Assembly (NCBI GenBank): GCA_031411135.1
Contig: JANOAN010000003.1
Location: 10,614 to 74,613, forward strand
Source of the DNA: a bacterium
Lineage (GTDB): Bacteria; Patescibacteriota; Minisyncoccia; Phycocordibacterales; CAIZLB01
Reading direction: 5' to 3'
DNA length: 64,000 nucleotides
Below, piece by piece: positions 1 through 64,000 of the stretch (position 1 is its first letter; the number at the start of each line of letters is the position of its first letter). The notes under the pieces are model-generated. The model saw nothing but the letters and a program-made list of their open reading frames with translations. It made no database searches and was not told the origin of the DNA. The position numbers were made by a program, and so were the translations under genes.

Positions 1-1422
1 GATAGGAGAAATTTCCGGCAGAGATCGGACACCCTGGTCGCTTATTGTCAAAATAATTTTTGAATTTTTATTTTCAAGTTTGATTGCAACTGTAGAGTCT
101 TTGGAATACTGAATTGAATTTTCTAGAACATTTGCGATTGCGGTATGCAACTTGGTGCGGTCCCCTTTTATTTTATAGTCCTCATCCCCGATATCCATTT
201 CAATATTAATATTATGATGATCGATGATAAATTTTCTATCGCATAAAATATCATTCAAAGTTTGAGCTAAATCAACTTCATCTTTTGAATATTTCATTTC
301 TTCATTTTCTATTTGAGAGATGGCGAGAAAGTCTTTCACGATGACAATAAACCGATCGATAATTCCTTGCAGGCTTTTCAGGCCTATTTTGTCGAGATCT
401 ACGTCTTTGTCGTTCAACAATGAGGCGTAAGCGTTTATGGCGGTTAGAGGGCTTGCCATCTGGTGGCGGGCCAAGGAGACGAACTTTGATTTTATTTCGT
501 CGACTTCCTTCAATTGGTGGTTGGCGTGGGCGAGTTCGAGGACTAAACGGCGATTTTCTTCGTACTGTTCGGCTTGTTTTTTGACGGATTTGATGAGGAG
601 GATGCCGATGAGGATGGAGACCACGAGAAATATTACGGAGGTTGATGCGTTCCCTTTTTGTTCAAAAGCAGTGATTTTTACCAGGGTGAAAATCCATAGT
701 AGTAGGACGAAGATTTCTGTGGTGATTACTTTTATATTGAATAGATGGTGACGAGTAACAGCATAAGTAATAGCTAGTGCTACAAAAATAGTAGAAGTAG
801 GTCCAATCCATATATATTTAAAATTACCCATGGTGTGAAGTAGTAAATTTGTATTGAAAGAAATCACCCCAGAAAGAGTGTACCCAATAAAGATATATAG
901 GATCTGGAACTTCTTCGGGTCATTTTTTGAATAATTAAGGTACTTTTTAAATAATCTTAAAAAGCTGCTACAAAAATAGTAGAGTATATAGATTATAAAA
1001 ATACCGTAGTAGTGTCCAAAAACTACCTTGTTATCAAATGATTCTAAAGCAACCCCTCCTGTAACAATAGTATTTGTTTTTAAAATCAAGAAGATTAGGA
1101 AGATGTTTATAAGTACAACCTTTATTAATTTATTCTTATATTCTTGTTTAAAATCAGGAAAAATTAAACTAAAATAGTAAAAGCTACTTGCGATGGGTGT
1201 AGCTGAAACATACAAACTTCTAATCATAAAATTTATATTTTCGCTATTGGCTATTCTAAAAAATGCAACACTCCCCGCCCACCAAACAATCGTTGTAATA
1301 TTCAAAAGATAAAGAATATAAACCATACCCTTGTCGCCATTTCTATACCCAGAAGAAGACACCGTCACTAGCATTAGATTTATAAGAATAATAGCACTTA
1401 GTAATATGTTTATATTATCCAC
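1..1422 (-). CDS. sensor histidine kinase, 3'-truncated at window edge; multi-TM N-terminal domain, HisKA, HATPase_c
   Basis: Minus-strand translation gives 'ELAHANHQLKEVDEIKSKFVSLARHQMASPLTAINAYASLL' (HisKA H-box) after about six TM helices. Paralog of 2921..4504. Start is GTG 1422 or ATG 1374; the ORF track missed it because it runs off the edge. Confidence 0.7.
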   Translation of the reverse strand, partial: MDNINILLSAIILINLMLVTVSSSGYRNGDKGMVYILYLLNITTIVWWAGSVAFFRIANSENINFMIRSLYVSATPIASSFYYFSLIFPDFKQEYKNKLIKVVLINIFLIFLILKTNTIVTGGVALESFDNKVVFGHYYGIFIIYILYYFCSSFLRLFKKYLNYSKNDPKKFQILYIFIGYTLSGVISFNTNLLLHTMGNFKYIWIGPTSTIFVALAITYAVTRHHLFNIKVITTEIFVLLLWIFTLVKITAFEQKGNASTSVIFLVVSILIGILLIKSVKKQAEQYEENRRLVLELAHANHQLKEVDEIKSKFVSLARHQMASPLTAINAYASLLNDKDVDLDKIGLKSLQGIIDRFIVIVKDFLAISQIENEEMKYSKDEVDLAQTLNDILCDRKFIIDHHNINIEMDIGDEDYKIKGDRTKLHTAIANVLENSIQYSKDSTVAIKLENKNSKIILTISDQGVRSLPEISPI

Positions 1423-1592
1423 TTGTTTCGCTTTATTATATACTAAATGAAAGACATGAACTTTTTATGAAATAAATATGAAATATACACGATTACTTAC
1501 ATTTTTTCATATGTTATATACTTGATTAATATGCACATTTCCATTCATATTAGGAAAGCATATAATATTACCTGCCCCATTAATGATTATGT

Positions 1593-2264
1593 ATGAATTC
1601 AGACTCAAAAATAATTACCTTAACTTATTATCTATTAAGAACACTTTTGAAACCTTTCATAAAAGGTTTGTGGGTTAAAAACGTGACAGGTTTATCAAAT
1701 ATTCCCAAAAGTGGATCAGCCATATTTGCTTTGAATCATCAAAGCTTTCTAGATTTTTTGACGTTTACTGTTATTTCCCCTCGAAACGTACACTTCCTTG
1801 CGGCTGAGAAGTTTTTTGAAAGCTTGTTTTGGAAGCCCATCATGATACTGTCCGGACAAATTAAAGTGACTAGAGAGTCTCACGATAAAGCAATAGTGCA
1901 TTCAATTGTTAAAAAACATGTAGATAAGGGAATGTTGTTGGCAATTTTTCCCGAAGGGACTCGTTCTCATTCTGAATCGGAAATGCTTAAGGCTTATACT
2001 GGAATAGCAAAATATGCCCTTGAACATCGCATCCCTATTATCCCTGTCGGGGTAAAGGGAACTCATGGAATCTTTTCAAAAGGTTCTAGTGAGCTAAAGT
2101 TCAGAAAGAGTGTAGAAATTAATATCGGAGAACCATTAATACACTCCGAATACTGGGGCAAACACTTAGACAAATCTACATGCACTCTTGTTACTGAAAA
2201 AGTCATCAAAAAAATAGAGGCATTATCTGGTAAAAAATATAACCACTATGAATTCAATCAATGA
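1593..2264 (+). CDS. plsC: 1-acyl-sn-glycerol-3-phosphate acyltransferase (lysophospholipid acyltransferase family)
   Basis: Acyltransferase motifs 'LNHQSFLD' (HxxxxD) and 'FPEGTRS'; length typical of PlsC. Confidence 0.8.
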   Translation: MNSDSKIITLTYYLLRTLLKPFIKGLWVKNVTGLSNIPKSGSAIFALNHQSFLDFLTFTVISPRNVHFLAAEKFFESLFWKPIMILSGQIKVTRESHDKAIVHSIVKKHVDKGMLLAIFPEGTRSHSESEMLKAYTGIAKYALEHRIPIIPVGVKGTHGIFSKGSSELKFRKSVEINIGEPLIHSEYWGKHLDKSTCTLVTEKVIKKIEALSGKKYNHYEFNQ

Positions 2265-2943
2265 TATAAAAGTTGCATTTGTTGATCTAGACGGCACTTT
2301 AATAAAAGGTCAGAGCCAAGCTTTGTTTATTAAATTTCTAAAGAATAAGAAAATTATTAGTAATCACCAATCTTTTATAATATTGTCTTGGTTTTTTTTG
2401 TATAAGATAGGCCTTGCTAAAAAAACAGAAAAAATACTCTCCTACGCACTTTCTTGTTTTAAAAACAGACCAGTAAAAGATTTCTACATCTATGTGAACG
2501 AATTTATAGAAAGTGTCATTAAAGCTAATTACTATAAGGACGCAGGGTTATTCTTAGACGACATGAGATCTAGGAATATTAAACTGGTAATACTCTCAAC
2601 ATCTGTAGATATACTTGTTAATAAGATTTCGGAAAATCTTAGGATTGAATCCTACTTGGCCACGAAGGTTGAAATATCCAATGGAATATTCACTGGTAGA
2701 ATTATTGGGGAACAAAATTATGGCGAAAAAAAATTATCAAGAATATTAGAATATATAAAACGAGATAATATAGAATTGAAAAACATCCTTGTGGTTGCGG
2801 ATAATTATTCAGATAAGGAAATTTTAATACAAGCAGGTGTAGGAATTGTTGCAAACCCCGACAAAAATATGATGAATTGGGCCCTACAAAATAAATTACA
2901 CATGATATACTTGGACAGATATGAACCTATTCAGTATATCTAG
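2248..2943 (+). CDS. HAD-superfamily hydrolase (HAD-IB, phosphoserine phosphatase-like)
   Basis: N-terminal 'VDLDGTL' HAD motif I. Overlaps plsC by 17 nt, so translationally coupled. Confidence 0.7.
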   Translation: MNSINDIKVAFVDLDGTLIKGQSQALFIKFLKNKKIISNHQSFIILSWFFLYKIGLAKKTEKILSYALSCFKNRPVKDFYIYVNEFIESVIKANYYKDAGLFLDDMRSRNIKLVILSTSVDILVNKISENLRIESYLATKVEISNGIFTGRIIGEQNYGEKKLSRILEYIKRDNIELKNILVVADNYSDKEILIQAGVGIVANPDKNMMNWALQNKLHMIYLDRYEPIQYI

Positions 2944-4504
2944 TTTGATACTTTGTCTTAGCAGTATCTTTTTTAGTCTTATTGTATATAGGTCTGACAG
3001 AGAAAATCCCGTTAGTTCCGCATGGCTATATACTTCTATATGTTTTGTTGGATGGTCATTAGGTCTCTATGGTGTGACATCTTCTAACACAATGGAGACT
3101 GCATTAAAGTGGCAATATGTTCTGGATGTTTCTGCTATTTTATTACCCGCGTTCTACTTTAATTTTATATCTGAGTTATTTAAATTTAAAAATTATAAAT
3201 GGAGGTATTTAATAATTACAGTATCGTTTATTCTTGCGGGATTTAGTTTTAGTTCATTATTTAAAATTGGAGTAGAACCAAAATATGAATTTTTCTGGGT
3301 TAATCCAGGTCGCTTTTATTTAATATTCCCCATATACTTTATTATCAATGCTTTCATATCAAGTACGATATTTATTTCTCAATTTCTAAAAACATCCCCA
3401 AAATCTATTGAGCGTGGTCAAGTGAGAAACACGATGATTGCAGGCCTTATGGGATACATTGGTGGGGTATCAAATTTCTTCCCGCAATTTTTTAATATCT
3501 ACCCTTACGGAAACTACCTTGTCATCTTGTTCATAGTCTTCATGGTATACGGAGTTTTGAGATATAAACTATTAAGTACGAAGGTTATATCCGCACAAAT
3601 ATTTTCAACGATTCTAGTCTTGGTTTTTCTATTTAACTTATTTCGTTCTGCAACACTTTACGAGTGGGTTGCGAATTTTTTAGTTTTGTTATTTGTGTTT
3701 ATTTTTAGTGTCTTCTTAATAAGAAGCGTTGACCAAGAAGTTATCGCCAGGAAGGAAATCGAATCCCTCGCCACCTCACTCGAACAAGCCAACTCGCACC
3801 TCAAAGAACTGGACCAGCAAAAATCTGAATTCGTCTCCCTCGCATCGCACCAACTCCGCGGTCCCCTCACCGCCATAAAAGGCTACGCCTCAATGCTTCT
3901 CGATAACGACTTTGGACCAGTAGAGGGTGGTGTCCGCGATGCAGTGGACAAAATGTACCAATCTACTCAGGACTTGGTAGTTGTGGTTGGAGACTATCTA
4001 GATGTATCAAGAATTGAACAAGGTCGCATGAAGTACGATTTTTCTGACTTTGACATGAAGGATCTTGTCGCAACTACAATCACCGAACTAAAACCAAACA
4101 TTGAACGCGCAAAACTAGATGTGAGTTTTGATTATGATTCAAATTCAAACTTCATGGTTAATGCAGACCAAGGAAAAATCAGACAAGTAATTGGTAACTT
4201 GTTAGATAACTCGATTAAATATACACCCAAAGGTAGTATTCATGTCTGGCTTCAAAAAACTCCTGAAAATAAAATCTTAATTAGTATTTCTGATACCGGA
4301 GTTGGTATTCGCCCGGAAATTCTACCGAGGCTTTTTGAAAAGTTTACCCGAGCACCCGATGCTTCGAAAACCAATATCTTAGGAACAGGACTCGGTCTTT
4401 ACGTGGCAAAGAAAATGATAGAGGCGCATAGTGGCCGGGTGTGGGCAGAATCTGCAGGTGCTGATAAAGGTTCAACTTTCTTTATTGAACTAAAATCCCT
4501 TTGA
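2921..4504 (+). CDS. sensor histidine kinase with multi-TM N-terminal domain
   Basis: Six to seven predicted TM helices, then 'SLASHQLRGPLTAIKGYASML' (HisKA) and an HATPase_c G-box 'GTGLGLYVAKKMIEAHSG'. Confidence 0.85.
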   Translation: MNLFSISSLILCLSSIFFSLIVYRSDRENPVSSAWLYTSICFVGWSLGLYGVTSSNTMETALKWQYVLDVSAILLPAFYFNFISELFKFKNYKWRYLIITVSFILAGFSFSSLFKIGVEPKYEFFWVNPGRFYLIFPIYFIINAFISSTIFISQFLKTSPKSIERGQVRNTMIAGLMGYIGGVSNFFPQFFNIYPYGNYLVILFIVFMVYGVLRYKLLSTKVISAQIFSTILVLVFLFNLFRSATLYEWVANFLVLLFVFIFSVFLIRSVDQEVIARKEIESLATSLEQANSHLKELDQQKSEFVSLASHQLRGPLTAIKGYASMLLDNDFGPVEGGVRDAVDKMYQSTQDLVVVVGDYLDVSRIEQGRMKYDFSDFDMKDLVATTITELKPNIERAKLDVSFDYDSNSNFMVNADQGKIRQVIGNLLDNSIKYTPKGSIHVWLQKTPENKILISISDTGVGIRPEILPRLFEKFTRAPDASKTNILGTGLGLYVAKKMIEAHSGRVWAESAGADKGSTFFIELKSL

Positions 4505-4553
4505 TAAATCGCCATTTTATGGCATTATGCACCTGCAGCGATAGCTGCTACAT

Positions 4554-4628
4554 GGTGACTATAGTTTAGTGGTAAAACTCCGGTTTGTGGAACCGGTATC
4601 GAGGGTCCGATTCCCTCTAGTCACCCCA
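4554..4628 (+). tRNA. tRNA-His (anticodon GTG) with encoded G-1 and 3' CCA
   Basis: Cloverleaf folds by hand: G-1 pairs C73; acceptor GTGACTA/TAGTCAC; anticodon loop TTGTGGA; T-arm GAGGG-TCCGATT-CCCTC. Confidence 0.8.
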
Positions 4629-4731
4629 AATATATACTCCTAGCAAAATTGACTAACCCCCTTCTTTTGCATACTATCAAAACGGAACTTGAAAAAACAT
4701 CACAAAAACAACACCAGAAAGCAGGTAACCA

Positions 4732-5580
4732 ATGAATCCACAAATCTTAGACGGAAAAATCTGCAGTGCCGAAGTTCGCGGAGAACTCGCCGATGAGGTC
4801 CGTAAGTGTCAGCGTCCCCCGAGTCTCGGTATCATCCTCGTCGGAAACGACCCTCGAAGCGAGGTGTACGTCAGTCACAAACTGAAAGCGGCAAAGGAAG
4901 TTGGAATAGAAACTCACATCATCCGGTGTGACTCAAACATTTCAACAGCAGACCTTCTGCTTGTCGTCGGACGGTATAATCGGGATGTGAACATGGATGC
5001 ATTTATCATCCAATTCCCGCTCCCGCCGCACATCGACAAAGAGGTCATCATCAACTCAATCGACCCTTTGAAGGACGCCGACTGCTTCCACCACGCAAAT
5101 CAAGGGTTGCTTTTCCAAGGCACTCCACGCTTCGTCCCAGCCACCCCTCGCGGAGTGATTGAATTGCTCCGCAGGTACGGCCACACAACGTCCGGAAAGC
5201 GCGTGGTAGTCGTCGGTCACAGCCTCATTGTCGGACGTCCGCTTGCTGCGGCACTTCTACTCGAAGGTCCAATGGGAGAAGCGACGGTAACAATTGCTCA
5301 CATTAAAACACAAGATCTACCGGACGTTACTCGCACAGCGGAAATCCTCATCACCGCGACAGGTAAGCCCGGTTTGATTGCACGTGAACATGTCATGCCT
5401 GGCGCAGTGGTCGTCGATGTCGGTATAACCAAAACCGAAAAAGGAATCGTAGGTGATGTGGACTTTGAAGCGGTTAGTGCTGTTGCTTCGGCAATTACTC
5501 CCGTGCCGGGAGGAGTTGGGCCGATGACGGCCGTAATACTTCTCAAGAACACACTTCTTGCACACCAGTTGTGCCGTTAA
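4732..5580 (+). CDS. folD: bifunctional methylenetetrahydrofolate dehydrogenase/cyclohydrolase
   Basis: Full-length FolD-like sequence ('YVSHKLKAAKEVGI', 'TPRGVIELL', 'PGGVGPMT'). Sits in the GC-rich segment. Confidence 0.85.
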   Translation: MNPQILDGKICSAEVRGELADEVRKCQRPPSLGIILVGNDPRSEVYVSHKLKAAKEVGIETHIIRCDSNISTADLLLVVGRYNRDVNMDAFIIQFPLPPHIDKEVIINSIDPLKDADCFHHANQGLLFQGTPRFVPATPRGVIELLRRYGHTTSGKRVVVVGHSLIVGRPLAAALLLEGPMGEATVTIAHIKTQDLPDVTRTAEILITATGKPGLIAREHVMPGAVVVDVGITKTEKGIVGDVDFEAVSAVASAITPVPGGVGPMTAVILLKNTLLAHQLCR

Positions 5581-5592
5581 TCTTCCACCGAT

Positions 5593-5641
5593 CCATTCAC
5601 GAGACCACCGTCCGTGACAGGGTCGGTGGTTTTTCGTTTTT
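5593..5641 (+). terminator. intrinsic terminator downstream of folD; member of a conserved terminator family (see 9254..9306, 37833..37866)
   Basis: 'ccaccgtccGTGACAGggtcggtgg' hairpin followed by TTTTTCGTTTTT. Confidence 0.6.
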
Positions 5642-5693
5642 ATATATTAAAAAAAAGAGCTTGCAACATATCGCTACGTTGCAAGCTCAGTAA

Positions 5694-6803
5694 TTAATTC
5701 TTCAATTGCTCAATCGACCGTACCAAGTTCTTCCGAGCAGTAGTTTCGTACTTGTCTCGAAACAACGCTGTCGAATAGATCGATGAACGGTCGAGGAAGG
5801 ACTGGAGGACACTTGACCGACCTGCACAGAAGTCGACCTGCGGAACCCAATCATATTCTCTGCGGATTCCCGCTTCGTACGCATCGAAGGCTTTTTCTGA
5901 CTTACCTAAAACCATGAGGTCAAGGTCTACCAGAATTTGAGCTGCACGATCAGTTGGCACTGCGGCATGCTTGGTCTCCATAACCAATTCACTGACTTGT
6001 TCACCTAGGCTATCAGGTAAATCAATCTTTCCGATAGTGTCCTTTGCCAACTCTGCACTCTGCTCTTCATTGTCCTTTGCTTTCGGATCGTAAACTGCAT
6101 CATGGAACCAGATTGCCAATGCCACAGCTGGATCACCTTCGTGCATTTGCTCGAGTTCGTCGAGCATCATCACGATATGTTCCAGATTATGGTAGGCCCT
6201 CTGCGCTTCACCATATCGTTTCAGGAGATCTTCCAAGACCGCTTCCGATCCTTTAGGATTTCCCAACACCGACATAAGCGTCGCCCAATGCTTCCGTGCT
6301 TTTCCGAGAACAAACTTTTCCTTGAGTCTGACCACAACGGCTGCAGGAACTGAACGAGTCACTTGGCTCTCCCACTCGGGGTCGATTCCAACATGCCCCT
6401 TTACCATACTTGAACTCACATGCATGAGATTCGGCAAGCATGGAACCCAGATAGTTTCGACTGTTGGGCAGATCATGCGATTCTCTTCGGCCAGCGTTTG
6501 CTCGGCTTCGAGATCTTTGAAGTTCCGCAGACCCCGAACAATGACTTGTGCACCGATAGATTCGGCATGCTTTACGACGTAATGGCCGGAGCAGACATCC
6601 ACGGTGACATTTGGCAGATGTACTACAGCTGCCTTAGCCATACCTACTCGCTCCTCGGGAGTGAATGTGTATGTCTTTCGAGGATCCACTGCGACGAGAA
6701 CAATGAGTTCATCGTAGAGCGGTGCCATCCGTTCGATGACGTTGATGTGTCCGTTTGTGATTGGATCGAGACTTGCCGCATATACTGCTTTTCTTGCTTT
6801 CAT
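5694..6803 (-). CDS. coaD: phosphopantetheine adenylyltransferase (CoaD) fused to a C-terminal HD-domain phosphohydrolase
   Basis: N-terminal 155 aa align to PPAT ('AVYAASLDPITNGHINVIER', 'IRGLRNFKD'). The C-terminal ~200 aa carry HD motifs 'YHNLEH' and 'WFHDAVYDP'. Confidence 0.8.
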   Translation of the reverse strand: MKARKAVYAASLDPITNGHINVIERMAPLYDELIVLVAVDPRKTYTFTPEERVGMAKAAVVHLPNVTVDVCSGHYVVKHAESIGAQVIVRGLRNFKDLEAEQTLAEENRMICPTVETIWVPCLPNLMHVSSSMVKGHVGIDPEWESQVTRSVPAAVVVRLKEKFVLGKARKHWATLMSVLGNPKGSEAVLEDLLKRYGEAQRAYHNLEHIVMMLDELEQMHEGDPAVALAIWFHDAVYDPKAKDNEEQSAELAKDTIGKIDLPDSLGEQVSELVMETKHAAVPTDRAAQILVDLDLMVLGKSEKAFDAYEAGIRREYDWVPQVDFCAGRSSVLQSFLDRSSIYSTALFRDKYETTARKNLVRSIEQLKN

Positions 6804-6805
6804 AA

Positions 6806-7402
6806 CTATTTTCCTTTCTTTTGTTTGAGATTTTGATAGAGATTGCTCACCCTATCTTTGAGTTGATCCAAGCTACAGTCTGTGTGAACCACAAACTGAG
6901 CTCTCTGTTCTTTTTCTGCTGATGGAAGTTGCTGATCAAGTCTGGCTTGTATCTCTACATCGTCCATCTGTCTGTTTTCTCGCAATCTTCGAAACTGCTC
7001 GTCAGGATTACAGGTTGCAACTATGATCTCTGCAAACTGTTCCTCGCTCATTGTTTCGAAAATGATAGCTGACTCGACAATGCAAACCTTGCCATCACCG
7101 GCAAAATCAACCTTCTCATTCACACTTGCCCACACAAGGGGGTGGATCAGAGCTTCAAGCAATCTTTTCTTTTCAGGGTCCTCAAAGATGATTTTTGCAA
7201 TTGCTCGAAAGTTCACTTTTTCACTTGAGAAAACGTTTATACCAAGGATGGTATTGATTTGATGTCTGTGTGCATTACCAGAGATGATTTCTTTAGCAAT
7301 CTGGTCACAATCTAGAATCAATACATCTGGATACTTTGAGAGCAGTGTTGCCACAGCACTCTTACCGCAGCCTATATTGCCCGTAAGTCCGAATGGTTTC
7401 AT
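6806..7402 (-). CDS. coaE: dephospho-CoA kinase
   Basis: 'GLTGNIGCGKSAV' P-loop; DPCK-like length. Separated by 2 nt from coaD, so an operon. Confidence 0.8.
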   Translation of the reverse strand: MKPFGLTGNIGCGKSAVATLLSKYPDVLILDCDQIAKEIISGNAHRHQINTILGINVFSSEKVNFRAIAKIIFEDPEKKRLLEALIHPLVWASVNEKVDFAGDGKVCIVESAIIFETMSEEQFAEIIVATCNPDEQFRRLRENRQMDDVEIQARLDQQLPSAEKEQRAQFVVHTDCSLDQLKDRVSNLYQNLKQKKGK

Positions 7403-7453
7403 AAGTTGTCCTTTCTTTTTTAAATGTGCTGTTCCGGAGTCATCTTCATATTT

Positions 7454-7481
7454 TTGACAAAAAGAGTCAATACTGTATAAT
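7454..7481 (+). promoter_or_regulatory. sigma70-like promoter (TTGACA-16-TATAAT) for the TrmB-like regulator gene
   Basis: TTGACA at 7454-7459 and TATAAT at 7476-7481, about 15 nt before the ATG at 7497. Confidence 0.5.
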
Positions 7482-7496
7482 AACCATTATACAAAT

Positions 7497-8264
7497 ATGC
7501 AAGAGCCCCGAAAACATCTTATGAGTCTTGGTTTAAGTGATTCTGAAGTCACCGTGTATTTAGCCATGGTGTCAGGGGCCAGAACTGCTAGAGATCTCGT
7601 AAAGGTTACTCGCCTAAAAAGACCAACAGTTTACTATGCACTGGGTTGTCTAGAAAAAAGAGGACTGACAAGCAAAACTGGCTTAGCGGGTGATAAAAGC
7701 TTTTCACTTGAACAAATTGAAAAACTATCTGTCATTGCTAAAGAAAAAGCATTGGAGTTTTCTAAACTTCAACAACGCATCGATGAGATGGTCCCTACCC
7801 TATCAGCTACATCATCTCCAGCTAATCAAAAACCAACAGTCGCTTTTTATGAGGGAGTAGACGCAGTGAAGAGCGCCGTCATGGATATGCTTTATTGTAA
7901 AAGTAAAAAAATTAGCTCTGTTGTGCCCAAGCAAAACTTTTTCTGGCAGGTAGGCCAAGATTTTGTTGAGCTTTATATTGAGGAGCGTGTTAAGCGAAGT
8001 ATTAAAACTAAGAATTTATGGGAAGCACCCATAAATAAGGGATTAATAAAACAATATTACGAGGGATTATCGCAAGTCAGAATATTACCTGAAGTAATGC
8101 ATGATAAATTTCAAACAACAACCTTTATGTATGACGACAAGACTCTCTATGTATCCTCAAAAAATAACAGCTACTGTGTACTTATAAAATCTAAGGAGCA
8201 CACGGATACGATGCGGGCATGGTTTGATGGGCTTTGGGGTGCATCGAAGCCGCATGATAGGTAG
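7497..8264 (+). CDS. TrmB-family transcriptional regulator
   Basis: N-terminal winged HTH 'LGLSDSEVTVYLAMVSGARTARDLVKVTRLKRPTVYYALGCLEKRGL', followed by a TrmB-like C-terminal domain. Confidence 0.65.
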   Translation: MQEPRKHLMSLGLSDSEVTVYLAMVSGARTARDLVKVTRLKRPTVYYALGCLEKRGLTSKTGLAGDKSFSLEQIEKLSVIAKEKALEFSKLQQRIDEMVPTLSATSSPANQKPTVAFYEGVDAVKSAVMDMLYCKSKKISSVVPKQNFFWQVGQDFVELYIEERVKRSIKTKNLWEAPINKGLIKQYYEGLSQVRILPEVMHDKFQTTTFMYDDKTLYVSSKNNSYCVLIKSKEHTDTMRAWFDGLWGASKPHDR

Positions 8265-8307
8265 AGCAAATATGACAGAGACACCAATAACCTGATAAAA
8301 TATAGGT

Positions 8308-8727
8308 ATGGATATTATTTCTAGAATAAAGGCACTGCACCTTCCAATCGGTAAGTATATTGTCTTTGGTAGTTCTGTTATGGAAATTCATGGAATACGA
8401 AAATCTAGAGATGTTGATTTAATTATTGATAAAGATATATACGAGGAATTAAAGAAGCGTGGGTGGAAAAGACACTGGTTTTTTAAAAGGGTTCTTACTT
8501 GTAAGGCTTTGAAAAAAGATGGGAACGAGGCTTTCAGTCATATAAAGTGGAAAAATTATAGGGTAGAAAATGATGAGCTGTTTAGAAATGCGGAGATAAT
8601 AGACGGAGTCCCATTTATGGAGCTTAGGGAATATTTAAGGTACAAAAGATGTCTTCCACGAGCAAAGGATAAGATGGATGTTAAGTTGCTGGAAGATTAC
8701 TTTTCATCTAAAGGAATAGTGGTGTAA
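8308..8727 (+). CDS. nucleotidyltransferase-domain protein (pol-beta-like minimal NTase)
   Basis: 'FGSSVMEIHGIRKSRDVDLII' matches the GS...DxD NTase signature. Confidence 0.5.
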   Translation: MDIISRIKALHLPIGKYIVFGSSVMEIHGIRKSRDVDLIIDKDIYEELKKRGWKRHWFFKRVLTCKALKKDGNEAFSHIKWKNYRVENDELFRNAEIIDGVPFMELREYLRYKRCLPRAKDKMDVKLLEDYFSSKGIVV

Positions 8728-8846
8728 AATTTTCATAAAGATCATCTAGCCAATTCCTCAAAACCATGTTATTTTCTAGGCGGACTCCGGTATAGTATCG
8801 GACGACAAGAAACTAAATTCAACGGCCCAACTGGGCTAGAAAGGAA

Positions 8847-9236
8847 ATGGCCATGCCATATGCACGATTGGTAGTACAGAGGACAGCGCACACACAACTC
8901 GGAAGTAACCAAAGCCTCATTGAGCTCGCAAACAAACTTCGCGGGTTGATCGCAGGTTGCCTCACTTGTAACGACGAAGGAGGAAAACTCCAGCCAACCG
9001 ACGTAGAAGTTGAGATCGTCGATCGCGATTGGCGTCATGTCAGTGGAAGCCACTATGATGTAACTCTTACGGTCTTTGCCAAGGAATACCCGAGCCGCAA
9101 GGTCAACCTTGGCCTCTACACGACGGGCTTAACCAAAGGACTCCAAGGTCTGCTTCCTGAGGGGCTTACCGGCTTCGTTTGGGTTCTCCTCTGCCCCGCT
9201 GCATTTGTCGAGTTTGGTTTTGAGAAAAAGGAATAA
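8847..9236 (+). CDS. hypothetical protein (GC-rich)
   Basis: ORF with an upstream AAAGGAAAT RBS; a plus-strand terminator of the conserved family follows. Preferred over the antisense ORF 8769..9053. Confidence 0.45.
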   Translation: MAMPYARLVVQRTAHTQLGSNQSLIELANKLRGLIAGCLTCNDEGGKLQPTDVEVEIVDRDWRHVSGSHYDVTLTVFAKEYPSRKVNLGLYTTGLTKGLQGLLPEGLTGFVWVLLCPAAFVEFGFEKKE

Positions 9237-9253
9237 GGAGGAACCGACCATCG

Positions 9254-9306
9254 CCCATCACGAGAGCCACAGCCCTCAGTGACAGAGGGTGGTGGTTTTT
9301 CGTTTT
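9254..9306 (+). terminator. intrinsic terminator, conserved family
   Basis: 'ccatcacgagagccacagCCCTCaGTGACAGaGGGtggtggTTTTTCGTTTT', about 80% identical to 5593..5641. Confidence 0.6.
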
Positions 9307-9328
9307 CCAACCTGATAAGCTTTTTGAC

Positions 9329-9976
9329 ATGAAGCGCATCAGAGAAGAATTTCTAGATAAGGTAGAAAAAGTCATTACCCTCCAAGAAAAAAATATCCTG
9401 GAAATCGGATGCGGTTCTGGCTCTCGATCTATCCAAATTGCAAAGAGATGTAAACACCTTACAGCCATCGAACCGGACAAAAACTTAATCGATGATGCTC
9501 TAAAAATAAACAGAGCTGACAATATTGACTACAAGATCGGTAGTGCCGAACAATTAAATTTTCCTAATCAAGCTTTTAACATCGTAGTCTTTACCCTATC
9601 ACTTCATCATGTCCCGGTTGGAAAAATGGACCAAGCTATAAATGAAGCCATACGGGTTATAAAACACAATGGTTATATTATCTTTCTAGAACCGACTAGC
9701 GATGGAAACTTCTTTGAGGCTGAAATAAAATTTGATGCTTGCGATGGAGATGAAAGGGAGCAAAAAACTTCGGCTCATGAAGCCATTCGAAATATTAAAG
9801 ATGCCAAACAGATCGCGGAGATTTCAGATGAAACAATTTTTCAATTTGACTCTGTTGAAGATTTTGTTAAGTCACTTAGTCCTAAAAAATCGATTACGGA
9901 GCTAGAAGACTTCCTTAGAAAGACCAATTTTATATTAAAAGCTTCACGAAGAATAAAAATTTTTCAGGTAGTGTAG
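9329..9976 (+). CDS. class I SAM-dependent methyltransferase
   Basis: Motif I 'ILEIGCGSGSRS'. Confidence 0.7.
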   Translation: MKRIREEFLDKVEKVITLQEKNILEIGCGSGSRSIQIAKRCKHLTAIEPDKNLIDDALKINRADNIDYKIGSAEQLNFPNQAFNIVVFTLSLHHVPVGKMDQAINEAIRVIKHNGYIIFLEPTSDGNFFEAEIKFDACDGDEREQKTSAHEAIRNIKDAKQIAEISDETIFQFDSVEDFVKSLSPKKSITELEDFLRKTNFILKASRRIKIFQVV

Positions 9977-9992
9977 TGTTATAATAACTCCC

Positions 9993-10853
9993 ATGGAAAT
10001 ATTTTTCTCACTAATCGTAAAACTAGCCCCACTCTACCTTCTCGTATGGCTAGGCTATATCTCAGGTAAAAAACTCCGGGTTAACAAGGAATCAGTTGCT
10101 GATTTGTTGCTTTTCGTCATCGCCCCAATCGTTGTATTAAATGGTGTAATGACCACAAATTTGTCATGGACTATCATCGCCATACCCTTCGGCTACTTTC
10201 TCGTTTCAAGCATTATAGGAGTTGGCTCGTATTTCATACTAGGTAAGTTTTGGCCCGGCTCTGAGAAGAATATCTTAGCCTTCAGTGCCGGGGCAGGAAA
10301 TGTTGGCTACTTCGGTCTCCCATTGGTTTTGGCGGTTCTCGGTGAATCAGCACTTGGTATCGCAATACTAATAGTCTTCGGTTCAATTTTGTATGAAAAT
10401 ACCATTGGTTTTTTTCTTGTCTCAAGAAGCAATGCATCCATAAAAGAATCGCTTATTAAAGTTCTACTTATGCCACGTCTGCATGCTTTTGTTGTGGGAG
10501 TAATTCTTTCTTTACTAAGTATTCAAGTTCCGGAAATGCTTAAGGATTTATTTGCCAATGCGCGAGGTGCATATTCGGTGCTTGGTATGATGCTGGTTGG
10601 TATTGGAATATCCGGAATATCAAAGGCGTCCGTTGATTTAAAGTTCATGCTATCGGCTTTTATTCCTAGATTTATTATATGGCCGACAATAATCATAAGT
10701 TTCATTATTTTAGATTCAACCTTCTTTAAACTTTACAGTACTGAAGTCCATGCAGTTCTTCTCCTGCTTTCGTCAGTTCCAATGGCTTCAAATACGGTTG
10801 CATATTCGAGTCTCTACGGAGGACATTCGGATAAGACTGCCCTTTGGTTTTGA
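9993..10853 (+). CDS. AEC-family (auxin efflux carrier-like) membrane transporter
   Basis: Ten hydrophobic segments; the N-terminal 'LAPLYLLVWLGYISGK' is typical of AEC permeases. Confidence 0.6.
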   Translation: MEIFFSLIVKLAPLYLLVWLGYISGKKLRVNKESVADLLLFVIAPIVVLNGVMTTNLSWTIIAIPFGYFLVSSIIGVGSYFILGKFWPGSEKNILAFSAGAGNVGYFGLPLVLAVLGESALGIAILIVFGSILYENTIGFFLVSRSNASIKESLIKVLLMPRLHAFVVGVILSLLSIQVPEMLKDLFANARGAYSVLGMMLVGIGISGISKASVDLKFMLSAFIPRFIIWPTIIISFIILDSTFFKLYSTEVHAVLLLLSSVPMASNTVAYSSLYGGHSDKTALWF

Positions 10854-10967
10854 TTAGCACGATAATAGCTCTGGTGTTTGTTCCTTTGATTTATAACGTA
10901 TTTAGTTTTTCCGTTTAATTTAAAAAGGGCTGTGTCGTGGAAGACACAGCCCCGCAATATCAATTTG

Positions 10968-11198
10968 TCAGTTGAGGTTCTCCTGTCGCGGAGGAGGAAG
11001 CAGTAATACTTGCAAATTTCGGCCAGGGAAGACCTTATCGAACCACTCTGCTCCTCCGTGCTCAGTGAACCACATCATGCATTCGGCATTAGTTGGATCA
11101 TGTCCAAGATTAACGCCTGCTACCCAGCGACTGAAGCCCGTCGTAGCGATCCGAACTTGGATGCGATGACGGAACAACATCAAGGGGTTGTTGTTCAT
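10968..11198 (-). CDS. small hypothetical protein (GC-rich, 76 aa)
   Basis: Perfect AGGAGG RBS 6 nt upstream of the ATG (revcomp of 'catactctacctcct'). A bidirectional hairpin terminator lies at 10923..10957. Confidence 0.5.
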   Translation of the reverse strand: MNNNPLMLFRHRIQVRIATTGFSRWVAGVNLGHDPTNAECMMWFTEHGGAEWFDKVFPGRNLQVLLLPPPRQENLN

Positions 11199-11348
11199 AC
11201 TCTACCTCCTTTCTATAGGGGTTAGAAGGTTTTTAGGCCAGACGGGGTGTTTGGCTTAAATTAAGCATATTCCTCATTTTATAGGGTTTCAATAGAGTTA
11301 TGCACAGTTAAACCACAGGTTTTCAACTGTTCATACATTATATTTATT

Positions 11349-11810
11349 TTATAAAACCTTCTCCAAACTCACATCAATTTCTTTAAAACCGTTATTTTTG
11401 TAAAACTCTATCGCTTCAACATTTTGTATATACGAATTTACAAAAGCTTTTTCAAACCCCTTCGACTTTGCCCATTCAAAACACTTATTCATGATAAGTT
11501 TTCCTATGCCTTTCCACCTATATTCTGGAGTCACTCCCATGTTTTCAATTTCAAAGTATTTACTTTTTCTATAGTCGATTTTCTTTGGACTGGCAGCGAG
11601 GTATCCAACTTTCTTGCCTTCATCTTCCACAATCAAACAAAGAGCCTCTGGATTATCGAGTAATTCAGTAAAATACACCCTTCCCTTATTTGATTTCGCC
11701 CACGTCAGGTCCAAATCTTTATCATATTCGGCATTATGTATAAATACCTCATCATTGAGATTTTGGAGGTCAGATACTTCATCTTTTCTGAAAAGTCTGA
11801 TGTTTAGCAT
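11349..11810 (-). CDS. GNAT-family N-acetyltransferase
   Basis: 'GYLAASP...MGVTPEYRWKGIGKLIMNKCFEWAKSKGFEKAF' acetyl-CoA binding motif. Confidence 0.75.
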   Translation of the reverse strand: MLNIRLFRKDEVSDLQNLNDEVFIHNAEYDKDLDLTWAKSNKGRVYFTELLDNPEALCLIVEDEGKKVGYLAASPKKIDYRKSKYFEIENMGVTPEYRWKGIGKLIMNKCFEWAKSKGFEKAFVNSYIQNVEAIEFYKNNGFKEIDVSLEKVL

Positions 11811-11909
11811 AGGTAAAGTATAGCAAAAAATAAAGATATGGGTTCAAAAACAAAACGCCGGAGATTTCTCTCTCCGGCGTTTGTGATTGTTTTACTTCGC
11901 GATTTTCCG

Positions 11910-12566
11910 CTAGGCAACTTTTCCGAGCAGACTCGGGTCAGCCACCAGCATTTTCTTTGCGTCAGCAGTGCTGATGATGACTGGAATACCCGCCATACGG
12001 AGCTGGAGTGCCCAGATCAGGTTGTCGGTTGTTGCCGCTGGAGCGTGAATCGTGTCCCCTGTTGATGAATGGATCAGTTCGATACCGCGTTCAGCCTCGA
12101 CCTTATTAAGCGAAAGTCGCTTCGTCAGGTTGAGACCGGACAGATCGATTGAACCAGTACTTTTCACCTCATCCAACGACACCACCTCAAAACTCCCACC
12201 GCGGCTTCCACCGCACCAGAAGTTGGCCGATTTGACTTGGCATCCGGACATGGTGATCCACGAACCCGAACAGCTTTCAATCCACAGTCCACCAAGGAAG
12301 TGGGTGTTGTGCATCGTCATGACCAGGGCGTCGTAGCCGCCAATCATGACCATACCGTTGAATACGATGTTTTCAAGATGGATCGATTGGTACTCCTTTT
12401 TTTCTGCCCCCGTACCTTTTTTTGTGAGATCGATCTCCTTACTGTTAATATGAACGTCGTGTTGGACGGTCATTGATGAGTGGCGGCCCATGACCATATC
12501 ATCGGTCTTGGACTTCGCCACCATTTGCTGGAACTCACGAGCTGTGAGCAGTTGCGGTGTTTTCAT
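11910..12566 (-). CDS. hypothetical protein (GC-rich)
   Basis: GGAGG RBS 12 nt upstream; no recognisable motif. Confidence 0.45.
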   Translation of the reverse strand: MKTPQLLTAREFQQMVAKSKTDDMVMGRHSSMTVQHDVHINSKEIDLTKKGTGAEKKEYQSIHLENIVFNGMVMIGGYDALVMTMHNTHFLGGLWIESCSGSWITMSGCQVKSANFWCGGSRGGSFEVVSLDEVKSTGSIDLSGLNLTKRLSLNKVEAERGIELIHSSTGDTIHAPAATTDNLIWALQLRMAGIPVIISTADAKKMLVADPSLLGKVA

Positions 12567-12624
12567 AGTTTGGATGTGCCTCCGTCAGGCAGTCTAGTAC
12601 ATCTAATAATGAAGTCAACTTTAA

Positions 12625-14259
12625 CTACTTTACATGCACCTCATTCCCCAACACCGGCACATAAAACTTATCGATATATTCCACAAGCATTCTTGTCGTA
12701 CTGAATTTTTCTAAAATCAAATCTCTGGAATTTTTCATTCTCGTTCTCCATTGATCTTTCGAGTCATAATACATCGGGACAATTTCCCACTCTAAAATAT
12801 CCAACATATTTCGACTTCCTTCTATTGTCCAACCAATCTGCGAGAGATTCACTTCATACACCCAGCCGTCCCTTGTTGAAAATGGCAAAGCCCCGTTGAG
12901 GCACGCTTTCATACCTGAAGTTCCACACGCTTCCCTTCCAACCTCTGGAGTATTGAGCCACACATCACATCCTGAAACCAACATTTTTGAAAGTTCTAAA
13001 TCATAATTCGGTAAATATACTAAAATATCTTTTAACTCATTTCCTGCATATTGTAAGAGGGTTTTTAAAAACGGATTTCCTTCTTCCGCTGGTCCTGAAA
13101 AAACAATCTGCACTTTACATCCTTCTCGTGAAGCGATTTCTTTAAATCTTTTCAAGTCTGAAAGAATCGCAATTGGTTGCTTGTATTCCACCAACCTTCT
13201 TCCCCACCCAAGGAGCAGTACATCTTCGTCAAAAGCTTTCCCAGTTTGTTTTTTAATTTCTTTTAAAAGCAACCTCTTATTCTCCTGATGTCTCTGCCAA
13301 AAATTAGCTGAATCTACATAGTCGCCTATGGCATCCCAGCGCTCTATATATATACCATTCGTCACCACTTCAATATTAAAATCCTTCCACAGAACTCCAG
13401 CTTTTATTGAATGTAGCATCGACACAGCATTCACCTTTGATGACATATTAAGTGCCAAGTTTGTCATCGAGAAAAACTCTTCGTTAGGAATTTTTCCAAG
13501 GGAAATGATCACATTCAGTGCGACTTCAATTTCCTCGGAAAATCTACGGAGCATATAATCTACTTTATCAATTGCAAAAATTTCCTGACCAGCTGGCACA
13601 AGTGTGTGATTGGTAAATACAATATGCTGACGTGCATATTGATAAGCTTTCGCAAACGGCAACTGATGACGATGCATCTCGTGGCGTATAAGCTCAAGAC
13701 ATAAAAATGCCGAGTGGCCTTCGTTTAAATGGAAAACTGATGGATGGATTTCAAGTGCACGTAAAAATCTCATACCCCCGATACCAAGAAGGATTTCCTG
13801 CATCAATCTCACATCGTGATTCTCATCATACAAAATGTTCGTAATACCCTTATCATCAATATGATTTTCTTCAATATCCGTATCTAGTAAAATTATTCTC
13901 GCATTATTACTTTTGATTTCCCACGCACGAATCAGCACGTCGCGATCTCCTATGGGTAGTGTGATCGTTAAAACTTTTCCTTCTTTGTCCAAAACTTTGG
14001 ATAATCCGAAATCCCAAGGATTCTTTTTTTCTCCAAAGACACTGCCCCACTTATATTTATAAAAAAGCCCCATACATACCACCGGAAAACCCTGGTCTGC
14101 CATTTCAAAAAAATAATCTCCTGCCAAAACCCCTAATCCTCCTGCATAAAACCTACGATCATTAAAAATTGCGTACTCGGCGGAGAAATAGGCCACCGGG
14201 TCTTTTTTCAAAGCCTCGTACTGCTCTGTATTTTTAAATTGTGCAAGCCACTCTTTCAT
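12625..14259 (-). CDS. glgP: alpha-glucan (glycogen/maltodextrin) phosphorylase, GT35
   Basis: PLP-lysine motif 'EACGTSGMK'. The start was trimmed from 14382 to the ATG at 14259, which has an AGGGGG RBS and sits 4 nt after the GH57 stop. Confidence 0.8.
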   Translation of the reverse strand: MKEWLAQFKNTEQYEALKKDPVAYFSAEYAIFNDRRFYAGGLGVLAGDYFFEMADQGFPVVCMGLFYKYKWGSVFGEKKNPWDFGLSKVLDKEGKVLTITLPIGDRDVLIRAWEIKSNNARIILLDTDIEENHIDDKGITNILYDENHDVRLMQEILLGIGGMRFLRALEIHPSVFHLNEGHSAFLCLELIRHEMHRHQLPFAKAYQYARQHIVFTNHTLVPAGQEIFAIDKVDYMLRRFSEEIEVALNVIISLGKIPNEEFFSMTNLALNMSSKVNAVSMLHSIKAGVLWKDFNIEVVTNGIYIERWDAIGDYVDSANFWQRHQENKRLLLKEIKKQTGKAFDEDVLLLGWGRRLVEYKQPIAILSDLKRFKEIASREGCKVQIVFSGPAEEGNPFLKTLLQYAGNELKDILVYLPNYDLELSKMLVSGCDVWLNTPEVGREACGTSGMKACLNGALPFSTRDGWVYEVNLSQIGWTIEGSRNMLDILEWEIVPMYYDSKDQWRTRMKNSRDLILEKFSTTRMLVEYIDKFYVPVLGNEVHVK

Positions 14260-14263
14260 TTTT

Positions 14264-15757
14264 TTAAACCCCCTGTTGTTCTGGTTGACCACCACGGAGG
14301 CGCGAGTATTCATCTTTATATTTTGTAATAATTTGTTCGACTTCTTCATTTGGAATTTTAACACGTAAAAGGTCAATTGCATTCATTGCTTCATATATAT
14401 CAAGTTTGTTTTCTAGTTTGTACACCGCATCTCGCCATAAAATTGCTTGTTCATATTCCTTGTTTTCAATTGCTTCCTTTTCCAATCGTTTCATCATATC
14501 AACGAAGGCATAATAAACCCCTTCTTCTTCACCACCTTTAGAAATAGTTCTATCTTTGAAAGGGATGCGCAGAACCGTTTGTTGTTCATGACTCATCTCA
14601 CGAATCTTTCCTGATCGTTGCCAATTGAAACCGGTCGACACGATGTTTTGATAAAGTTTACCCGCCTTGTTTAGAACTTCCGGATCAAGATTTGAAATTA
14701 AACTTAAGACTTCATGCAATCTATATGCTCCGTCCTCTACCATTTCCATACTCCACCAAGGTTTTCCTGAAGCCCACCAAAAATGATCGCTGGTTAACGC
14801 ACGATCCATCTTTTTTCGCACGTCCAAATATTCGGAAGCGTTTTTATCCATTTTCTGAACTTGATCCAACGCAAGTTTTAACAATTCATGTTGCATTGTG
14901 TGTAAAATATTCTCAGGATCTGCCCATGATATGAATTGAACTCCCCTTTCAATATCCTTCTTGCTACTAGCCCAAGTAGACTTGATTGGAGAAATTTCTA
15001 CTATGTCTTTATAAAGCTCCATGAGCTTTGAAATATTTACAAGATGTAATTCTGGAACAGAAAACATATCAAAAAGAAGTTTCTCTAACCCAGGTCGGTG
15101 GTGCCCGAAAGTTTCCCCATCCATTCCAGTCAAAATGTAACGGTTACTCTTTAAATCATCAGTCATCGCATCCATCAAAGTCTTCACCGAACGCACGCCG
15201 GCGCCCATAATAAGATTACTTAGTCTTCTTTCTCTAAAAAATACTTTCAAATTAGTATTTTTTATCTTATATATTTTAGTGTAGTCCACCCTTCCTGTTT
15301 CCCCATAAGCCGCAATCTCATCGAGGATGATCCATTCAAAACCCATTTCCTCAACGATCGCTGACATTTCCTCTTTAAAAGCCATCTCGGGTGGAAAGAA
15401 TCCTTTCGGATTATATGAATCTCCAAGGTACTGGCGGCTAATCTCATCGTTAATTTGTATCTGGCGAACAATTTCTTCTTTATCCAAAAATGGCAAGAAC
15501 GAATGATATTTGGCAGATCCTGTAAATTCGATTCGTCCATCTTTTCCCATCTCTTTCAACATTTCAATTAAATCCTGGTGACCATATCTATCAAAAAGCT
15601 CTAGCAAAGACCCGTTTATATTAAGTGTTAAGTGAATATCTTTATTGTCCCGCAACTGAGTTAGCAGGGGTCGGTAGCACTGTGCAATCACTGCTTCCAA
15701 CACATCAGCTTGCTGGTCCGGCGGCTGATATATGTGTAAGAAGTTTGCCCAGTACAT
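14264..15757 (-). CDS. GH57-family glycoside hydrolase (alpha-amylase / glucan branching enzyme-like)
   Basis: N-terminal 'HIYQPP', 'GHHRPG' and ~500 aa length match GH57 branching enzymes. Confidence 0.65.
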   Translation of the reverse strand: MYWANFLHIYQPPDQQADVLEAVIAQCYRPLLTQLRDNKDIHLTLNINGSLLELFDRYGHQDLIEMLKEMGKDGRIEFTGSAKYHSFLPFLDKEEIVRQIQINDEISRQYLGDSYNPKGFFPPEMAFKEEMSAIVEEMGFEWIILDEIAAYGETGRVDYTKIYKIKNTNLKVFFRERRLSNLIMGAGVRSVKTLMDAMTDDLKSNRYILTGMDGETFGHHRPGLEKLLFDMFSVPELHLVNISKLMELYKDIVEISPIKSTWASSKKDIERGVQFISWADPENILHTMQHELLKLALDQVQKMDKNASEYLDVRKKMDRALTSDHFWWASGKPWWSMEMVEDGAYRLHEVLSLISNLDPEVLNKAGKLYQNIVSTGFNWQRSGKIREMSHEQQTVLRIPFKDRTISKGGEEEGVYYAFVDMMKRLEKEAIENKEYEQAILWRDAVYKLENKLDIYEAMNAIDLLRVKIPNEEVEQIITKYKDEYSRLRGGQPEQQGV

Positions 15758-15762
15758 ATTAT

Positions 15763-17265
15763 TTATTGGTTTTTTTCTTCACTATTAAAAGCAATCGCTT
15801 TTTTGAACATTTCTATGTATTCTTTGGCAGACTTTTTCCAAGAAAAATCTGTGGTCATTGCGCGCTTTTGGAGAGTCACCCACTCTTTAGGATGCTTGTA
15901 AGTTTCAAGAGCGCGCACGAAGGCACCAAAAAAAGCATACGGGTCATACTTTTCAAAAACGAATCCTGTGCCTTCCTTATTGTTCTCATTATAATCAACA
16001 ACACTATCCGCTAGACCTCCTGTTTTTCTAACTAGCGGTAGTGCCCCATAGTGCATAGCTTCCATCTGAGTAAGGCCAGATGGTTCAAATTTTGAAGGGA
16101 CAAGGACTAAATCCGCCCCAGAGTGCACAACGTGAGGTAAGGTTGTATCAAATGATAAGTGAGTGGCAACTTGAGTATATCTCTTCTCTAAATCCGCAAA
16201 AAATCCTAGATATTTAGAATCCCCATTTCCTAGCACAATAAGTTGAAATTTGAAGTTTTCAAGAAGGGGTTCGATTGTCTGTAATACCAAGTCCATCCCC
16301 TTTTGCTCTGCTAGTCTAGAAACGATTGCGACAAGAGGAGTACTTGGCTCTTCTTCCAAGTTAAATTTTCGCTGTAAAACAGCTTTGTTCTTTTGCCTGT
16401 CTTTGAGGCTTTTTACTGAGTACTTGTATTCAATATATGGATTAGCAGTTGGGTCGTTACTTGTATAATCGATTCCATTTAAAATTCCCGACAGACGTGA
16501 ACGACGCTCTGCTAAAAGCCCATCGAGCATTTCACCGTATTCTGGTGTGGTGATTTCTTGCGCATAGTTTGGAGAAACCGTGTTAACCACATCTGCAAAA
16601 AGAATACCACGTCGCATAAAATTGATTTTTAACATGCGCTGATCATCAATTGCAGGTATAACTGATCGTCCATCGTCATAATCCATTTCATTTATAAAAT
16701 GATGATCAAACATTCCCTGAAAATGCAGGTTGTGAATACAAAAAACTGAAGCAATCTTGGAGATAATCGGGTCTTTGGCATATTCGGTTTTCATCAAGTT
16801 TGGAATAAGCCCTCCTTGCCAATCCGCTGAAACGATAATGTCCGGTCTCCAGTCTTCATTTCTTTTTATGAATTCTAATGCGGCGCGCGAAAAAACGGCG
16901 AATCGCGCGCCGTCATCATCATATCCATATACATTTCCTCGCTGTTCAAAGTACTCCATGTTCTCCATAAAATAACTTGGAACTTCTGAGCCGTTTGCGG
17001 TAGCCACTTTTACGTTACAAGAAATTGGGTGCTCATCTCTTCCGCTTGGAATAGAAATTCCTTCCATGATCATTTCCATCGGGAATTTTTCTTTTGGAAT
17101 TGAGCTGTAGTAAGGAATCATTACCCGAGCATCATGGCCAAGCTCGCGAAGAGCCTTTGGAAGAGAGTACATCACCTCGCCAAGTCCTCCGACTTTGATA
17201 AATGGAGCTGCTTCACAACCTAAAAAGAGAATTTTAAGGCCTTTTGATTTTAGAGAGAGTTTCAT
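15763..17265 (-). CDS. glgA: glycogen synthase (GT5, ADP-glucose type)
   Basis: 'KVGGLGEVMYSLPKAL' (KxGGL motif) and the C-terminal 'GLTQMEAMHYGALPLV'. Confidence 0.85.
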   Translation of the reverse strand: MKLSLKSKGLKILFLGCEAAPFIKVGGLGEVMYSLPKALRELGHDARVMIPYYSSIPKEKFPMEMIMEGISIPSGRDEHPISCNVKVATANGSEVPSYFMENMEYFEQRGNVYGYDDDGARFAVFSRAALEFIKRNEDWRPDIIVSADWQGGLIPNLMKTEYAKDPIISKIASVFCIHNLHFQGMFDHHFINEMDYDDGRSVIPAIDDQRMLKINFMRRGILFADVVNTVSPNYAQEITTPEYGEMLDGLLAERRSRLSGILNGIDYTSNDPTANPYIEYKYSVKSLKDRQKNKAVLQRKFNLEEEPSTPLVAIVSRLAEQKGMDLVLQTIEPLLENFKFQLIVLGNGDSKYLGFFADLEKRYTQVATHLSFDTTLPHVVHSGADLVLVPSKFEPSGLTQMEAMHYGALPLVRKTGGLADSVVDYNENNKEGTGFVFEKYDPYAFFGAFVRALETYKHPKEWVTLQKRAMTTDFSWKKSAKEYIEMFKKAIAFNSEEKNQ

Positions 17266-17282
17266 ATTGCTTAAAAATTATA

Positions 17283-17876
17283 CTATATAGAACCCTTATC
17301 TACCATAATTGCCCTGTATTCATCTGCCGTCATCTCCTTTATCTCAGGGGTATTTTTGTAGCTTGGGTTCTTTACATAAGCCGGTTTACCACCACTTTCC
17401 ATTACATAATAGGCAAAACCTTTCATTTTTCGAACTATTTCGTAGTCAGCGTGTCCTGGCAGGCTTACTGGATCTTTTTCGGCAAAGTTTACCGGACTGT
17501 CATCTGCTGTTGCGAGCCAAACCTTACCCGTGTTTACCATAAGGTGCCCAATACCTGTTGGAATTGGGAGGATATCACCTGCTTTAGTGTGAACTGCCAC
17601 GCACACTTCCATTTCATCATCAGTTTTTCTTTTCTGAAGCATCAAAATCCCTTCCCCCCGGAGAACATGGTACGTCTCATGTATGTCGCCAACATGGTAG
17701 TGCCCATAGGCTTTGATGTATTCACCCCCTACTGTTCCAGGCTCCCACACAGTAATATTCTCCTTCTCACTTCCCCCACGGATCATATAGTAGTGCACTT
17801 CTGGGCCTTCTGCATCAGGTGACATCAACACCTCTCGCATCATTTCGTGACTCCGCTCGGCAAATGGTTTTATCAT
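17283..17876 (-). CDS. cupin-type (archaeal-type) glucose-6-phosphate isomerase
   Basis: ~190 aa cupin with metal ligands 'GHYH...E...H' ('AYGHYHVGDIHETYHVLRGEG'), matching the cupin-PGI family. Confidence 0.65.
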   Translation of the reverse strand: MIKPFAERSHEMMREVLMSPDAEGPEVHYYMIRGGSEKENITVWEPGTVGGEYIKAYGHYHVGDIHETYHVLRGEGILMLQKRKTDDEMEVCVAVHTKAGDILPIPTGIGHLMVNTGKVWLATADDSPVNFAEKDPVSLPGHADYEIVRKMKGFAYYVMESGGKPAYVKNPSYKNTPEIKEMTADEYRAIMVDKGSI

Positions 17877-17899
17877 AAAGATATTATACTGCTATACTA

Positions 17900-18646
17900 G
17901 TGATTATGGAACTCAAAAAAATTATTGCTTTCGATCTGGATGGGACGCTGACCGAAAGTAAGCAGCCAATGACAGAGGAGATGGCGCACCTTATTGATGA
18001 GCTATCTTCTAAAACCAAAGTGGCAATCATTTCTGGCGGTTCATTCCCGAGATTTAAAGATCAATTTCTCCACCAACTGAAAAATACAAAAAACCTTATC
18101 CTCCTGCCGACAAGTGGAAGCTGTCGATACGAATATGATGAAGCCACAAAAGATTGGAAGCAAACTTTTTCTCACCCGTTTACAAATGAAGTAAAGAACA
18201 AAGTCATCGAAGAGCTAAATAAAATTATCCAAGAAAAAGAATTTGATATACCAGAAAAACATTTCGGGCCCTATATCGAAGACCGTGGCAACCAGATTAC
18301 CCTATCGACACTTGGACAAAATGCACCAAATGATGAGAAGAAACTTTGGGACCCGCATAGCATCAAGAGACTTAAAATCAGAGAGAGATTAGAAAAATTT
18401 ATACCGGAAATCGATGCGCACATCGGCGGGATGACGTCGATAGATGTACTTCCAAAAGGTTTCGATAAAGCAGTTGGGTTGAAGTTATTATTAGAGGCAG
18501 AAAACCTCACAATTAAAGACATTCTATTTATTGGTGACGCTGTTTTTGAAGGGGGAAATGATTATTCCCCCCTCCAGGCTGGGATTGAAACCATTGGGAT
18601 TAAGGATCCGGGTGAGACAGCGGAGGTTATAAGGAAACTGTTATAA
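17900..18646 (+). CDS. HAD-IIB family hydrolase, eukaryotic-type phosphomannomutase-like
   Basis: 'FDLDGTLTES' motif I; ~250 aa like PMM. Confidence 0.55.
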   Translation: MIMELKKIIAFDLDGTLTESKQPMTEEMAHLIDELSSKTKVAIISGGSFPRFKDQFLHQLKNTKNLILLPTSGSCRYEYDEATKDWKQTFSHPFTNEVKNKVIEELNKIIQEKEFDIPEKHFGPYIEDRGNQITLSTLGQNAPNDEKKLWDPHSIKRLKIRERLEKFIPEIDAHIGGMTSIDVLPKGFDKAVGLKLLLEAENLTIKDILFIGDAVFEGGNDYSPLQAGIETIGIKDPGETAEVIRKLL

Positions 18647-18774
18647 AACCCTTTACTTTTTAAAGATTTGTACTATAGTTTTATCAGGCTAGCAATCACG
18701 CTAGAAGGCACCATTTCAAAACCAAAACGGACCAAAAGGAGGACCAGGTGTTGTAATACACCGAACAAAGAAAC

Positions 18775-19119
18775 ATGAAAAAACTTTCTGCTCACCTCCA
18801 CGAGGTGTTCCCGAAAATTCGCTCACTGATGAAGGCATTCATCGGGGTTACCCCGCAGACTTACCACCAACATGACTGGGCGAACTTCATCGGGCTGTTC
18901 TTCACAGGATGGTCTTGCCAGATCATTGTGCAAGGAGCGAGTCCGAGGAACACATTCTGCTTTATGTGGGACAGCGACCACAGCACGCTAACGGTAACGA
19001 GAAGGGATCAGTGCCACTTGGGGCAAGTTGTACCACTTGAGCCTGAAAACATCCCAGACAACACAACCATTCCGAAAGAACAGAGGGACGCAAAAAGTCA
19101 GGTGACTTTCACCTTCTAA
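18775..19119 (+). CDS. hypothetical protein (GC-rich)
   Basis: AAAGGAGG RBS upstream and a hairpin terminator 'cctgcaattttgcagg'+T-run downstream. Confidence 0.45.
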   Translation: MKKLSAHLHEVFPKIRSLMKAFIGVTPQTYHQHDWANFIGLFFTGWSCQIIVQGASPRNTFCFMWDSDHSTLTVTRRDQCHLGQVVPLEPENIPDNTTIPKEQRDAKSQVTFTF

Positions 19120-19216
19120 GCAATAAAGGTACCCCGACTACCTGCTCACGCGAATCGTCGGAAAGGTCCTGCAATTTTGCAGGCTTTTTTAATACTTTCA
19201 GGTTATAATTCCCTAC

Positions 19217-19513
19217 ATGACAAACCACCAAGAAAACAATTTTTTAGAATCAGGATCCACTGAATTTTTAGCAAAGTACGGAATCCATCGCGTCAATTAC
19301 AGTTTTTTCGATAAGTTTAGATTTGTGCTGGGGGCGGGACTTGGATTAATTGCTGCTTTAGCATGGGATGAGACTTTAAAATCTGCCTTTGATGCACTTT
19401 TTCCAAAAACAGATTCAGGGTGGCACAGCTTCATATATGCTCTATTTCTTACGATCGTCGCTACAATAGTCACCTTTGGTTTGAAGATAGTTTCAAAACG
19501 ATTGAAGAAGTAA
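19217..19513 (+). CDS. small membrane protein
   Basis: Two predicted TM helices; precedes the ABC exporter pair. Confidence 0.45.
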   Translation: MTNHQENNFLESGSTEFLAKYGIHRVNYSFFDKFRFVLGAGLGLIAALAWDETLKSAFDALFPKTDSGWHSFIYALFLTIVATIVTFGLKIVSKRLKK

Positions 19514-19565
19514 TTTAGTCACCAATTGCTCTATTAAACGGCTAGTAATATACTGAAATTCAACT

Positions 19566-21296
19566 ATGCCCCCAAGCGCAAAAACTCCAAGCATTTTCAG
19601 CATTCTTACCCCTTACAGAAAAATGATTGTATGGCTTATTATTCTTGCCACCTTTGCTAATGGTTTATCACTATTCCTACCTAAACTTATCTCAATCGTC
19701 ATAGATTCATACATTAAAGGAGTTCTGAACCTAAATACCCTTATTCTTGAATTCGGTTCTCTTACCCTGGGTATTCTTCTATTCACATACTTGTATACTG
19801 TATTGGAAATTTACGCCTCAGAAAAAGTCGGCAGAGATATAAGGTCACAACTTGTTACTAAAATTTCTAAACAAAGTTACAGATTTATCGCTGATAAAAA
19901 TCCTTCAAAACTTTTAACAACCATCACTTCTGATATTGATTCAATTAAAATGTTTGTTGGACAGGCCATAGTCTCTCTTGTTTCTTCGACTGTGATCATT
20001 ATTGGTGCCGTTATTATTCTACTTACAATTGATTGGCAACTTGCACTTGCGGTCATTACAATCATTCCAGTTATTGGCATTACTTTCTTTGTCATCTTAA
20101 AAATGGTACGAAAACTATTTGTTCAAAGTCGAGAAGTGGTTGATTGGCTCAACAAGGTAATCAGTGAAAGTATTATAGGCTCTGCATTAATCCGAGTTTT
20201 GCATACCGAAAATCTAGAGGAGGATAAATTTAGCGTTGCGAATGCTAAAGCACGTGACACTGGAATTTCTATTCTTAAATTATTTTCACTCCTGATTCCA
20301 ATTATTACTTTTGTATCAAGTATTGGCTCACTAATTGTAGTTACACTCGGTGGATACTATGTAGTAAACGGATCAATGAGTTTAGGTTCTTTTGCTGCAT
20401 TTACTAACTACATTACAATCCTCATCTTCCCTATTTTAGTTATTGGTTTTATCAGTAACATTATTGCCCAAGCTAGTGCTTCATACGGACGTATATATGA
20501 AGTGCTTCAATCCCCAGATGAAAAAGATTCTGGGAATTTTAGCGCACCACTCACAGGAGAAATTAATATAAAAAATGTAACGCTTTCATACGGCGAAAAG
20601 CCTGCTTTGAAAGACGTTTCGATTTCAATAAAAGCGAAAACTAAAACCGCTATTATTGGTCCTACCGCTGCGGGTAAGACTCAGTTATTAAATGTGCTCG
20701 CAGGACTTACTTCTCCACAATCTGGTTCTGTTGAATACGATGGTCATAAAATTTCTGAATACTCTCACACCTCATTTTACCCACAGATTGGTTTAGTCTT
20801 TCAAGACAGTGTTCTGTTCAATACAACACTCCGAGAAAATATTGCTTTTAGCACGACAGTGACTAATGAATCACTTGAAAAGGCCATTGAAACTGCAGAG
20901 CTTTCTGACTTTATTAGCACCTTACCGGAAGGTTTGGATTCAATTGTGTCGGAGCGTGGAACTTCCCTTTCTGGTGGGCAAAAGCAGCGGTTGATGTTGG
21001 CACGCGCACTTGCACTTAATCCTAAAATTTTATTCCTTGATGATTTCACTGCTAGAGTCGATGCACAAACAGAAAAGAAGATCTTGGCTAATGTTGTAAA
21101 AAATTATCCAGGGCTGACATTAATTTCAATTACTCAAAAAATTGCTCCAATTGAAAGTTACGATCAAATTATTCTATTAATGGAAGGAGAAGTTCTGGCA
21201 CAAGGTACTCACAAAGAACTTCTAAAAATCTCACCTGAATATGTCCAAATTTATGAATCTCAAAAATCAACAGAAAATTATGAACTACGAACTTAA
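19566..21296 (+). CDS. ABC transporter permease/ATP-binding protein (exporter half-transporter)
   Basis: Six TM helices, then Walker A 'GPTAAGKTQ', signature 'LSGGQKQR' and Walker B 'ILFLDD'. Confidence 0.85.
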   Translation: MPPSAKTPSIFSILTPYRKMIVWLIILATFANGLSLFLPKLISIVIDSYIKGVLNLNTLILEFGSLTLGILLFTYLYTVLEIYASEKVGRDIRSQLVTKISKQSYRFIADKNPSKLLTTITSDIDSIKMFVGQAIVSLVSSTVIIIGAVIILLTIDWQLALAVITIIPVIGITFFVILKMVRKLFVQSREVVDWLNKVISESIIGSALIRVLHTENLEEDKFSVANAKARDTGISILKLFSLLIPIITFVSSIGSLIVVTLGGYYVVNGSMSLGSFAAFTNYITILIFPILVIGFISNIIAQASASYGRIYEVLQSPDEKDSGNFSAPLTGEINIKNVTLSYGEKPALKDVSISIKAKTKTAIIGPTAAGKTQLLNVLAGLTSPQSGSVEYDGHKISEYSHTSFYPQIGLVFQDSVLFNTTLRENIAFSTTVTNESLEKAIETAELSDFISTLPEGLDSIVSERGTSLSGGQKQRLMLARALALNPKILFLDDFTARVDAQTEKKILANVVKNYPGLTLISITQKIAPIESYDQIILLMEGEVLAQGTHKELLKISPEYVQIYESQKSTENYELRT

Positions 21297-23031
21297 TTCA
21301 GAGCAAAATAAGAATAAGGTTTCTGCATGGAAAGCCATCAAAAGCTTGCTTCCCATACTTTCAGGCGAAAGCAGTATTTTGATCTATGCAAGTATTGCCA
21401 CCATTCTAAACTCGGCTGTAAACCTAATTGCACCGCTCATTATTGCCCATGTGGTTGATACGTACATCGTTACAAAGCAATTTGGTGGGGTTGTCACTTT
21501 CTCATTTATTCTTTTGGGACTTTATGTTTTTGGACTTTTTACAAGTTACGCTCAAACGAGGCTGATGGGAGGAACAGGTCAGAGAGTACTATTCAACCTT
21601 CGAACAAAAATATTCAACAAGGTCCAAGAACTTCCTACCGCGTTTTTTAATGCAAACAAAGCTGGAGATTTAATATCTAGAATCAACAACGATACTGACA
21701 AGCTAAATCAATTTTTCTCACAGACACTTGTACGATTTGTCGGAAGCATTGTCATTATGATTGGTGCGGGAATCTTCTTGCTATCGATCAATTTAAAACT
21801 TGGCGTAGCGACACTATTCCCTGCTTTTCTATTATTGATAATCACCAGAGCCCTTTCACCTTGGGTTAAAAGGGCAAACACAGTATCACTTAAATCAACC
21901 GGTGGTTTGTCTGCTGAAATTTCGGAAAGTTTACAAAATTTTAAAGTGGTAGTTGCGTTTAATCGTCGAGACTTTTTCCGTAAACGTTTTGAAGTGGCAA
22001 ATGATGATAACTATAAATCTGCAATCAAAGCTGGTGTTGCAAGTAATATTTTTACGCCGATTTTTGAATTTGCCGCAAACCTTGCACAGCTAATTGTTCT
22101 TGCGTACGGGGTTTACTTGATTACAAATGGAAACTTCACACTTGGTTTGTTATTCGGATTTTTGGCTTATGTTGCAAACTTTTACAATCCCCTTCGTCAG
22201 CTTGCTAACCTTTGGTCAAACTTTCAGGTCGCCCTTGCTGGGTGGGATAGAATTTCGGCAATATTAAATATGGAAAATGGTATGCAGGTTTTACCAAAAA
22301 ATAATGAATCGGGAGCTGGAATCATTGAATTCAAAAATGTTTCGTTTAGTTATTCAGAAGAGAAAAAAGTTTTAAGTAATTTAAATTTTGTTTTGGAGAA
22401 AGGTAAAACTTATGCACTGGTTGGACCAACATGTGGAGGTAAAACAACAACCGCCTCCCTCATGGCACGACTATATGACCCAACTGAAGGAATTGTATTT
22501 CTAGATGGAAAGGATATTCGAACCTTTTTTGCATCTGAAACAACTCAAAAGATTGGGTTTATTTTACAGGAACCTATTCTCTTTTCTGGAACAGTTAAGG
22601 AAAACATTCTTTACGGAAATGAAAAGTACAAAGATTTTAGTAATGAAGATTTTGAAAAAGTATTAAAGACTGCAGGACTTGATGGGCTATTAGTTCGATT
22701 TGATGGAGGACTTTCTGCAAAAGTTACAATGTCCGATGCCCTATCGCTTGGTCAGAAGCAATTGATTGCATTTATGAGAGCAGTGCTCCGAGAACCTGAG
22801 TTATTAATTTTGGACGAAGCGACTGCGAATATTGATACGGTGACAGAACAATTGTTGGAAGAGATTTTGAAGAAATTACCGAAGGAGACTACGAGAGTGA
22901 TTATTGCACATAGGTTGAATACGATTGAGAATGCAGATGAGATTTTCTTTGTGAATGGGGGTGGAATTACATTGGCAGGTTCGATGGAGCATGCGGTGGA
23001 GATGTTGTTGCATGGGAAGAGGGAGAGTTAG
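21241..23031 (+). CDS. ABC transporter permease/ATP-binding protein (partner half-transporter)
   Basis: Six TM helices, then 'GPTCGGKTT', 'LSLGQKQL' and 'LLILDEAT'. The true start may be 21253 or 21280. Confidence 0.85.
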   Translation: MSKFMNLKNQQKIMNYELNSEQNKNKVSAWKAIKSLLPILSGESSILIYASIATILNSAVNLIAPLIIAHVVDTYIVTKQFGGVVTFSFILLGLYVFGLFTSYAQTRLMGGTGQRVLFNLRTKIFNKVQELPTAFFNANKAGDLISRINNDTDKLNQFFSQTLVRFVGSIVIMIGAGIFLLSINLKLGVATLFPAFLLLIITRALSPWVKRANTVSLKSTGGLSAEISESLQNFKVVVAFNRRDFFRKRFEVANDDNYKSAIKAGVASNIFTPIFEFAANLAQLIVLAYGVYLITNGNFTLGLLFGFLAYVANFYNPLRQLANLWSNFQVALAGWDRISAILNMENGMQVLPKNNESGAGIIEFKNVSFSYSEEKKVLSNLNFVLEKGKTYALVGPTCGGKTTTASLMARLYDPTEGIVFLDGKDIRTFFASETTQKIGFILQEPILFSGTVKENILYGNEKYKDFSNEDFEKVLKTAGLDGLLVRFDGGLSAKVTMSDALSLGQKQLIAFMRAVLREPELLILDEATANIDTVTEQLLEEILKKLPKETTRVIIAHRLNTIENADEIFFVNGGGITLAGSMEHAVEMLLHGKRES

Positions 23032-23127
23032 TTTAAGACCTAGACATTTAGTTATTTTATTATATAAAGTGCATAAGCGCCGGAATGCATCCGGATGGCA
23101 AGTACAAAACTTCACACCTCGCCGTAA

Positions 23128-23442
23128 TTGAAAATGAATAAATATGACTCGTTAGTAGACACCTCTCGCACGTTAACTGATGCAGACTGGGAACGCGTGC
23201 TCTCTCAGGAATATCGGAAGACTCCCAGAAAACAGGAGAGCATACTCTCCTTCCTTCGAAAACTTCGAGCTAATGGACTCAGTTCCCCTGACAAAGATGT
23301 GGACTGCTTCTGTTATGCAGACCAACTGATCGTCAACAAATTGAACCCTGACCTCATCCTCATTCCAGAAAAGAAAGACTGGGGAACCAATAGTAATGGG
23401 TTTGATTCGACAAAACTTCGGCTTTTCTATCGCAAAAAATAG
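23128..23442 (+). CDS. hypothetical protein
   Basis: ORF followed by the hairpin 'aggcgccatctacggatggcgcct'+T7 terminator. Confidence 0.45.
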   Translation: MKMNKYDSLVDTSRTLTDADWERVLSQEYRKTPRKQESILSFLRKLRANGLSSPDKDVDCFCYADQLIVNKLNPDLILIPEKKDWGTNSNGFDSTKLRLFYRKK

Positions 23443-23678
23443 CAACTGGGAACCCTCCCCTCATCAGGCGCCATCTACGGATGGCGCCTGTTTTTTTACC
23501 CTCACATTGACACCACCCCTCCCCCATGTTACAATCTCTCTGTTAACTTATCTTAAAGGTTTTTCTTTTCAGGACTCACCTCCTCAAACTATCTAGCTCA
23601 CATATACAGAGCTTATCTAAAACTCGCAAGATCCACCGGTCACCAATTATTTTAAAGACTGGAAGTTTACGATAAAGC

Positions 23679-25199
23679 ATGTATCCAAAATCAAACAGCG
23701 CTGGTCCTCGGACTGGCAGTCATTCGCCTAAGCGAAGTTATTCATCATCAAAACCCCGCACAGGTGGCTATTCAGCCCCTGCGGGTTCAGGTTCTTCTAT
23801 TGGACGTTCATCCTCTGGTGGAAGACCTTTTAATGCACGAGCAGCCTACGGCACTGGTTCGGGCTATTCAGCACGACCTGCATCATCTGCACCAAGTCGT
23901 TCATATAGCTCAAGACCTGCATCTGGTGCCCCTTCTCGCTCATACAGCAGTGCTCCTCGCCCTTCATACGGCGCGCCACGTCCTTACAACACTGGCCCTG
24001 GATCACGACCATCATTTGGTGGTTCTCGTGGCGGTTCATCATACGGAGGCGGACGAGGTGGCTACCAAACACGACGCCCAGCTAAAAACTTTGGAACACG
24101 AATCGATCCTTCTCGTTTTATCAACAAAGCAATCGTTACCGAAGTGGTTGAAGTTTACAGCCCTAAACACACCTTTGCAGATTTTCAAATCAATGAAGAA
24201 TTGAAAGCTTCTATTATTGCGAAGGGTTACAAAACCCCTACCCCCATTCAGGATGGCGCAATTCCTAAAATCCTCGAAGGCGTGGATGTTATTGGACTTG
24301 CCAATACTGGTACTGGAAAAACAGCGGCGTTTTTAATTCCACTTATTCATAAAATATTATTGAACCGGGACGAACAAGTTATGGTTATTGCACCAACTCG
24401 TGAACTTGCGATTCAGATCGAACAGGAATTAGTTCAGTTCACAAAGGGATTGAAAATTTATTCTGTATGTTGTGTTGGAGGTGCGAACATTGTTCCACAA
24501 ATCCGAGCACTTCGAATGCATAACAACTTCGTGATTGGTACACCAGGACGATTGAAAGATTTAATCTCGACAGGACGAATAGTTCTCTCACGATTTAATA
24601 CAATCGTTCTTGATGAAGCTGACCGAATGTTGGATATGGGATTCGTAAACGATATGCGATTCATTATGGCCGGAATGCCAAAGACAAGACAGACTCTGTT
24701 CTTCTCTGCGACAGTTTCACCTGAAATTGAAAGATTGATTCAGGAGTTTTTGAAAAACCCTGTACGAATTTCAGTTAAGAGCCGAGATACTTCTAAAAAC
24801 ATTGATCAGGACGTTATCAGAGTTCCTCGTGGCGCTGATAAAGTTCAGATCTTGAGCGATCTATTAAAGAAGCCGGAATTTAGTAAAGTAATTATTTTCG
24901 GACGAACTAAACACGGAGTTGCAAAGCTTTCTGACATGCTTGTTAAAAATGGTTTCAAGTCTGAAGCCATTCACGGTAACCTCAATCACTCTGGACGACA
25001 GAGAGCGCTTACAGGATTCAAAGCTGGAAATACTCAGGTTCTAGTAGCAACTGATGTTGCCGCTCGAGGATTGGATATTTCTAATGTGAGTCACGTGATA
25101 AACTTTGATCTACCTGCCACTTATGACGACTATGTTCACCGAATTGGACGAACAGGACGAGGAGACAAGAAAGGAACTGCCCTTACATTCGTAGAGTAA
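23679..25199 (+). CDS. DEAD-box ATP-dependent RNA helicase with an N-terminal R/S/G-rich low-complexity tail
   Basis: Helicase motifs 'GTGKTAAF', 'PTRELA', 'VLDEADRMLDMGF', 'SAT' and 'HRIGRTGR'. The first ~120 aa are Ser/Arg/Gly/Pro repeats. Confidence 0.9.
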   Translation: MYPKSNSAGPRTGSHSPKRSYSSSKPRTGGYSAPAGSGSSIGRSSSGGRPFNARAAYGTGSGYSARPASSAPSRSYSSRPASGAPSRSYSSAPRPSYGAPRPYNTGPGSRPSFGGSRGGSSYGGGRGGYQTRRPAKNFGTRIDPSRFINKAIVTEVVEVYSPKHTFADFQINEELKASIIAKGYKTPTPIQDGAIPKILEGVDVIGLANTGTGKTAAFLIPLIHKILLNRDEQVMVIAPTRELAIQIEQELVQFTKGLKIYSVCCVGGANIVPQIRALRMHNNFVIGTPGRLKDLISTGRIVLSRFNTIVLDEADRMLDMGFVNDMRFIMAGMPKTRQTLFFSATVSPEIERLIQEFLKNPVRISVKSRDTSKNIDQDVIRVPRGADKVQILSDLLKKPEFSKVIIFGRTKHGVAKLSDMLVKNGFKSEAIHGNLNHSGRQRALTGFKAGNTQVLVATDVAARGLDISNVSHVINFDLPATYDDYVHRIGRTGRGDKKGTALTFVE

Positions 25200-25269
25200 T
25201 TAATACTTATATAAACATCTCTTAACATACCCATTGAGCCAAACTCGATGGGTATGTTAGTATAAAAAT

Positions 25270-25974
25270 ATGAAAGCCCCCGCCAAACTTGTACTAATTC
25301 GTCACGCTGAATCAGAAAGAAATGCAGCACTCAATGGTGGTTTTTTTCTAAATGACCCAGATATTTTACAAAAAGTTGGAAAAGTACCTGATCATAGAAT
25401 ACCCATAACTGAGCACGGTAAATCTCAAGCTAAAAAAACTTCTTCTAAATTACTAGAAATTCATGGGATTCCAGACGTAGTTTTTCATTCTGGATATACA
25501 AGAACTAAACAAACAGCTGAAGGTGTTTTAAGCGATTATCCAGAAAATGCAAATCTTTCAATAAAAGAAGACCTTCTTATTCGCGAACGAGAAGGTGGTT
25601 ATCCATATACATTATTAGAATCTGAAAAAGATCTACACTTCCCTTATTTACAAGATTATTGGAACGTTGTCGGTGGAATATTTTCTCGCCCTGTTGGAGG
25701 AGAAAGCCTAATGGATGTTGTTGAGAATAGACTAAAGCCTTTCTTAGAAAATTTAAATAAAAACTATTCTGGAAAAACAATATTTCTAGTGACGCACGGA
25801 AGAGTGATTCAGTGTATGCGCTTTATTCTAGACGAAATGTCTTTGGAAGAAATGGAAAAGTTTATAGCTGATAATAAATCGTCACCTCGAAATTGTAGCG
25901 TAGCGGTTTATAAATACGATTCAAAAGAAGAAAAATTAAAATTAGACTCTTGGGATCAAGTTTACTGGGAATAA
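25270..25974 (+). CDS. histidine phosphatase family protein (phosphoglycerate mutase-like)
   Basis: 'LIRHAESERN' RHG motif and 'VTHGRVI'. Confidence 0.75.
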   Translation: MKAPAKLVLIRHAESERNAALNGGFFLNDPDILQKVGKVPDHRIPITEHGKSQAKKTSSKLLEIHGIPDVVFHSGYTRTKQTAEGVLSDYPENANLSIKEDLLIREREGGYPYTLLESEKDLHFPYLQDYWNVVGGIFSRPVGGESLMDVVENRLKPFLENLNKNYSGKTIFLVTHGRVIQCMRFILDEMSLEEMEKFIADNKSSPRNCSVAVYKYDSKEEKLKLDSWDQVYWE

Positions 25975-26582
25975 GTAAGAGATAAACCGCCGGTCCGAAA
26001 ATCGGGCCGGCGGTTTGACGCTTCAAGATGAGCTTTCAAATACCGCTTCAGTGCGGGACCAAACTCACTTCCGCACCTCTTCAGGTATCCAGAAATGACT
26101 TCGGAGCCAATTTTCTTGTTATTTCTTTGCGCAGCCCTCACCCAGGACTTCATCTCTGATCCAATCCGACGGATTACTACTTGTCCGTCATTGTTCAGAA
26201 AAACGCTGACGAATTCATCCGGATCCCATCCGCGGGCTTCTTTCCGGATAACACAGGCGATGAGCATCTCACGCTCGACACCACTTCCATCCTCTGGATA
26301 AATCAATCCCAAGGGGAGGAACAACCCTCCGAATTTTTCTGATTGATTCAAAATTCCTTCAATCAGATTCAGGCCGTTAAGCTGTGCCGTGTAGAGATTT
26401 TCCATCACTGCCCTTTTTTCTCCAATTCGCTTCTTTTTGGCCGTTTGGACTTGGATAGCCCAGATGGCCATTCCAATGAGTAGTGCGAGTGATGTCCAAA
26501 AGAGGACCAACATACGGTTGTACGCTACATTGCCACTTTGACGAGCAGGGGCGACTCCAGTAGTGAGTGCGGGTGTGTTCAT
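25962..26582 (-). CDS. hypothetical membrane-anchored protein (GC-rich)
   Basis: ORF with one TM helix. Its 3' end reads through the hairpin at 25984..26017, so the C-terminus is uncertain. Confidence 0.4.
   Translation of the reverse strand: MNTPALTTGVAPARQSGNVAYNRMLVLFWTSLALLIGMAIWAIQVQTAKKKRIGEKRAVMENLYTAQLNGLNLIEGILNQSEKFGGLFLPLGLIYPEDGSGVEREMLIACVIRKEARGWDPDEFVSVFLNNDGQVVIRRIGSEMKSWVRAAQRNNKKIGSEVISGYLKRCGSEFGPALKRYLKAHLEASNRRPDFRTGGLSLTYSQ
25984..26017. terminator. strong bidirectional hairpin terminator
   Basis: 'aaaccgccggtccgaaaatcgggccggcggttt' forms a 12-bp GC-rich stem. Confidence 0.6.
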
Positions 26583-26695
26583 AGAGTACTGAACTCATTA
26601 GTATTAATAAGTGCAAAACGCTGTGAAAAACCAACTAGGAACTTTATCTGTATTAAGCCTATTCCTCCACATTAATAATGTCAATGTGTCAACTG

Positions 26696-26779
26696 TGCGC
26701 GGGAGAAGACTCGAACTTCCACGCCCGTAAGGGCGCTACCACCTCAAGGTAGTGCGTCTACCAATTTCGCCACCCGCGC
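26696..26779 (-). tRNA. tRNA-Leu (anticodon GAG), long variable arm
   Basis: Acceptor GCGCGGG/CCCGCGC, anticodon loop TTGAGGT, variable arm CGCCCTTACGGGCG, T-loop TTCGAGT. Confidence 0.75.
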
Positions 26780-26801
26780 ATGAGTCGTACTATACCAAAA
26801 T

Positions 26802-26834
26802 AAAAAAACCTTACAATTACTGTAAGGTTTTTTT
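26802..26834. terminator. bidirectional intrinsic terminator
   Basis: 'aaaaaaaccttacaattactgtaaggttttttt'. Confidence 0.6.
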
Positions 26835-26839
26835 ATTTC

Positions 26840-27247
26840 TTATTTAACTTCTACTGCTTCTGTCTCTACCACTTCGTCTACTATTCCTGCTCGTGCCTTG
26901 ATTAGTTCTGTCTTCATTCGCTTAGAGATTTCCTTCGCTGCCTTATCTCGGATGAAGTACAACTTTGATCGTCTTGTCTTTGATCGTCGTAGGACTTCGA
27001 TCTTGTCGATCATTGGTGAGTGTAGAGGGAAAATTCTTTCTACTCCCCATCCATTTGATGACTTTCGTACTGTAAAAGTAGCACCTGCCTCTGCTCCGTG
27101 CTTTCTCGACAAAACAAGACCTTCGAAGATCTGGATTCGAGTCTTGCCTTTTTCCTGAATTTTCTGGTGAACTTTAACAGTGTCTCCAGCCTTCATATCA
27201 AGGTCTTTTCGCTCTTTTGTGTTGTTTTTTGCTAGTGTGATTGCCAT
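26840..27247 (-). CDS. rplS: 50S ribosomal protein L19
   Basis: '[38 protein letters not shown]' aligns to the bL19 core. Confidence 0.85.
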
Positions 27248-27278
27248 GGGAAGATAATATAGCAGAAGATACGGACCT

Positions 27279-27806
27279 TTACAAGAGGTCTCCCTCTATG
27301 TGGCTCAGTATAAAGTTAACCCTCTCCTCTGGTGGTAGAACCGGCACAGAGACTGGTTTATACCCAGAATGCTTATAGGCATCGATTATAGCTAGGTGGA
27401 TTTTTAGTCCCTCGTCCTTGTCTTCCCAACGAGACGTATCATTTTCATAAAATGGTAGTGGATCTAGTACGAAAACTTTCTCATACCTACCTCTTCCTAG
27501 CTTCTCTATTATTTCGGGTGGTTTAACTTTACCAAGAATTGAATACCCGTAACCGTCCACTATCCCTCTGTCATGAAAAGTCACCGCTTCGGTATCCATT
27601 TCTTCCAGTTTCAACTGCCTCTCTGCAACTAATTCTTGAAAACTTTGCAGATTAATCCAAGGCAAAGCATCGCTTCCCTTCATCTTCTCTTCTTCCATAA
27701 TCATGCGTGCTGCTTCAGGAACGACCTTATGCCCACGCGAAGCCAAGATTTCAATGACTGTTGTCTTCCCTATTCCTGGCCCACCGGTGATAACGTATTT
27801 CTTCAT
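27279..27806 (-). CDS. P-loop ATPase (AAA_28-like)
   Basis: Walker A 'GGPGIGKTT' near the N-terminus. Confidence 0.6.
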
Positions 27807-27807
27807 T

Positions 27808-28506
27808 TTAGTTACTTATTAAAGTTCCTTTAAATTCATTATTATTTATTGCATCCCTTATCGCGGTTATATTTGAACCGTTAACAACTGCGACATCTAT
27901 TCCTAAACTTTGAGCCTCTTTTGAAGCAATTGGGTCAAATGGCGACGAAAGTCCTGGGTCCCATTTTTTAGGAATAATTTTTCTAAATTCTTTCCAGCTA
28001 ATTTTTTCTACTTGCCTGGCATCTGGATATTTTCTGGGGTCTTTATTATAGACATAATCGATATTTGATAAGTTAAGAAGCTTCTCCGCTTTAAATCTTT
28101 TGGCAAGGAGGACCGCGATGTAGTCAGTTGATCTTCCAGGTTTCCAACCGGCAGCTACCAATATTGGTTTGTTGAAAATTATTTTGTCATCTATTGGATG
28201 GTTTACGATGAATTCTTCGGTGTGAGGAAGCAGGACCGTCTTAAGAAGTTGTGCATTTAATCGTGTCGAGTGAATACCGAGCCAGTCAACTTCGTCTTTG
28301 CGTAATTTTGTCACAGCACCTCCTGCTTGTTGATAGTGCCTAGCCGTTCTTCCTCCTCCGCAGATTATGATAAATCTTTTTCCTTTTTTGATTTCTGCGT
28401 TGATTAGTTTTTTAAAGTTTTGTAAGAATCCTACATCAATTTTTTCTGGGACAATCAAAGAACCGCCGACCGATATGACTATTGGTTTAGATACTTCTTT
28501 TTTCAT
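27808..28506 (-). CDS. pyrH: uridylate kinase
   Basis: Amino-acid-kinase fold 'IVISVGGSLIV' and 'IIICGGG'; UMP kinase length. Confidence 0.75.
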   Translation of the reverse strand: MKKEVSKPIVISVGGSLIVPEKIDVGFLQNFKKLINAEIKKGKRFIIICGGGRTARHYQQAGGAVTKLRKDEVDWLGIHSTRLNAQLLKTVLLPHTEEFIVNHPIDDKIIFNKPILVAAGWKPGRSTDYIAVLLAKRFKAEKLLNLSNIDYVYNKDPRKYPDARQVEKISWKEFRKIIPKKWDPGLSSPFDPIASKEAQSLGIDVAVVNGSNITAIRDAINNNEFKGTLISN

Positions 28507-28586
28507 GTTTTTATTATAGCTTTATTAATTCTTTAAAGGAAAAGCGCCGTACCCGGAGGTAGGGCGCTGATGACCTTTTCAAACCC

Positions 28587-29039
28587 TTAATCTGCAGGTT
28601 CCAGAGCATCGTAGTTAACCCACTGTTCCTTACAGTATCCTCGTGTATCATCTTCCCCAAATGTTTCTTCTGGTTGTTCGAGTGGTTCTATATGCACCAA
28701 CCAATCGTGAGTATGGTGTGGTGCCTTGAAACCCAATCGCTCTCCAACGTTGCGATGATCTTCGCGTTTTTGTAATATTTCGAGAGTGAGTGTTTCTTCC
28801 CCATAATGTTCAGCGGGTGTGCGAACAGCAAGCACTCGACTACGAATTTGAGTCCCGCCGATTCGTGAACCATAAGTAGATAGGACATCTAGGTTGGCGA
28901 TCACGATGTCTCCGGGCTTCACATTACATGCGGGTGTCGGTTTTTTGCATTTATTTTGGACCATGCGATTGTTGATGTAGATACTTCCGCAGAATTCGCA
29001 TTTAAGAATCTCGAGGTTGATGGTGGTGGGTTTAATCAT
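28587..29039 (-). CDS. hypothetical protein with N-terminal Cys4 zinc-ribbon (GC-rich), ribozyme-preceded
   Basis: CxxC...C...C at the N-terminus. Hammerhead ribozyme 1 lies 27 nt upstream of the start. Confidence 0.5.
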   Translation of the reverse strand: MIKPTTINLEILKCEFCGSIYINNRMVQNKCKKPTPACNVKPGDIVIANLDVLSTYGSRIGGTQIRSRVLAVRTPAEHYGEETLTLEILQKREDHRNVGERLGFKAPHHTHDWLVHIEPLEQPEETFGEDDTRGYCKEQWVNYDALEPAD

Positions 29040-29065
29040 GTTGGTTGGGATGGATTATTTATTTG

Positions 29066-29150
29066 TAACGTGCTTCTGTTTCGTCTTGCTCTACCACTCA
29101 GTAGAGAGACTCATCAGGCAGGCTTCACATCCTGCGACAGGTGAGAGTTT
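29066..29150 (-). ncRNA. hammerhead ribozyme (type III), copy 1
   Basis: Minus RNA: CUGUC|GCAGG-AUGUGAAG-CCUGC CUGAUGA G-helixII(GUCU..CUCUAC/GUAGAG..AGAC) GAAAC AGAAG. Canonical core with helix III closing. Confidence 0.75.
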
Positions 29151-29188
29151 TGAAAAGTTCTCTCAACTTTTTCTATTGCACTAAGGGG

Positions 29189-29725
29189 CTATGGGAGCTT
29201 CCTTAGTTCTGCAAGAAATGTGCTGATTTTTTGCAGTCGAGCTGTGACGAGAGTGGAGCGCCGGGTCGATTCCTCCAGCATTCGAAGCTCGTCCTTTTCC
29301 TCCCATTCAAGTTGTGAGAGTGCGGTAGAGAATAGCCCCTTGTTCTTGTGAGTGAGAGCCGACCAGTTATCCCAGTCTCCTCGGCTGTCTTGCTCAGCGA
29401 AAAGAAGTTTTCCGTCTTGCACCCGGAGCATATATCCTCCAGCTTGGCATGAGCAGAAGGAGATACGATCTCCATCTTCAAGTTCTTTGCGCAAGGTCTG
29501 GAGCTTGTAGCTCAGGCAACCTCCCTCGACTGCTTCGATTCCCGCTGAGAAGTAGCCGAGGTTCAGCCTCTCTGCATCTTCTCGAGTGATTGAGCGGTGA
29601 GATCCGAATTGGATCCCGCCAAACTCGCTTCCGTCGGTAGTGTCGGCAAGGATGCTTTGGTTGGTCTTGCCTACAAAGTAGTGCTTGGCTCCGGTGAACT
29701 TTTCAGTGAATTCGATAAATTTCAT
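29189..29725 (-). CDS. hypothetical protein (GC-rich), ribozyme-preceded
   Basis: ORF; hammerhead ribozyme 2 lies 30 nt upstream. Confidence 0.5.
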   Translation of the reverse strand: MKFIEFTEKFTGAKHYFVGKTNQSILADTTDGSEFGGIQFGSHRSITREDAERLNLGYFSAGIEAVEGGCLSYKLQTLRKELEDGDRISFCSCQAGGYMLRVQDGKLLFAEQDSRGDWDNWSALTHKNKGLFSTALSQLEWEEKDELRMLEESTRRSTLVTARLQKISTFLAELRKLP

Positions 29726-29754
29726 AGTTGGTGTTTTGTTGGGGTTTGAGTTGT

Positions 29755-29822
29755 AAGGTTCTTCTGTTTCGCTCTGTTGAGCTCGTCAGGCAAGATTCAT
29801 CTTGCGACAGAGAGGATTTTAA
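29755..29822 (-). ncRNA. hammerhead ribozyme (type III), copy 2
   Basis: Minus RNA: UCUCUGUC|GCAAGAUGAAUCUUGC CUGACGA GCUC-AACA-GAGC GAAAC AGAGA... Helix III is 5 bp (ACAGA/UCUGU). Confidence 0.8.
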
Positions 29823-29842
29823 GGTTCCTCGAACCTGCGTTC

Positions 29843-30073
29843 TCACCCCTCCACAAAGTGGAGTAGGTGAACCTCGTGCTCCTTGTTTTTCCTCTCGAGA
29901 TGCTTGACCAGTTCAAGCTGCTCGTGAGGAATCCTTGGAGTGAACCTGTGTGGTTCAGCTGAGGTGCCAGGTGCTGCGGGCTCTGACTTTGAACACTGTT
30001 CAAAGTTTCGAGTGCGCAGTTCCTGATTCCACTCGTGGCGAATCCGTTGGTGGCGGGCTTGTTTGTGGTTCAT
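29843..30073 (-). CDS. small hypothetical protein (76 aa), ribozyme-preceded
   Basis: Start set to the ATG at 30073, downstream of the track start 30118, so the ORF does not overlap ribozyme 3. Confidence 0.4.
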   Translation of the reverse strand: MNHKQARHQRIRHEWNQELRTRNFEQCSKSEPAAPGTSAEPHRFTPRIPHEQLELVKHLERKNKEHEVHLLHFVEG

Positions 30074-30087
30074 AGTGGTGGTTTGTA

Positions 30088-30168
30088 AGGTTCGCTGTTT
30101 CGTCCTGTCTGCACACATGTGCAGTAGACTCGTCAGGCAAGGTCACACCTTGCGACAGGCGGTTTTGA
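30088..30168 (-). ncRNA. hammerhead ribozyme (type III), copy 3
   Basis: Minus RNA: CCUGUC|GCAAGG-UGUGA-CCUUGC CUGACGA GUC-UA-CUGCAC-AUGU-GUGCAG-ACAG-GAC GAAAC AGCG... Confidence 0.75.
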
Positions 30169-30602
30169 GGCGGTTTCAGAGCTACCTCGCCGTACCATGT
30201 GGGTTCTTCCCCATGGATTCAGCAGCTCCTACTCCCGCCCTTGACGCTGTGCCGCGCACAACGCTTGTCTGCTTTTTGCCAGACAAGTGGCTTTTTACCG
30301 ATTCGGCCTCCTCAGTGGTTTGTTTGCGTGATCTGGTACTTTGGAGGTCCAGTCAGGTTTGAGCCACTTAGACTCTTCGACTCGCACCCTCTGTGCCTAG
30401 TCGCCGTTCCTCGGTAGGGCTTCGCCAGCGAACCCTTGACCTTTTGTAAGGTGCCTTTTCTGCAGAAGACTATACTTGACACAACTAAATAATGCTTGTA
30501 TTTATAGGTAGTTTTGTAATACATATTCAACAAAAGTACCCTACTTGCCTTATTTATAAAGGTTTGTTATAATTCTAAAACGTAATATAAAGTTACACTT
30601 TT

Positions 30603-31331
30603 ATGAAAACAAACTTAATACTCGAAAAAATAGGCCTAACAAAGCATGAAAGTGCTATATACCTAGCGCTTTTAGAGCTAGGTCCCTCAATCATTACGAA
30701 AATCTCAGAGAAGACTTCCATTCATCGACCGATCGTGTATAAAACCCTCCCTAACCTCTTAGAAAAGAAGTTGATTACACAGAACCCAGTCAAAAAACAT
30801 ATTGTCTACACAGCAGAACCACCAAACAGACTTGAAGCAATCTTTGAGGATTTAAAACACGAATTATTTAATCTTCTCCCAATACTTGAGGATTCGTATG
30901 TGATGAATACAAAAAAACTTAAAGTGAGATTTATTGAAGGTAAGGATGGGACAAAAAGAGTTTTCGACGATGTTGTCCGAAGTTTACCTAAAGGTTCAAC
31001 TTTCTACAGATATAGCTCCAACACTGACGGAGTTGAGAAAAAAGATAAATACTTACCACGTGCCTACCGAAACATTCGCGATGCAAAGAAATTGGAGCGA
31101 CAAGTCATCACCAACGAAGAAACTTCTAAGCAGAAAGAAGCAAAGTTAGATCGATTTATAAAAGTAATGCCGAACGACTTTGGATCATTCAACCACAATG
31201 TCACCCACCTGATTTACGGAGACAAAGTTGCTTTCATAGACTACAACTCAGAGACAGCGGTGGTTATTGAAAACAAAAAAATCGCAGATTTCCAGAGAAA
31301 TATTTTCCAAGTTCTATACAAAAAGCTTTAA
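30603..31331 (+). CDS. TrmB-family transcriptional regulator
   Basis: N-terminal HTH 'IGLTKHESAIYLALLELGPSIITKISEKTSIHRPIVYKTLPNLLEKKLI'. Second TrmB-like regulator in the window, divergent from the ribozyme operon. Confidence 0.65.
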   Translation: MKTNLILEKIGLTKHESAIYLALLELGPSIITKISEKTSIHRPIVYKTLPNLLEKKLITQNPVKKHIVYTAEPPNRLEAIFEDLKHELFNLLPILEDSYVMNTKKLKVRFIEGKDGTKRVFDDVVRSLPKGSTFYRYSSNTDGVEKKDKYLPRAYRNIRDAKKLERQVITNEETSKQKEAKLDRFIKVMPNDFGSFNHNVTHLIYGDKVAFIDYNSETAVVIENKKIADFQRNIFQVLYKKL

Positions 31332-32060
31332 AGCACTTCCGAAATCCTCTGGGTACGGTGCTTCAATCTTAATTAATCCGCCTCCCAGGTCAGTAAACTC
31401 AATACTCCTTGAATGTAGTGCTAATCTCTCGAAGCCCAATACCTTGGGGTGATTTGGGGCATACAAGCCATCTCCCACCACTGGGTGATGAAGAAAATGC
31501 ATGTGTACGCGGATCTGATGAGTTCTTCCGGTTAGAGGATGACACTCAATCAAACTAAAACTCGGTGTGATTTTATAATCCTGATTTTCTAAAGTGATTT
31601 CTTTTAAAACTTTATACTCTGTCACCGCTTCGCGCATCTCGCCTCGTGCAAAACGTCCAGCGCTCCACTTTCGAAAATCGCTTTTACTTCTCCCAATCGG
31701 TCTATCCACTTCCCCTTTCTTTTCCTTGAAAAGCCCCCACACAACAGCATTGTATGTTTTATGCACCTCACGATTCTGAAACTGCTCCTTTAAATATTCA
31801 AAACATTCCTGAGTTTTAGCTATAACCATGGCACCTGAAGTTTCGCGGTCCAATCTATGCACAATCCCAGGGCGATAAATAATTTCTCCTTCCGGATTTT
31901 TGCCCGGTTCGCCTACTTCTTTAATTTTTGGATACTTTTCAATCAGCCAATCACATAAATTAACCTCTTTGGTCTTTCCATCTGAATGTACGACCAAACC
32001 GGCTGGCTTGTTTATAACCAGAAGGTTCTTGTTTTCAAATAGGATTATTGGCTCTTTCAT
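31314..32060 (-). CDS. RluA-family pseudouridine synthase
   Basis: Catalytic 'HRLDRETSGAMVIAKT'. Confidence 0.8.
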   Translation of the reverse strand: MKEPIILFENKNLLVINKPAGLVVHSDGKTKEVNLCDWLIEKYPKIKEVGEPGKNPEGEIIYRPGIVHRLDRETSGAMVIAKTQECFEYLKEQFQNREVHKTYNAVVWGLFKEKKGEVDRPIGRSKSDFRKWSAGRFARGEMREAVTEYKVLKEITLENQDYKITPSFSLIECHPLTGRTHQIRVHMHFLHHPVVGDGLYAPNHPKVLGFERLALHSRSIEFTDLGGGLIKIEAPYPEDFGSALKLFV

Positions 32061-32121
32061 TGAAACAACATTACCCTAAAAGGTTGAAAAAGTCATTTAA
32101 ATGGGATACTATCTATTTCAC

Positions 32122-32194
32122 GGGAGATTAGCTCAGTTGGTAGAGCAACTCATTTACACTGAGAAGGTCACAGGTTCGAGTCCTGTATCTCCCA
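32122..32194 (+). tRNA. tRNA-Val (anticodon TAC)
   Basis: GGGAGAT acceptor, D-arm GCTCAGTTGGTAGAGC, anticodon loop TTTACAC, T-arm ACAGG-TTCGAGT-CCTGT. Confidence 0.75.
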
Positions 32195-32268
32195 CAAATT
32201 AACGAGCGAAGCGACTATAACTTGTGAGGATGTCGCGAATAGCCACGCCCACCAAAGATTGATATCTG

Positions 32269-32340
32269 TGCTCCCGGTTGGAATCGAACCAACATTGACG
32301 GCTTAGAAGTCCGCAGTTCTATCCATTGAACTACAGGAGC
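32269..32340 (-). tRNA. tRNA-Arg (anticodon TCT)
   Basis: Revcomp GCTCCTG...CTTCTAA loop...GTTGG-TTCGATT-CCAAC-CGGGAGC-A. Confidence 0.65.
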
Positions 32341-32371
32341 ATAACGTGATGACCCTTACGATACATTAATA

Positions 32372-32680
32372 CTACGATTTCTTCAACTCGATAATCATTT
32401 TTTCAAAACTTTCTTTTTTCTTCATATACAACTCAATGGTTTGATTAAGCTCTAATTTCCCATCCCCACCATCAGAACTAACTGTGCTTGTAGCCGTAGC
32501 GCTTTCTTTTACTATAATAGGTGCGTCCAAGTCTTTGCCATCAGCTGACATTTGGTGGTAAAAAACAAATCCATAAATCAAAACAGCCATACCGAGGATT
32601 ATAGAGGTGATTAAAACCCTCCTCCAGTCTGTTTGAGGTTTTTCGCCAATTATATAGAAATGTTTTTTAAAGAGTTTCAT
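32372..32680 (-). CDS. small membrane protein, probably pilus-assembly associated
   Basis: Single TM helix; last gene of the pilMNO-like operon. Confidence 0.4.
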   Translation of the reverse strand: MKLFKKHFYIIGEKPQTDWRRVLITSIILGMAVLIYGFVFYHQMSADGKDLDAPIIVKESATATSTVSSDGGDGKLELNQTIELYMKKKESFEKMIIELKKS

Positions 32681-32686
32681 ATATTA

Positions 32687-33244
32687 TTACTGGGTTAATT
32701 TTACCTCGACATCTTTTAATTTTACCAAGACCATGTCAATACTAGCCAACCACTTTAAAGTAGAGGATGCATCACCTGATTTTGCAAACGAAAGTTTGTT
32801 AATTTTTATATTGTAAGGCAAGGCTTCAATCAAAGCGATACTTTTTGAAACATCAGATTTTGCACCTTCAATTTTAAAAGTAACCTTTAGAAAATCTACA
32901 CCGTCTGGCATACCAAACGCTTCTTCAGTCGATACTGATTGCGTCGTTATTTTAGTGCCCGTCATAGGTCCGAAACCCTCTATGGTCTGCACAACATCTG
33001 CAGTCTGATCAGGGCGAATCAGGAAGGACTTCAAATCGAAACCTTCTCTAAAATTGAGTTCGATCTTTTTTCTAAGGTCTTTAACTGCTTGATCTTTTTT
33101 CATTGCAAAAGTAACCTTATTTTTCAAATCGCCAAATGAAGCACTTTTAGCTCTGACTTGGTGAAGCATGTAGAAATATGCACCCCAGATCCCTACTGTA
33201 ATTACCAAATTGAGTATTAGAAGATTTAAAGTTTTTTTCTTCAT
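32687..33244 (-). CDS. pilO: type IV pilus assembly protein PilO-like
   Basis: N-terminal TM helix, then a coiled-coil and periplasmic domain. Overlaps the pilN stop by 4 nt (ATGA). Confidence 0.5.
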   Translation of the reverse strand: MKKKTLNLLILNLVITVGIWGAYFYMLHQVRAKSASFGDLKNKVTFAMKKDQAVKDLRKKIELNFREGFDLKSFLIRPDQTADVVQTIEGFGPMTGTKITTQSVSTEEAFGMPDGVDFLKVTFKIEGAKSDVSKSIALIEALPYNIKINKLSFAKSGDASSTLKWLASIDMVLVKLKDVEVKLTQ

Positions 33245-33789
33245 ATTTTTAATTTTTCGACATTAACCAAAAGATTCAAGGTAAAGTCTAAATTGTCTTG
33301 TCTCGCCAAGCTATTGTAAGGAAAAGATGCACCCGTAAAAGCCGGGTCTTGTTTTAAAGTATTAATAAACTTTATAAGCGAATCTCTATTCTTTGAAACA
33401 CCACTAAGTTGCACTGAAACATTTTCATCAAAATGATTTATTTGAAATTGACGAATGGTCGTCATGTCCCCTGCTTTTTTTTCCAAATGGCTAAAAATAT
33501 CCAAATTTGAAAATGTCTTACCTAATGGGGACAGGAACGATGCTGTATTTGAAATATCTGCCAGTTTCTTGGAAAGCTCGTCTGCACCAACAGAAGAATT
33601 TCCACCGACATTTTTTTCCTGCAACTTTAAAATCTTTTCATGGGTAGAGACTAGTACTTTTGAAGGAATAATAGATACAACGGCAACAACCCCTACAAAA
33701 GATAACGAAATCAATGCGACAATAATTAACCGCATTCGGTATTCTTGTAAAACTTTTTTCTTTTGTTCTTCTGTTAATAAGTAGAGCAT
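33241..33789 (-). CDS. pilN: type IV pilus assembly protein PilN-like
   Basis: Single TM helix after a short cytoplasmic N-terminus; ~180 aa; lies between pilM and pilO. Confidence 0.5.
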   Translation of the reverse strand: MLYLLTEEQKKKVLQEYRMRLIIVALISLSFVGVVAVVSIIPSKVLVSTHEKILKLQEKNVGGNSSVGADELSKKLADISNTASFLSPLGKTFSNLDIFSHLEKKAGDMTTIRQFQINHFDENVSVQLSGVSKNRDSLIKFINTLKQDPAFTGASFPYNSLARQDNLDFTLNLLVNVEKLKI

Positions 33790-33795
33790 AAAAAA

Positions 33796-34902
33796 TTAAT
33801 ATCTGTGTTTTGGTAAAGCCAAACCAATTACAGTAGCAAAGTCCAATGAATCATTAAATTTAATATCCGGTACAGTATCTTTTAAATCCAACACATTTTG
33901 CCAAACATTAGCTACCTCAACCTCGACATTTAAACTTGTAGAAAAATATTCCCTCAACCCAGGTAGTAATGAATCATGACCAGAGAGAATAATTTTTTTA
34001 ATCATCGCGCCTGACGTCTCCCCAGAAGACTTGAGCTTGTCTTGAAAAGATTGCCAGTAAACGATGACTCGCTGAGTCTCGTCTTTGATAGCAGATAAAC
34101 CATTAATCATCCCCGCAAAAACCTTGTTATTATCGAGGTCGACATTTTCATACAAAGGATCAGTCTTCATTTTTTCTGCTTCCTCTTTGCTTATACAGTA
34201 CTCTCTCATTAATCCATCCGTAAAATCAGCAGAACCGATTGAAACAGAAGAAGTGAATTGAAGGGCATGATCAGACACAATAGACAAAATCGTGCGTTTG
34301 TCTGAAATCTGAACCAAGAGGTATGCTGACGAGTCATCGTAATTGATTACCGCACGAGATAGGGCTTGATTTTCAATTAAAAAGGAAATCGGGGTCATGC
34401 CAGACTTTTCAAGAAGAATTGTATAATCACGCACAATTTGATAAGGCACAACCGAAACTGCAACGGTAACCATTCCTGTTTTTTTATCTGCTCGAATTGG
34501 AAAGTATTCAAAAATCGCTTCAGCCAATGTTAAAGGCACATTTTCTTCAAGGTGCATCTCGATGTTGGCTCGCATCCCTGAATCATCCCCTGCTGGCACA
34601 TCAGTTGTATACAAATAGGATTTTACTTCCGGAATAGAAACTTCAACAAAGGAAATTTTCTGAGTTTTTTGAATCTGAGTCAGAGCGTCCTGCAGATCTT
34701 TATTATTCACAAGACTATCATCAAAAGAAATTTGATTGGCAAGTTTCTGGCTACCGAATTTATTGATTTTTAGGTGCCCTGATTCCTTTGTTAATTCTAT
34801 ATATTTAACAGAAGAAGGGGTAATGTCCAGACCAACATGAGACATGTCTAAAAAATATGGTGTCGGGAAATATGTAAGGAGCTTTGTGGAGAGCTTCATC
34901 AC
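33796..34902 (-). CDS. pilM: type IV pilus assembly protein PilM (actin-like ATPase fold)
   Basis: ~370 aa; operon context with pilN/pilO; actin/FtsA-like fold inferred. Confidence 0.6.
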   Translation of the reverse strand: MMKLSTKLLTYFPTPYFLDMSHVGLDITPSSVKYIELTKESGHLKINKFGSQKLANQISFDDSLVNNKDLQDALTQIQKTQKISFVEVSIPEVKSYLYTTDVPAGDDSGMRANIEMHLEENVPLTLAEAIFEYFPIRADKKTGMVTVAVSVVPYQIVRDYTILLEKSGMTPISFLIENQALSRAVINYDDSSAYLLVQISDKRTILSIVSDHALQFTSSVSIGSADFTDGLMREYCISKEEAEKMKTDPLYENVDLDNNKVFAGMINGLSAIKDETQRVIVYWQSFQDKLKSSGETSGAMIKKIILSGHDSLLPGLREYFSTSLNVEVEVANVWQNVLDLKDTVPDIKFNDSLDFATVIGLALPKHRY

Positions 34903-34918
34903 CCAATTATAACACTTC

Positions 34919-35251
34919 CTAAGAGATTCTTGTACCGGCTGGAATGTCAGCTGTGGGTTTTAATAACCCAAGATTATTTTCATGCGAGGCAGCGAGGATC
35001 ATAGCCTGACTTTCAAGTCCCATAATCATGCGGGGCTCGAGATTTGTCACGAATGGAAAATTTTGGTTTATAAGTTGTGTTAAGTCAGGAAAAAATTTAG
35101 CGATACCTGAAATTACCTGTCGTGGGGCAGGTTCTGCAAAGCCCACAGTTAGTTTTAAAAGCTTTTCAGACCCAACTACAGGTTCAGCCGACAGAATCTT
35201 TCCGATTGTTATCTCGACTTTTGCAAAGTCATCAAAGGTTATTTTGTTCAT
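34919..35251 (-). CDS. tRNA-binding domain protein (CsaA / Trbp111-like)
   Basis: 'DFAKVEITIGKILSAEPVVGSEKLLKLTVGFA' matches the OB-fold tRNA-binding domain of MetRS C-terminus/CsaA. Confidence 0.65.
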   Translation of the reverse strand: MNKITFDDFAKVEITIGKILSAEPVVGSEKLLKLTVGFAEPAPRQVISGIAKFFPDLTQLINQNFPFVTNLEPRMIMGLESQAMILAASHENNLGLLKPTADIPAGTRIS

Positions 35252-35639
35252 TTTTATATTTAAGCCTATTTAAGTAACTTTGTAAAATGATTGAAGCGGC
35301 ACCGGAGTCGATATTTTCCGTATCTCCTTGGATTTTTGAGACTTGGTGGGAAGATAAAGTTTCGGGTTCGTATACGAGAGGTATATTGGAAAGTTTTGAG
35401 AATTTTTCTACAAATTTTTTTATATCCTTCATAATCGGATTTTCAACATTATTAAAGTCTTTTGATTCCCCTACCACTACCAAGTCGATATCGTTTTGTT
35501 TACACAGCTCTTGTATTTGTTGCGGAAGCTCAACATCATTTTCAATAATAGAATGTGGAAAAGCAATTTTCTTGTCAGGATCTGACATGGCGATACCAAC
35601 ACGTCTTTTTCCGTAGTCAATTCCTAAAGCTCTGCTCAT
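35232..35639 (-). CDS. ruvX: Holliday junction resolvase-like protein RuvX/YqgF
   Basis: 'ALGIDYGKRRVGIAMSD' N-terminal motif. Confidence 0.75.
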   Translation of the reverse strand: MSRALGIDYGKRRVGIAMSDPDKKIAFPHSIIENDVELPQQIQELCKQNDIDLVVVGESKDFNNVENPIMKDIKKFVEKFSKLSNIPLVYEPETLSSHQVSKIQGDTENIDSGAASIILQSYLNRLKYKNEQNNL

Positions 35640-35688
35640 ATGGTGAGAATACTAGCATTTGATAGGGTTTTTTGATAGGATGTTCCGC

Positions 35689-35775
35689 GGAGGAGTGGCA
35701 GAGTGGTCGATCGCAACAGTCTTGAAAACTGTAGTCCTCGCAAGGGGACCGTGAGTTCGAATCTCACCTCCTCCG
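35689..35775 (+). tRNA. tRNA-Ser (anticodon TGA), long variable arm
   Basis: GGAGGAG acceptor, anticodon loop CTTGAAA, variable arm GTCCTCGCAAGGGGAC, T-arm GTGAG-TTCGAAT-CTCAC, discriminator G. Confidence 0.8.
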
Positions 35776-35808
35776 CACGCAAAAAACAGCTCAGAATATG
35801 GGCTGTTT

Positions 35809-35839
35809 TTTGTTTATCCAGGTGAGATTCGAACTTTTG
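35809..35839 (+). repeat. cassette boundary motif copy 1 (tttgtttatccaGGTGAGATTCGAACTTTTG)
   Basis: Direct comparison with 37289..37319 and 38634..38664. Confidence 0.6.
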
Positions 35840-35944
35840 GTGTTGACTTATTGCATTTTAGTGATATAAATGTGAAGAATTTTCAAGTACTTTAAAATCA
35901 GTGCTTGGGCTTGGAAGAAAGACTGTAATTGACTTGCTGGCAAT

Positions 35945-37138
35945 ATGCCAAGCGGATTATTGACTTTCACTCCAAACCCAACTCACTACAAAATGAAAAC
36001 AAATCATGCGGAGCCGATCGATCGGCTTATCCGTTCCTACGAAGCAACGATGCAGTTCATCACATTTATGATGTGGCTCTGGAGAAGAGGAGATACTGAC
36101 GGGAGGTTCACAGATCCTTTTTGGCAGAGAATCTTCAATGGGCCTGTGAAGAACTGGAAGGATCTTCGTAAAGCCCTCCTTCGAATTCACAGCGACGGCT
36201 TTGATAACGAAAAGTTTGCAGGTCCTTCAATCACGGAACATGCTCTTAGTCAGAAAGAATTTGAATTCGGACAGTCTCGGATGATTGCTTCTCGTGTCGC
36301 CGAATGGACAAGGTCATCACGTCGTGTTTACTTTGTCCCAACCGACCTCCAACTCTTGCTTTCGACGACGAGTCTCAAAGATGTAGATTGGTCAATGATC
36401 AATTGGCCGTTTGATTCATTTCTGATTTCCTTCGAAATTCCAGTCAAACATCGAGGCAAGCAGATCGACTCGGTGTTGGTATCAAAGGAGCGGGTGGGAG
36501 AACATAAGATTATGGTGATTGAAACAATTGCCACTGATCTCCCGACCATCGAGTCGGTATTCGTCGGAAACCAAATCCAACGAATTGAAACGGCTCTGAG
36601 GAAGGAAGATTTCGAATACGCATCCGAAAAACTTGGAGGTGCGTATACAAATCGGCTCGCCATTGGCGGTGGAGACATCTGGCTTGCAAGCGAAAAGACG
36701 TTCAAACCTGGCGGACTAGCAGAAAAATTCGAGAACTTAGGGGAAGATCCTGAGTCAAAAATTATCTTCCGATTAATGTTCGGGCTACTTCTATACCTAC
36801 AGTCTCGCCCTCACAAGGAGCTTGCACCAAAAGGATGGGAGCCTTCAGCATTCGAACGGTGCGAAGGTCCAGCAAAAGTCATACGCATCGAGTCAGAAGT
36901 GTGCATCGTAAAAAGCATCTACAAGCTGACTGACACTGAACGGTCTGTGTTAGGACCTGCACTCCGCGGTGGATACGTTGAGGTGTCCCCTCACCACCGT
37001 GAGGGACACTGGCGTCGCCCACCGGGTAAAGGTGATGATCCAAATCACCCAAAGACAGTCTGGGTCAGACCTACAATAGTCAGAGGAGATAAGCTTGTCG
37101 ATGGAACACTACCAGTCGGGAGCTCTGAAGTAGTGTAA
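35945..37138 (+). CDS. hypothetical protein (GC-rich cassette gene, 397 aa)
   Basis: Long ORF; TTGACT-17-TATAAA promoter at 35844..35873. No recognisable domain. Confidence 0.5.
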   Translation: MPSGLLTFTPNPTHYKMKTNHAEPIDRLIRSYEATMQFITFMMWLWRRGDTDGRFTDPFWQRIFNGPVKNWKDLRKALLRIHSDGFDNEKFAGPSITEHALSQKEFEFGQSRMIASRVAEWTRSSRRVYFVPTDLQLLLSTTSLKDVDWSMINWPFDSFLISFEIPVKHRGKQIDSVLVSKERVGEHKIMVIETIATDLPTIESVFVGNQIQRIETALRKEDFEYASEKLGGAYTNRLAIGGGDIWLASEKTFKPGGLAEKFENLGEDPESKIIFRLMFGLLLYLQSRPHKELAPKGWEPSAFERCEGPAKVIRIESEVCIVKSIYKLTDTERSVLGPALRGGYVEVSPHHREGHWRRPPGKGDDPNHPKTVWVRPTIVRGDKLVDGTLPVGSSEVV

Positions 37139-37232
37139 ATGATGGTAATCCCATTCGGTGCCAGTAACGTGTAACTGGCATACCCACCTTTCTCGAGCGT
37201 TGTCTCGGGGGGTGGTTTTTATTTTACATACC

Positions 37233-37319
37233 AAGTTCGAACAGCCTCCACGGTCCTCCGCACGCAAAAACCGCCCGAAAGGGCGGTTTGTTTTATCACA
37301 AGTGAGATTCGAACTTTTG
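37233..37319 (+). repeat. cassette boundary unit 2: partial tRNA-Ser 3'-end copy + hairpin terminator + conserved motif
   Basis: 'TTCGAACagcCTCCacggtCCTCCGCACGCAAAAA' resembles the tRNA T-arm/acceptor end, followed by 'ccgcccgaaagggcgg' and 'tttgttttatcacaAGTGAGATTCGAACTTTTG'. Confidence 0.6.
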
Positions 37320-37422
37320 CGTAAATTATTGAACCACTACGGTAGTCTTTACTTTTAATAATTAAGTGGTAGTTTTAGATTGAACCCAGCACGCAAAACA
37401 ATAAAAACGGAGGTAACCAAAA

Positions 37423-37785
37423 ATGCAAAATTATGCACTCAGGTCTTTATGGAGACCATTAACGCCAGCACAACGAGGAATGATCCTCATGGCATATGAT
37501 CAATCGACACATGCTGACGTGTGGGAAGCGCTCAAGAGTGAAGAAGACCACCAAAGGGTCACTCTACTTTCACGAACAGTAGTCGAGGCTCACGTAGATC
37601 TGGCGCAAAATGATGACCCTGAACTCATGGTAGGAACCTCACTTGTGTCATCCAACTTTGCGGTGAGTTTCGTTCGCTGGTTTCGCGAATTGAAAGCCTG
37701 GAAAGAGTTAAGGTGGGATGACCCTCATCTGTTCCACACGCTTCTATCTCACGCCTGTGTCGCAAAAAAACTCGAAACGGTGTAA
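37423..37785 (+). CDS. hypothetical protein (cassette gene, 120 aa)
   Basis: ORF followed by a terminator of the conserved family (37833..37866). Confidence 0.45.
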   Translation: MQNYALRSLWRPLTPAQRGMILMAYDQSTHADVWEALKSEEDHQRVTLLSRTVVEAHVDLAQNDDPELMVGTSLVSSNFAVSFVRWFRELKAWKELRWDDPHLFHTLLSHACVAKKLETV

Positions 37786-37832
37786 CCGCACGATCAAAAA
37801 TATGGCTACGGCCTTCCCCGCACTGGACTGTG

Positions 37833-37866
37833 CCACCGCTCTGACAAAGCGGTGTTTTCTTTTTTA
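37833..37866 (+). terminator. intrinsic terminator, conserved family
   Basis: 'ccaccgctcTGACAaagcggtg'+TTTTCTTTTTT; loop motif TGACA shared with 5593..5641 and 9254..9306. Confidence 0.55.
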
Positions 37867-37927
37867 TAAAAAGTTCTAACAACCCCCACGGTACTCCGCA
37901 CATTCGAACATTTTATCTACAAAAAAT

Positions 37928-38608
37928 CTATTTTAAGCGCTTCTTATTTGGATTCAAAAAATTTTCCCTAGTCGCCACCCTTTTCCCTGTTTTTCTTTCA
38001 ATTTCCTTGCGGGCATTGCCTGAAACTCTACCGCCGTCCTTTGCATCTTTCTGAAGTAATGGAAATCCTTTAGAGTCTCTACTCCGAGAAAGCTCTGTTG
38101 TTGTTGCTTCTCCTAACATTGTGAGTATAAGTTCAAGCTCATTCATATGGTCTCGTGCATTATCCTGCTTTGAGATTTTTTTATAATCTTTTATTTCTTG
38201 AGCGGTCATTTCAAAAGTTCCTTTATATATTTCGTTTGTGAGAATTGCGAACTCAATACCTTCCTTCGCTTCTCTGTTTTTCCATTCATCAGTAAGAGTG
38301 TTGCGAACATTAATACCTCGAATTCTTTTAGCAATCCAATCTTCGTTGTGTCCTTTTTGCTCGTAAGTTTTCTTTGCTCGTAAAACAGCTCGTTCAGGGT
38401 CTTGTATTTCTTCTATTCGTTCCTGACCTACTTTTGCCAACCACAACTTAAATGGTTCTGCTTTCGATGAAGGAATGGCTTGTATGATACGAAAGATACC
38501 TGCCAAATTGGCACAATTTACCTTCTGAACCCATCCTTTCGTCTCTATTCCAAGGGGGGTGGCAATTTGCCCCCACCCTTTTGATAACTCCTCATCCCTT
38601 CTACGCAT
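37928..38608 (-). CDS. dinD: DinD / Bro-N family protein (DNA-damage-inducible protein D-like)
   Basis: 'FKLWLAKVGQERIEEI' plus a C-terminal 'FAILTNEIYKG...ELILTMLGEATTTELSRSRDS' that aligns to E. coli DinD. Confidence 0.65.
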   Translation of the reverse strand: MRRRDEELSKGWGQIATPLGIETKGWVQKVNCANLAGIFRIIQAIPSSKAEPFKLWLAKVGQERIEEIQDPERAVLRAKKTYEQKGHNEDWIAKRIRGINVRNTLTDEWKNREAKEGIEFAILTNEIYKGTFEMTAQEIKDYKKISKQDNARDHMNELELILTMLGEATTTELSRSRDSKGFPLLQKDAKDGGRVSGNARKEIERKTGKRVATRENFLNPNKKRLK

Positions 38609-38661
38609 ATCCTTGATATACCCTTCGAGCTGTTTTTGTTTATCCAGATGAGATTAGAACT

Positions 38662-39297
38662 TTGATATACTTAAATGGTATGGAGCATCTCCCATTAGAC
38701 ATAAAAAATTTCGGCTTTGTTCAAAGAGAAATCTGTAATGGTATTACTGTTAAATACAAATGTGGAAGAGATTTTCTTTATTATGCTCTACATTTTCTTT
38801 TACCTTCAAAATTCAATCCTGAAACTAACAATCCGCAAGAAATAGATAGAAATCACTTTTTTGGACTTACTGTTCCTGTATGGCTCGCTTGGACACAGCT
38901 GTAATTTTACAAAATGCCAACATTCTTAAAGAGGCTCTCTTTGGAATTAAAGATAAATGATGTGATAGTTACTAACTTTTTGAAATTTGTTTATGCAATG
39001 CTTTTCTCAAGAATATCTTATGAAAATGCCCTGGAAAGAATTGAAGGTAATGTGAAAAATGGATTGGTATCAGGTGTGGATTTGGCCTTACGATGGCAAG
39101 GGTTGGAAGACCACGTGCTTTTTGTGTATGGGTATGATGTAGATAATCTCTATGTGTTTGATACTAATAAAATTTCAAGACTTGAATATGAAAAGCTTAC
39201 TGATGATGAGCGATACTACATGAAACTACCAAAATCAGTAGTTAAAAACAGGTGGAAGACATTTAGTCGGGTGTGGGAAGTGTATAAAGTGAACTAA
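38662..39297 (+). pseudogene. hypothetical gene interrupted by an in-frame TAA (80 aa + 127 aa ORFs in the same frame)
   Basis: ORFs 38662..38904 and 38914..39297 share a frame, separated only by TAA at 38905-38907 plus 2 codons. Confidence 0.4.
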
Positions 39298-39352
39298 TAG
39301 TGTTTAGACCGAGCTAAACTGATAGTAGTTTATATTCTGAATTATTTTTTAT

Positions 39353-39916
39353 CTAGTGCCCCACCTCCTGCAATTCATCATGCCCATAACCCTCACCTTC
39401 TGGTAATTGTTTTGCAATATAAAACAAAGCAACAAAAAGAATCAATCCTACTATTGTAATTTTTAAAAATCTTTTAAATGTAAATTCATTTCGATAATCA
39501 CGATAAATAAAAGACAAATATCCCAAGAAAACACCGAGTGGCAAAAGTATCGCTGCTACGAATGGACCATCTAGATAATGTTGCGTAGCACCACTCACCA
39601 TACCAGTTCCAATGGAAAGGATTGTTGAAAACCAAATGTATGGAATTAATTGTTTAAGTGACGATATCCCATGCTCAAGTATGTTTCCAATAACGAACAA
39701 TATGACACCTAAAATAATTAAAATTATGTATTTTGTTATATTTCCTCCAAGAGTCCCAGCATGCACGATCGAGCCGGAAATTAATCCAACACCTAAATAT
39801 TTAAACATATGAGAAACAAAAGATTTGGTAGAATTCATTTGGTTGGTGTTCATAGTTGAACCATTATATACCAAAATTTTCAAGTTGATACTGATTTTTA
39901 TAATAAGTTTGAACAC
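39353..39916 (-). CDS. hypothetical integral membrane protein
   Basis: Five hydrophobic helices; the start may be the internal Met ('MNTNQMNSTKS'). Confidence 0.5.
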   Translation of the reverse strand: MFKLIIKISINLKILVYNGSTMNTNQMNSTKSFVSHMFKYLGVGLISGSIVHAGTLGGNITKYIILIILGVILFVIGNILEHGISSLKQLIPYIWFSTILSIGTGMVSGATQHYLDGPFVAAILLPLGVFLGYLSFIYRDYRNEFTFKRFLKITIVGLILFVALFYIAKQLPEGEGYGHDELQEVGH

Positions 39917-39978
39917 CCTCCCCTACCAACAAAAAAACCACCCACATGGGCGGTTTTTTTGTTTTACTTACCCTGTCT

Positions 39979-40944
39979 TTATCTCCCTGTCGTAAACGAT
40001 CCTGTAGCAGAGCCTGACATGTTACCTGAAGCATCAGCACTTCTCACAGAGTAGAAATATGTTGTGCTCGAAGCTAAGCCTGAGACAGTTACATCATGAA
40101 GGAATACTCTATCAGACAAACTCACCGTGCTTGAACCAGTCACAACTACTGGACTTGATGTACTCACCCATACCCCACTGTCTGATCTTTCGTTAGTTAA
40201 CCAGAAGATGTGAGTAGACGAAGCGTTCGTGTTGTATGTTGTGCTGAAGTAAATACTTGGTGCAGTTACGTCCACTGAAGCAACCGCTGTAGTGTGGAAT
40301 CGCATAACTTTTGTCACTTTTGTATTCCCTGCAGAGTCCTTAGCTGTGACTGTGAAATAATACTGGGTATTAACACTAAGCCCACTTAACACAACAGAGT
40401 GACTTGTAGAAGTTGAAGTATCTACTACTACATTACTATTTACATCAACAATGGAACTTGTAGCAAATCGGACGTCCCCTGTTGTAGACGCATTAGTCTT
40501 CCAAGAGATTGTTGCTGTGGAAGTTCCGACACTTACCACATTAACATCCTTGATTACTGGGATAACCATATCTACAGTACTTGTAGAATGTTTCTTGAAG
40601 AATTTTCCAAACCAGTTTTGGAAACCACCATTCTCTAATTTCTTCTCTATTCCCTTTGGTAATCCTTTACCATCCTCTAATCTTTTCTCGATACCTCGTG
40701 GTAGCATTATTCCACTTGAAGCTGTGACTGTGGCATTGGCAGATGTTTGAACTCGGACTTCATCCTTATCATCATCGTCATGCTTGTCTTTTGATACGTT
40801 TGTATTTAGAGACACATTACCTAACAACCCCTTTGCATCCGCAACTGCAGGGCTCAAGCTCATGAGAACAAAAGCAAAGGAGGTCATGGTCGTGGCAATT
40901 ATTTTTAAGTTTTTCATTTTATTTTGCGAAATCATGTCGCGCAC
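39979..40944 (-). CDS. secreted protein with two fibronectin type III-like domains
   Basis: Signal peptide 'IIATTMTSFAFVLMSLSPAVADA'; internal repeat 'LPRGIEKRLEDGKGLPKGIEKKLENGG'; two Ser/Thr-rich beta-sandwich segments ('TATISWKTNASTTGDVRF', 'THIFWLTNERSDSGVWV'). Confidence 0.6.
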   Translation of the reverse strand: MRDMISQNKMKNLKIIATTMTSFAFVLMSLSPAVADAKGLLGNVSLNTNVSKDKHDDDDKDEVRVQTSANATVTASSGIMLPRGIEKRLEDGKGLPKGIEKKLENGGFQNWFGKFFKKHSTSTVDMVIPVIKDVNVVSVGTSTATISWKTNASTTGDVRFATSSIVDVNSNVVVDTSTSTSHSVVLSGLSVNTQYYFTVTAKDSAGNTKVTKVMRFHTTAVASVDVTAPSIYFSTTYNTNASSTHIFWLTNERSDSGVWVSTSSPVVVTGSSTVSLSDRVFLHDVTVSGLASSTTYFYSVRSADASGNMSGSATGSFTTGR

Positions 40945-41133
40945 CGTCCTTTAAAGCGCGACTGACTTTATTTTGTATTTAGGCTTATAATTCGTCTCTA
41001 ACACAATAAAAGACGCTGGGTACTATTTCTTCTTACTCAGCAGGTAGACATCTGTAAATAAGCGGTTTACTATAGACCACAAGAAGGGGTGTTATTTCCC
41101 GGCAATCAAAACCACACTTCTTCGTCTTAACAA

Positions 41134-41652
41134 ATGGAGGAAATACAAAATAACTTTTTAGAGGCATACAATACCTACTCGGACTCTATCTTCCGATTCT
41201 GTCTTTTTAAGTTGAGCGATCGGGAAATTGCAAAAGATTTTATGCAAGACACTTTCACCAAAACTTGGATGCTAGTTTCGAAGAAAAAAGTAGAGATTAA
41301 GAGTCTCAAAGCCATTCTTTACAAGATAGCCGGAAATTTGATTATCGATGAATACAGGCGACGAGGAAGACGCGGACTAGCAGCGTCACTCGACGTCCTC
41401 CACGAAGAAGGATTCGACCTTTATTGTGACGAAACATCTTCCATGATGGACCATATGGATGGAAAAAAGGCAGTCTCATTAATCTCAAAAATCCAAGAAC
41501 CGTATGGCGAGGCAGTATTCATGCGATACGTTCAGGGATTGGAGCTCGACGAAATGGCAGAGATTACTGGGGCTTCCGAAAACACCATGTCAGTGAGGGT
41601 GCACAGAGGAATTTCAATACTAAAAAAACTTTTTAATAAAGAAAATGAGTAA
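41134..41652 (+). CDS. ECF-subfamily RNA polymerase sigma factor
   Basis: Sigma-70 region 2 ('FRFCLFKLSDREIAKDFMQDTFTKTW') and region 4 ('MRYVQGLELDEMAEITGASENTMSVRVHRGISILKK'). Confidence 0.8.
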   Translation: MEEIQNNFLEAYNTYSDSIFRFCLFKLSDREIAKDFMQDTFTKTWMLVSKKKVEIKSLKAILYKIAGNLIIDEYRRRGRRGLAASLDVLHEEGFDLYCDETSSMMDHMDGKKAVSLISKIQEPYGEAVFMRYVQGLELDEMAEITGASENTMSVRVHRGISILKKLFNKENE

Positions 41653-42802
41653 AAACAATCAAAACAATCAAATACAGGATCACGAAATGCATGAAGATAT
41701 TCATAAGCTTTTTTCTATAGCCAAAGAGGAGTCGCTTTCTCATGATGAAAAAAAACAAGGGGCGATAGATTTTAAGAACTTTATGGAAAAAAATCCAAAC
41801 AGAGGTGTTTCAATGGTAAGTCCTTATATAAAAAATCTTTTCATTAGCACTTTCAAATTTGTTAAACAGCGACAATTAGTAGCTATAGCCTTAGCGGTGA
41901 TTTTGGTATTAGGAGGATCTAGTGGGACTGCGTATGCAGCGGTCAATTCCCTCCCGGGAGATTTGCTTTACCCGATAAAGATCAATATTAATGAAAAACT
42001 TGAAAGTGTTTTAGCTAGAGGCACAGAAGCCAAGGCGCGAGTTGCTGTAAAGCATGCCATAAATCGAATAGAGGAGGTTGAAAAATTGGCGGTTGCCGGT
42101 AAACTAGAAAAATCGAGTGAGGGTTCTGTTTCTGCCACTTTGGCTTTACAGTCAAAAGTAGTTCAGGAGAATATCTTAAAACTTAAAACAGAGGGAAATG
42201 TAGAAGCGGCAATAGTTATCAGCTCAGATTTTGAAAATTCATTGAATGATCATAAAAAGAATTTGGCAAATCTAGTTAAGAACAGTAGGGACACCGCGAG
42301 GGACCTTTTGGTAAAGACTAGTGAAAATATACATGACAATATATTAGCTGCCGCGAAGGAACGCTTGATACTTGAGGACAGTCTTTCAACATCAAACCAA
42401 ATCACTGTCAATAAAAAAATTGCCAATGACGAATTAATTGCTTCTCAGAAAAAAATTAAGAAAATCGAGGGTGCTGTTAATGCATCTCGCAACATAGATA
42501 AAGATATAAAAGATACTTTGAAAAATGCTGTGAAAACTGTTTCTGAAAGCGAAGAGAAGATAAATGTAGGGGCATACAACAATGCAGTTGTCTTACTCAA
42601 AGACGCCAAGGAGAATACCGATAAGCTGGAGGAGGAATTTAAGAAATCACCCATCGATTATTCAAAATCTGGTAAGACGCCCATACCTACAAGCACTGCA
42701 ACCCCCACTTCTTCAACTTCAGTGGATGGTAGTAGCAGTTCCACAATTAATATTCAAAATAATAACTTACCCATCCCCGTTCCATCAGTTCCTAGATTGT
42801 GA
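41645..42802 (+). CDS. putative anti-sigma factor (single-TM, DUF5667-like extracytoplasmic domain)
   Basis: Overlaps the sigma gene by 8 nt. TM at ~aa 88-108, then 'LPGDLLYPIKININEKLE' and a long coiled/low-complexity C-terminal region. Confidence 0.55.
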   Translation: MSKNNQNNQIQDHEMHEDIHKLFSIAKEESLSHDEKKQGAIDFKNFMEKNPNRGVSMVSPYIKNLFISTFKFVKQRQLVAIALAVILVLGGSSGTAYAAVNSLPGDLLYPIKININEKLESVLARGTEAKARVAVKHAINRIEEVEKLAVAGKLEKSSEGSVSATLALQSKVVQENILKLKTEGNVEAAIVISSDFENSLNDHKKNLANLVKNSRDTARDLLVKTSENIHDNILAAAKERLILEDSLSTSNQITVNKKIANDELIASQKKIKKIEGAVNASRNIDKDIKDTLKNAVKTVSESEEKINVGAYNNAVVLLKDAKENTDKLEEEFKKSPIDYSKSGKTPIPTSTATPTSSTSVDGSSSSTINIQNNNLPIPVPSVPRL

Positions 42803-42979
42803 CTCAGTAATAAATTTTCAGATATTAAGTAATTTCTTTATACATCAACGAAATCTGCCCCCTCACTACCCCAAGCCCCCTTCACAACTTTTTTATTTTT
42901 ATTTATCTCCAATATTGTATCTTTGTGACTAGATACATATTCAATATGTCTATGTACATAAAACAACCTCAAAAATACC

Positions 42980-43291
42980 ATGAATGCAATACTCGAAACT
43001 CCGCTGTCGATCAAAGAACTGGCCATAAAGCTTTTTAAAGGAAGCTTTCACACGTTCTACACACTGTCACCCGAATTCCCTCAAACACCAGATGTTTACA
43101 TGTGCTGGATCGGTGAATGCCGAAACCATGCCATTGGATTAGGACTCCGCAATATCCGTGGATCTGTGCTTCCTTTCTTTGGATGCAAAGATTGCCTACG
43201 GAGATTTAACGGAATCGTCTCTGATGATGTTCCTCCGATGAAGACTTCCCTACTGGCCTTCGACGGAACACCTATGAGGAAAAACATCTAG
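42980..43291 (+). CDS. hypothetical protein (GC-rich)
   Basis: ORF followed by the hairpin 'gcccaccat...atggtgggc'+T-run. Confidence 0.45.
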   Translation: MNAILETPLSIKELAIKLFKGSFHTFYTLSPEFPQTPDVYMCWIGECRNHAIGLGLRNIRGSVLPFFGCKDCLRRFNGIVSDDVPPMKTSLLAFDGTPMRKNI

Positions 43292-43398
43292 CGCCCACCA
43301 TTCAACACGAGCCCCTGTCGTTTGATGGTGGGCTTTGTGTTTTTATATAAATTAAATTTTATAACTTTTTAATCTTTTATTCATATCGTATTGTTACA

Positions 43399-43435
43399 TT
43401 GACACCACATATCCAAAGTATATACTTCGGATATG
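43399..43435 (+). promoter_or_regulatory. toxin-antitoxin promoter (TTGACA-16-TATACT) with overlapping palindromic operator
   Basis: TTGACA 43399-43404, TATACT 43421-43426; inverted repeat 'catatccaaagtatatacttcggatatg' spans the -10 and the start codon. Confidence 0.5.
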
Positions 43436-43702
43436 AAGAAAACCATGCTTAGTATTAAAATAGATTCGAAACAGAAACAAGAAGCCAAAAAAACCGCTGA
43501 GGCTTTAGGGATTCCTCTTGGAACCATTATCTCTGCCCTACTGCGACAGTTTGTGAGGGACAAAGAAATAAATCTTTCGATCCCTCTCAAGCCTTCAAAA
43601 TACTTGAGAGATTCTATCAAGGAAGCGGAGGAAGAATATGCTTCTGGAAAGTTAAAACCTTATAAAGATATTGACGAATTATTCAAAGAATTGAACGTCT
43701 AG
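43433..43702 (+). CDS. dinJ: type II antitoxin, RelB/DinJ family
   Basis: 'IKIDSKQKQEAKKTAEALGIPLGTIISALLRQFVRDKEI' ribbon-helix-helix, DinJ-like. Confidence 0.7.
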   Translation: MKKTMLSIKIDSKQKQEAKKTAEALGIPLGTIISALLRQFVRDKEINLSIPLKPSKYLRDSIKEAEEEYASGKLKPYKDIDELFKELNV

Positions 43703-43708
43703 CGACTT

Positions 43709-43972
43709 ATGAAAATAATCATATCGTCAACTAAATTTAAAAGAAAGGTTAAAAAGTTATCACCTAAAATCCTTCTCCTTATTAAAGAAAAGGTTGCTAT
43801 TTTTAGAGAAAATGAATTCGACCAAATTTTAAACAATCACAAGTTGAGTGGACTCTATATAAACCGTAGAAGTATAAATATTACCAGCGATATTAGGGTT
43901 ATTTATAGAAAAGTCTCTGAAAATATGTACCTTTTTCTGACTATCGGCACCCACAGCGAACTGTACTCTTAA
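43709..43972 (+). CDS. yafQ: type II toxin, YafQ/RelE family mRNA interferase
   Basis: C-terminal 'YLFLTIGTHSELYS' matches the YafQ family '...RTGTHSDLF' motif; 87 aa; 6 nt after the antitoxin gene. Confidence 0.65.
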   Translation: MKIIISSTKFKRKVKKLSPKILLLIKEKVAIFRENEFDQILNNHKLSGLYINRRSINITSDIRVIYRKVSENMYLFLTIGTHSELYS

Positions 43973-43975
43973 AAA

Positions 43976-46900
43976 CTATCGCCTTATTTTCTTTACATAC
44001 GAAATAATCAGAATTGCGATAAAGATAATCAGAAGGACCAACACTGTATTGAGAAGCCATGAATATTTTTCGCTAAATGGTACGACGGCGACAAATGGTT
44101 TGTATTCTGGATTACTAAGTACACCAGATACAACAACCGTTGAAAGGTCTTTTTGCTTTAATGAAGTGTTTTGTAAAACAGTATCGATATCATAAACTGG
44201 TGAATTCAGATTTCCTCCAAAATATAAATAGAATGGCCCGGAACTTCGAGGTACAAAAGTAAGGACTGCTGCAGGAGAGTTAACCATAACTTTTGATTCT
44301 AAATTAAGTGGCTGATTATCTTGGTTATCAATGATAATTTGATAGTGCGACGCCTTAATCATTGGAAAGTTGATATGGAGACTTTCCAGTTTAGTACCAT
44401 CTTCTTTTGAGAAGGAATAGATGCTACCACCCCCAACTTCATACCACACTCCACTTGGGCTTGCGATAATGTTTGAATAACTACCAATCCCCCCTTCTAC
44501 AAAATCGTTTTTAACTTGCAATCTTATGTTTCGGTAAAAATTAGTCGAAGAGCCAATAAGGTCAATCCCATTTGCTAAAATCCCCTTATCTTTAAAATCA
44601 AAATAAATTTCAGTTGTCTGATTTTTTTCATTCTGAACTATTTTTACGTCTTTTGGGACAGAATTTTCCTTAAGTCCTGAAATCAGGGCTGATTGTGTGG
44701 CAAATCCAAATATGCCCACTTTTTTTGGCCTAAAATTAAGTAGACTATTATTAAAACTTACATCATTTTTAATTGAGCTGTCCTGATCAAAAGGTATCAA
44801 GACTACTTTTAAAAACCTTGAATTACTCGGTTCGTATGAGATTGTTGCATTCCCTACAGATTGCTTTGTGGCAGCATCGTAAAAATTAAAAATATATTGA
44901 GGTTTCTCTTCTAGAGATAATTGTCGCCAATTACTACTATCAAGAGAAAGGGATGTGTCTGATCCATACACCTTTACAATATAGCGGAAATTATTTTGAG
45001 ATGCTGTATCTACAAATCTAAGTACATTGTGTGTTAAAAATGTCTTGTCTTTATTATCTAGTATAAATTCAAGGTGTCTATTTCTTTCTGAAAGATTCTG
45101 CACGTCCAAATCTACAAACTCTGATGTGTCCCCGAACGACGAATAATTCAACGTATACGGCACCTGCACTCCGATTCCTGTGAAAACTCTGATATCAGAA
45201 ATGTTACTTTTCTCCTGCACATCAGCTGGGATGATCAATCTTGTAGGTCTCCCTTCAACAATCGAAGCTGAGCTTATTTCTGCACGATAAGGAGAAGCCT
45301 CGATAATCTCTTTATCAGTGGCCGCAAATGTAGAATTTGGAATAGATAATAACCCTAGCAAAAGCAATGAAACCGCCCCTGTCTTTAATTTGTCTTTATA
45401 CTTTGCATAAATAAATGATGCAAAAAGTGCAATAACTCCAAAAACCAGTGATGTTATAATTCGATAAACTGGTCCGAGATCCCAAACATCTACAAATATC
45501 TTAACCGCGGTAACTGCCATCAAAACCATTCCTGTTGTTCTAAACCATTTACTCTTCACAGAAAAACCAATCCCAATTGAAATCAATGCGTACAAGATCC
45601 ACACAATATCTACTGCTGTATTCTTTTGATTTGAAAGACTTCTAGTCACAGTAGAGAGGTCTAATTTTTTTTGCTGAAGCTCTGTTTGGTAATCTTGAGT
45701 CTGTCCTTCCGTCATTGCATTACTACTATTATAAGTATTGCTTGCGTAATAATTCTGTTGCAGTTGTGCTATTTCTTTATTTAAAGATTCAGTCTTAACA
45801 TAAATCTTACTTGAATACAGCTGTGATGTTTCAGATGTTAGTATAAAAATACTAGCAACCTGAGCAATTACAAAGTAAACAGCCACCAAACTCTTTGTTC
45901 CTTGTGTTACATCCACCCCCTCTTTTACGGCCTTATTAAGAATAAACGCCAATACATACGCAGTGACAATTCCTACTAAGAAAATAAAGAACCTCTCGTT
46001 CCACAAGAAATTAAATGCTTTACCGTAAACCATACTGTCCACATATCTTACGAATGTATACAAGGCGCTTACCACGAAAACAATTGAGCCATAGGCGTAC
46101 AGATTTTTACCTTTTAAATTGTAATCGAGTGCATACATAGCCACAGCCTCTACAAACCACGCGAGAGCAATCCAAGGTCCATCTAATTGTGCTGGAATTG
46201 CTAGTGTGAGAAACAAAGCTGACATAGCCGGTAAAAACATGTTCAGTAATTTATTTTCCTTATTCGTCTTGAACGAAAGTAATGCGATTGCAAAATACAA
46301 CATTGCCATCAAAATCATGAAAAATCCCATGAAGTTTTTGAAGGGTTCATACAATAATGAATAAGTTACTGTCGCATAACCCAAAGCGTTCACAACAATA
46401 ACAGCAAGGTCTGTAGAGTCTGACATTTCTTTTCGAATAATGTGATGGAATATTGAGGACAAAAGAAAAACTACAAAATACAGGAATAAGAAAAAGCACA
46501 TTCCAAGTCTGTCAGCTTTTTCATATAGATTCGTAAAGCACATAAAGACCAGAAGCCATGTGCCCGCAAAGGCGGTCGTTGTTAGCTTTCTCCATTTATA
46601 AACATATGCGACGACCATAACACCAACATCGAGAATTAAGATATATGTCAAAACCTGAGAAAGTGACGCGTTCGAAAGTGTCATAAATATAGGAGTCAAA
46701 AATCCACCAACTACTCCGATCATAGCCAAAACCATCGCGTTATCCACCACACTTAACACAACTGATAGGGCCGAAATACCAATAAGAAGTCCGTACGCTA
46801 CAGGGCTTGAAACAAGATGATAGAAAGCAAAACTTGCAAAAGTTGTTAGATATAAAAGTCCAATACCACAACCCATCAAAATGTTTGAATATGCCCGATA

Positions 46901-47356
46901 TTTTTCACGAATGTATTGACCAACAGAAATAAAGGCTACGCCAGCGATAATTCCAATTATTACCCTACCTGTAACACCAATAATATTATTAACGAAGGCA
47001 TATCTTAGGAAAAAAGAAACTCCGAGAATGACCGCGACTACGCCAGCAACACCTAGGATCCTTCCCCACTTCTCTTCATTATTGATAGGATTAGGTACGG
47101 CAACAACAGGAGTAACTGGAACTGGTTGTGGAATCGCTTCAGGAACTTGGTTTAAAATAGGAGCAGATTGTACAAATTGTTTTTTCTCTAAAAGACTAAT
47201 ACGATCCTCTACTTTGTAAATTTTGACTAACAATATAACAAATGCTGCAACTATCAATATAAACTCGAACATAATGATTTTAATAAGGGTTATTAATATA
47301 CTTACATTATACTCCTTATTTTTAAACACAAGAGCATTCCCACGAACCTCAGGCAA
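43976..47356 (-). CDS. large polytopic membrane protein (DUF2339-like N-terminal half, ~20 TM) with a big extracytoplasmic C-terminal domain
   Basis: 1126 aa; repeated TM hairpins for ~650 aa, then a hydrophilic ~450 aa region ending with a C-terminal TM anchor. Confidence 0.6.
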   Translation of the reverse strand: MPEVRGNALVFKNKEYNVSILITLIKIIMFEFILIVAAFVILLVKIYKVEDRISLLEKKQFVQSAPILNQVPEAIPQPVPVTPVVAVPNPINNEEKWGRILGVAGVVAVILGVSFFLRYAFVNNIIGVTGRVIIGIIAGVAFISVGQYIREKYRAYSNILMGCGIGLLYLTTFASFAFYHLVSSPVAYGLLIGISALSVVLSVVDNAMVLAMIGVVGGFLTPIFMTLSNASLSQVLTYILILDVGVMVVAYVYKWRKLTTTAFAGTWLLVFMCFTNLYEKADRLGMCFFLFLYFVVFLLSSIFHHIIRKEMSDSTDLAVIVVNALGYATVTYSLLYEPFKNFMGFFMILMAMLYFAIALLSFKTNKENKLLNMFLPAMSALFLTLAIPAQLDGPWIALAWFVEAVAMYALDYNLKGKNLYAYGSIVFVVSALYTFVRYVDSMVYGKAFNFLWNERFFIFLVGIVTAYVLAFILNKAVKEGVDVTQGTKSLVAVYFVIAQVASIFILTSETSQLYSSKIYVKTESLNKEIAQLQQNYYASNTYNSSNAMTEGQTQDYQTELQQKKLDLSTVTRSLSNQKNTAVDIVWILYALISIGIGFSVKSKWFRTTGMVLMAVTAVKIFVDVWDLGPVYRIITSLVFGVIALFASFIYAKYKDKLKTGAVSLLLLGLLSIPNSTFAATDKEIIEASPYRAEISSASIVEGRPTRLIIPADVQEKSNISDIRVFTGIGVQVPYTLNYSSFGDTSEFVDLDVQNLSERNRHLEFILDNKDKTFLTHNVLRFVDTASQNNFRYIVKVYGSDTSLSLDSSNWRQLSLEEKPQYIFNFYDAATKQSVGNATISYEPSNSRFLKVVLIPFDQDSSIKNDVSFNNSLLNFRPKKVGIFGFATQSALISGLKENSVPKDVKIVQNEKNQTTEIYFDFKDKGILANGIDLIGSSTNFYRNIRLQVKNDFVEGGIGSYSNIIASPSGVWYEVGGGSIYSFSKEDGTKLESLHINFPMIKASHYQIIIDNQDNQPLNLESKVMVNSPAAVLTFVPRSSGPFYLYFGGNLNSPVYDIDTVLQNTSLKQKDLSTVVVSGVLSNPEYKPFVAVVPFSEKYSWLLNTVLVLLIIFIAILIISYVKKIRR

Positions 47357-47373
47357 TGTTACAATATTAACAA

Positions 47374-47847
47374 ATGAAGAAAGATCCTATTACATGGCAC
47401 AACCATGAATACGAACATAGAGAAAAAAGTCGTGACTGGTTCTTTGCTGTCGGAATCATTACGGTATCGGCCTTTATAATTGCAATTCTCTTTAACAACT
47501 ACATTCTATCAGTACTAATCTTACTTGGAGGTTTTTGCATGATTCTCTTTGGTAACAAAGAACCTAATCATGTCCGGTTTGAAATCAATGGGGCTGGAAT
47601 AATTATTGATAAAACCCTTTATCCATTTGGAACCCTACATTCTTTTTGGGTGGAAAATAATGACCACATTGAAATGCCATCGATGCTTTTTATTCGTTCC
47701 AATAAAGCACTGGTTCCTTTAATTCATATACCTATGATTTGGGATGTTGATCCAGAAATAGTTAGAAATCATCTTTTAGAACATATACCCGAGGAGGAAC
47801 ACTCGGGATCAGTTTCTCATAGGATTATGGATTATATTGGTTTTTAG
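47374..47847 (+). CDS. hypothetical membrane protein
   Basis: Two TM helices; divergent from the large membrane protein gene. Confidence 0.45.
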   Translation: MKKDPITWHNHEYEHREKSRDWFFAVGIITVSAFIIAILFNNYILSVLILLGGFCMILFGNKEPNHVRFEINGAGIIIDKTLYPFGTLHSFWVENNDHIEMPSMLFIRSNKALVPLIHIPMIWDVDPEIVRNHLLEHIPEEEHSGSVSHRIMDYIGF

Positions 47848-47882
47848 CTAAGTAAGTATTGACATTCATAACATAATATTTT

Positions 47883-48644
47883 ATGGTGTACTCGGCAAAG
47901 ATCTTTGATCTGGTCAATTGTCAGAGTAATTTCACAAACCACCAACAAGAAAGGATTATTCATATGCTAAGTAATGTCAGACACGAAAGCAAAGTAAATA
48001 CCAACGGAAGAAGTGCAGTGTGTGGTTACGCAAAAGCTGAAGAAAGGAACCATCCTGTAGCCGTAGTAATATTCATAATCATACTGGCAGCACTTACTGC
48101 CGAGTTCGTGATTATCCCTTGGAAGAACAGGACGAAGACGGCAGAAGTGACTTCGGTTCAAGTTTTACCGCTCACCTACATTGAGGAAGCACGTGTAGAG
48201 AAAACCCTCCTCGCCCTCAAAGCGTGGACGGAATCGAGCGAATCCAGAAGTAAAGTCATGGACGAGACCATTCGTCAAATGACTGACGCAGTAACGTCGG
48301 AAATCTACTGGCACCAGACGAATGAAAAGGAACGCAAGGTGCTACGAGAGGTTATCGAGGGCAAGGAGAGGAAGAATATTCCCATTCCCTCTGGACTGCA
48401 AGAAAGTCTGGCAAAGTTGGGAGACTTCGAAGCTTCGATTCCCCACCTGTGGAACAAGGACTTCAACCTCCCTTCCACACTGTCGCGACTTGAGGCGGAT
48501 AAAATCAAGACAGCCGCTGGCAAGACTGTTTATGAGAAGTTCAAGAGGTGGAGAGCAGATGAAGAAGATGTAACGAGGTACGTCCTCGGTATCGTCCCGT
48601 CTCGAGCGACCCCATTGCCCCCGCAGATCAAGAAAAAGCGCTAA
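47883..48644 (+). CDS. hypothetical protein (GC-rich), one TM
   Basis: ORF with an upstream TTGACA-like promoter at 47850 and a downstream hairpin terminator. Confidence 0.45.
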   Translation: MVYSAKIFDLVNCQSNFTNHQQERIIHMLSNVRHESKVNTNGRSAVCGYAKAEERNHPVAVVIFIIILAALTAEFVIIPWKNRTKTAEVTSVQVLPLTYIEEARVEKTLLALKAWTESSESRSKVMDETIRQMTDAVTSEIYWHQTNEKERKVLREVIEGKERKNIPIPSGLQESLAKLGDFEASIPHLWNKDFNLPSTLSRLEADKIKTAAGKTVYEKFKRWRADEEDVTRYVLGIVPSRATPLPPQIKKKR

Positions 48645-48723
48645 CGCACCGTCGCTGATGGTCCCTTCTTTGGGGCCGTCAGCGATTTTCTTTTATATGA
48701 AGTTTATGGTAATTTAAGCGAAT

Positions 48724-48798
48724 GCTCTCGTCGTTCAATGGATAGGACGTAACTTTGCGGAAGTTATGATACAGGTTCGATTCCTGTCGAGAGCACCA
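48724..48798 (+). tRNA. tRNA-Arg (anticodon reads GCG), encoded CCA
   Basis: GCTCTCG acceptor, D-arm GTTCAATGGATAGGAC, anticodon stem TAACT/AGTTA with loop TTGCGGA, T-arm ACAGG-TTCGATT-CCTGT, CGAGAGC-A-CCA. Confidence 0.7.
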
Positions 48799-48870
48799 CT
48801 AAGGCCGATGCGGAGGCCTCATATTTCTCAACGTTTTTTCGTTGTTGAAATTGAGCACCCCGCTTGGAAT

Positions 48871-50268
48871 CTAACTTTTAGGAAGGATACCTTCTTTTTG
48901 CTGTTTTTGATTGGGCTGACTTACAGGAGGTGTGTCTTTCAACAGCTCATCTGATTCAGTCTTATCAACAGATATCTTTCCATCTTTCAAAATCAATTTG
49001 CTTTTCAGGTTTACTAAAACATGACGTTGTTCGTAAATGTTGCCATCTTTCAGGAGAAACTTCATATATTTTTTGATATCAATATCTCCTAATTCCTTAC
49101 TCTCAAATCCACCTGGATCACCGATGACATCTCTGTGAAAACGATACATTCGATTTACATCCATATCCATCTGTCCTCGTACGCCGAGTTCGTTAATGGA
49201 TAATTCATCAACTATCTCACAGAGTGATTTTATGAGATCCTCCTCACGGATATATGTCATAGGACAATGATGATCTTTTGTCCTTGAACAACCATAATAG
49301 ACGTATCTCATAATAGTTCCGTCTTTCAAAGCTTTAAACTTTTCTTCAGCAGTAACACTTGAACCACAGAGTCCGCATTTAATTAAATGTGTGTAAGCAA
49401 AATCTTTTTTGTAAATCCGTGTCGCTCGTTTTTTCTTCTTCATTTCTTCTCGCACTTTATCAAAAAGTTCCTTTGTGATGAGTGGTTTATGTACACCATG
49501 GTACCAATTACCGCTTTTCTTAGGGTACTCAAACATGCCGTAATAAAAAGTTCTAGTGAGAGCTAGTTGTACACCACTTAATGCAATATGTTTTCCGTTT
49601 GGTGATCTAAAGTCTAGTTCATCAGTAAGCCAATCTCGTATACGATGTTGACTCCAACCCTCGGACGCTTTTTCAAACATCATTTGGACTATGTGTGCTC
49701 GAACTGGATCTATCTTCACAATACCTCGATTACCTTTCTCTCCAACATTCGTGTATCCCAAAGGTGCAACCCCTGGCCACAACCCTTTTTCTACAAGAGT
49801 TCTCAAACCTCTTTTTACATTTATACCTTTAGTATCATTTTCAAGTTTTGCTTGTGATCCAAGAATCATGAGTAGAAATTTCTCGTTAGGTGAGTTAGAA
49901 AAGTTTTGATTATATGTCCTGATTTCTAAAAGTTGCTTACTATCCATAAGATCAATCAGTCTACCTAGATCACCTGCATTTCGGCTAAGTCTATCTGGAT
50001 GCCACGTAAGGATTGCATTGTATTTTCCAGCCTTTATCTCGTCGATCATTTTATTAAAAACTTCACGCTCACCAGAATTTTTAGCTGAGTGGGCTTCAGT
50101 TTTTACTGTCACTACTGAAAGATGATCTCGTTCGGCAAGTTTATTCATCTCACTTATCTGAGATTCAATTGACAAAGCTTGTCGTTCTTCGTCCTCGCTA
50201 GATTTTCTGGCGTAGAGGCAGTAGATGAGGGCTGGAGATGGCACTTCTTTTACAGCAGAGTTTTCCAT
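48871..50268 (-). CDS. large serine recombinase (resolvase/invertase N-terminal catalytic domain + recombinase domain + zinc ribbon)
   Basis: 'LYARKSSEDEERQALSIESQ' catalytic Ser region, 'PLGYTN', and a 'CGLCGS...YYGCS...HHCP' Zn ribbon. Confidence 0.85.
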   Translation of the reverse strand: MENSAVKEVPSPALIYCLYARKSSEDEERQALSIESQISEMNKLAERDHLSVVTVKTEAHSAKNSGEREVFNKMIDEIKAGKYNAILTWHPDRLSRNAGDLGRLIDLMDSKQLLEIRTYNQNFSNSPNEKFLLMILGSQAKLENDTKGINVKRGLRTLVEKGLWPGVAPLGYTNVGEKGNRGIVKIDPVRAHIVQMMFEKASEGWSQHRIRDWLTDELDFRSPNGKHIALSGVQLALTRTFYYGMFEYPKKSGNWYHGVHKPLITKELFDKVREEMKKKKRATRIYKKDFAYTHLIKCGLCGSSVTAEEKFKALKDGTIMRYVYYGCSRTKDHHCPMTYIREEDLIKSLCEIVDELSINELGVRGQMDMDVNRMYRFHRDVIGDPGGFESKELGDIDIKKYMKFLLKDGNIYEQRHVLVNLKSKLILKDGKISVDKTESDELLKDTPPVSQPNQKQQKEGILPKS

Positions 50269-50309
50269 AACTCATATTTTAATAAAAATACAGATGGAAA
50301 TCTAGATAT

Positions 50310-51629
50310 TTATTCCATCATCAGCTTCTTATCCTTCAGCAATATTCTACTCTTAATACAACTTAGCACTTCTCGCTTCTGCAACATCGTCCCGTGCTGA
50401 AGCATATGCTTTGCAAATGTTTTGATTGATACGTCTTTGTGCTTCTTCGATTGCCCTAGATCCACCCCAAGCACTCCAGTCTGGAAAAGTGCATATCGTG
50501 CCACTTCTTCTTGAAGCTTCTGCTTCAGTTCTGATTTATCCATGCTCATCTTGTCTATTATCGGTAACATCTCTGATATCAATATATCCTCTTTCACTGA
50601 CTCGTTCGGACAGTCTCGATCCTTCAATTTGGTGCACCTGTAGTAGACATGAGCGTTGAAACCACCATCCTTCAATTCCTTGATCTTCTCCTCTGCTGTT
50701 ATGCCCGATTCGCAGTAGGCACAGTGGAGCATTCTGGTGAAGGCAAACTCTCTGCCGTAGGCTTTTTTCTTCTCAACCCTGATTTTGTCCTGCACCAGAT
50801 CGAAAAGTTCCTTGGTGATGATCGGTGTATGCTTGCCTGTATACCAGTCACCGCTTCCAACAGGATATTCAAACACTCCGTAGTAGAAGGTCAGCCTTAA
50901 TATTCGGTAGATATTACCTAATGTCATCGGCTTGTTGCCTCTTGTTACAAATTTCACATCTTTGAGCCACCTATATATCTTCCTACCAGAGTAGTTTTCA
51001 GTGGCTACTTTTTCAAATATTTCTTTTATGAGTGGTGCTCTTACGGGATCAACTTCCACCTGACACTTTTTATCCACATTTTTGCTGTTTAGGTATCCAG
51101 TTGGTGCTGTGCATGGCCAGAGTCCCATCTGGCATCTTGCCCTTAGGCCTCGCTTCACATTTACCACCTTATTGTCGTTCTCAAGCTTTGCCTGTGATCC
51201 TAGAATCATGAGCATAAATTTCTCATTCGGCGTGTTGCTGAACTTTTGTCCATAGGTGCGTATCTCATGAAGCTTCTTCTGATCCATCAAGTCTACGATT
51301 CTTCCAAGATCACCTGCGTTTCGTGCAATTCTATCAGGTGCCCACGTCAGTATTCCATTGAACTTACCCTGATTGATCTCATTCACGATTTCGTTGAACA
51401 CTGGTCGTTGCCCCGCTTCCTTGGCAGAATGCGACTCTTGTTTTCTTGCCACAATCTCTAATCCCTCATTAATCGCCATCTTCTCCATTTCCCGTATCTG
51501 GCTATCAATGGAGAGTACCTGCTTATCCTCCTGTTCTGTACTTTTCCTTGCGTAAAGCACGTATTTAACCCTTACAGGGATTGATATTTTGGCCTCCATC
51601 CCCACTGGCCTTTGTATTGTATGATCCAT
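50310..51629 (-). CDS. large serine recombinase, paralog of 48871..50268
   Basis: 'LYARKSTEQEDKQVLSIDSQ', 'PTGYLN', and 'CAYCESGITAEEK...YYRCTKLKDRDCP'; ~45% identical to the neighbouring recombinase. Confidence 0.85.
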   Translation of the reverse strand: MDHTIQRPVGMEAKISIPVRVKYVLYARKSTEQEDKQVLSIDSQIREMEKMAINEGLEIVARKQESHSAKEAGQRPVFNEIVNEINQGKFNGILTWAPDRIARNAGDLGRIVDLMDQKKLHEIRTYGQKFSNTPNEKFMLMILGSQAKLENDNKVVNVKRGLRARCQMGLWPCTAPTGYLNSKNVDKKCQVEVDPVRAPLIKEIFEKVATENYSGRKIYRWLKDVKFVTRGNKPMTLGNIYRILRLTFYYGVFEYPVGSGDWYTGKHTPIITKELFDLVQDKIRVEKKKAYGREFAFTRMLHCAYCESGITAEEKIKELKDGGFNAHVYYRCTKLKDRDCPNESVKEDILISEMLPIIDKMSMDKSELKQKLQEEVARYALFQTGVLGVDLGQSKKHKDVSIKTFAKHMLQHGTMLQKREVLSCIKSRILLKDKKLMME

Positions 51630-51634
51630 ACCTA

Positions 51635-51684
51635 CATTGATGACAGAGACCCTCCGAGGAGTCTAGGAGGGGTCAGTTGGTAAC
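51635..51684 (+). repeat. 50-bp direct repeat copy A (duplicate of the KAP gene RBS/start region)
   Basis: 'cattgatgacagagaccctccgaggagtctaggaggggtcagttggtaac' versus 52084..52133, about 80% identical. Confidence 0.6.
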
Positions 51685-52022
51685 TAATTTCGCTCAATCT
51701 CTGATTTTTTGCTCAATCCTTTCTCTTTAAAAAACCCGTCTATCATTTTTACGTTACCTTTCGCTCCAACGTGCCAGATGTTAACTTCGTTAACTGGAAT
51801 GATTTCTTTGTAATCGTAAATTGTTACCACTGTAGGCTTTTTATGTTTTGTTTTGAAAGACCATTCGACACGCACCTTTCCATCGCTAGATTTCCACCTT
51901 TCATCAGTAACTCTGTCGTTGGGTTTACCTAGACAACTGACAAGATGCTCGTATGAAGAAATGGTATATCCACTGAAACTTGAGCCGTTTATATCCTTTG
52001 GTTCTGCTTTGATGAATTTCAT
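51684..52022 (-). CDS. hypothetical protein (112 aa) flanked by direct repeats
   Basis: ORF bracketed by the two 50-bp repeats. Confidence 0.45.
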   Translation of the reverse strand: MKFIKAEPKDINGSSFSGYTISSYEHLVSCLGKPNDRVTDERWKSSDGKVRVEWSFKTKHKKPTVVTIYDYKEIIPVNEVNIWHVGAKGNVKMIDGFFKEKGLSKKSEIERN

Positions 52023-52083
52023 ATGTTTTTTGCTTGTTAATTCGGCCTACGTCAGAGTCACTTGTAGCGGGTTTTCACAAACA

Positions 52084-52133
52084 CATTGATGACGCAGACC
52101 ACTTAGGAAGTCTAGGAGGGGTGAGTTGGTAAT
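52084..52133 (+). repeat. 50-bp direct repeat copy B, containing the AGGAGG RBS and TTG start of the KAP NTPase gene
   Basis: 'cattgatgacgcagaccacttaggaagtctaggaggggtgagttggtaat'. Confidence 0.6.
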
Positions 52134-54897
52134 TTTTAGCCTTAAAAACTTAGTAAATAGGCAATTTTTATGGTATAATGTTGTCATCATGTCAGAAGAC
52201 GAGCAAGATAAAATCAGCAAATGGGACACGCCTTCCAAGAAGGACATGTTCGGCCGTGAGCCGTTTGTAGATACGATAGTAAAAACAATCCAATCGTCTC
52301 AAGAAGGCTTTAACTTGGGTGTCTCTGCTCGATGGGGAGAAGGTAAATCATCAATCTTAGAACAGCTCCAGCCAAAACTAGAAGAGTTGAATTACAAAGT
52401 CTTAACTTTTTCTCCTTGGAAATATACACAGGACAATATATCAATTAAAAGAAAGTTTATAATCGATATCTACTCCCAACTTGGAGAGGATTATGATGAT
52501 ACTGAACTATACAGTTCAACAGAAAGTCAGAAAGAACTAAAAATTGATGCTTACGATAGTATATTTTTTAATAGACTCGGAATTTTTATTCGCTACGGCC
52601 TAACGGTATCTATTTTATTTTTGGCAGTTCTTTTTATTATAAAGTATTGGTTTGGATTTACAATAAATATTACACAGACTTTTTCCACCAATTTATTTAT
52701 TCCTATACTTGCAGCACTTTTACCCATTGTCACAAAAATTACAGAAGTGACGGTAAAACATACAACCCCAAAAATAGAATCTGCCGAGCAATTTGAAAAA
52801 AGATTTAATGACGTTATAAACGGAATAATGGGCACCCATAAATCGCCGGGGAAAATAATCATTTTTGTCGATGATCTTGATCGATGCAATCATGTTGAAG
52901 TTGAACAGATACTTACAGCTTTATTTACATTTTTCAACAATAAGCATTGTACTTATGTGATTACAGCTGATCACACTGTTATTCGAAGATATATAAGTAG
53001 TTTCTTAAAGCTAGAAAACGATCTTAAAGATGATGGAACGGTAGATATGAAAAAGACAGAAGAGACTAGACAAAAAGAGGCGACGGAATATTTAAAAAAG
53101 ATTTTTCAGATTAACTTTATTGTTCCAAGGATACCTAGTGATCTACTTGAACCTTGGATAAGTGACCTACTGAAGGCCAGTCCTGTTATTGAGTTCAAGA
53201 ACCATTACGCAAAAGATTATTTAGTAAACCTCATACTTAATAATTTTCAGGGCAATCCCAGAAAGATAAAGCACTTTATTCGAACTTTAGCATTCCAATT
53301 AGAAGCAATTAATGAAAAAATCCAATGTCTTGCGGATCAAAAGGTAGATGAGAGTAAAAACCTCAACAAGGTTAAGGATTCTCCAGAGCTTTTAGCAAAA
53401 ATACTCATTCTCCAAGATAGGTTCCCTAACTTTTACGAGAAGATCGTATTAGAGCCAAAGCTTTTACAAAGACGTGAAGCTGGCGAGATGGATGAAGACA
53501 AAGAATTACAGAACCTTCTTGCTCAAGAGCCAAAATTCTTTAATTCGCTGACTCGTAATTCTACTCTGAAGACTATCGACCCTTATTACTTCCTGTACTT
53601 CTCAGGATCGACTGGCTTCGTGGAAACTGCTGTAGTCGACCCAGCGGAGGTCAAGGCTCTTGCAAGAAGTGCAGACTTTGACGGACTCACAAAAATAATT
53701 CGAGGTTTGACCGATGAGCCGAGAAACATGCAAGTTGAACATATAAAGCTTGAATTTGATTCTCCACAAATACAACCACCTGAAAAAGTAAATATTGTAA
53801 GAAGTCTTTTCCATACAGTTACTTTAATAGAAGAACCCAGCCTCAGACTCCAAAAGCTTAAAGAAATTCTTGATAATAAGACAAAGTACAAGCTTGAATT
53901 TGCATCCTTGCAGTCGGTTGATTTTGGAAACTTTATAACTTTTGCAGATATTGATGTAATAAACAAACTTTTTGTAGGTACTCCTTTCACAGATATTGCA
54001 ATGCAGACTCAAATTCTTAGTGCATTTATAAGCAAGCAAGATGAAATAAAAAATGTTGATGTTCTAAAAAAGTTTATTCAAGTTATTGCCACTGGCATTT
54101 CTAAGAACGATGCCAATTCTCAATCTTATCTAATATTGGCAAAAAAGATAAGTGATAAAAACTTTCTTGATGCAGATACGCTTCAGAATAGTTTGATTGA
54201 AACATATAAAAAGGCTCCCGATCCTTTAAAACAGGAACTTTTTGATACATTGCTTGATATTAAACCAAAGTTATCTGCACCAAAGCAACAGGAATTTGAA
54301 GAGATAATTCTAGCTGTTATTGAAAAAGACCCTATCGCCGAAAGTCTTGCGATGATTGGCAATATTCCTGTGAAGATTAATAAATCTAAATTAAGTATGT
54401 CGAAAGTCACTTCAGTAGTGAACAAAAGAATTTCTAGTTCAACAGATGTTGAAATTGCTCAGCTTGCAAATATTATGCTTCATCAAGCTATAAAAGATGA
54501 GCTTGGTCCAGATAATACAGAGCTAACACTCATTACTCTGGTCGAATTACTTGATTCTAAGGATCAACCAACGATAGCACTCATAAGAGGACGCCTTCCT
54601 GAATTCATAACTCATTCGACTAATAAGTCAAAGTTGCTAGATCAAGTATTGAAATCTGTAGAAACTGGCCCCCTTACGGAAAGTGCTCAAACGATGGATA
54701 CCTTGAAGAGCATGGATGATTTCTGGAACACCAATCCTTTTTTAAAAAAGGAACTTGTATCTAAATTGAAAGCTTCTTTGAAATGGATCGTGGATAAGGA
54801 TATAAAAAGTTTAGTAACAAAAAGTTTGGGAGAACTCGATCCTCCTCCTGAGCCCAAGAAGAAAAAAGAGTCCACTGAGCCTGCACCAGATAAATAA
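52126..54897 (+). CDS. KAP-family P-loop NTPase
   Basis: Walker A 'GEGKSS', two TM helices inserted before Walker B 'IIIFVDDLDRC' (the KAP hallmark); 923 aa. TTG start with AGGAGG 6 nt upstream. Confidence 0.75.
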   Translation: MVIFSLKNLVNRQFLWYNVVIMSEDEQDKISKWDTPSKKDMFGREPFVDTIVKTIQSSQEGFNLGVSARWGEGKSSILEQLQPKLEELNYKVLTFSPWKYTQDNISIKRKFIIDIYSQLGEDYDDTELYSSTESQKELKIDAYDSIFFNRLGIFIRYGLTVSILFLAVLFIIKYWFGFTINITQTFSTNLFIPILAALLPIVTKITEVTVKHTTPKIESAEQFEKRFNDVINGIMGTHKSPGKIIIFVDDLDRCNHVEVEQILTALFTFFNNKHCTYVITADHTVIRRYISSFLKLENDLKDDGTVDMKKTEETRQKEATEYLKKIFQINFIVPRIPSDLLEPWISDLLKASPVIEFKNHYAKDYLVNLILNNFQGNPRKIKHFIRTLAFQLEAINEKIQCLADQKVDESKNLNKVKDSPELLAKILILQDRFPNFYEKIVLEPKLLQRREAGEMDEDKELQNLLAQEPKFFNSLTRNSTLKTIDPYYFLYFSGSTGFVETAVVDPAEVKALARSADFDGLTKIIRGLTDEPRNMQVEHIKLEFDSPQIQPPEKVNIVRSLFHTVTLIEEPSLRLQKLKEILDNKTKYKLEFASLQSVDFGNFITFADIDVINKLFVGTPFTDIAMQTQILSAFISKQDEIKNVDVLKKFIQVIATGISKNDANSQSYLILAKKISDKNFLDADTLQNSLIETYKKAPDPLKQELFDTLLDIKPKLSAPKQQEFEEIILAVIEKDPIAESLAMIGNIPVKINKSKLSMSKVTSVVNKRISSSTDVEIAQLANIMLHQAIKDELGPDNTELTLITLVELLDSKDQPTIALIRGRLPEFITHSTNKSKLLDQVLKSVETGPLTESAQTMDTLKSMDDFWNTNPFLKKELVSKLKASLKWIVDKDIKSLVTKSLGELDPPPEPKKKKESTEPAPDK

Positions 54898-54956
54898 TCA
54901 AATGTTGGCAACCCATGCTTCGCAAGTCTATATTTTTAAGCTAAGATTCTTCTAAC

Positions 54957-55778
54957 ATGGCAAAGAAAATTTTGACTAACATAAAACAAAAACCTCACTT
55001 CTCTCACAGGGATTTTGTTCTGTATCTTGGCAATTCAACCGATATCCTCAATGAGCTTCCAGAAAATTCCATAGATATGATTTTTGCAGATCCTCCATAC
55101 ATGCTTTCAAACGGAGGATTCACTGTTCATGCAGGAAAGATGGTAAGTGTTGATAAAGGAGACTGGGACAAAAGCAAAGGATTTGATAGCGACTACTCAT
55201 TTCATAGAAAATGGCTAGAGGCCTGCTATCGAGTCCTCAAACCCCAAGGAACCATTTGGGTTAGTGGAACATATCATTCAATCTATCAATGTGGTCACGC
55301 TATTCAGTCTATCGGTTTTCATATTCTCAATGATATAAGTTGGTTCAAGCCGAACGCTTCGCCGAATTTAAGCTGTAGGTTTTTTACAGCCAGTCACGAG
55401 ACATTGCTCTGGGCTAGGAAACATAAAAAAGCAAAGCACACGTTCAATTATGAATTGATGAAAGGTGGAGAATGGTCTGAAGATTTTATTAAAAAACCAA
55501 ATCTACAGATGCGTTCTGTATGGGCAATTAATCCACCCAAAAAAGAAGAGAAAAAATTTACCAAGCATCCGACACAAAAACCACTTTCACTTCTAGAGAG
55601 GATTGTTCTCGCAAGTACAAACAAAGGAGATATAATCCTTGATCCTTTTACCGGTAGTTCCACAACAGGAATCGCTGCTAAAAAACACGGACGAAAGTTT
55701 ATCGGTATTGATACTGAGGAGAAATACTTAGCTCTTTCTCAAAAACGCTTTCAAGATTTAGTCGAGGCTGGTAATTGA
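54957..55778 (+). CDS. DNA N6-adenine methyltransferase, beta class (DPPY before FxGxG), M.DpnIIB/DpnA-like
   Basis: 'IFADPPYM' at aa ~43 and 'ILDPFTGSSTTG' near the C-terminus; 273 aa. Confidence 0.8.
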   Translation: MAKKILTNIKQKPHFSHRDFVLYLGNSTDILNELPENSIDMIFADPPYMLSNGGFTVHAGKMVSVDKGDWDKSKGFDSDYSFHRKWLEACYRVLKPQGTIWVSGTYHSIYQCGHAIQSIGFHILNDISWFKPNASPNLSCRFFTASHETLLWARKHKKAKHTFNYELMKGGEWSEDFIKKPNLQMRSVWAINPPKKEEKKFTKHPTQKPLSLLERIVLASTNKGDIILDPFTGSSTTGIAAKKHGRKFIGIDTEEKYLALSQKRFQDLVEAGN

Positions 55779-56616
55779 CTATTACTACTTCGGATATCTT
55801 TCCTCTCTTGTCAGATTTTGAATTAATCATTCGGCTAGCATATACAGGAATCTGCTTATAGCCAGAATATATTTCCTTAATGAATGGTGCACTAGAATTA
55901 CTAAGCATTACATATACGCCCTTTTTATCTAGCTCGATAAATAAATCTCTAAGCTTTATTTGATCATCCTTAGAGAAACTATCTTTACTATAACTTGTAA
56001 ATGATGATGTCTCTGATAAAGGATGGTACGGGGGGTCGAAGTATACAAAGTCTCCAGCCTTAGCATTTTTCACAGCATCAGCAAAGGATCCACTAGTAAT
56101 TTTTGTATGAGAAAGCATCTCAGATACAAGTTTTAGGTTTTCTTCGTCCACAATCTTTGGATTCGTATAGCTTCCCATAGGAACATTAAATCCACCCTTT
56201 GAGTTTTCTCTATAGACACCATTGAAGGCTGTCTTGTTTAGAAAAAGAAAGTATAGACTCTTTTTGAAATCGTCAGCAGGGAGTGAATTATACTTTTCTC
56301 TGATTGAGTAATAAAACTCTTTTCTTTCTTCTGTATTTTTTGATATAAAATCTTTCTCAATTTTTCTTAAAGACTTAATCAATTCGCCAACATTATCTTT
56401 GATGTTTTTATAGGTTTGAACTAGAGTCTTGTTCACATCGTTTATGTGAGCCTTCTTTGGATTCAATGCAAAGAATACCGCACCTCCACCGATAAACGGT
56501 TCAAAATACGAATTGTACTTTTGGGGAAAGAGAGCATCTAACTGTGTCAAAAGCTGGGTCTTACCCCCAACCCATTTAAGGAACGGCTTAGCTTTCTTAG
56601 AAATATCTATCTTCAT
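55699..56616 (-). CDS. Dam-family DNA adenine methyltransferase (alpha class), M.DpnIIA/DpnM-like, probable GATC specificity
   Basis: 'LKWVGGKTQL', 'FEPFIGGGAVFF' and 'FVYFDPPYHP'. Confidence 0.8.
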   Translation of the reverse strand: MKIDISKKAKPFLKWVGGKTQLLTQLDALFPQKYNSYFEPFIGGGAVFFALNPKKAHINDVNKTLVQTYKNIKDNVGELIKSLRKIEKDFISKNTEERKEFYYSIREKYNSLPADDFKKSLYFLFLNKTAFNGVYRENSKGGFNVPMGSYTNPKIVDEENLKLVSEMLSHTKITSGSFADAVKNAKAGDFVYFDPPYHPLSETSSFTSYSKDSFSKDDQIKLRDLFIELDKKGVYVMLSNSSAPFIKEIYSGYKQIPVYASRMINSKSDKRGKISEVVIVNYQPRLNLESVFEKELSISPQYQYR

Positions 56617-56696
56617 GTATTGATTTTATCATTTTTTGATACCGATTCCTATCTTTCATTGTTCTAAGCCCTATTTTGTGATTTAATTGCATTATT

Positions 56697-57230
56697 ATGA
56701 AAGTCGGAGGTATCGGAGGAACAAACACAAAGTCGGGGCTACACTTTGAAGGAAAGGTGGATTTTCTCGAGGCCCTCAAAATAGTAAAGGGCTATGAAAT
56801 AAAGGATGACGGGTCTATCCTTTTCGAAGGTAAGGTTGTAGCTCTCAATCTCCGAAAATACAAGCTCTACGAATTTCTAGAAAGTAAAGGTGTTAATCAC
56901 AAAGAAATACTTTCAAAACGTCTTCTCCCTGATGATGCTATCTTGGTACTCAACACGAATTCATTTTACGTAATTGAAATTAAATTCCAACAGGTTGCTG
57001 GTTCTGTGGACGAAAAATTGCAGACATGCCATTTCAAAAAGAGACAGTACGAAAAATTGATGAATTCACTCGGTGTAAAAGTGGAATATATCTACATCTT
57101 AAGTGACTGGTTCCAAGCTCCTGCGTACAAGGATGTTCTCGCTTACATTAAAGAGGTTGATTGCGATTATTTCTTCGAAGAAATAACTCTAAACCGTCTC
57201 GGGCTCCCATCTCCAACAGAGACTATCTAA
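56697..57230 (+). CDS. putative PD-(D/E)xK restriction endonuclease (short; DpnII/MboI-like catalytic core)
   Basis: 'DDAILVLNTNSFYVIEIKFQQVAGSVDEKL' resembles the R.DpnII 'DFVIKNEQVLYLIEVNFYSGSGSKLNE' core. Only 177 aa, so it lacks the DpnII N-terminal domain. Confidence 0.4.
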   Translation: MKVGGIGGTNTKSGLHFEGKVDFLEALKIVKGYEIKDDGSILFEGKVVALNLRKYKLYEFLESKGVNHKEILSKRLLPDDAILVLNTNSFYVIEIKFQQVAGSVDEKLQTCHFKKRQYEKLMNSLGVKVEYIYILSDWFQAPAYKDVLAYIKEVDCDYFFEEITLNRLGLPSPTETI

Positions 57231-57846
57231 ATCCTGGCATTGCTGATTGAAGTACTTCTGTATAGTGTTTCTTGTCGTCGATATAATCTCTAAGCGTAAG
57301 TAGTAGGTTTTTAAACATATAAGCCTCGGTATAAATCTTTTCATTCTTGCAGAAAAGTTCAATCATTATCGCAACGTAATCTAAAGACAGGGTGTAATCC
57401 TGCTCAATGTGTGCATACTTTTGTGTAATCTCATCAACGGTTTCAAGTTTATAGTTATTCCTATCTTCAACCGATGCGAAAGGCGTAGTTCTCTCATAAA
57501 AATCAATGTAGTACTGAACTATCTCTCGAACGTCTTTGCGATACTGAGGGATTTTCAGAAGAAGATCGACAACCCAAAATGTATGAGTCGGCGGTGTCAT
57601 TATTTTGTTCACTCCTGGCACGAGAATTTTTACTACGAAATCAATATCTGGTCTTGCACCTCTACTTCCTTGAAATAGACCAATCAAAGTTCCGTCTTTT
57701 GTGACATATGTCTTAAAAGCAGTTAGACGAGGTCTCAGTTGAGCGAGATTAGTTCCATCATAATATCTAGAGTTGTATTCGTGTGACATTACAGAAAGTA
57801 TAGCAAAAGCTAGGCTGTTGGTAACTAGAGCTTCGCAACCCTCCAT
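57223..57846 (-). CDS. hypothetical protein (207 aa)
   Basis: ORF convergent with the nuclease gene (8-nt overlap). Confidence 0.45.
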   Translation of the reverse strand: MEGCEALVTNSLAFAILSVMSHEYNSRYYDGTNLAQLRPRLTAFKTYVTKDGTLIGLFQGSRGARPDIDFVVKILVPGVNKIMTPPTHTFWVVDLLLKIPQYRKDVREIVQYYIDFYERTTPFASVEDRNNYKLETVDEITQKYAHIEQDYTLSLDYVAIMIELFCKNEKIYTEAYMFKNLLLTLRDYIDDKKHYTEVLQSAMPGFR

Positions 57847-57930
57847 ATCTAAGCTAAGGTACAGACAGATACCTCAGTTTTTGGTATCATGGTAATCACA
57901 ACAAAGACCTAACCCCTAGAAAACCCTTAG

Positions 57931-58015
57931 TTTCCTAGGATATGGTCGTAATAAAAACCGCTACAGTATAGAAGACTCCTCGTCAGAGTCACTGTAGCGG
58001 TCGCGTCTAGGAAAC
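57931..58015. repeat. nested inverted-repeat element (outer TTTCCTAGG/CCTAGGAAA, inner CCGCTACAGT/ACTGTAGCGG, innermost GACTC/GAGTC)
   Basis: Direct reading. A third CCGCTACAGT copy lies at 58117..58126, and 'cgtcagagtcacTtgtagcgg' recurs at 52050..52070. Confidence 0.55.
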
Positions 58016-58131
58016 TGGATGTGGGTTGAGCCGAAAGGTTCGATCACAATGGCGAGGGGTCTTCTGTCTCAAGGCTCAAAACTCCTCGCCACTTATTATT
58101 AGTTAATAAGCTTAAACCGCTACAGTGGCTT

Positions 58132-59091
58132 ATGAAAAATCAAATAAGGCGTATTCCGCCATCTGGCTACTTAATTGTAGTTCTGTTTCTAGTAACTTTA
58201 ATATTTCCAAAACACGCAAATGCAACATCAGGATCATGCTCATACCACGGAGGTGTCGCATGTAGTCTCAGGTCGGATTATGACGGCAGTGTAATTTGCA
58301 ACGACGGATGGAAAGATAGTTCAGTATCATTTTCAAATGCAGATGAGTGCAAAACATCCTTACCGTCATGCCCCTTACCTTCAGGTGCGAAATCTGATTG
58401 TGGCTCACTCCGTGCACAACTTGCACGAGGACAGTTGCTCGGCACTACGTTTGGAGACAATGAGCTAGCTCAGTGCGATGCTCAGAATACAACCTACGAT
58501 TCTGCCCAGTCTGCATATCAACAATGTCTTACTTCGCAGTCAGCAATACAATCTCAACAATTTAATAACTACGTGGATCAAAGTAAAACTCAAGATCAGG
58601 CTTTTAATCAGCAGATGCAGACCAAGTACGACGCATACTGTGTTTCATCACAAGGTGTAGGAAGTGTCTGGGTTGGCGAATTCGGTCCGAACGGATCATG
58701 TAAACCAACTAATTCTGATTTCTGGAAATCGTGTCAGGGAAAAATGGGTACAAATGCAACGTACGATAAATCTTCGGGGTATTGTACTTGTTATAGCGGA
58801 TACGTTGTAGATGGAGACAATCAATGTGTAACAGAAGTTCAGCCAAGCATCCAAACTCCAGATGTTCCACAGACACAACCTGTTGTCACTACTCCCATAC
58901 AAAAAGTAATTGCAGTAAAAAAGCCGATAACTAAACCGACCGTCGTTCCAGTCGTATCTGAACAATCTACTACAACCATAGCTCAACCCATTGTCACAGA
59001 TACTCCTACCGTCAAACCTATTGAAGATAAAAGCTGGTTTGGTTCACTGTTTGAAAAAATAGGAAGCTTCTTTACTAATCTATTCCACTAA
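58132..59091 (+). CDS. secreted cysteine-rich protein with a Thr/Pro/Val/Gln-rich C-terminal region
   Basis: Signal peptide 'LIVVLFLVTLIFPKHANA', 18 Cys in the first 230 aa, then 'PVVTTPIQKVIAVKKPITKPTVVPVVSEQSTTT'. Confidence 0.55.
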   Translation: MKNQIRRIPPSGYLIVVLFLVTLIFPKHANATSGSCSYHGGVACSLRSDYDGSVICNDGWKDSSVSFSNADECKTSLPSCPLPSGAKSDCGSLRAQLARGQLLGTTFGDNELAQCDAQNTTYDSAQSAYQQCLTSQSAIQSQQFNNYVDQSKTQDQAFNQQMQTKYDAYCVSSQGVGSVWVGEFGPNGSCKPTNSDFWKSCQGKMGTNATYDKSSGYCTCYSGYVVDGDNQCVTEVQPSIQTPDVPQTQPVVTTPIQKVIAVKKPITKPTVVPVVSEQSTTTIAQPIVTDTPTVKPIEDKSWFGSLFEKIGSFFTNLFH

Positions 59092-59094
59092 AAC

Positions 59095-59472
59095 ATGCCT
59101 AAAACCGTAGTCCACATCGATGATGATAAATTCCTTCTCAACATGTACGACATCAAATTGAGACGTGCTGGCTGTAGTGTGTACGCATTCCAGACTTTTG
59201 ATTCAAAAATTGTCGAGGATATTGCAAAGTGCAAGCCTGACATTATTGTTTCTGATATAGTCCACGACCCAAAAGACCCTGATGGCATTGAACTCTGTAG
59301 GCAGATGCAAAAAGATGAAAGGCTCAAGAATGTTCCGTTCGTCTTTTTGTCGAATACTCTTGGGTATTTAAAGAAGGTTGATATTTCAGATTTGAAGATC
59401 GCCAAACAGATAGAGAAAGCTACGACTCAGCCTGATGACGTGATAACTCAAATCCTTAACATAATAAAATAA
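59095..59472 (+). CDS. single-domain response regulator (CheY-like receiver)
   Basis: 'VVHIDDDKFLLNMYDIKLRRAGCSV...KPDIIVSDIVHDP' with the phospho-acceptor Asp in 'IIVSDI'. Confidence 0.65.
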   Translation: MPKTVVHIDDDKFLLNMYDIKLRRAGCSVYAFQTFDSKIVEDIAKCKPDIIVSDIVHDPKDPDGIELCRQMQKDERLKNVPFVFLSNTLGYLKKVDISDLKIAKQIEKATTQPDDVITQILNIIK

Positions 59473-59481
59473 GCTAGTTTT

Positions 59482-59877
59482 TTATCCTTGAAAATCTACC
59501 TGAAATCTATACATTCCCATTCCGCATGTTCCGTTTAAGGTTGCAACCTGTGGACTTCCTATATCAATATCTGTCGTTCCAGACTGAGGAAGTGACTTTG
59601 AAATATTCATACTTGGAATACGCACAGTTGAAGAGCAGTCGAATGTTCCATTGGTATCGAACCTAAGGATGCTTGGCACACCCGCCTTTGCAATACTGCT
59701 TCCTGGTTGGTATCCGCCCTTGGCATGAATCTCAATAATCTGTTTTCCGTCTACAATTGAGACATTGTTTGCGTTAGCGACTTGACCAGAACCTTTGGTA
59801 TTCGCATTTTTTGCAAACATAAATGCTCCTCCGATTAATACGACCGCCACGATAATTGATATAGTTGTTGCTTTCAT
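59482..59877 (-). CDS. small secreted protein (possible cupredoxin-like metal-binding protein) in the copper locus
   Basis: N-terminal TM/signal sequence; adjacent to the HMA-membrane and CopA genes. Confidence 0.4.
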   Translation of the reverse strand: MKATTISIIVAVVLIGGAFMFAKNANTKGSGQVANANNVSIVDGKQIIEIHAKGGYQPGSSIAKAGVPSILRFDTNGTFDCSSTVRIPSMNISKSLPQSGTTDIDIGSPQVATLNGTCGMGMYRFQVDFQG

Positions 59878-59890
59878 AAAGATGATTATA

Positions 59891-60916
59891 CTAAAAATTA
59901 AAGACTGGTGGAATGACCCCGATCACCACTAAACTGTTAATAAGGTTAAAGATTGCAAACATGATGACTACCAGCCCTGCTGACTTGAAGAATATGCCTG
60001 ACTTAGAGCTATTCTTGATACTGAACGAACTGAAGCTTACCAAGGCTAGTACAGGTAATGTCCCTAAAGCGAATGACAGCATTGTTAATCCTCCTTTTAG
60101 GAAACTGCCTGTAGTAAGTGTGTAAAGTTGCATTGATTGTGTAAATCCACACGGCAGAAAAAATGTAGCAATACCAACAAGGAGAGGTGTAAGAGTATGA
60201 TTAAACTTCGAAACATCAAGTGCATGCTTTGACATAAATTTCGGCATTGAGGGCTGTAGTTTTTTAGCCCACTGGAATACATCAAGAAGATTGATTCCAA
60301 GTATGAGCATAACAATTCCGATTATGAGACTTAAGGCAAATGATGCATTGGTACTTAAGGTGAATGCAGAGCCGATTGCACCTATCACTCCTCCGAGAAT
60401 AAAAAATGAGACTATTCGTCCGCCGTGGAACATGAGCTGTGGACGAATTTTGTCTCCTTCTTTTGCAAATGTTGCCGACATCGAAAGAACTATCCCTCCG
60501 ACAACAGCCATACAAGTTGAAAGTGAAGCAATGATACCGATTACAAATGCCGTACCATAAGTTACGTTGCCTCCACCCACAAGATTAATTAAACCAATTT
60601 TTTGCAGACCGAAAAACAGGACTGCAAAGCCTAATGCGATAGGTACAGCAATTTTAAAATCTGCCCAGTTCTTTTGAACCACTCGTTTTTCTATAGAAAC
60701 AGTATAACCATGAGGCTTGAGTGGAGCAGTAAGCTCCTCTGCGATCTGTTCAGGTGTCTTATCACCAAAATTTCCAGAAACTTCCACCGAATGATTCTTG
60801 AGACTTGCTTTAACAAAACTAATATTAGACAGCTCTCCAAGCTCACTTTCGGTCATAAGAACACAAGCGTTGCAATGTATACCGTGAATATGAAAAGTGT
60901 ATTTTTGTTCAGTCAT
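59891..60916 (-). CDS. heavy-metal-associated (HMA) domain fused to a polytopic membrane permease-like domain
   Basis: 'GIHCNACV' metal-binding motif, then about eight TM helices. Start trimmed to the ATG at 60916 ('MTEQKYTFHIHG') to remove a 77-nt overlap with copA. Confidence 0.6.
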   Translation of the reverse strand: MTEQKYTFHIHGIHCNACVLMTESELGELSNISFVKASLKNHSVEVSGNFGDKTPEQIAEELTAPLKPHGYTVSIEKRVVQKNWADFKIAVPIALGFAVLFFGLQKIGLINLVGGGNVTYGTAFVIGIIASLSTCMAVVGGIVLSMSATFAKEGDKIRPQLMFHGGRIVSFFILGGVIGAIGSAFTLSTNASFALSLIIGIVMLILGINLLDVFQWAKKLQPSMPKFMSKHALDVSKFNHTLTPLLVGIATFFLPCGFTQSMQLYTLTTGSFLKGGLTMLSFALGTLPVLALVSFSSFSIKNSSKSGIFFKSAGLVVIMFAIFNLINSLVVIGVIPPVFNF

Positions 60917-60920
60917 AAAT

Positions 60921-63215
60921 TTATAATTTCTGAGCCTTAATTCGTAATGAGTTCGACACCACTGATACACTTGAGAAAGCCATAGCAAGTCCTGCAAACA
61001 CAGGGTTCAAAAGCCAACCGAAAATTGGATAGAATGCACCAGCCGCAAGCGGAATACCGATAATGTTGTAGATAAATGCCCAGAAGAGGTTCTGCTTGAT
61101 TCCTCTCATGGTTATTTTGGAAAGCTTGATTGCTTTTACAAGTTTTGAGATGTCACCACCGAGAAGAGTAATGCCCGCTGATTCAATTGCAACATCAGTA
61201 CCAGTTCCCATTGCAATACCTACATCGGCTTGAGCCAAAGCAGGAGCGTCGTTCACTCCGTCACCTGCCATAGCCACTATTTTTCCCTGTGACTGTAGTT
61301 CCTTAATCTTTGCCAATTTATCTTGTGGCAAGACATGTGCAATTACCTCATCAATACCAACAAGCGACGCGATGTATTTTGCTGCTTCCTCATCATCACC
61401 TGTAAGCATGACAACTTTTATTCCAAGTTTATGAAGATTTTTAACAGCCTCAATAGATTCAGCTTTTATTTCATCTGCTACCATAACAAACCCAAAAGCT
61501 TTTTCTTTTGTGGATATAATAACAGGAGTCTTTCCTTGTGCGGTGAATTGCCCAATCTTTGTGAAATCAAAAGACAGATTTAAATCCTTTATTAATTTAG
61601 CGTTGCCGACAAAATATTCAGTACCACCTACTGATCCTTTCAATCCTTTTCCTTGAATACTTTCAAAATTCGAAACATCCCGAATTTCAATATTTTTTTC
61701 TTTAGCGTAATTCACAATCGCATTGGCAATCGGGTGCTCTGATTTTTTCTCAAGCGATGCAATTATAGATATAAATTCTTCATTTTTTAGACTTGATTGA
61801 TTTTCAATATCAACGAGTGTCGGCTTACCAATAGTGATTGTTCCTGTCTTATCAACCACGACAGTATCCACCTTGTGAAGCTTTTCAAGCGTCGCTGCAT
61901 CTTTAATAAGGATTCCTTCCTTAGCACCTTTACCAACACCAACAATAATTGCGGTGGGGGTAGCCAAACCAAGAGCACACGGACAGGCAATCACCAATAT
62001 TCCGACAAATGACACGAGACCGTCTGAAAGAGCTTGTGAAAAGCCTAAAGGTCCAGTTCCTAAAAGTAACCATGCTCCAAGAGTCACGAAAGCCAATATT
62101 AGAACTATTGGTACGAATACACTTGATATTTTGTCAGCTAATGCTTGGATTGGAGCCTTGCTTCCTTGAGCCTCCTCAACCATCTTTATGATCTGTGCGA
62201 GCAATGTTTCTGAACCCACTTTTGTGGCCTTAAATGTAAATGATCCACTTGTATTTATTGTTCCAGCTACAACACTGTCACCAATTTTCTTTTGTACTGG
62301 CATAGGCTCTCCAGAAATCATTGATCCATCTACAAACGATGAACCCTCTGTGATAACACCGTCAACTGGAATTTTTGCTCCTGGCTTTATGATAATTAGG
62401 TCTCCGTGCTTCACCTCATTTATTGAAATTTCTATTTCTTTTCCGTCACGAATTATCAGTGCTGTTTTCGCCTGGAGATTTAAAAGTTTTTCTATAGCAT
62501 CGCCGGTCTTTATCTTAGATCTAGCCTCCAAATATTTACCGAGAGCAATAAATGTAATGACTACAATTGTTACATCGTAATACGTGTGGGTCACATTAAT
62601 ATATGGTCGAAGTGCATCCTCAAATGCTGTGATTATAAAGCTATAGAGGAAAGCGACGGACGTACCGATTCCGATAAGGGTGTCCATGTTCGCCTTGCCG
62701 TAACGAAGAAAACGATAGAATCCTAGTAGATACGGTTTACCAACTACGAACAAAGTATATGTCGCAAAGATCGGGAGGAGATGATGAAAAAATTCACTGA
62801 TCGTATAGCTCATCGCAGGAATCGCACCATACTGAGCAAGAATATCCCAGCCCATTACAAAAATACTAATTATTGCTAGAGGAATTACTGACATTACTTT
62901 TGATCTCATGTCTGCCACTTCTGCGAGCTTTTCTTTTTTTGATTGGTTAAGACCTAGATGCTCCGCATGCTCTGAAGCACTCATTCCCATATCTCCTGCT
63001 GAGGGTACATCGAGAGAGTAACCTAGTTTTTCTATCTGCTTTGAGAGGTGTTGTGGATTAGTCTTTGACTCGTCAAAAGAGACTTTTGCTGTCTCTGTCC
63101 CATAATTAACCTCAACAGATTTAACGCCTTCAGTCTTTTTGAAAGTTTTTTCTATGATTCCTGCACAAGAAGCACAGTGCATACCCCTTACTTTGTAGGT
63201 TTTAGATTCATTCAT
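60921..63215 (-). CDS. copA: copper-translocating P1B-type ATPase
   Basis: N-terminal HMA 'GMHCASCAGIIE', 'CPC' ('ACPCALGLATP'), 'DKTGTIT' and 'GDGVNDAPAL'. Confidence 0.9.
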   Translation of the reverse strand: MNESKTYKVRGMHCASCAGIIEKTFKKTEGVKSVEVNYGTETAKVSFDESKTNPQHLSKQIEKLGYSLDVPSAGDMGMSASEHAEHLGLNQSKKEKLAEVADMRSKVMSVIPLAIISIFVMGWDILAQYGAIPAMSYTISEFFHHLLPIFATYTLFVVGKPYLLGFYRFLRYGKANMDTLIGIGTSVAFLYSFIITAFEDALRPYINVTHTYYDVTIVVITFIALGKYLEARSKIKTGDAIEKLLNLQAKTALIIRDGKEIEISINEVKHGDLIIIKPGAKIPVDGVITEGSSFVDGSMISGEPMPVQKKIGDSVVAGTINTSGSFTFKATKVGSETLLAQIIKMVEEAQGSKAPIQALADKISSVFVPIVLILAFVTLGAWLLLGTGPLGFSQALSDGLVSFVGILVIACPCALGLATPTAIIVGVGKGAKEGILIKDAATLEKLHKVDTVVVDKTGTITIGKPTLVDIENQSSLKNEEFISIIASLEKKSEHPIANAIVNYAKEKNIEIRDVSNFESIQGKGLKGSVGGTEYFVGNAKLIKDLNLSFDFTKIGQFTAQGKTPVIISTKEKAFGFVMVADEIKAESIEAVKNLHKLGIKVVMLTGDDEEAAKYIASLVGIDEVIAHVLPQDKLAKIKELQSQGKIVAMAGDGVNDAPALAQADVGIAMGTGTDVAIESAGITLLGGDISKLVKAIKLSKITMRGIKQNLFWAFIYNIIGIPLAAGAFYPIFGWLLNPVFAGLAMAFSSVSVVSNSLRIKAQKL

Positions 63216-63218
63216 ATT

Positions 63219-63551
63219 CTATTTTCTTTTAAGCCTATACACCTTAAGTATTTCTCCAATAGCCGTTTTTTCTTTCCCTTTCTGCATTTGTTTTACAACG
63301 CAAGTGCTCAGGTGATTTTCCATCAGAGCATCTTCAATGGTTGAAAGTGCCTGCTTTACGGCAGACGTTTGAGTTATGACATCAATACAATATGCATCTT
63401 TTAAGAGCATGTCCTGTAGACCTCTCACTTGACCCTCAACAATTTTTAACCGTCTAACCAGCTTTTGTTTTGCCTCATTCATATTATATATAATACCCCC
63501 TAGGGGGTATATGTCAATATTTAAGTATTGAAGTGTTTGTATAGAAACCAA
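63219..63551 (-). CDS. csoR: CsoR/RcnR-family metal-sensing transcriptional repressor
   Basis: ~110 aa helical protein; 'RLKIVEGQVRGLQDML...DAYCIDVITQTSAVKQAL' matches the CsoR W-X-Y-Z fold with its Cys/His ligands. Sits immediately upstream of copA. Confidence 0.7.
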   Translation of the reverse strand: MVSIQTLQYLNIDIYPLGGIIYNMNEAKQKLVRRLKIVEGQVRGLQDMLLKDAYCIDVITQTSAVKQALSTIEDALMENHLSTCVVKQMQKGKEKTAIGEILKVYRLKRK

Positions 63552-63700
63552 TAAAAGCTTTACACTAAATTTACACCCTCTCCATATAATTCACCACATC
63601 AAGCAGAAAGTAATTCGTCATTACATTCGTACTTGCGCCATTAAGTAAGAATACGATGGTGATTATAAAATTAATAATTTGATCATTAAATAAATTACGT

Positions 63701-64000
63701 ATGTTAAAAAATAAAGCAACATCTCTTACTGTCGGTGCAATGGCTCTAGCGGGTCTGGTTGCGGGTTTCGCTACTATGGCAGGTGCACAAAGCACAGCAA
63801 CAACTGCTCCTGCTACTAGCACAACCGTTACAGCAACCCAAACAGTCGATACTCCAGAAAAGGGAGATACTCCTGATGCTACAGGTACAGAGACTCGTAA
63901 ACATGCTCCCTTGGGAGGTGATGGTGTAGTTTCCAGCATCAACGGTACAACTATCGTCGTAGGTGAAGAATCTGACGAAGGCGGAGCGTCATACACAGTA
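63701..64000 (+). CDS. secreted Thr/Ala-rich protein, 5' partial (runs off window end)
   Basis: Plus-strand ATG at 63701 gives the signal peptide 'MLKNKATSLTVGAMALAGLVAGFATMAGA'. Preferred over the antisense ORF 63571..63996. Confidence 0.45.
   Translation, partial: MLKNKATSLTVGAMALAGLVAGFATMAGAQSTATTAPATSTTVTATQTVDTPEKGDTPDATGTETRKHAPLGGDGVVSSINGTTIVVGEESDEGGASYTV

Follow-up and report, generated by a model that had tools for sequence, protein, structure and literature searches.

A regulator-equipped coaE-coaD::HD cassette with signs of horizontal exchange beside a divergent folD copy in a Paceibacterota genome

The window, a 64-kb stretch of DNA from a Paceibacterota (CPR) bacterium, carries near its left end a tRNA gene, a folD copy and a compact group of CoA genes. 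The tRNA-His (GTG) gene (4555..4628, forward strand; ARAGORN, and Rfam with 65.5 bits) is followed on the same strand by folD1 (4732..5580), assigned by Pfam and NCBIfam as a second, divergent and GC-rich folD copy, and by a terminator-like hairpin with a T-run at about 5606-5640. The reverse strand encodes coaE (dephospho-CoA kinase, DPCK; 198 aa, 6806..7402) as the first gene of an operon and, with 2 nt between its stop codon and the next start, a coaD::HD fusion of 369 aa (5694..6803); the operon closes with an intrinsic terminator on that strand (5657..5688) made of a 14-bp stem, a 4-nt loop and a T-tract. A divergent control region with no strand of its own (7403..7496), containing promoter and palindrome, separates coaE from the forward-strand gene of a 255-aa TrmB-family transcriptional regulator (7497..8264; PF01978). 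ARAGORN, Rfam, Pfam and NCBIfam confirmed the identities that an earlier note on this DNA had given to tRNA-His, FolD, CoaD (PPAT) and CoaE; its operon and divergent promoter also hold. CoaE scores 103.2 bits against TIGR00152 (cutoff 65.55) and matches PF01121 (E 1.3e-33), its P-loop reading GNIGCGKS in the translation, and the regulator has an N-terminal TrmB winged-helix domain at residues 8-58 (PF01978, 36.4 bits; cutoff 25.6).

The N-terminal half of the fusion (aa 1 to about 165, nt 6803-6309, reverse strand) passes the curated PPAT equivalog TIGR01510 over residues 6-164 (136.7 bits; cutoff 103.3) and has the PPAT fold. Its motifs PITNGH (T16, H19), R90-G91-x-R93 (RGLR) and S130-S131 in VSSSMVK consist of residues invariant or nearly so across 32 homologues; it is a PPAT, predicted to adenylylate 4'-phosphopantetheine. 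The database label of the whole fusion is plain "PPAT". For the C-terminal half (aa about 170-369, nt 6296-5697, reverse strand), Pfam returned no match to PF01966 (HD), the HD clan, PF00233 (PDEase_I) or PF04336 (AcpH-type) at E<=10, NCBIfam gave no match and a PDB sequence search yielded nothing usable, so a fold search was needed; the sole label available, on fragments, is the JGI "predicted metal-dependent HD superfamily phosphohydrolase". The domain shows the all-helical HD fold, and its metal ligands H...HD...D (H209 with H205, H234-D235 and D293/D295) are invariant in 32 sequences, in at least 90% of which H279 is also kept. This ligand pattern and the fold uphold the earlier assignment of the CoaD C-terminal domain to the HD superfamily. 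The segment HNLEHIVMML fits only the H-[DN]-x-x-H core of the PDE signature HD[LIVMFY]xHx[AG]xx[NQ]. The domain is an HD phosphohydrolase with an intact binuclear-metal site and a cyclic-nucleotide-PDE-like fold, whose activity is predicted.

Both Pfam domains of FolD1 pass (PF00763, 105.9 bits vs 32.8; PF02882, 198.5 vs 27), and the motifs YxxxK (YVSHK) and PGGVGP are present in the translation. All NCBIfam equivalog scores are under their cutoffs (best, 296 bits vs 438; nearest to passing, 281 vs 333), and since the sequence is divergent, the bifunctional methylene-THF dehydrogenase/cyclohydrolase activity is predicted rather than assured. The best non-self homologue of folD1 is only 59-60% identical. 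A compositionally host-typical folD2 lies on the same contig, about 3.8 kb before the window start and about 8.6 kb from folD1, with which it shares 36% identity; no gene deviates more in composition in this genome than folD1, with a GC excess of +13.6 points. In other genomes, folD adjoins coaE/coaD in L004 and L087 and does not in L088-L090. The clade of folD1 is of Paceibacterota type, and its members are in some cases linked to coaE-coaD; an outlier folD1 beside a normal folD2 would agree with an additional copy that was acquired, or retained, separately.

By comparing the locus with related genomes, we found that the conserved unit is a 2.6-kb cassette (5650-8264) comprising the terminator, coaD::HD, coaE, the divergent promoter with its palindrome and the TrmB-family regulator. 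A single blastn HSP (5650-8259) covers it with 77.4% identity to L002 and 72.6% to L003, and identity falls to random at about 5645 and about 8265. On the left, homology to L002 begins at 5650, where the coaE-coaD::HD terminator marks the distal edge of the cassette; on the right, it ends at the stop codon of the TrmB gene. Five genomes have the trio of TrmB gene and divergent coaE-coaD::HD between flanking sequences that are unrelated, and the regulator, always divergent from coaE, is 84%, 78% and 69% identical in L002, L003 and L005, respectively. The 94-bp intergenic region is 79-85% identical between genomes, and the core of the control region is invariant across four of them. The sigma-70-type promoter of the regulator is perfect (12/12), with the -35 TTGACA at 7454-7459 and the -10 TATAAT at 7476-7481; a palindrome at 7454-7470, TTGACAAAAAGAGTCAA, has its other half (TTGACT) directed towards coaE and is a candidate operator. 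This conserved TTGAC-N7-GTCAA palindrome, which overlaps both -35 elements, is probably the binding site of the TrmB regulator.

The earlier note had proposed a GC-rich block (4554-7402) bounded exactly by tRNA-His and the divergent promoter. Such a block could be read as one island carrying folD, coaD-HD and coaE, whose integration at tRNA-His was so recent that it still has the composition of its donor, and several features agree with this: against a window mean of 39.8% GC, folD reaches 52.7% (z=2.1, rank 2 of 74 ORFs) and coaD-HD 49.3% (z=1.5, rank 9), the dinucleotide delta* is raised over 5.5-7.5 kb, tRNA-His lies immediately upstream, and folD1 is a second copy. The GC-rich character of folD and coaD-HD therefore stands, but coaE is at host GC (41.7%, z=0.2, rank 27), as is the TrmB regulator, and 13 of the 74 ORFs are equally GC-rich (47.5% or more). 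Elsewhere, at 29.5-30.5 kb, there are other 1-kb peaks of up to 52%, and delta*, at about the 90th-95th percentile, is atypical rather than unique. GC climbs gradually from about 3.5 kb, in the 3' half of a histidine-kinase gene, and declines from about 6.7 kb, so the boundaries are not "exactly" those claimed. The other GC peaks were also considered as highly expressed genes of the EF-Tu type, which was ruled out, those ORFs being without any Pfam family. Pfam matches to "Serglycin" are GS-linker artefacts.

Composition across hosts also opposes a recently inserted island. At ten loci, the GC of the fusion minus that of its host is +8 to +10 points where the host has 34-41% GC, 0 where it has 48% and -6 where it has 65%. 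About 50% GC is thus a stable property of the coaD-HD gene and not an insertion scar, and, being host-independent, it is no mark of recent insertion; the saturation of dS likewise argues against a recent event. A GC3 of 50% in coaD-HD, kept in a genome with GC3 of about 33-39% despite saturated dS to most relatives, fits this account only in part, TrmB and coaE of the same cassette being near host composition. The conserved transferable unit takes in TrmB and leaves out folD and tRNA-His, while folD and coaD each have their own terminator with the homology break between them. No integrase or recombinase was found between 1.6 and 12.5 kb (the nearest recombinases lie at 48.9-51.6 kb), no att-like direct repeat of the tRNA-His 3' end in 4300-8700, and tRNA-His is not adjacent to the module in L002-L004. 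The island at tRNA-His is largely refuted, and we hold it to be quite improbable. Caution is called for, since a GC jump beside a tRNA gene need not be an island edge but can come from a gene of stable composition whose host genome drifts.

Signs of exchange come instead from the discordance between the cassette and the genomic backbone. Among Paceibacterota that share just 24-61% identity in their backbone proteins, the nucleotide identity of the cassette is 73-77%. Between the window and L002, the cassette proteins share 84% (TrmB), 81% (CoaD-HD) and 76% (CoaE) identity, against 56% for L19, 51% for a tRNA-binding protein, 42% for a pseudouridine synthase, 34% for RuvX and 32% for PilM, with dN of 0.10-0.16 in the cassette and 0.32-0.78 in the backbone. 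The backbone places the window nearer L087 (L19 61%, pseudouridine synthase 52%) than L002 (56%, 42%), whereas by its cassette genes it is much closer to L002 (81%, 75%) than to L087 (59%, 55%); this incongruence is one of pairwise identities, covers three genomes and two of their backbone genes, and is joined by a single case across phyla. In the latter, a 369-aa fusion 75% identical to that of the window lies on a 65%-GC contig, in which the gene is GC-poor (58.9%), homology to the window is limited to the fusion ORF, and the leucyl aminopeptidase has named relatives only in Phycisphaerae/Planctomycetota. Other coaD/HD genes of Planctomycetota are 37-46% identical and unfused. Over the full length of the fusion ORF, pS between L002 and the window is 0.51-0.54, vs 0.73-0.75 in the flanking TrmB and coaE; it is evenly reduced over both domains, and no recombination tract was resolved within coaD-HD. 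Synonymous sites are saturated in most comparisons, so the transfers are old, and the same saturation ruled out dS-based timing. A scan of viral contigs found no relative. Because of the incongruence, we propose that horizontal exchange of the cassette, most of all of the fusion ORF, has probably taken place among distantly related Paceibacterota and with at least one Phycisphaerae planctomycete. The lateral acquisition suggested earlier is accordingly supported as exchange, by the discordance and the planctomycete copy, but not by composition, tRNA adjacency or the boundaries then claimed.

Strong purifying selection contributes to the high cassette identity, and it could be asked whether any transfer is needed: the cassette might have descended vertically in Paceibacterota under selection much stronger than that on L19, RuvX and PilM, with its GC of about 50% set by amino-acid and codon constraint. 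The saturated pS of TrmB, coaE and most coaD-HD pairs, the conserved TrmB-coaE-coaD synteny, the regression of gene GC toward about 50% in every host, as expected of constrained genes, and an L087 module whose GC matches that of its host and whose divergence is close to that of the backbone are all compatible with descent of this kind. Rate differences alone, however, cannot reverse relative distances so that the backbone points to L087 and the cassette to L002, and a TrmB identity of 84% with an intergenic identity of 79-85% is hard to square with equal age when L19 is at 56%. The fusion in a Phycisphaerae genome, so far above the other coaD/HD genes of that phylum, the different flanks in every genome and the absence of the coaE-coaD pair from the same site in syntenic relatives of L087 also speak against it, and we regard purely vertical descent as unlikely. 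An abrupt-looking composition change in metagenome-derived sequence might further suggest an assembly or binning artefact in which a GC-rich stretch of another organism was mis-joined to an AT-rich contig. This is scarcely credible, since the exact protein with the same neighbours is present on two independent assemblies (NCBI, 116,676 bp; Logan, 30,190 bp), five genomes have the cassette without a break between the GC-rich coaD-HD and its neighbours at host GC, coaE and TrmB, and the GC changes are gradual.

Taken together, we consider, with a probability of about 0.7, that the region consists of two adjacent things, the cassette and folD1, rather than one island, and that the cassette has moved horizontally and serves a CoA-finishing function with a predicted HD activity. 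CoaD would adenylylate 4'-phosphopantetheine to dephospho-CoA and CoaE would phosphorylate dephospho-CoA to CoA, and with these two activities the cassette would supply the last two CoA steps. None of coaA/coaX, coaBC and the pan genes was found in the 64-kb window, as the earlier note had stated, nor in an extra 4.3 kb of L001. A route limited to the last two steps and fed by salvaged 4'-phosphopantetheine is plausible, and such a pattern is known (PMC8721197), the absence of earlier genes covering the window and those 4.3 kb; the host-dependent cell would take up 4'-phosphopantetheine.

The HD family is large, with 12,844 representatives, most of which stand alone. Among the matches listed, a separate HD gene of this family adjoins coaD in a different frame in Planctomycetota, Verrucomicrobiota and Terriglobia (Acidobacteriota), and this adjacency in three other phyla suggests a functional link between coaD and HD. 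The contig scan for coaD relatives used the N-terminal CoaD motif, and the matches listed are mostly ordinary coaD genes; L006-L008 were rejected as coaD-HD fusions after a frame check showed separate adjacent genes. A literature search on PPAT-HD fusions, COG4339 and CoA metabolism in CPR/Parcubacteria yielded nothing specific. Given the company it keeps, the HD domain most likely cleaves a phosphoester in a CoA-related molecule and would thereby feed or throttle PPAT; as candidate reactions, it may free 4'-phosphopantetheine from holo-carrier proteins or from species derived from CoA, or it may dephosphorylate 4'-phosphopantetheine itself. To our knowledge, the Ppt hydrolases AcpH and PptH are taxonomically restricted, leaving other lineages without a known enzyme. 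More speculatively, and with considerable doubt, this family of about 200 aa (about 12,800 cluster representatives) might be an unrecognised CoA-metabolism enzyme that makes or destroys 4'-phosphopantetheine and hands its product directly to PPAT, for example a CoA/dephospho-CoA hydrolase, or a phosphopantetheinyl hydrolase of a third class with holo-carrier proteins as substrates; joined by CoaE and a regulator of its own, such an enzyme would make up a plug-in "CoA completion/recycling" cassette traded horizontally by CPR bacteria.

Bacterial CoA biosynthesis is regarded as fully mapped. The PPAT-HD fusion and the coaD-HD adjacency in three other phyla point to a missing accessory activity that is directly testable, and the HD family concerned is large and unannotated. 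The locus bears on how ultra-reduced CPR symbionts obtain CoA and on 4'-phosphopantetheine recycling beyond proteobacteria and mycobacteria, and offers a concrete case of a small, regulator-equipped metabolic cassette exchanged among CPR lineages and with a planctomycete.

Compared with known systems, the region resembles tRNA-linked genomic islands in its tRNA neighbour, atypical composition and accessory, duplicated metabolism (folD1), but differs in having no integrase and no flanking direct repeats, in edges that do not coincide with the transferable unit and in an unconserved tRNA link. The HD domain resembles class-I 3',5'-cyclic-nucleotide PDEs (PDE4/5/7/9) and generic HD hydrolases (2pq7; YpgQ, 5dqv) at the fold level only, with 10-15% sequence identity; it has about 200 aa vs about 330 aa for PDE catalytic domains, and keeps company with CoA enzymes, whereas class-I PDEs belong to cyclic-nucleotide signalling. 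AcpH of E. coli/Pseudomonas is described as a non-canonical HD acyl-carrier-protein phosphodiesterase (Thomas, Rigden & Cronan 2007, as relayed in PMC8557913). As is predicted for the present domain, it is a metal-dependent HD-superfamily phosphodiesterase acting on a CoA-derived group, and its product, 4'-phosphopantetheine, is the exact substrate of PPAT. COASY, a PPAT-DPCK fusion, and PANK4 are precedents for a CoA-pathway enzyme fused to a second catalytic domain. PANK4 joins a pantothenate-kinase-like domain to a DUF89 4'-phosphopantetheine phosphatase (PMC9352595), and so has as partner a metal-dependent phosphatase that acts on 4'-phosphopantetheine and limits CoA synthesis; DUF89 is not an HD fold, its partner is PanK-like and not PPAT, and the protein is eukaryotic, which makes it an analogy only. 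The closest functional parallel concerns the truncated CoA route, with PPAT and DPCK only, of bacteria that depend on a host (Sibon & Strauss 2016, as relayed in PMC8721197): here, too, both enzymes exceed curated cutoffs, retain their catalytic motifs and are co-transcribed in a CPR bacterium whose gene repertoire is reduced, but this PPAT has an extra 200-aa HD domain, and the genes come with a dedicated TrmB-type regulator in what behaves as a laterally exchanged cassette.

The genes that the earlier note had assigned by eye (tRNA-His, FolD, CoaD-HD and CoaE) are confirmed, with FolD, CoaD and CoaE borne out by curated models. The tRNA-His(GTG) gene (4555-4628) is followed by folD1 (4732-5580, plus strand), matched by both Pfam domains, and by two minus-strand genes, coaD::HD (5694-6803) and coaE (6806-7402). 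Residues 6-164 of the 369-aa fusion protein are CoaD (TIGR01510, 136.7 bits against a cutoff of 103.3), and CoaE is matched by TIGR00152 (103 bits against 65.6). A 94-bp gap separates coaE from a TrmB-family regulator gene on the plus strand (7497-8264). This gap carries the regulator promoter, a perfect TTGACA-16-TATAAT, and the palindrome TTGAC-N7-GTCAA (7454-7470), both halves of which double as back-to-back -35 elements.

The TrmB-like gene divergent from coaE-coaD::HD recurs as a trio on the window's own contig and on four contigs of other genomes (L002, L003, L005 and P0006), and the flanking genes are unrelated from contig to contig. Window positions 5650-8259 align with L002 in a single HSP at 77.4% nucleotide identity and positions 5704-8237 with L003, also in a single HSP, at 72.6%, with the intergenic region as the most conserved part (79-85%); identity drops to random within about 50 bp outside this cassette on both sides. 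Its distal edge is the operon terminator (5688 to 5657, minus strand; 14-bp stem plus T-tract), folD1 having its own terminator-like hairpin at about 5606-5640. On the proximal side, the cassette ends at the TrmB stop codon. The shared unit therefore differs from the one first proposed, as it takes in TrmB and leaves out folD and tRNA-His. No integrase or att-like repeat was found at the tRNA-His/cassette locus, and tRNA-His is not close to the module in any relative compared; a single island inserted at tRNA-His is thus not supported.

Composition had been the other argument for lateral acquisition, the earlier note describing 4554-7402 as a GC-rich block with sharp edges at tRNA-His and the promoter. 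This is partly confirmed: high GC holds for folD1 (GC and GC3 both 52.7%) and coaD-HD (49.3%, GC3 50%) but not for coaE (41.7%, GC3 40%), which ranks 27th among the 74 ORFs, and sliding GC shows slopes instead of edges, rising gradually from about 3.5 kb and falling from about 6.7 kb. The window itself is patchy, with a mean of 39.8% and a range of 31% to 52% over 1-kb windows, and the dinucleotide signature at 5.5-7.5 kb (about the 90th-95th percentile) is equalled or surpassed by four other stretches. Thirteen of the 74 ORFs reach 47.5% GC or more, and those other than folD1 and coaD-HD are orphans without a Pfam family. Scattered GC-rich ORFs of this no-Pfam kind (8847-9236, 10968-11198, 11910-12566, 18775-19119, 25962-26582, 28587-30362 and 47883-48644; 45-54% GC, GC3 up to 63%) lie among housekeeping genes of 35-42% GC and may be small foreign insertions; they show patchy GC to be common in this genome. 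Across ten loci, the GC of the fusion gene is drawn toward about 50%, standing at 42% where host GC is 34%, at 49-51% where it is 39-41%, at 48% where it is 48% and at 59% where it is 65%, so that the jump in the window is a general property of this gene in AT-rich hosts and does not mark an insertion boundary. Constraint, repeated movement of the gene between hosts differing in GC, or both probably underlie this value; here coaD-HD keeps a GC3 of 50%, while coaE and TrmB of the same cassette stay near host values.

Lateral transfer, as first suggested, is supported as an exchange of the differently bounded cassette, not for the original block or on the original evidence. The window and L002 share 76-84% identity in the cassette proteins (dN 0.10-0.16), against much lower values in the syntenic backbone proteins (L19 56%, tRNA-binding protein 51%, pseudouridine synthase 42%, RuvX 34%, PilM 32%; dN 0.32-0.78). 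L087, a contig with the module and two backbone genes, allowed a three-genome test: in the backbone, the window is closer to L087 (L19 61%, pseudouridine synthase 52%) than to L002 (56%, 42%), whereas in the cassette it is far closer to L002 (CoaD-HD 81% versus 59%; CoaE 75% versus 55%). Because rate differences cannot reverse relative distances, these values indicate that at least one of the three lineages gained the cassette laterally. Independent evidence comes from the L085 contig (65% GC, GC3 about 85%), whose leucyl aminopeptidase has named relatives only in Phycisphaerae/Planctomycetota. It encodes a genuine fusion of 369 aa that shares 75% identity with the window copy and is there a GC-poor outlier (58.9%), with homology confined to the ORF. 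Mobility of the coaE-coaD pair is further indicated by its absence from the same site in L088 and L089, syntenic relatives of L087, and by a decayed coaE remnant in a relative, L086 (9810-9944; aa 27-71, 56% identity), ahead of a coaD::HD that otherwise stands alone. This L086 locus also holds a reverse transcriptase and bAvd pair (18636-20046), suggestive of a diversity-generating retroelement. Since pS is saturated (about 0.73) in TrmB and coaE as well as in most pairs of fusion genes, the transfers are not recent. The fusion ORF departs from this between the window and L002 (pS 0.51-0.54, even over both domains), which hints that this ORF was swapped more recently than its flanks.

Two divergent copies of folD lie some 8.6 kb from each other in this genome. 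FolD2 (20653-21110 of L001, the same contig as the window, roughly 3.8 kb ahead of window position 1) has a host-typical GC of 40.6% and is 36% identical to FolD1, which is redundant with it. FolD1 has no homologue above 60% identity, and the closest sequences to it make up a clade of Paceibacterota type. Within this clade, folD lies beside coaE-coaD::HD, in divergent orientation, in L004 and L087 and not in L088, L089 or L090; the linkage recurs in three of six contexts and is not obligatory. As the window-L087 FolD identity (57%) resembles backbone divergence, transfer is not proven by sequence alone; nonetheless, FolD1 GC exceeds that of the host by 13.6 points here versus 0-8 in relatives. 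The most economical reading is an extra copy acquired or retained from a GC-richer relative.

Elsewhere in the window, a mobile/defence stretch (48724-57846) comprises tRNA-Arg(GCG) (48724-48798), two large serine recombinases (48871-50268 and 50310-51629), a KAP-family P-loop NTPase (52126-54897) and N6_N4_Mtase (54957-55778) and D12 (55699-56616) DNA methyltransferases with small flanking ORFs. The second recombinase is 82.5% (amino acid) and 76% (nucleotide) identical to one in L002 that lies directly downstream of coaD::HD, beside tRNA-Arg(TCT). A sequence of about 60 bp upstream of the L002 recombinase (11160-11220) has two matches in the window, one near 51683 and one at 52077-52136, bracketing a 112-aa ORF within 51630-52136; these may be repeats of the recombinase element. 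An Rfam match to LOOT RNA (57906-58045, plus strand; RF03000, 52.7 bits, gathering score 46.4) shortly precedes a 319-aa ORF (58132-59091) whose product looks secreted. At 35689-38608, tRNA-Ser(TGA) is directly followed by a GC-rich 397-aa ORF (35945-37138) and a 120-aa ORF (37423-37785), neither with a Pfam match, and then by an oppositely oriented ORF of 226 aa, which together may be an element integrated at the tRNA. Also present are a glycogen/starch cluster (12625-18646; alpha-glucan phosphorylase-like, GH57, starch-synthase-type GlgA, cupin-type glucose-6-phosphate isomerase and phosphomannomutase-like HAD proteins), a copper/heavy-metal cluster (59891-63551; DsbD_2/HMA membrane protein, 764-aa CopA-type P-type ATPase and CsoR-like metal-sensing repressor) and a small toxin-antitoxin-like pair (43433-43972) with a YafQ toxin match (PF15738) in its second ORF.

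The C-terminal ~200 residues of the fusion matched nothing in Pfam, NCBIfam or PDB sequences. In an alignment of 32 homologues, the PPAT motifs are intact, and H205, H209, H234-D235, N245-E246, D293 and D295 of the HD domain are invariant, with H279 nearly so; the AlphaFold model built from it is very confident (pLDDT 95.4, pTM 0.88). An exhaustive search with the HD domain alone returned 12,844 cluster representatives (8,332 at E<=1e-10), mostly stand-alone proteins of 200-220 aa, the PPAT-fused form being a minority. Candidatus Paceibacterota commonly carry the fusion at full length (>110 clusters, 42-83% identity). Among the matches listed, Planctomycetota (Humisphaera and a Phycisphaerales MAG), Verrucomicrobiota and Terriglobia instead have coaD and an HD-family gene as neighbours in separate reading frames. 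Fusion in one lineage and adjacency in three other phyla are strong comparative evidence that PPAT and the HD enzyme are functionally linked. A literature search found no paper on this association; it is a real, widespread and apparently undescribed variant in CoA metabolism, which is worth biochemical testing.

Domain identities, intact motifs, operon structure and conservation are established for the locus. CoaD and CoaE would turn imported 4'-phosphopantetheine into CoA, the known scavenging route with PPAT and DPCK only (PMC8721197). As the earlier note had stated, no gene for earlier CoA steps was found within the 64-kb window. The HD domain showed no sequence membership in the AcpH, PDEase_I or Pfam HD families. 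AcpH is an HD-family phosphodiesterase confined to Gram-negatives (PptH to mycobacteria; PMC8557913) that frees 4'-phosphopantetheine, the substrate of PPAT, from holo-carrier proteins. In PANK4, another protein of the CoA pathway, the fusion partner is a phosphatase of 4'-phosphopantetheine that limits CoA synthesis (PMC9352595). By analogy, AcpH and PANK4 might indicate how the HD domain works rather than the family to which it belongs.

Follow-up and report, generated by a model that had tools for sequence, protein, structure and literature searches.

A bacterial open reading frame in which phosphopantetheine adenylyltransferase (PPAT, the product of coaD) is continued by a hydrolase-like domain raises two questions: is the fusion genuine, and what would a hydrolase do beside this enzyme? 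CoaD is the second-to-last enzyme of coenzyme A (CoA) synthesis, and the feedback inhibitor of PPAT is CoA.

The coaE and coaD-HD locus

The following features were located in the window, the whole 64-kb stretch of DNA that was analysed:
5694..6803, minus strand: coaD-HD fusion ORF, 369 aa, uninterrupted from the ATG at 6803 to the TAA stop at 5696-5694
6324..6803, minus strand: CoaD (phosphopantetheine adenylyltransferase) domain, residues 1-160, with matches to TIGR01510, PF01467 and PPAT entries of the PDB
5694..6323, minus strand: phosphodiesterase (PDE)-like HD-superfamily phosphohydrolase domain, residues 161-369 and stop codon
6177..6194, minus strand: YHNLEH motif, residues 204-209
6087..6110, minus strand: WFHDAVYD motif, residues 232-239, with H234-D235 as the HD dyad
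5919..5927, minus strand: D293-L-D295, with D295 as the distal Asp metal ligand in the H..HD..D pattern
6806..7402, minus strand: coaE (dephospho-CoA kinase), 198 aa, PF01121 and TIGR00152
5657..5688, minus strand: terminator-like hairpin with a 14-bp stem and a T run after it
7497..8264, plus strand: TrmB-family regulator gene, PF01978 (4.7e-09)
7474..7493, unstranded: perfect palindrome TGTATAAT-N4-ATTATACA in the gap between coaE and the trmB-like gene
7454-7481, plus strand: perfect TTGACA-16-TATAAT promoter-like site, overlapped by the palindrome

The preliminary description had placed a continuous ORF at 5694-6803. Both its position and its continuity hold, in that a single unbroken frame fills 5694..6803, and the strand, which had been left unstated, is minus. 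The description had passed over coaE, which lies immediately upstream and which in other lineages is fused in as well. The TAG stop of coaE (PF01121, 1.3e-33; TIGR00152, 103.2 bits against a cutoff of 65.55) is 2 nt before the coaD-HD start codon, and from this spacing the genes look co-transcribed. One operon thus seems to combine the HD domain with the two final steps of CoA synthesis. A strong hairpin resembling an intrinsic terminator begins 5 nt past the coaD-HD stop codon. On the other side, the TrmB-like gene is divergent from coaE, and it holds the same position in the relatives L001, L002/L003 and L090. The intergenic palindrome is unique in the window, where 0.03 would be expected by chance, and both of its 8-nt arms are exactly conserved in L001 and L002/L003; it is a candidate operator. 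There is no rRNA gene within the window, and relatives of its FolD protein, that protein itself aside, are at most 60% identical, so that the label CPR-like used below is only suggested by the context.

The fusion is genuine and recurrent

A sequencing or assembly indel might have merged adjacent coaD and HD genes. Such genes do exist as separate neighbours in six genomes, from Verrucomicrobiota, Planctomycetota, Terriglobia and Nanoarchaeia, and in five of the six pairs the stop and start codons overlap by 4 nt (ATGA or GTGA), so that a small indel could plausibly fuse them. At locus L010 the HD gene starts about 20 nt ahead of the coaD stop, and in the Nanoarchaeia a CoaD-CoaE gene is followed by an HD gene. 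A frameshift also occurs in one relative: a 2-bp insertion disrupts the gene of L001, which is 77% identical, but it sits within coaD, away from the junction.

Several results speak against an artefact. An identical 369-aa protein was called on the separate Logan assembly of run SRR20217193. The preliminary description had suggested looking for orthologous fusions elsewhere, and these turned up in many genomes. The full-length search newly returned 144 representatives, each standing for a 50%-identity cluster, and the coaD-HD order was found in 108 of them, down to 32% identity; the domain search added 7 more. Individual fused relatives are 83%, 58%, 53% and less identical to the protein studied here. 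Other orders also occur, namely HD-coaD (6), coaD-coaE-HD (5) and coaE-coaD-HD (3). One protein of 7895 aa carries HD, CoaD and CoaE, and a triple fusion is located in an archaeal-type contig. On a rough neighbour-joining tree of 258 HD domains, at least 18 switches between the fused and the standalone state were required. In addition, the AF2 model of the full-length protein is confident (pLDDT 97.1, pTM 0.91), with a single continuous helix, residues 154-179, bridging the two domains across the junction. We therefore reject an artefactual origin, which is extremely improbable given the second assembly, the recurrent architecture and the continuous junction helix. As modelled, the fusion is a rigid two-domain unit.

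The CoaD half

The preliminary description had recognised a complete CoaD in residues 1-155, and the profile searches agree, with an extent of about 160 residues. TIGR01510, the NCBIfam equivalog model for pantetheine-phosphate adenylyltransferase, scored 136.7 bits, above its curated cutoff of 103.3, and aligned over its full length (residues 6-164 to model positions 2-155 of 155). PF01467 of Pfam matches the same half, as do 34 solved PPAT sequences in a PDB sequence search, with E-values down to 5.8e-28. The T/HxGH motif reads TNGH (residues 16-19, nt 6747-6758), and the further CoaD motifs are present as K43 (equivalent to Lys42), R90-G-L-R93 (RGxR) and SSS at 130-132 (ISSS). When 68 fusions sharing only 32-83% identity were aligned, H19, K43, R90, R93, D97, E101 and S131 were invariant in the CoaD domain. 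Thus the CoaD half appears catalytically intact and, judged by its motifs, is a bona fide PPAT, which would convert 4'-phosphopantetheine and ATP to dephospho-CoA and PPi. The whole N-terminal 160 residues and their motifs are shared with bacterial CoaD/KdtB (E. coli PPAT, PDB 1b6t; TIGR01510). However, canonical CoaD stands alone, with about 160 aa, whereas here its last helix continues into a 209-aa hydrolase domain.

Family identity of the HD half

The C-terminal half was less readily placed. A domain search had been expected to return CTP_transf_like together with HD, and only the former was found (as PF01467): the Pfam HD model PF01966 gave no match to the fusion protein even at E<=1, and so stays below its gathering score. 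No Pfam or NCBIfam model covers the C-terminal domain when the whole protein is searched, nor does any Pfam model do so in 108 family members, apart from sub-threshold matches to PF01966 in 15 of the 108 (best E 6.7e-4). The single domain found no match in a PDB sequence search, and the family profile found marginal ones to the HD proteins BH2835 (E 0.013) and YedJ (E 0.028). The lack of any HD-family hit had been named in advance as grounds for abandoning the HD assignment. The absence of PF01966 formally touches on this point, but the superfamily placement itself holds, on the weak profile matches and the sub-threshold relatives.

The motifs are as the preliminary description gave them, YHNLEH at 204-209 and WFHDAVYD at 232-239. 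The domain is predicted to have the all-helical HD fold, and the H..HD..D pattern is complete, with H205, H234-D235 and D295 invariant both in the 68 fusions and in the 108 mostly standalone family members. These features support membership of the C-terminal half in the HD superfamily. H209 is invariant in the 68 fusions and conserved in at least 90% of the 108 members, D293 is retained by at least 90% of sequences, and E316, R329 and N359 are likewise invariant in the HD domain of the fusions. R202 and R329 are its conserved basic residues. The conservation of the metal and catalytic residues in the 68 fusions and the 108 members amounts to an active-site signature. By this signature the domain is evidently an active hydrolase, and we assign it as a metal-dependent phosphohydrolase of an uncharacterised family.

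It could also be imagined that the domain is a non-catalytic HD-like module for ligand binding or oligomerisation, for example one that senses CoA. The pTM of 0.91 and the continuous bridging helix do suggest a rigid structural unit, and inactive HD-like helical domains exist, such as that of Ppx/GppA, which is present among the matches of the HD domain. Nevertheless, the invariance of H205, H234, D235 and D295 in fusions and mostly standalone members alike makes a loss of catalysis very unlikely.

The family in question goes by the JGI name 'predicted metal-dependent HD superfamily phosphohydrolase'. In the domain search, proteins bearing this name were matched with E-values of 1e-106 to 1e-42 and 95-100% coverage; the domain is 41-82% identical to the best 120 of 928 matches and has all the family-invariant residues. 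We take the family to be COG4339 / IPR009218, the members of which, we believe, are often wrongly labelled 'N-methyl-D-aspartate receptor NMDAR2C subunit' at NCBI. Our literature search found no paper on the family and no member with known function. Among the members listed in the domain search, most stand alone, with a length of about 205-215 aa, in contrast to the present CoaD-fused one. Moreover, 68 of 74 GTDB loci with an HD gene have no coaD or coaE within about 6 kb, so the general role of the family may not be CoA-specific. The recurrent neighbours of the HD gene came only from closely related Mesorhizobium/Aminobacter loci and were functionally uninformative. One of 80 genome loci, L074 (Variovorax), carries an in-frame CYTH-HD fusion. 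Other long upstream extensions of the HD gene, in high-GC genomes, contain no Pfam domain; these were set aside as probable ORF-calling artefacts.

Resemblance to phosphodiesterases

The predicted fold, together with H205-x3-H209, H234-D235 and D295, resembles the catalytic core of class I cyclic-nucleotide phosphodiesterases, a two-metal site with an H-x3-H, an HD and a D. The class I motif YHNxxH, which is YHNNIH in the PDE4D sequence of the PDB, has the same H-x3-H spacing as H205/H209 of YHNLEH. By sequence, however, membership in class I was rejected: hhalign against the PDE4D catalytic domain gave a probability of 0.1%, and PF00233 (PDE1-PDE10) matched neither the fusion protein nor the 108 family members. 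The class I signature HDxxHxG is also altered, the HD domain reading HDAVYDP (HDxxY, not HDxxH), and the domain is about 110 residues shorter than the class I catalytic domain. Among the sources seen the family is largely prokaryotic, unlike the eukaryotic class I enzymes.

A further idea is that the domain is a phosphodiesterase for signalling nucleotides (cAMP/cGMP, 2',3'-cNMP or Ap4A), fused to CoaD for co-regulation and not for any common chemistry. The preliminary description had mentioned such a role, with the YqeK analogy and a nucleotide signal. Neither sequence nor structure places the domain in the YqeK Ap4A hydrolase family, and we regard a signalling role as unlikely.

A possible role in the CoA pathway

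Fused metabolic domains usually catalyse neighbouring steps. In the present fusions both active sites are, on the alignment, under selection, since the sets from H19 to S131 and from H205 to N359 are invariant in all 68. We think it reasonably probable that the HD domain acts on a metabolite of the CoA pathway and not on an unrelated substrate.

The sole step directly ahead of CoaD is the supply of 4'-phosphopantetheine. The mechanism that we favour, though tentatively, is that the HD domain is a phosphodiesterase or pyrophosphohydrolase that sets free or regenerates 4'-phosphopantetheine, starting from a donor that carries pantetheine. The donor could be a holo-carrier protein, or CoA or dephospho-CoA that is spent, oxidised or mis-made. 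The phosphorus would be attacked by a hydroxide that bridges the metals, and the proton for the leaving oxygen would come from H205, by analogy with the equivalent His of class I phosphodiesterases. The fused CoaD would then adenylylate the freed 4'-phosphopantetheine again, and CoaE would phosphorylate the product. On this scheme HD, CoaD and CoaE would form a three-step salvage or recycling module independent of all the early CoA enzymes.

There are precedents for both kinds of donor. E. coli AcpH, an HD-family enzyme, recycles 4'-phosphopantetheine off acyl carrier protein (ACP), and Nudix enzymes regenerate 4'-phosphopantetheine from CoA. AcpH, the E. coli ACP phosphodiesterase, serves as a functional model, being a metal-dependent HD-type hydrolase that yields the CoaD substrate. 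Counting against the scheme, the domain has no detectable sequence relation to AcpH; membership in that family was rejected, as the family profile aligned with E. coli AcpH at a probability of 0.3% in hhalign and PF04336 matched neither the protein nor the 108 members. To our knowledge Archaea lack ACP, which excludes holo-ACP as the donor in DPANN archaea, among them L006 and L091. To break CoA down and then make it again gains nothing, unless the enzyme is limited to damaged species. Finally, the CYTH-HD fusion of L074 points towards tri- or pyrophosphate chemistry.

This last observation fits another proposal, also foreshadowed in the preliminary description as hydrolysis of a by-product, in which the HD domain hydrolyses the PPi made by CoaD (or tri-/polyphosphate) and thereby draws the reaction towards synthesis. 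PPAT catalyses a reversible reaction with PPi as a product, CYTH proteins make or split tri- and pyrophosphates, and the conserved R202 and R329 could bind an oligophosphate. However, we know of no inorganic pyrophosphatase in the HD superfamily, the CYTH fusion is a single case among the 80 loci, and a general-acid His (H205) better suits an alcohol leaving group. Fusion to CoaE would also be left unexplained, because CoaE releases ADP, not PPi. Overall, by-product removal seems rather improbable.

Alternatively, the HD domain could oppose synthesis by removing the ribose 3'-phosphate of CoA, giving dephospho-CoA, or that of the by-product 3',5'-ADP. Such an enzyme would counteract CoaE and set the size of the CoA pool, much as HD domains oppose a transferase or synthetase in SpoT/Rel and GlnD. 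Yet most fusions are with CoaD alone and not with CoaE, and a kinase and a phosphatase expressed constitutively from one operon would cycle futilely unless regulated; no such regulation is evident. Nor do we know of any CoA 3'-phosphatase in bacteria, and an opposing activity of this kind is doubtful.

CoaD is a target for antibiotics, and the pathway of CoA synthesis is regarded as closed, with five steps. The joining of HD to CoaD/CoaE in at least four domain orders, and in operons in other phyla, is a strong genomic hint of an additional terminal CoA reaction, for which 4'-phosphopantetheine recycling, repair of damaged CoA and control of pool size are candidates. It is conceivable, though we hold the idea loosely, that a widespread prokaryotic 'mini-PDE' HD family supplies a third, so far missing enzyme to the terminal CoA module, beside CoaD and CoaE. 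It would provide a hydrolytic step in salvage, repair or turnover, made permanent by fusion in very small symbionts (CPR-like bacteria and DPANN archaea), Planctomycetota, Verrucomicrobiota and Acidobacteriota. Perhaps no other prokaryotic family is structurally closer to the eukaryotic class I PDE core. Since the arrangement is found in organisms thought to scavenge cofactor precursors, it could help to explain the CoA supply of symbionts with reduced genomes. It also offers a functional lead for a large orphan family now mis-annotated as 'NMDA receptor subunit', and the closeness of the HD fold to the eukaryotic enzymes is of evolutionary interest. Should the HD domain act on an unrelated nucleotide, the fusion would be just one more bifunctional gene.

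Comparison with known systems

Our literature search found no published description of a CoaD-HD enzyme, and nothing relevant on PPAT with an HD domain, on HD with dephospho-CoA, or on CoaD/CoaE in CPR. A similar pairing is that of nadD and yqeK, in which an adenylyltransferase of the same superfamily, acting on NaMN, is paired with the HD-superfamily hydrolase YqeK. The same design principle is seen in the bifunctional enzymes that combine a transferase with an HD domain (SpoT/Rel, GlnD and the bacterial CCA-adding enzyme), and in the CoA-pathway fusions CoaBC, eukaryotic COASY (PPAT-DPCK) and PANK4 (kinase-phosphatase). None of these contains the present HD family, and the triple CoaD/CoaE/HD fusions mirror COASY with one extra domain.

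The coaD-HD gene and its operon

A single open reading frame of 369 codons fills positions 5694–6803 of the minus strand, from an ATG at 6803 to a TAA at 5696–5694. It is uninterrupted, as the preliminary description had it, and both motifs quoted there (YHNLEH and WFHDAVYD) are present in the translated protein. The protein motifs and the features bordering the gene are:

Residues 16–19: TNGH motif
Residues 204–209: YHNLEH motif
Residues 232–239: WFHDAVYD motif
Residues 293–295: DLD motif
4732–5580, plus: folD, converging on coaD-HD from the opposite side
5688..5657: terminator-like hairpin (14-bp stem and T run), 5 nt past the coaD-HD stop codon
6806–7402, minus: coaE, dephospho-CoA kinase, 198 aa (PF01121, E 1.3e-33; TIGR00152 above cutoff)

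The TAG stop of coaE lies 2 nt from the coaD-HD start. Because of this spacing, the hairpin and the convergent folD, coaE and coaD-HD look like a two-gene operon. The GC content of the window is strongly heterogeneous, being 47–53% over folD and coaD-HD (4700–6900) and 30–35% just upstream (about 800–3800), compared with 39.8% window-wide.

A CoaD joined to a PDE-like HD domain

The N-terminal half proved to be a complete CoaD, as had been claimed: residues 6–164 span positions 2–155 of the 155-position equivalog model TIGR01510, scoring 136.7 bits where the cutoff is 103.3. This half also matched 34 solved PPAT sequences (best E 5.8e-28). When 68 fusion proteins were aligned, H19, K43, R90, R93, D97, E101 and S131 proved invariant; they correspond to catalytic and binding motifs known from E. 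coli PPAT.

The conserved H, HD and D residues of the C-terminal half place it in the HD superfamily, but it has no match to Pfam HD and is of a type other than expected. A PDB sequence search with this half gave no match. Residues 161–369 as query retrieved 928 homologues; among the 120 listed, standalone proteins of about 205–215 aa predominate. JGI labels the homologues 'predicted metal-dependent HD superfamily phosphohydrolase', while NCBI sometimes mislabels them 'N-methyl-D-aspartate receptor NMDAR2C subunit'; we take the family to be COG4339/IPR009218. Among 108 members, domain residues H45, H74, D75 and D135 (H205, H234, D235 and D295 in full-length numbering) are invariant, as are Y78, E86, S89, E156, R169 and N199 (domain numbering). 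The family profile matched the HD proteins BH2835 and YedJ only marginally. Pfam DUF4202, weakly matched by 9 of the 108 members (best E 0.0054), could be distantly related to this orphan family.

The AlphaFold model of the domain, made from the family alignment, has ten helices and is very confident (pLDDT 97.8, pTM 0.93); Foldseek returned E-values of only about 1e-2. The first motif, Y-H-N-x-x-H, takes the same form in PDE4D (YHNNIH, sequence confirmed in PDB chain 2qyn_A). However, the class I PDE signature is HDxxH whereas the HD domain carries HDxxY, and no relationship to PDEs was detectable at the sequence level (hhalign probability 0.1%). We therefore class the domain as PDE-like within the HD superfamily; its assignment as a class I PDE was rejected, and so was assignment as YqeK. 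Overall, the preliminary description holds as an observation, and its interpretation is borne out in part.

Reality and age of the fusion

The whole protein was used as query in a full-library HMMER search, and the best 150 cluster representatives (50% identity clusters) were taken, 144 of them new. Orthologous fusions do exist elsewhere: 108 of the 144 have the CoaD-HD order, and most of these align in one stretch (approximately residues 4–367) with 32–54% identity. An identical 369-aa protein with the same neighbours was also predicted in a Logan assembly, made independently, of run SRR20217193. In the face of these two results, an assembly artefact is extremely improbable.

Alternative orders, checked with Pfam, were HD-CoaD (n = 6), CoaD-CoaE-HD (n = 5) and CoaE-CoaD-HD (n = 3). 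Two very long proteins were also returned: P0147 (7895 aa) has HD, a degenerate CoaD-like stretch, CoaD and CoaE, set among many other domains, and P0246 (3466 aa) has HD then CoaD. One triple fusion is on an archaeal-type contig, adjoining Spt5 and SecE genes. Unfused coaD and HD genes are paired in GTDB genomes of Verrucomicrobiota (L009, L024), Planctomycetota (L010, L017), Terriglobia (L059) and a Nanoarchaeia MAG (L006). In five of these six pairs the genes share an ATGA or GTGA overlap; the HD gene of L010 begins about 20 nt ahead of the coaD stop, and in L006 the gene upstream of the HD gene is a CoaD-CoaE fusion.

On a rough NJ tree built from 258 HD domains, at least 18 switches between fused and standalone forms were required, compared with about 87 for shuffled labels; proteins scored as standalone in this count may still be encoded beside coaD. 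The architecture is therefore inherited, yet has changed repeatedly. In the full-length predicted model (pLDDT 97.1, pTM 0.91), CoaD and the HD domain are bridged by one unbroken helix (154–179) and not by a flexible linker. On this evidence we regard the fusion as both real and old.

The one irregularity is in L001 (L001:7624-8714, 77% identical; JGI, 90-kb), which is the nearest relative among those on long contigs. A 2-bp insertion within its coaD part, away from the CoaD/HD junction, shifts the frame and breaks the gene into two calls, of 122 and 237 aa. Either the assembly is wrong here, or coaD is decaying while the HD half stays intact.

Proposed function of the HD domain

Judged by their residues, both domains are catalytically intact: the catalytic residues of each are invariant across the 68 fusions, whose mutual identity is only 32–83%. 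Given this invariance, it is very unlikely that the HD domain is a non-catalytic module. The HD family is tied repeatedly to both CoaD and CoaE, by fusion and by gene order, and the substrate of the domain is probably a CoA-branch metabolite.

Metabolic domains that are fused usually carry out neighbouring reactions, and the sole step immediately ahead of CoaD is the supply of 4'-phosphopantetheine. For this reason the HD domain is tentatively read as a hydrolase that sets 4'-phosphopantetheine free or regenerates it. As donor we envisage a holo-carrier protein or CoA species that are spent or damaged. Catalysis would be of the PDE type, with two metals and H205 as the general acid, and CoA would then be remade by CoaD and CoaE. 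Several points count against this reading. The domain has no homology to AcpH; archaea, to our knowledge, are without ACP, so holo-ACP could not be the donor in DPANN archaea; and most family members among those listed are standalone and away from coaD and coaE. Furthermore, a CYTH domain (PF01928) is in frame with a family member in Variovorax sp. OV329 (L074:5488-6585), with no stop between them. This fusion, found in only 1 of 80 genome loci, may point to chemistry on tri- or pyrophosphates or related to that of cyclases. It also lends something to removal of PPi by the HD domain, which we nevertheless consider rather improbable. A CoA or 3',5'-ADP 3'-phosphatase working against CoaE is unlikely, and we similarly doubt a signalling-nucleotide PDE fused for regulation.

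A divergent TrmB-like regulator

The 94-nt gap between coaE and a divergent regulator gene contains a palindrome:

7454–7481, plus: perfect TTGACA-16-TATAAT promoter-like site, overlapped by the palindrome
7474–7493: perfect 20-nt palindrome TGTATAAT-N4-ATTATACA, ending 3 nt before the TrmB-like start codon
7497–8264, plus: TrmB-family regulator gene, divergent from coaE

The palindrome occurs once in the window (chance expectation 0.03). The divergent arrangement recurs in L001, in L002/L003 (whose fusion is 58% identical) and in L090, where it lies upstream of a CoaE-CoaD-HD triple fusion, and both 8-nt arms are exactly kept, in the same place, in L001 and L002/L003. As a candidate operator, the palindrome would serve the TrmB-like regulator and perhaps also the coaE-coaD-HD operon.

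The TrmB family often controls sugar metabolism. A storage-polysaccharide cluster (12625–17265, minus) lies a few kb from the regulator:

12625–14382, minus: carbohydrate phosphorylase-like gene
15763–17265, minus: glycogen/starch synthase

Other features in the window

The region 48724–54897 may be an integrated mobile element:

48724–48798: tRNA-Arg, at the start of the region
48871–50268 and 50310–51629, minus: two large serine recombinase genes
52126–54897: KAP-family P-loop NTPase

The Rfam LOOT RNA motif (RF03000) matched at 57906–58045, plus (52.7 bits; gathering score 46.4).

Comparison with known systems

Literature searches found no published work on the HD family or a CoaD-HD enzyme. 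Both domain families are already catalogued, and public sequence data contain the fusion in abundance, usually annotated just as CoaD; taken alone, the gene described here is an ordinary representative of a large family. With its family-wide ties to CoaD and CoaE and its PDE-like fold, however, the family offers a clear, testable lead to an as yet unassigned step in CoA metabolism. The pairing of a nucleotidyltransferase with an HD hydrolase is common to coaD-HD and SpoT/Rel, GlnD and the CCA-adding enzyme, and CoaBC and COASY are comparable as joined CoA-pathway enzymes. CoaD-HD is thus a new combination inside a familiar design.

Follow-up and report, generated by a model that had tools for sequence, protein, structure and literature searches.

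A probable accretion array of small integrative elements at the 3' end of a patescibacterial tRNA-Ser gene

The window analysed, a 64,000-nucleotide stretch of patescibacterial DNA, contains on the plus strand a tRNA-Ser(UGA) gene (tga) at 35689..35776, located with ARAGORN and Rfam (tRNA, 55.5 bits) and without an encoded CCA. The gene heads an array of four repeat units, U1 to U4, and an earlier note on this DNA had placed both the gene and the units correctly, including the 9-bp direct repeats at U4. The note described each unit as a tRNA-like arm, a hairpin and a conserved motif, an anatomy that holds for U1 and U2; U3 has the arm and 12 nt of the motif, and U4 has half of the hairpin and the motif. 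The 23 nt from the tRNA T-loop to the 3' end (35754-35776, plus strand), AGTTCGAATCTCACCTCCTCCGC, are proposed as the left half-site of attB (B arm). U1 (35777..35839, plus strand; 35754-35839 including the tRNA arm) is the putative P' region of element 1 and would form attL with the tRNA. It is composed of ACG, a terminator hairpin (35780-35812), TTTGTTTATCC, an inverted copy of the tRNA T-arm perfect over 16/16 nt (35820-35835) and TTTTG, and folds with a dG of -27.5 kcal/mol (z -9.2). U2 (37233..37319, plus strand) is an attP-like junction in which the putative P arm of element 1, AAGTTCGAAC AGCCTCCACGG TCCTCCGC (37233-37261; 28 nt counted from A37234), is followed by the putative P' region of element 2, consisting of ACG, a hairpin (37271-37286), TTTGTTTTATC and GTGAGATTCGAACTTTTG (37302-37319). 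U3 (37870..37914, plus strand) contains the putative P arm of element 2, AAAGTTCTAAC AACCCCCACGG TACTCCGC (28 nt from A37872), then AC and the stub ATTCGAACATTTT of the distal motif, with the hairpin absent. U4, a relic spanning 38613..38670 on the plus strand with its direct repeats (unit proper, 38622-38661), comprises the 3' half of a U1-type hairpin and TTTGTTTATCCAGATGAGATTAGAACTTTG, 94% identical to the U1 motif. The 9-mer TTGATATAC brackets it at 38613-38621 and 38662-38670, the left copy being dinD coding sequence (codons Y-I-K). Folding of all units as single-stranded DNA gave a very strong fold for U1, a moderate one for U2 and none for U3 and U4.

The repeats are real and non-random. 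The 18-mer GTGAGATTCGAACTTTTG has two exact copies, where 0.08 matches are expected even at 3 mismatches, and the 17-mer TCCTCCGCACGCAAAAA has two copies. TTCGAAC occurs nine times on the plus strand of the 64 kb, five of them inside the 3 kb of the array (binomial P = 2e-5), and GTTCKAAC occurs in U2 and U3 only across the whole window. The likeness of the units to the tRNA-Ser 3' half, as noticed earlier, was borne out for the left arm of U2, the alignment of which to the tRNA 3' end beat all 2000 shuffles. In the same test the arms of U3 and of the related locus L040, taken alone, did not align significantly, and their kinship to the tRNA is visible only in the multi-genome comparison.

The cargo of element 1 (35840..37232, plus strand, GC 0.47) contains an anti-CRISPR-like gene, an AcrVA2-like ORF of 381 aa (35993-37138), with a longer reading of 397 aa starting at 35945, identified by a match to PF26125 and an HxRxxH motif. 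It is preceded by the promoter-like sequence TTGACT-16-TATAAA (35843-35870) and followed by a terminator of the cassette's own (37189-37212 plus a T run). The cargo of element 2 (37320..37869, plus strand, GC 0.45) contains ORF120 (37423-37785), which matched no known family and also has its own terminator (37834-37854). The composition of the cargo is foreign, with GC of 0.45-0.48 against 0.37-0.39 in the flanks. The AcrVA2-like gene has homologues directly 3' of tRNAs in four other contexts (L001/L002, L003/L004 and L019, all at tRNA-Ala, and L021 at tRNA-Ser(gga)), and such genes occur as single-gene inserts beside different tRNAs, for example in L021. The cargo fits element-versus-defence or element-versus-element conflict. 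Three GC-rich cargo ORFs had been proposed, of which these two stand (GC 0.48 versus ~0.38 in the flanks). The third, a dinD/Bro-N-type gene (37928..38622, minus strand), lacks its first ~50 codons, the Pfam Bro-N match beginning at profile position 55 and that to phrog_15286 at position 73, and the breakpoint lies exactly at U4. Its GC of 0.40 is host-like, and the same locus in L009 carries a full-length orthologue (83% nucleotide identity); the gene is a truncated resident of the locus and not cargo.

Relatives differ in what lies 3' of the tRNA. In L040 the order is tRNA, U1, ORF120 cassette, P arm and dinD, and the 1,480-bp AcrVA2-like cassette is absent. The ORF120 cassette is also present in L039 with the same two ends and other neighbours, and both ends are kept in three genomes with differing neighbours. 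Unrelated genes follow the tRNA in L011, L013 and L018. Variation at the locus of the kind that the earlier note anticipated was found in so far as the first cassette is missing from L040; the independent Logan contig L005 matches the window at 100% identity over 2,834 bp, with no heterogeneity seen. The boundary of the difference between L040 and the window is the distal 18-bp repeat GTGAGATTCGAACTTTTG and not TCCTCCGC, and the L040 unit is orthologous to U1 (95.6%), not U2. The event has the look of homologous recombination, of slippage between units or of a second site being used.

Complete elements were found at the tRNA-Ser 3' end in L009, L041, L043 and L044, each with a module of HTH_17, tyrosine recombinase, HTH_17 and large serine recombinase (LSR) genes at the tRNA-proximal end in which the LSR reads toward the tRNA. 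In L009, with a PilM 82% identical, the same tRNA-Ser is followed by a 542-aa LSR, a tyrosine recombinase and an HTH_17 protein, and the last LSR codons overlap the tRNA. The LSR 3' end likewise overlaps the tRNA 3' end in L041 (tRNA-Ser cga), L043 and L044/L046 (tRNA-Ser tga). The LSR family has 2332 homologues at E<=1e-40. The sequence common to the complete elements begins directly after ...CCGCA, and the acceptor strands vary with the host tRNA, results that place the junction at the tRNA 3' end. U1, U2 and the units found in L040 and L039 align collinearly with these LSR tails in the order CCTCCGCA, hairpin, TTTGTTTATC and GAGRTTCKAAC; the 30-bp motif described earlier is collinear with the LSR tail (P' side) of all four complete elements. 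The proximal part of the P' regions of the window is unlike the conserved GAGAYTTT...CACAAA of L009-type elements. A perfect 12-bp direct repeat, AGAGGTTCTAAC, is located 70 nt past the tRNA in L009 and again at the far boundary. P arms were not found for L043 or L044 within 10 kb, nor for the tRNA-Arg island of the window. The complete elements carry a tyrosine recombinase too, and the assignment to the LSR is made entirely from gene position and site geometry.

The displaced tRNA-like arms, from RGTTCKAAC to CCGC, are 28 nt long in 5/5 cases from four genomes, although four of the five share ancestry and the length rule represents effectively two independent lineages; the genuine tRNA-Ser arms are 23 nt in all seven compared. 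The 28-nt length is retained in L009 despite a different intervening sequence. The units are not decayed copies of the tRNA. In the attP of serine integrases the zinc-ribbon-domain motif is displaced outwards by 5 bp relative to attB (PMC3783163), and by analogy the 28 versus 23 nt is this +5-bp shift. The P arm that abuts native flank (L040 and L009) reads ...CCGC/CA followed by the dinD terminator, while resident tRNAs read ...CCGC/AC or /AT, a switch that would pin the exchange to the shared TCCTCCGC. The expected half-site relationship is seen in the left half-sites (B and P) only; neither P' nor B' showed a convincing mirror-image motif at the distance expected.

No recombinase lies within the array, as the earlier note had stated, and the genes that it placed nearest are two tandem CcrB-like LSR genes (48871..51629, minus strand) ~11 kb away beside tRNA-Arg(gcg) (48724-48798). 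They are paralogues, 39-43% identical to the tRNA-Ser-site LSR of L009, and the window contains no other candidate for a recombinase acting in trans. All three LSRs match CcrB best among curated families; since the scores of 87-123 bits are far below the equivalog cut-off of 900, they are not Ccr orthologues.

The locus is probably an accretion array of integrative elements with a CcrB/DsiB-like LSR that targets the tRNA-Ser 3' end. As far as sequence can tell, the repeat units match the attachment-site halves of this element family. The crossover would fall within TCCTCCGC, where the acceptor stem ends. The tRNA stretch would be half-site B of attB and the far end of the element half-site P of attP, in which an extra 5 bp separates the distal RGTTCKAAC from the crossover. 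At the LSR-proximal end would lie P', composed of the hairpin, TTTGTTTATC and GAGRTTCKAAC, and the hairpin may terminate the tRNA transcript once an element has integrated. The array would then be parsed as B/P' (U1), AcrVA2-like gene, P/P' (U2, attP-like), ORF120, P/relic (U3), truncated dinD and relic (U4). Elements 1 and 2 would be miniature derivatives that have both att halves and a single cargo gene in place of the recombination module, and would have arrived through successive site-specific integrations; a cognate LSR acting in trans could in principle mobilise them. Successive integration at one tRNA attB, one of two origins suggested in the earlier note, is supported by the complete elements in L009, L043 and L044 (and in L041 at tRNA-Ser(cga)), by L040 without the first cassette and by the attL collinearity. 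The search for a tRNA-specific tyrosine integrase that it advised pointed to the wrong family if, as appears, the enzyme is an LSR, possibly working with a tyrosine recombinase. Two features are unaccounted for by the LSR model, the 16/16 inverted T-arm copy in U1 and the 9-bp repeat around U4.

The same tRNA-Ser integration could have been carried out by the co-travelling tyrosine recombinase, with crossover at a short core such as TTCGAAC and cassettes bounded by direct repeats of that core, a reading that we consider unlikely. Phage_integrase and HTH_17 (Xis-like) genes do accompany the LSR in every complete element, and the 12-bp repeat of L009 stands at both boundaries. Cassettes in the window, L040 and L039 are flanked by ...TTCGAAC/TTTTG on the left and AAAG/TTCKAAC on the right, circularised cassette ends give a 12-14-bp palindrome, AAAGTTCGAACTTT, a motif containing the core bounds the L040/window indel, and classical T-loop-to-3'-end direct repeats occur at other tRNA loci (L012, L001 and L039). 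However, a core-only model leaves unexplained the constant 28-nt arm, the CCGC/CA versus CCGC/AC switch and element conservation that starts exactly at the tRNA 3' end; moreover, TTCGAA is palindromic, so direct and inverted repeats are easily over-read, and a single-query test, a weak one, detected no tyrosine recombinase in the window. There is a somewhat better chance, still short of likely, that what remains is inert debris, one or more large elements having been cut down by deletions, with cassettes that were never discrete mobile units and relatives that differ solely through homologous recombination or replication slippage between units. The fragmentary, unfolded U3 and U4, the truncated dinD, the lack of a recombinase and the identity of L005 agree with decay, as does the perfect 18-bp repeat that bounds the L040/window indel, as for a recombination or slippage deletion. 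Against it, the left end (...TTCGAACTTTTG) and the 28-nt right arm are common to two unrelated cargo genes, the ends of the ORF120 cassette are intact in three genomes with differing neighbours, and AcrVA2-like single-gene inserts recur at different tRNAs (L021); boundaries this precise and repeated are not expected of random decay.

The other origin suggested earlier, an integron-like array in which the units are attC-type folded single-stranded sites and the cassettes were captured by an integron-type integrase, is very improbable. As in integrons, every unit carries one gene, every junction has a recombination site and the enzyme is encoded elsewhere; each cassette is followed by a unit in which outer inverted repeats (AAGTTCGAA...TTCGAACTT) enclose a variable hairpin, and U1 and U2 do fold. 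Integron arrays lacking an adjacent integrase are known. The resemblance is functional only: no IntI was detected in the window and no RYYYAAC/GTTRRRY (R''/R') attC boxes in the units, U3 and U4 are without a fold, and that of U1 is accounted for by the tRNA T-arm and terminator. Expression signals, in the form of promoter-like sequences and terminators, come with the cassettes themselves, and the units have the anatomy of double-stranded att half-sites and run collinear with the attL region of elements with a serine recombinase. Membership of the integrons was therefore rejected.

Island building at tRNA genes is already known; here it would take a very small, single-gene form. Prochlorococcus tycheposons integrate at few tRNA genes including tRNA-Ser(TGA), neighbours being separated by a partial tRNA copy only, which is interpreted as one integration after another displacing the older elements inwards, and they leave degenerate remnants and scattered partial tRNAs, a minority using a large serine recombinase (Hackl et al., bioRxiv 10.1101/2020.12.28.424599). 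These targets, separators, remnants and minority LSRs resemble the present locus, but the defining features of tycheposons, a tyrosine recombinase together with a replication module and multi-kb cargo, are all absent here, and the partial tRNAs of tycheposons are plain att repeats. Cis-mobilizable elements (CIMEs), known from the accretion and mobilisation of integrative elements, have functional-looking att sites without recombination or transfer genes; they arise beside a related autonomous element and are movable with it or by it (PMC3146451, PMC5704250). Att-flanked DNA without recombination genes is shared with the array; CIMEs, however, are defined for ICE/IME systems of Firmicutes that use tyrosine integrases, their usual length is many kb, and mobilisation here is hypothetical.

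Of the known systems, the Dehalococcoides ssrA islands come closest, together with composite islands of the staphylococcal cassette chromosome (SCC) and ccr-less pseudo-SCC elements. The former are tandem islands at the 3' end of tmRNA, where a ~540-aa LSR next to attL overlaps ssrA (PMC3146451), and 15 without an integration module were read as cis-mobilizable or fixed remnants (PMC3146451, McMurdie et al. 2011). Shared features are tandem islands just 3' of a small stable-RNA gene with reiterated 3'-end copies as boundaries, an insertion point in the T-loop/3' region, and a reverse-strand integration module at attL, the first gene of which encodes a ~540-aa CcrB-like serine recombinase with a 3' end that overlaps the RNA gene and a C-terminus that is therefore variable. 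They differ in the target (tmRNA, here tRNA-Ser in Patescibacteria), in the partner (the small DsiA serine recombinase, here a tyrosine recombinase and HTH_17 proteins) and in being multi-gene islands, whereas here each recombinase-less unit is a single gene of 0.6-1.5 kb, with displaced arms that are not plain direct repeats and have a constant +5-nt spacing. The insertion site of SCC elements is the 3' end of a conserved gene, where they form tandem stacks separated by repeated integration-site sequences; ccr-less elements occur in such arrays and CcrAB can move them in trans. Besides the CcrB match, the two tandem LSR genes at the tRNA-Arg island recall ccrA and ccrB. In SCC, unlike here, the target is rlmH/orfX, and the elements at tRNA-Ser are far smaller and carry no resistance cargo.

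An intact tRNA-Ser(tga) gene was located by ARAGORN at 35689-35776, directly before the array, in a window with a GC content of 39.8% whose genes include ruvX, a gene for a tRNA-binding protein and pilM/N/O-like genes. This gene set and the names given to homologues suggest that the DNA is from Patescibacteria. The four repeat units described in the earlier note were all present at their reported places and its observation was largely correct; the repeats are far beyond chance. In the first unit, U1 (35754-35839), the tRNA stretch from the T-loop to the 3' end and ACG are followed by a hairpin (35780-35812) and TTTGTTTATCC; next come AGGTGAGATTCGAACT (35820-35835), which matches the T-arm in inverted orientation over all 16 nt, and TTTTG. 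In the second, U2 (37233-37319), AAGTTCGAAC-AGCCTCCACGG-TCCTCCGCACGCAAAAA precedes a GC-rich hairpin unlike that of U1, after which come TTTGTTTTATC and GTGAGATTCGAACTTTTG. U3 (37870-37914) has an arm like that of U2 followed directly by ATTCGAACATTTT, and in U4 (38622-38661) the left half of a U1-type unit is missing, with TTGATATAC on both sides of the remainder. The cassettes between them are bounded by reiterated attachment-site sequence from the 3' end of the target, and the arms are conserved across four genomes. When folded as single-stranded DNA, U1 yielded -27.5 kcal/mol (z = -9.2), the fold of U2 was weaker and U3 and U4 gave no fold. Rfam searches at E<=1 with the array and with L039, a locus from another genome, returned nothing except tRNA above the gathering score. 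A pattern scan of IMG/VR with the arm CCACGGTMCTCCGCAC gave 17 matches, all unrelated by flanking sequence (the only low-GC match opened, L028, lies inside a long ORF), and a scan with the motif TATCCAGRTGAGATTMGAAC gave no match. U4 was also considered as a miniature transposon that had duplicated 9 bp of its target, a possibility rejected on the finding that the sequence past the right-hand copy is not dinD; the 9-bp repeat is not a simple target duplication. Immediately right of U4 (38662-39297) are two ORFs of 80 and 127 aa that share a reading frame, with one TAA between them and no family match, and are a pseudogene or a read-through gene.

The ORF of cassette 1, located between U1 and U2 (35993-37138, 381 aa), is annotated as AcrVA2-like (PF26125) in the protein collection. 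This precomputed annotation is carried by an identical protein (P0001) and by 38 of its 40 homologues. The local copy of Pfam gave no match for the 381-aa ORF or for the proteins P0002, P0014 and P0029, the model probably being absent from that copy, and no match to the ORF was obtained in the PDB, phage records, plasmid records or NCBIfam. An HxRxxH motif (HHREGH) was detected at residues 334-339 of 381 by pattern matching, the proteins not being aligned, with the same spacing as H286, R288 and H291, the C-terminal residues of AcrVA2 required for activity (bioRxiv 10.1101/2022.11.29.518452). Cassette 2, located between U2 and U3, contains ORF120 (37423-37785) which belongs to no known family and for which only three homologue clusters were found, every one at the same type of locus. 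Each cassette ends with its own terminator, and TTGACT-16-TATAAA is present upstream of cassette 1. The GC content of the cassettes is 0.45-0.48 versus 0.37-0.39 in the flanks. The DinD/Bro-N gene had been counted as a third cargo gene, although its host-like GC content (0.40) and a full-length gene at the same locus of the relative L009 argue otherwise. The gene shares 83% nucleotide identity with that of L009, lacks ~50 N-terminal codons, and the homology ends exactly at U4, a pattern showing that it is a truncated resident gene and not cargo.

The corresponding loci of relatives were fetched via PilM, and further loci were obtained by a metagenome scan for the tRNA 3' end and from the contexts of ORF120 homologues. 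In the metagenome scan, every variant diverged just after ...CCTCCGCACG. The locus in L009 contains the same tRNA-Ser followed by a gene encoding a 542-aa large serine recombinase (LSR), with Resolvase, Recombinase and Zn-ribbon domains, that reads towards the tRNA and overlaps its 3' end. Beyond the LSR gene are those for a tyrosine recombinase, an HTH_17 protein, small proteins, a permease and a methyltransferase, followed by dinD. The L040 locus (about 89% nucleotide identity) has the order tRNA-Ser, U1, ORF120 cassette, arm, dinD terminator and dinD, with a U1 that is 95.6% identical to that of the window, and is without 1,480 bp holding the AcrVA2-like gene and most of U2. The ORF120 cassette of L039 (75% amino acid identity) has the left end GATGAGATTCGAACTTTTG and the right end AAAGTTCGAAC... 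as in the window with other neighbours, and the contents of the slot in L039 and L009 are different. In L012 the tRNA is separated by a 118-nt insert from a direct repeat of its end; in L011, L013 and L018 it is followed by a different terminator and unrelated genes. The MAG contigs from three related species stop near this position, L006 and L008 at or inside tRNA-Ser and L007 at 106 nt past it, consistent with population heterogeneity or assembly-breaking repeats. The comparison for empty sites and variant content suggested in the earlier note was therefore positive, since L040 is without the AcrVA2-like unit and the contents of L039 and other relatives differ. The difference between L040 and the window is bounded by the distal 18-mer and not by the inferred crossover, and the unit in L040 is orthologous to U1, not U2; homologous recombination or slippage from one unit to another would fit the event, as would the use of a second site.

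The LSR of L009 had 2332 homologues at E<=1e-40, several named Paceibacterota or Minisyncoccia. A module of genes encoding HTH_17, tyrosine recombinase, HTH_17 and LSR ends on tRNA-Ser in L041 (tRNA-Ser cga) and in L043 and L044/L046 (tRNA-Ser tga), with the stop codon of the LSR inside the tRNA 3' end. In these loci and in L009 the LSR gene adjoins attL and reads towards the target, and tRNA-Ser(tga) stays ahead of the complete elements in L009, L043 and L044. No recombinase or replication gene was found in the array (35.7-38.7 kb), and the genes scanned in the complete relatives included no replication module that could be recognised. Conservation of the element sequence starts immediately after ...CCGCA and the acceptor strands differ with each host tRNA, results placing the putative junction at the extreme 3' terminus of the tRNA. 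Alignment revealed that U1, U2 and the units of L040 and L039 are collinear throughout with LSR tails in the order CCTCCGCA, hairpin, TTTGTTTATC, spacer and GAGRTTCKAAC. Based on this collinearity, the hairpin terminator and 30-bp motif previously noted in the units are probably the P' side of the element, the LSR-proximal end of attP, from which the LSR gene is gone.

The length of the arms was measured from RGTTCKAAC to the CCGC end. The genuine tRNA-Ser arms were 23 nt in seven of seven cases (window, L040, L039, L009, L043, L044, and L041 with its layout by inspection) and the displaced arms were 28 nt in five of five (window U2 and U3, L040, L039 and L009), four of the latter sharing ancestry. 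The intervening 12 nt of the displaced arm in L009 are unrelated, and the 28-nt length is retained. In serine integrases, the zinc-ribbon-domain motif of attP is reported to lie at a distance from the crossover that is 5 bp greater than in attB (PMC3783163). The tRNA-like fragments are probably P arms, attP half-sites offset by +5 from the attB half-site (B) in the tRNA. If the crossover dinucleotide is assumed to be part of TCCTCCGC, which the arms share, the motif of 9 nt could occupy positions 11-19 of the tRNA arm and 16-24 of the displaced one, comparable to the Listeria integrase model. No convincing mirror-image distal motif was found at the expected distance in the right halves (P', B'), and no P arm was found for L043 and L044 (within 10 kb) or for an island at tRNA-Arg in the window. 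The native flank of L040 and L009 contains ...TCCTCCGCCAACTGAGAATGG..., and the 28-nt arm against this flank continues CCGC/CA and the dinD terminator. The resident tRNAs end CCGC/AC or /AT, which is element sequence. The ancestral tRNA gene probably had this CCA as its end and the dinD terminator as its own terminator.

On the basis of the 28-nt P arms, the CCGC/CA end and the P' collinearity, the window would be parsed as B/P' (U1, attL), cargo 1, P/P' (U2, attP-like), cargo 2, P/stub (U3), dinD' and stub (U4). CcrAB-type enzymes can integrate into attL or attR of an earlier element, and a second element integrating in attL or attR of the first one would give the P/P' junction. A classical crossover in the T-loop, for which each fragment is the old tRNA 3' end, was rejected as the main model; the fragments are not a functional tRNA end, and both the constant +5 nt length and the host-specific acceptor strands speak against it. 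The reconstructed empty site was also considered as an inverted pseudo-tRNA based on alignment of its reverse complement to the T-arm region (0/2000 shuffles), a score owed mostly to the 16-nt inverted repeat. This reading was set aside because the plus-strand relationship is stronger, with 17/17 identity and the CCA end in L040 and L009. A less likely model, with the tyrosine recombinase as the enzyme and TTCKAAC as the core, draws support from a perfect 12-bp direct repeat (AGAGGTTCTAAC) that is present in the LSR tail of L009 and again at the far boundary.

The earlier note offered two readings, successive integrations at the tRNA attB and an integron-like array, of which the former is upheld and the latter is not, every defining feature of integrons tested being absent. 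The gene upstream of the array is ruvX on the opposite strand. No tyrosine recombinase was detected in the window by tblastn and phmmer with the L009 enzyme, a single query that remote homologues could escape, and the attC boxes RYYYAAC (R'') and GTTRRRY (R') are absent from the unit sequences. Integron cassettes are mostly promoterless and served by a platform promoter, whereas cassette 1 is preceded by its own promoter-like sequence and both cassettes have terminators. The closest precedent is the ssrA islands of Dehalococcoides, with SCC composite islands next. The ssrA islands follow one another in tandem at the 3' end of tmRNA, a CcrB-like LSR of ~540 aa is encoded next to attL and overlaps ssrA, insertion is in the T-loop region, and 15 islands without an integration module were read as cis-mobilizable (PMC3146451). 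Tycheposon islands are likewise stacked, and partial tRNAs separate their elements, although tycheposons contain a tyrosine (rarely serine) recombinase and a replication module (primase/helicase), neither of which is present in the array. Added here to the initial observation are the enzyme family, the proposed +5 attP half-sites, the assignment of the 30-bp motif to the LSR-tail side, the truncated resident dinD and the variant loci.

It is possible, but rather unlikely, that the one-gene units are not debris but a serine-recombinase gene-cassette system of Patescibacteria in which LSRs encoded elsewhere would move the cassettes. Each cassette would then retain a complete split attP composed of the 28-nt P arm and the hairpin P' region with the inverted T-arm copy, and cassettes would be excised, exchanged and added one upon another at the 3' ends of tRNAs by LSRs from the genome or incoming elements, a functional analogue of integrons with another enzyme and tRNA attB sites. 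If so, AcrVA2-like and other anti-defence genes would be traded among bacteria with small genomes. The array is a new and very small example of already known island building, for which the points of note are recombinase-less one-gene units with both putative att halves and an anti-CRISPR-like (AcrVA2-like) cargo. In Patescibacteria, genomes are small and only a few mobile elements have been described. An LSR family that is abundant, with over 2,000 homologues at E<=1e-40, appears to build variable regions at tRNA-Ser that include one-gene AcrVA2-like units, and these islands would be a concrete mechanism for strain-level variation in gene content and the spread of anti-defence genes in Patescibacteria. 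The loci also supply naturally occurring candidates for attB, attP, attL and attP-like sites whose half-sites are cleanly offset by 5 bp, the sort of information with which new serine integrases are characterised for genome engineering. Annotators are cautioned that "degenerate tRNA fragments" can be recombinase half-sites and not decayed copies.

The second island in the window is located at tRNA-Arg(gcg) (48724-57846) and contains tandem genes for CcrB-like LSRs on the minus strand (48871-50268 and 50310-51629), a 923-aa ORF, small ORFs, and two ORFs (273 and 305 aa) resembling DNA methyltransferases on visual inspection. The two LSRs are 39-43% identical to the enzyme at the tRNA-Ser site, and all three LSRs have CcrB as their best match among curated families, at scores far below the cut-off. 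The stop codon of LSR1 falls within GGAATCTAACTTTTAGG, which repeats the T-loop region of tRNA-Arg in inverted orientation (9/10), and the LSR1 tail resembles the element tails; no far-end arm was found within the window. A 50-nt direct repeat, 80% identical, at 51634-51683 and 52083-52132 flanks a 112-aa ORF between LSR2 and the 923-aa gene and may be another att-type or regulatory repeat. A 253-aa ORF (47883-48644, GC about 0.50) with no family match is located between a conserved gene for a 157-aa membrane protein and tRNA-Arg(gcg). The ORF looks like another single-gene insertion, upstream of a tRNA, because the membrane-protein gene and tRNA-Arg are adjacent in L039. Inverted T-arm copies follow the terminators at tRNA-Ser (16/16, 35820-35835) and tRNA-Arg (9/10, 48866-48875), and another (GAGAGGATTCGAACC) follows tRNA-Ala in L019 at about 6670-6685. 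That the inverted copy changes with the tRNA and recurs at tRNA-Arg and tRNA-Ala suggests a putative function in recombination.

Additional insertions were observed at tRNA genes of other loci. In L021 a lone AcrVA2-like gene (6749-8260) lies between tRNA-Ser(gga) and a convergent gene, with a 3' flank, AAGTTTGAAT-GAAAT-CTCACC..., that resembles an arm of the tRNA-Ser(tga) type into which 5 nt have been inserted and is possibly another example of the +5 P-arm geometry. A single-gene array that includes an AcrVA2-like gene is present 3' of tRNA-Ala in L003 (5728-9433), from Patescibacteria, in which 98-nt repeats, 96% identical, and partial copies stand between the genes. A second, weaker repeat lies just downstream of three copies of the 98-nt repeat, and only its reference copy (7453-7497) contains a consensus TTGACA-17-TATAAT promoter. 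GC-rich mini-inserts of about 110-190 nt were found between tRNA-Ala or tRNA-Ser and a direct repeat of the tRNA 3' end in L001 (4567-4696), L002, L019 (about 6620-6791), L039 (7647-7802) and L012. No Rfam family matched the mini-insert of L039. Those of L001/L002, L019 and L039 end ...GTGAC/CGAATC..., with TAGATGAGAAAG common to the L001 and L039 inserts as well, and that of L012 (118 nt) is different. The mini-inserts may be miniature non-autonomous integrative elements.
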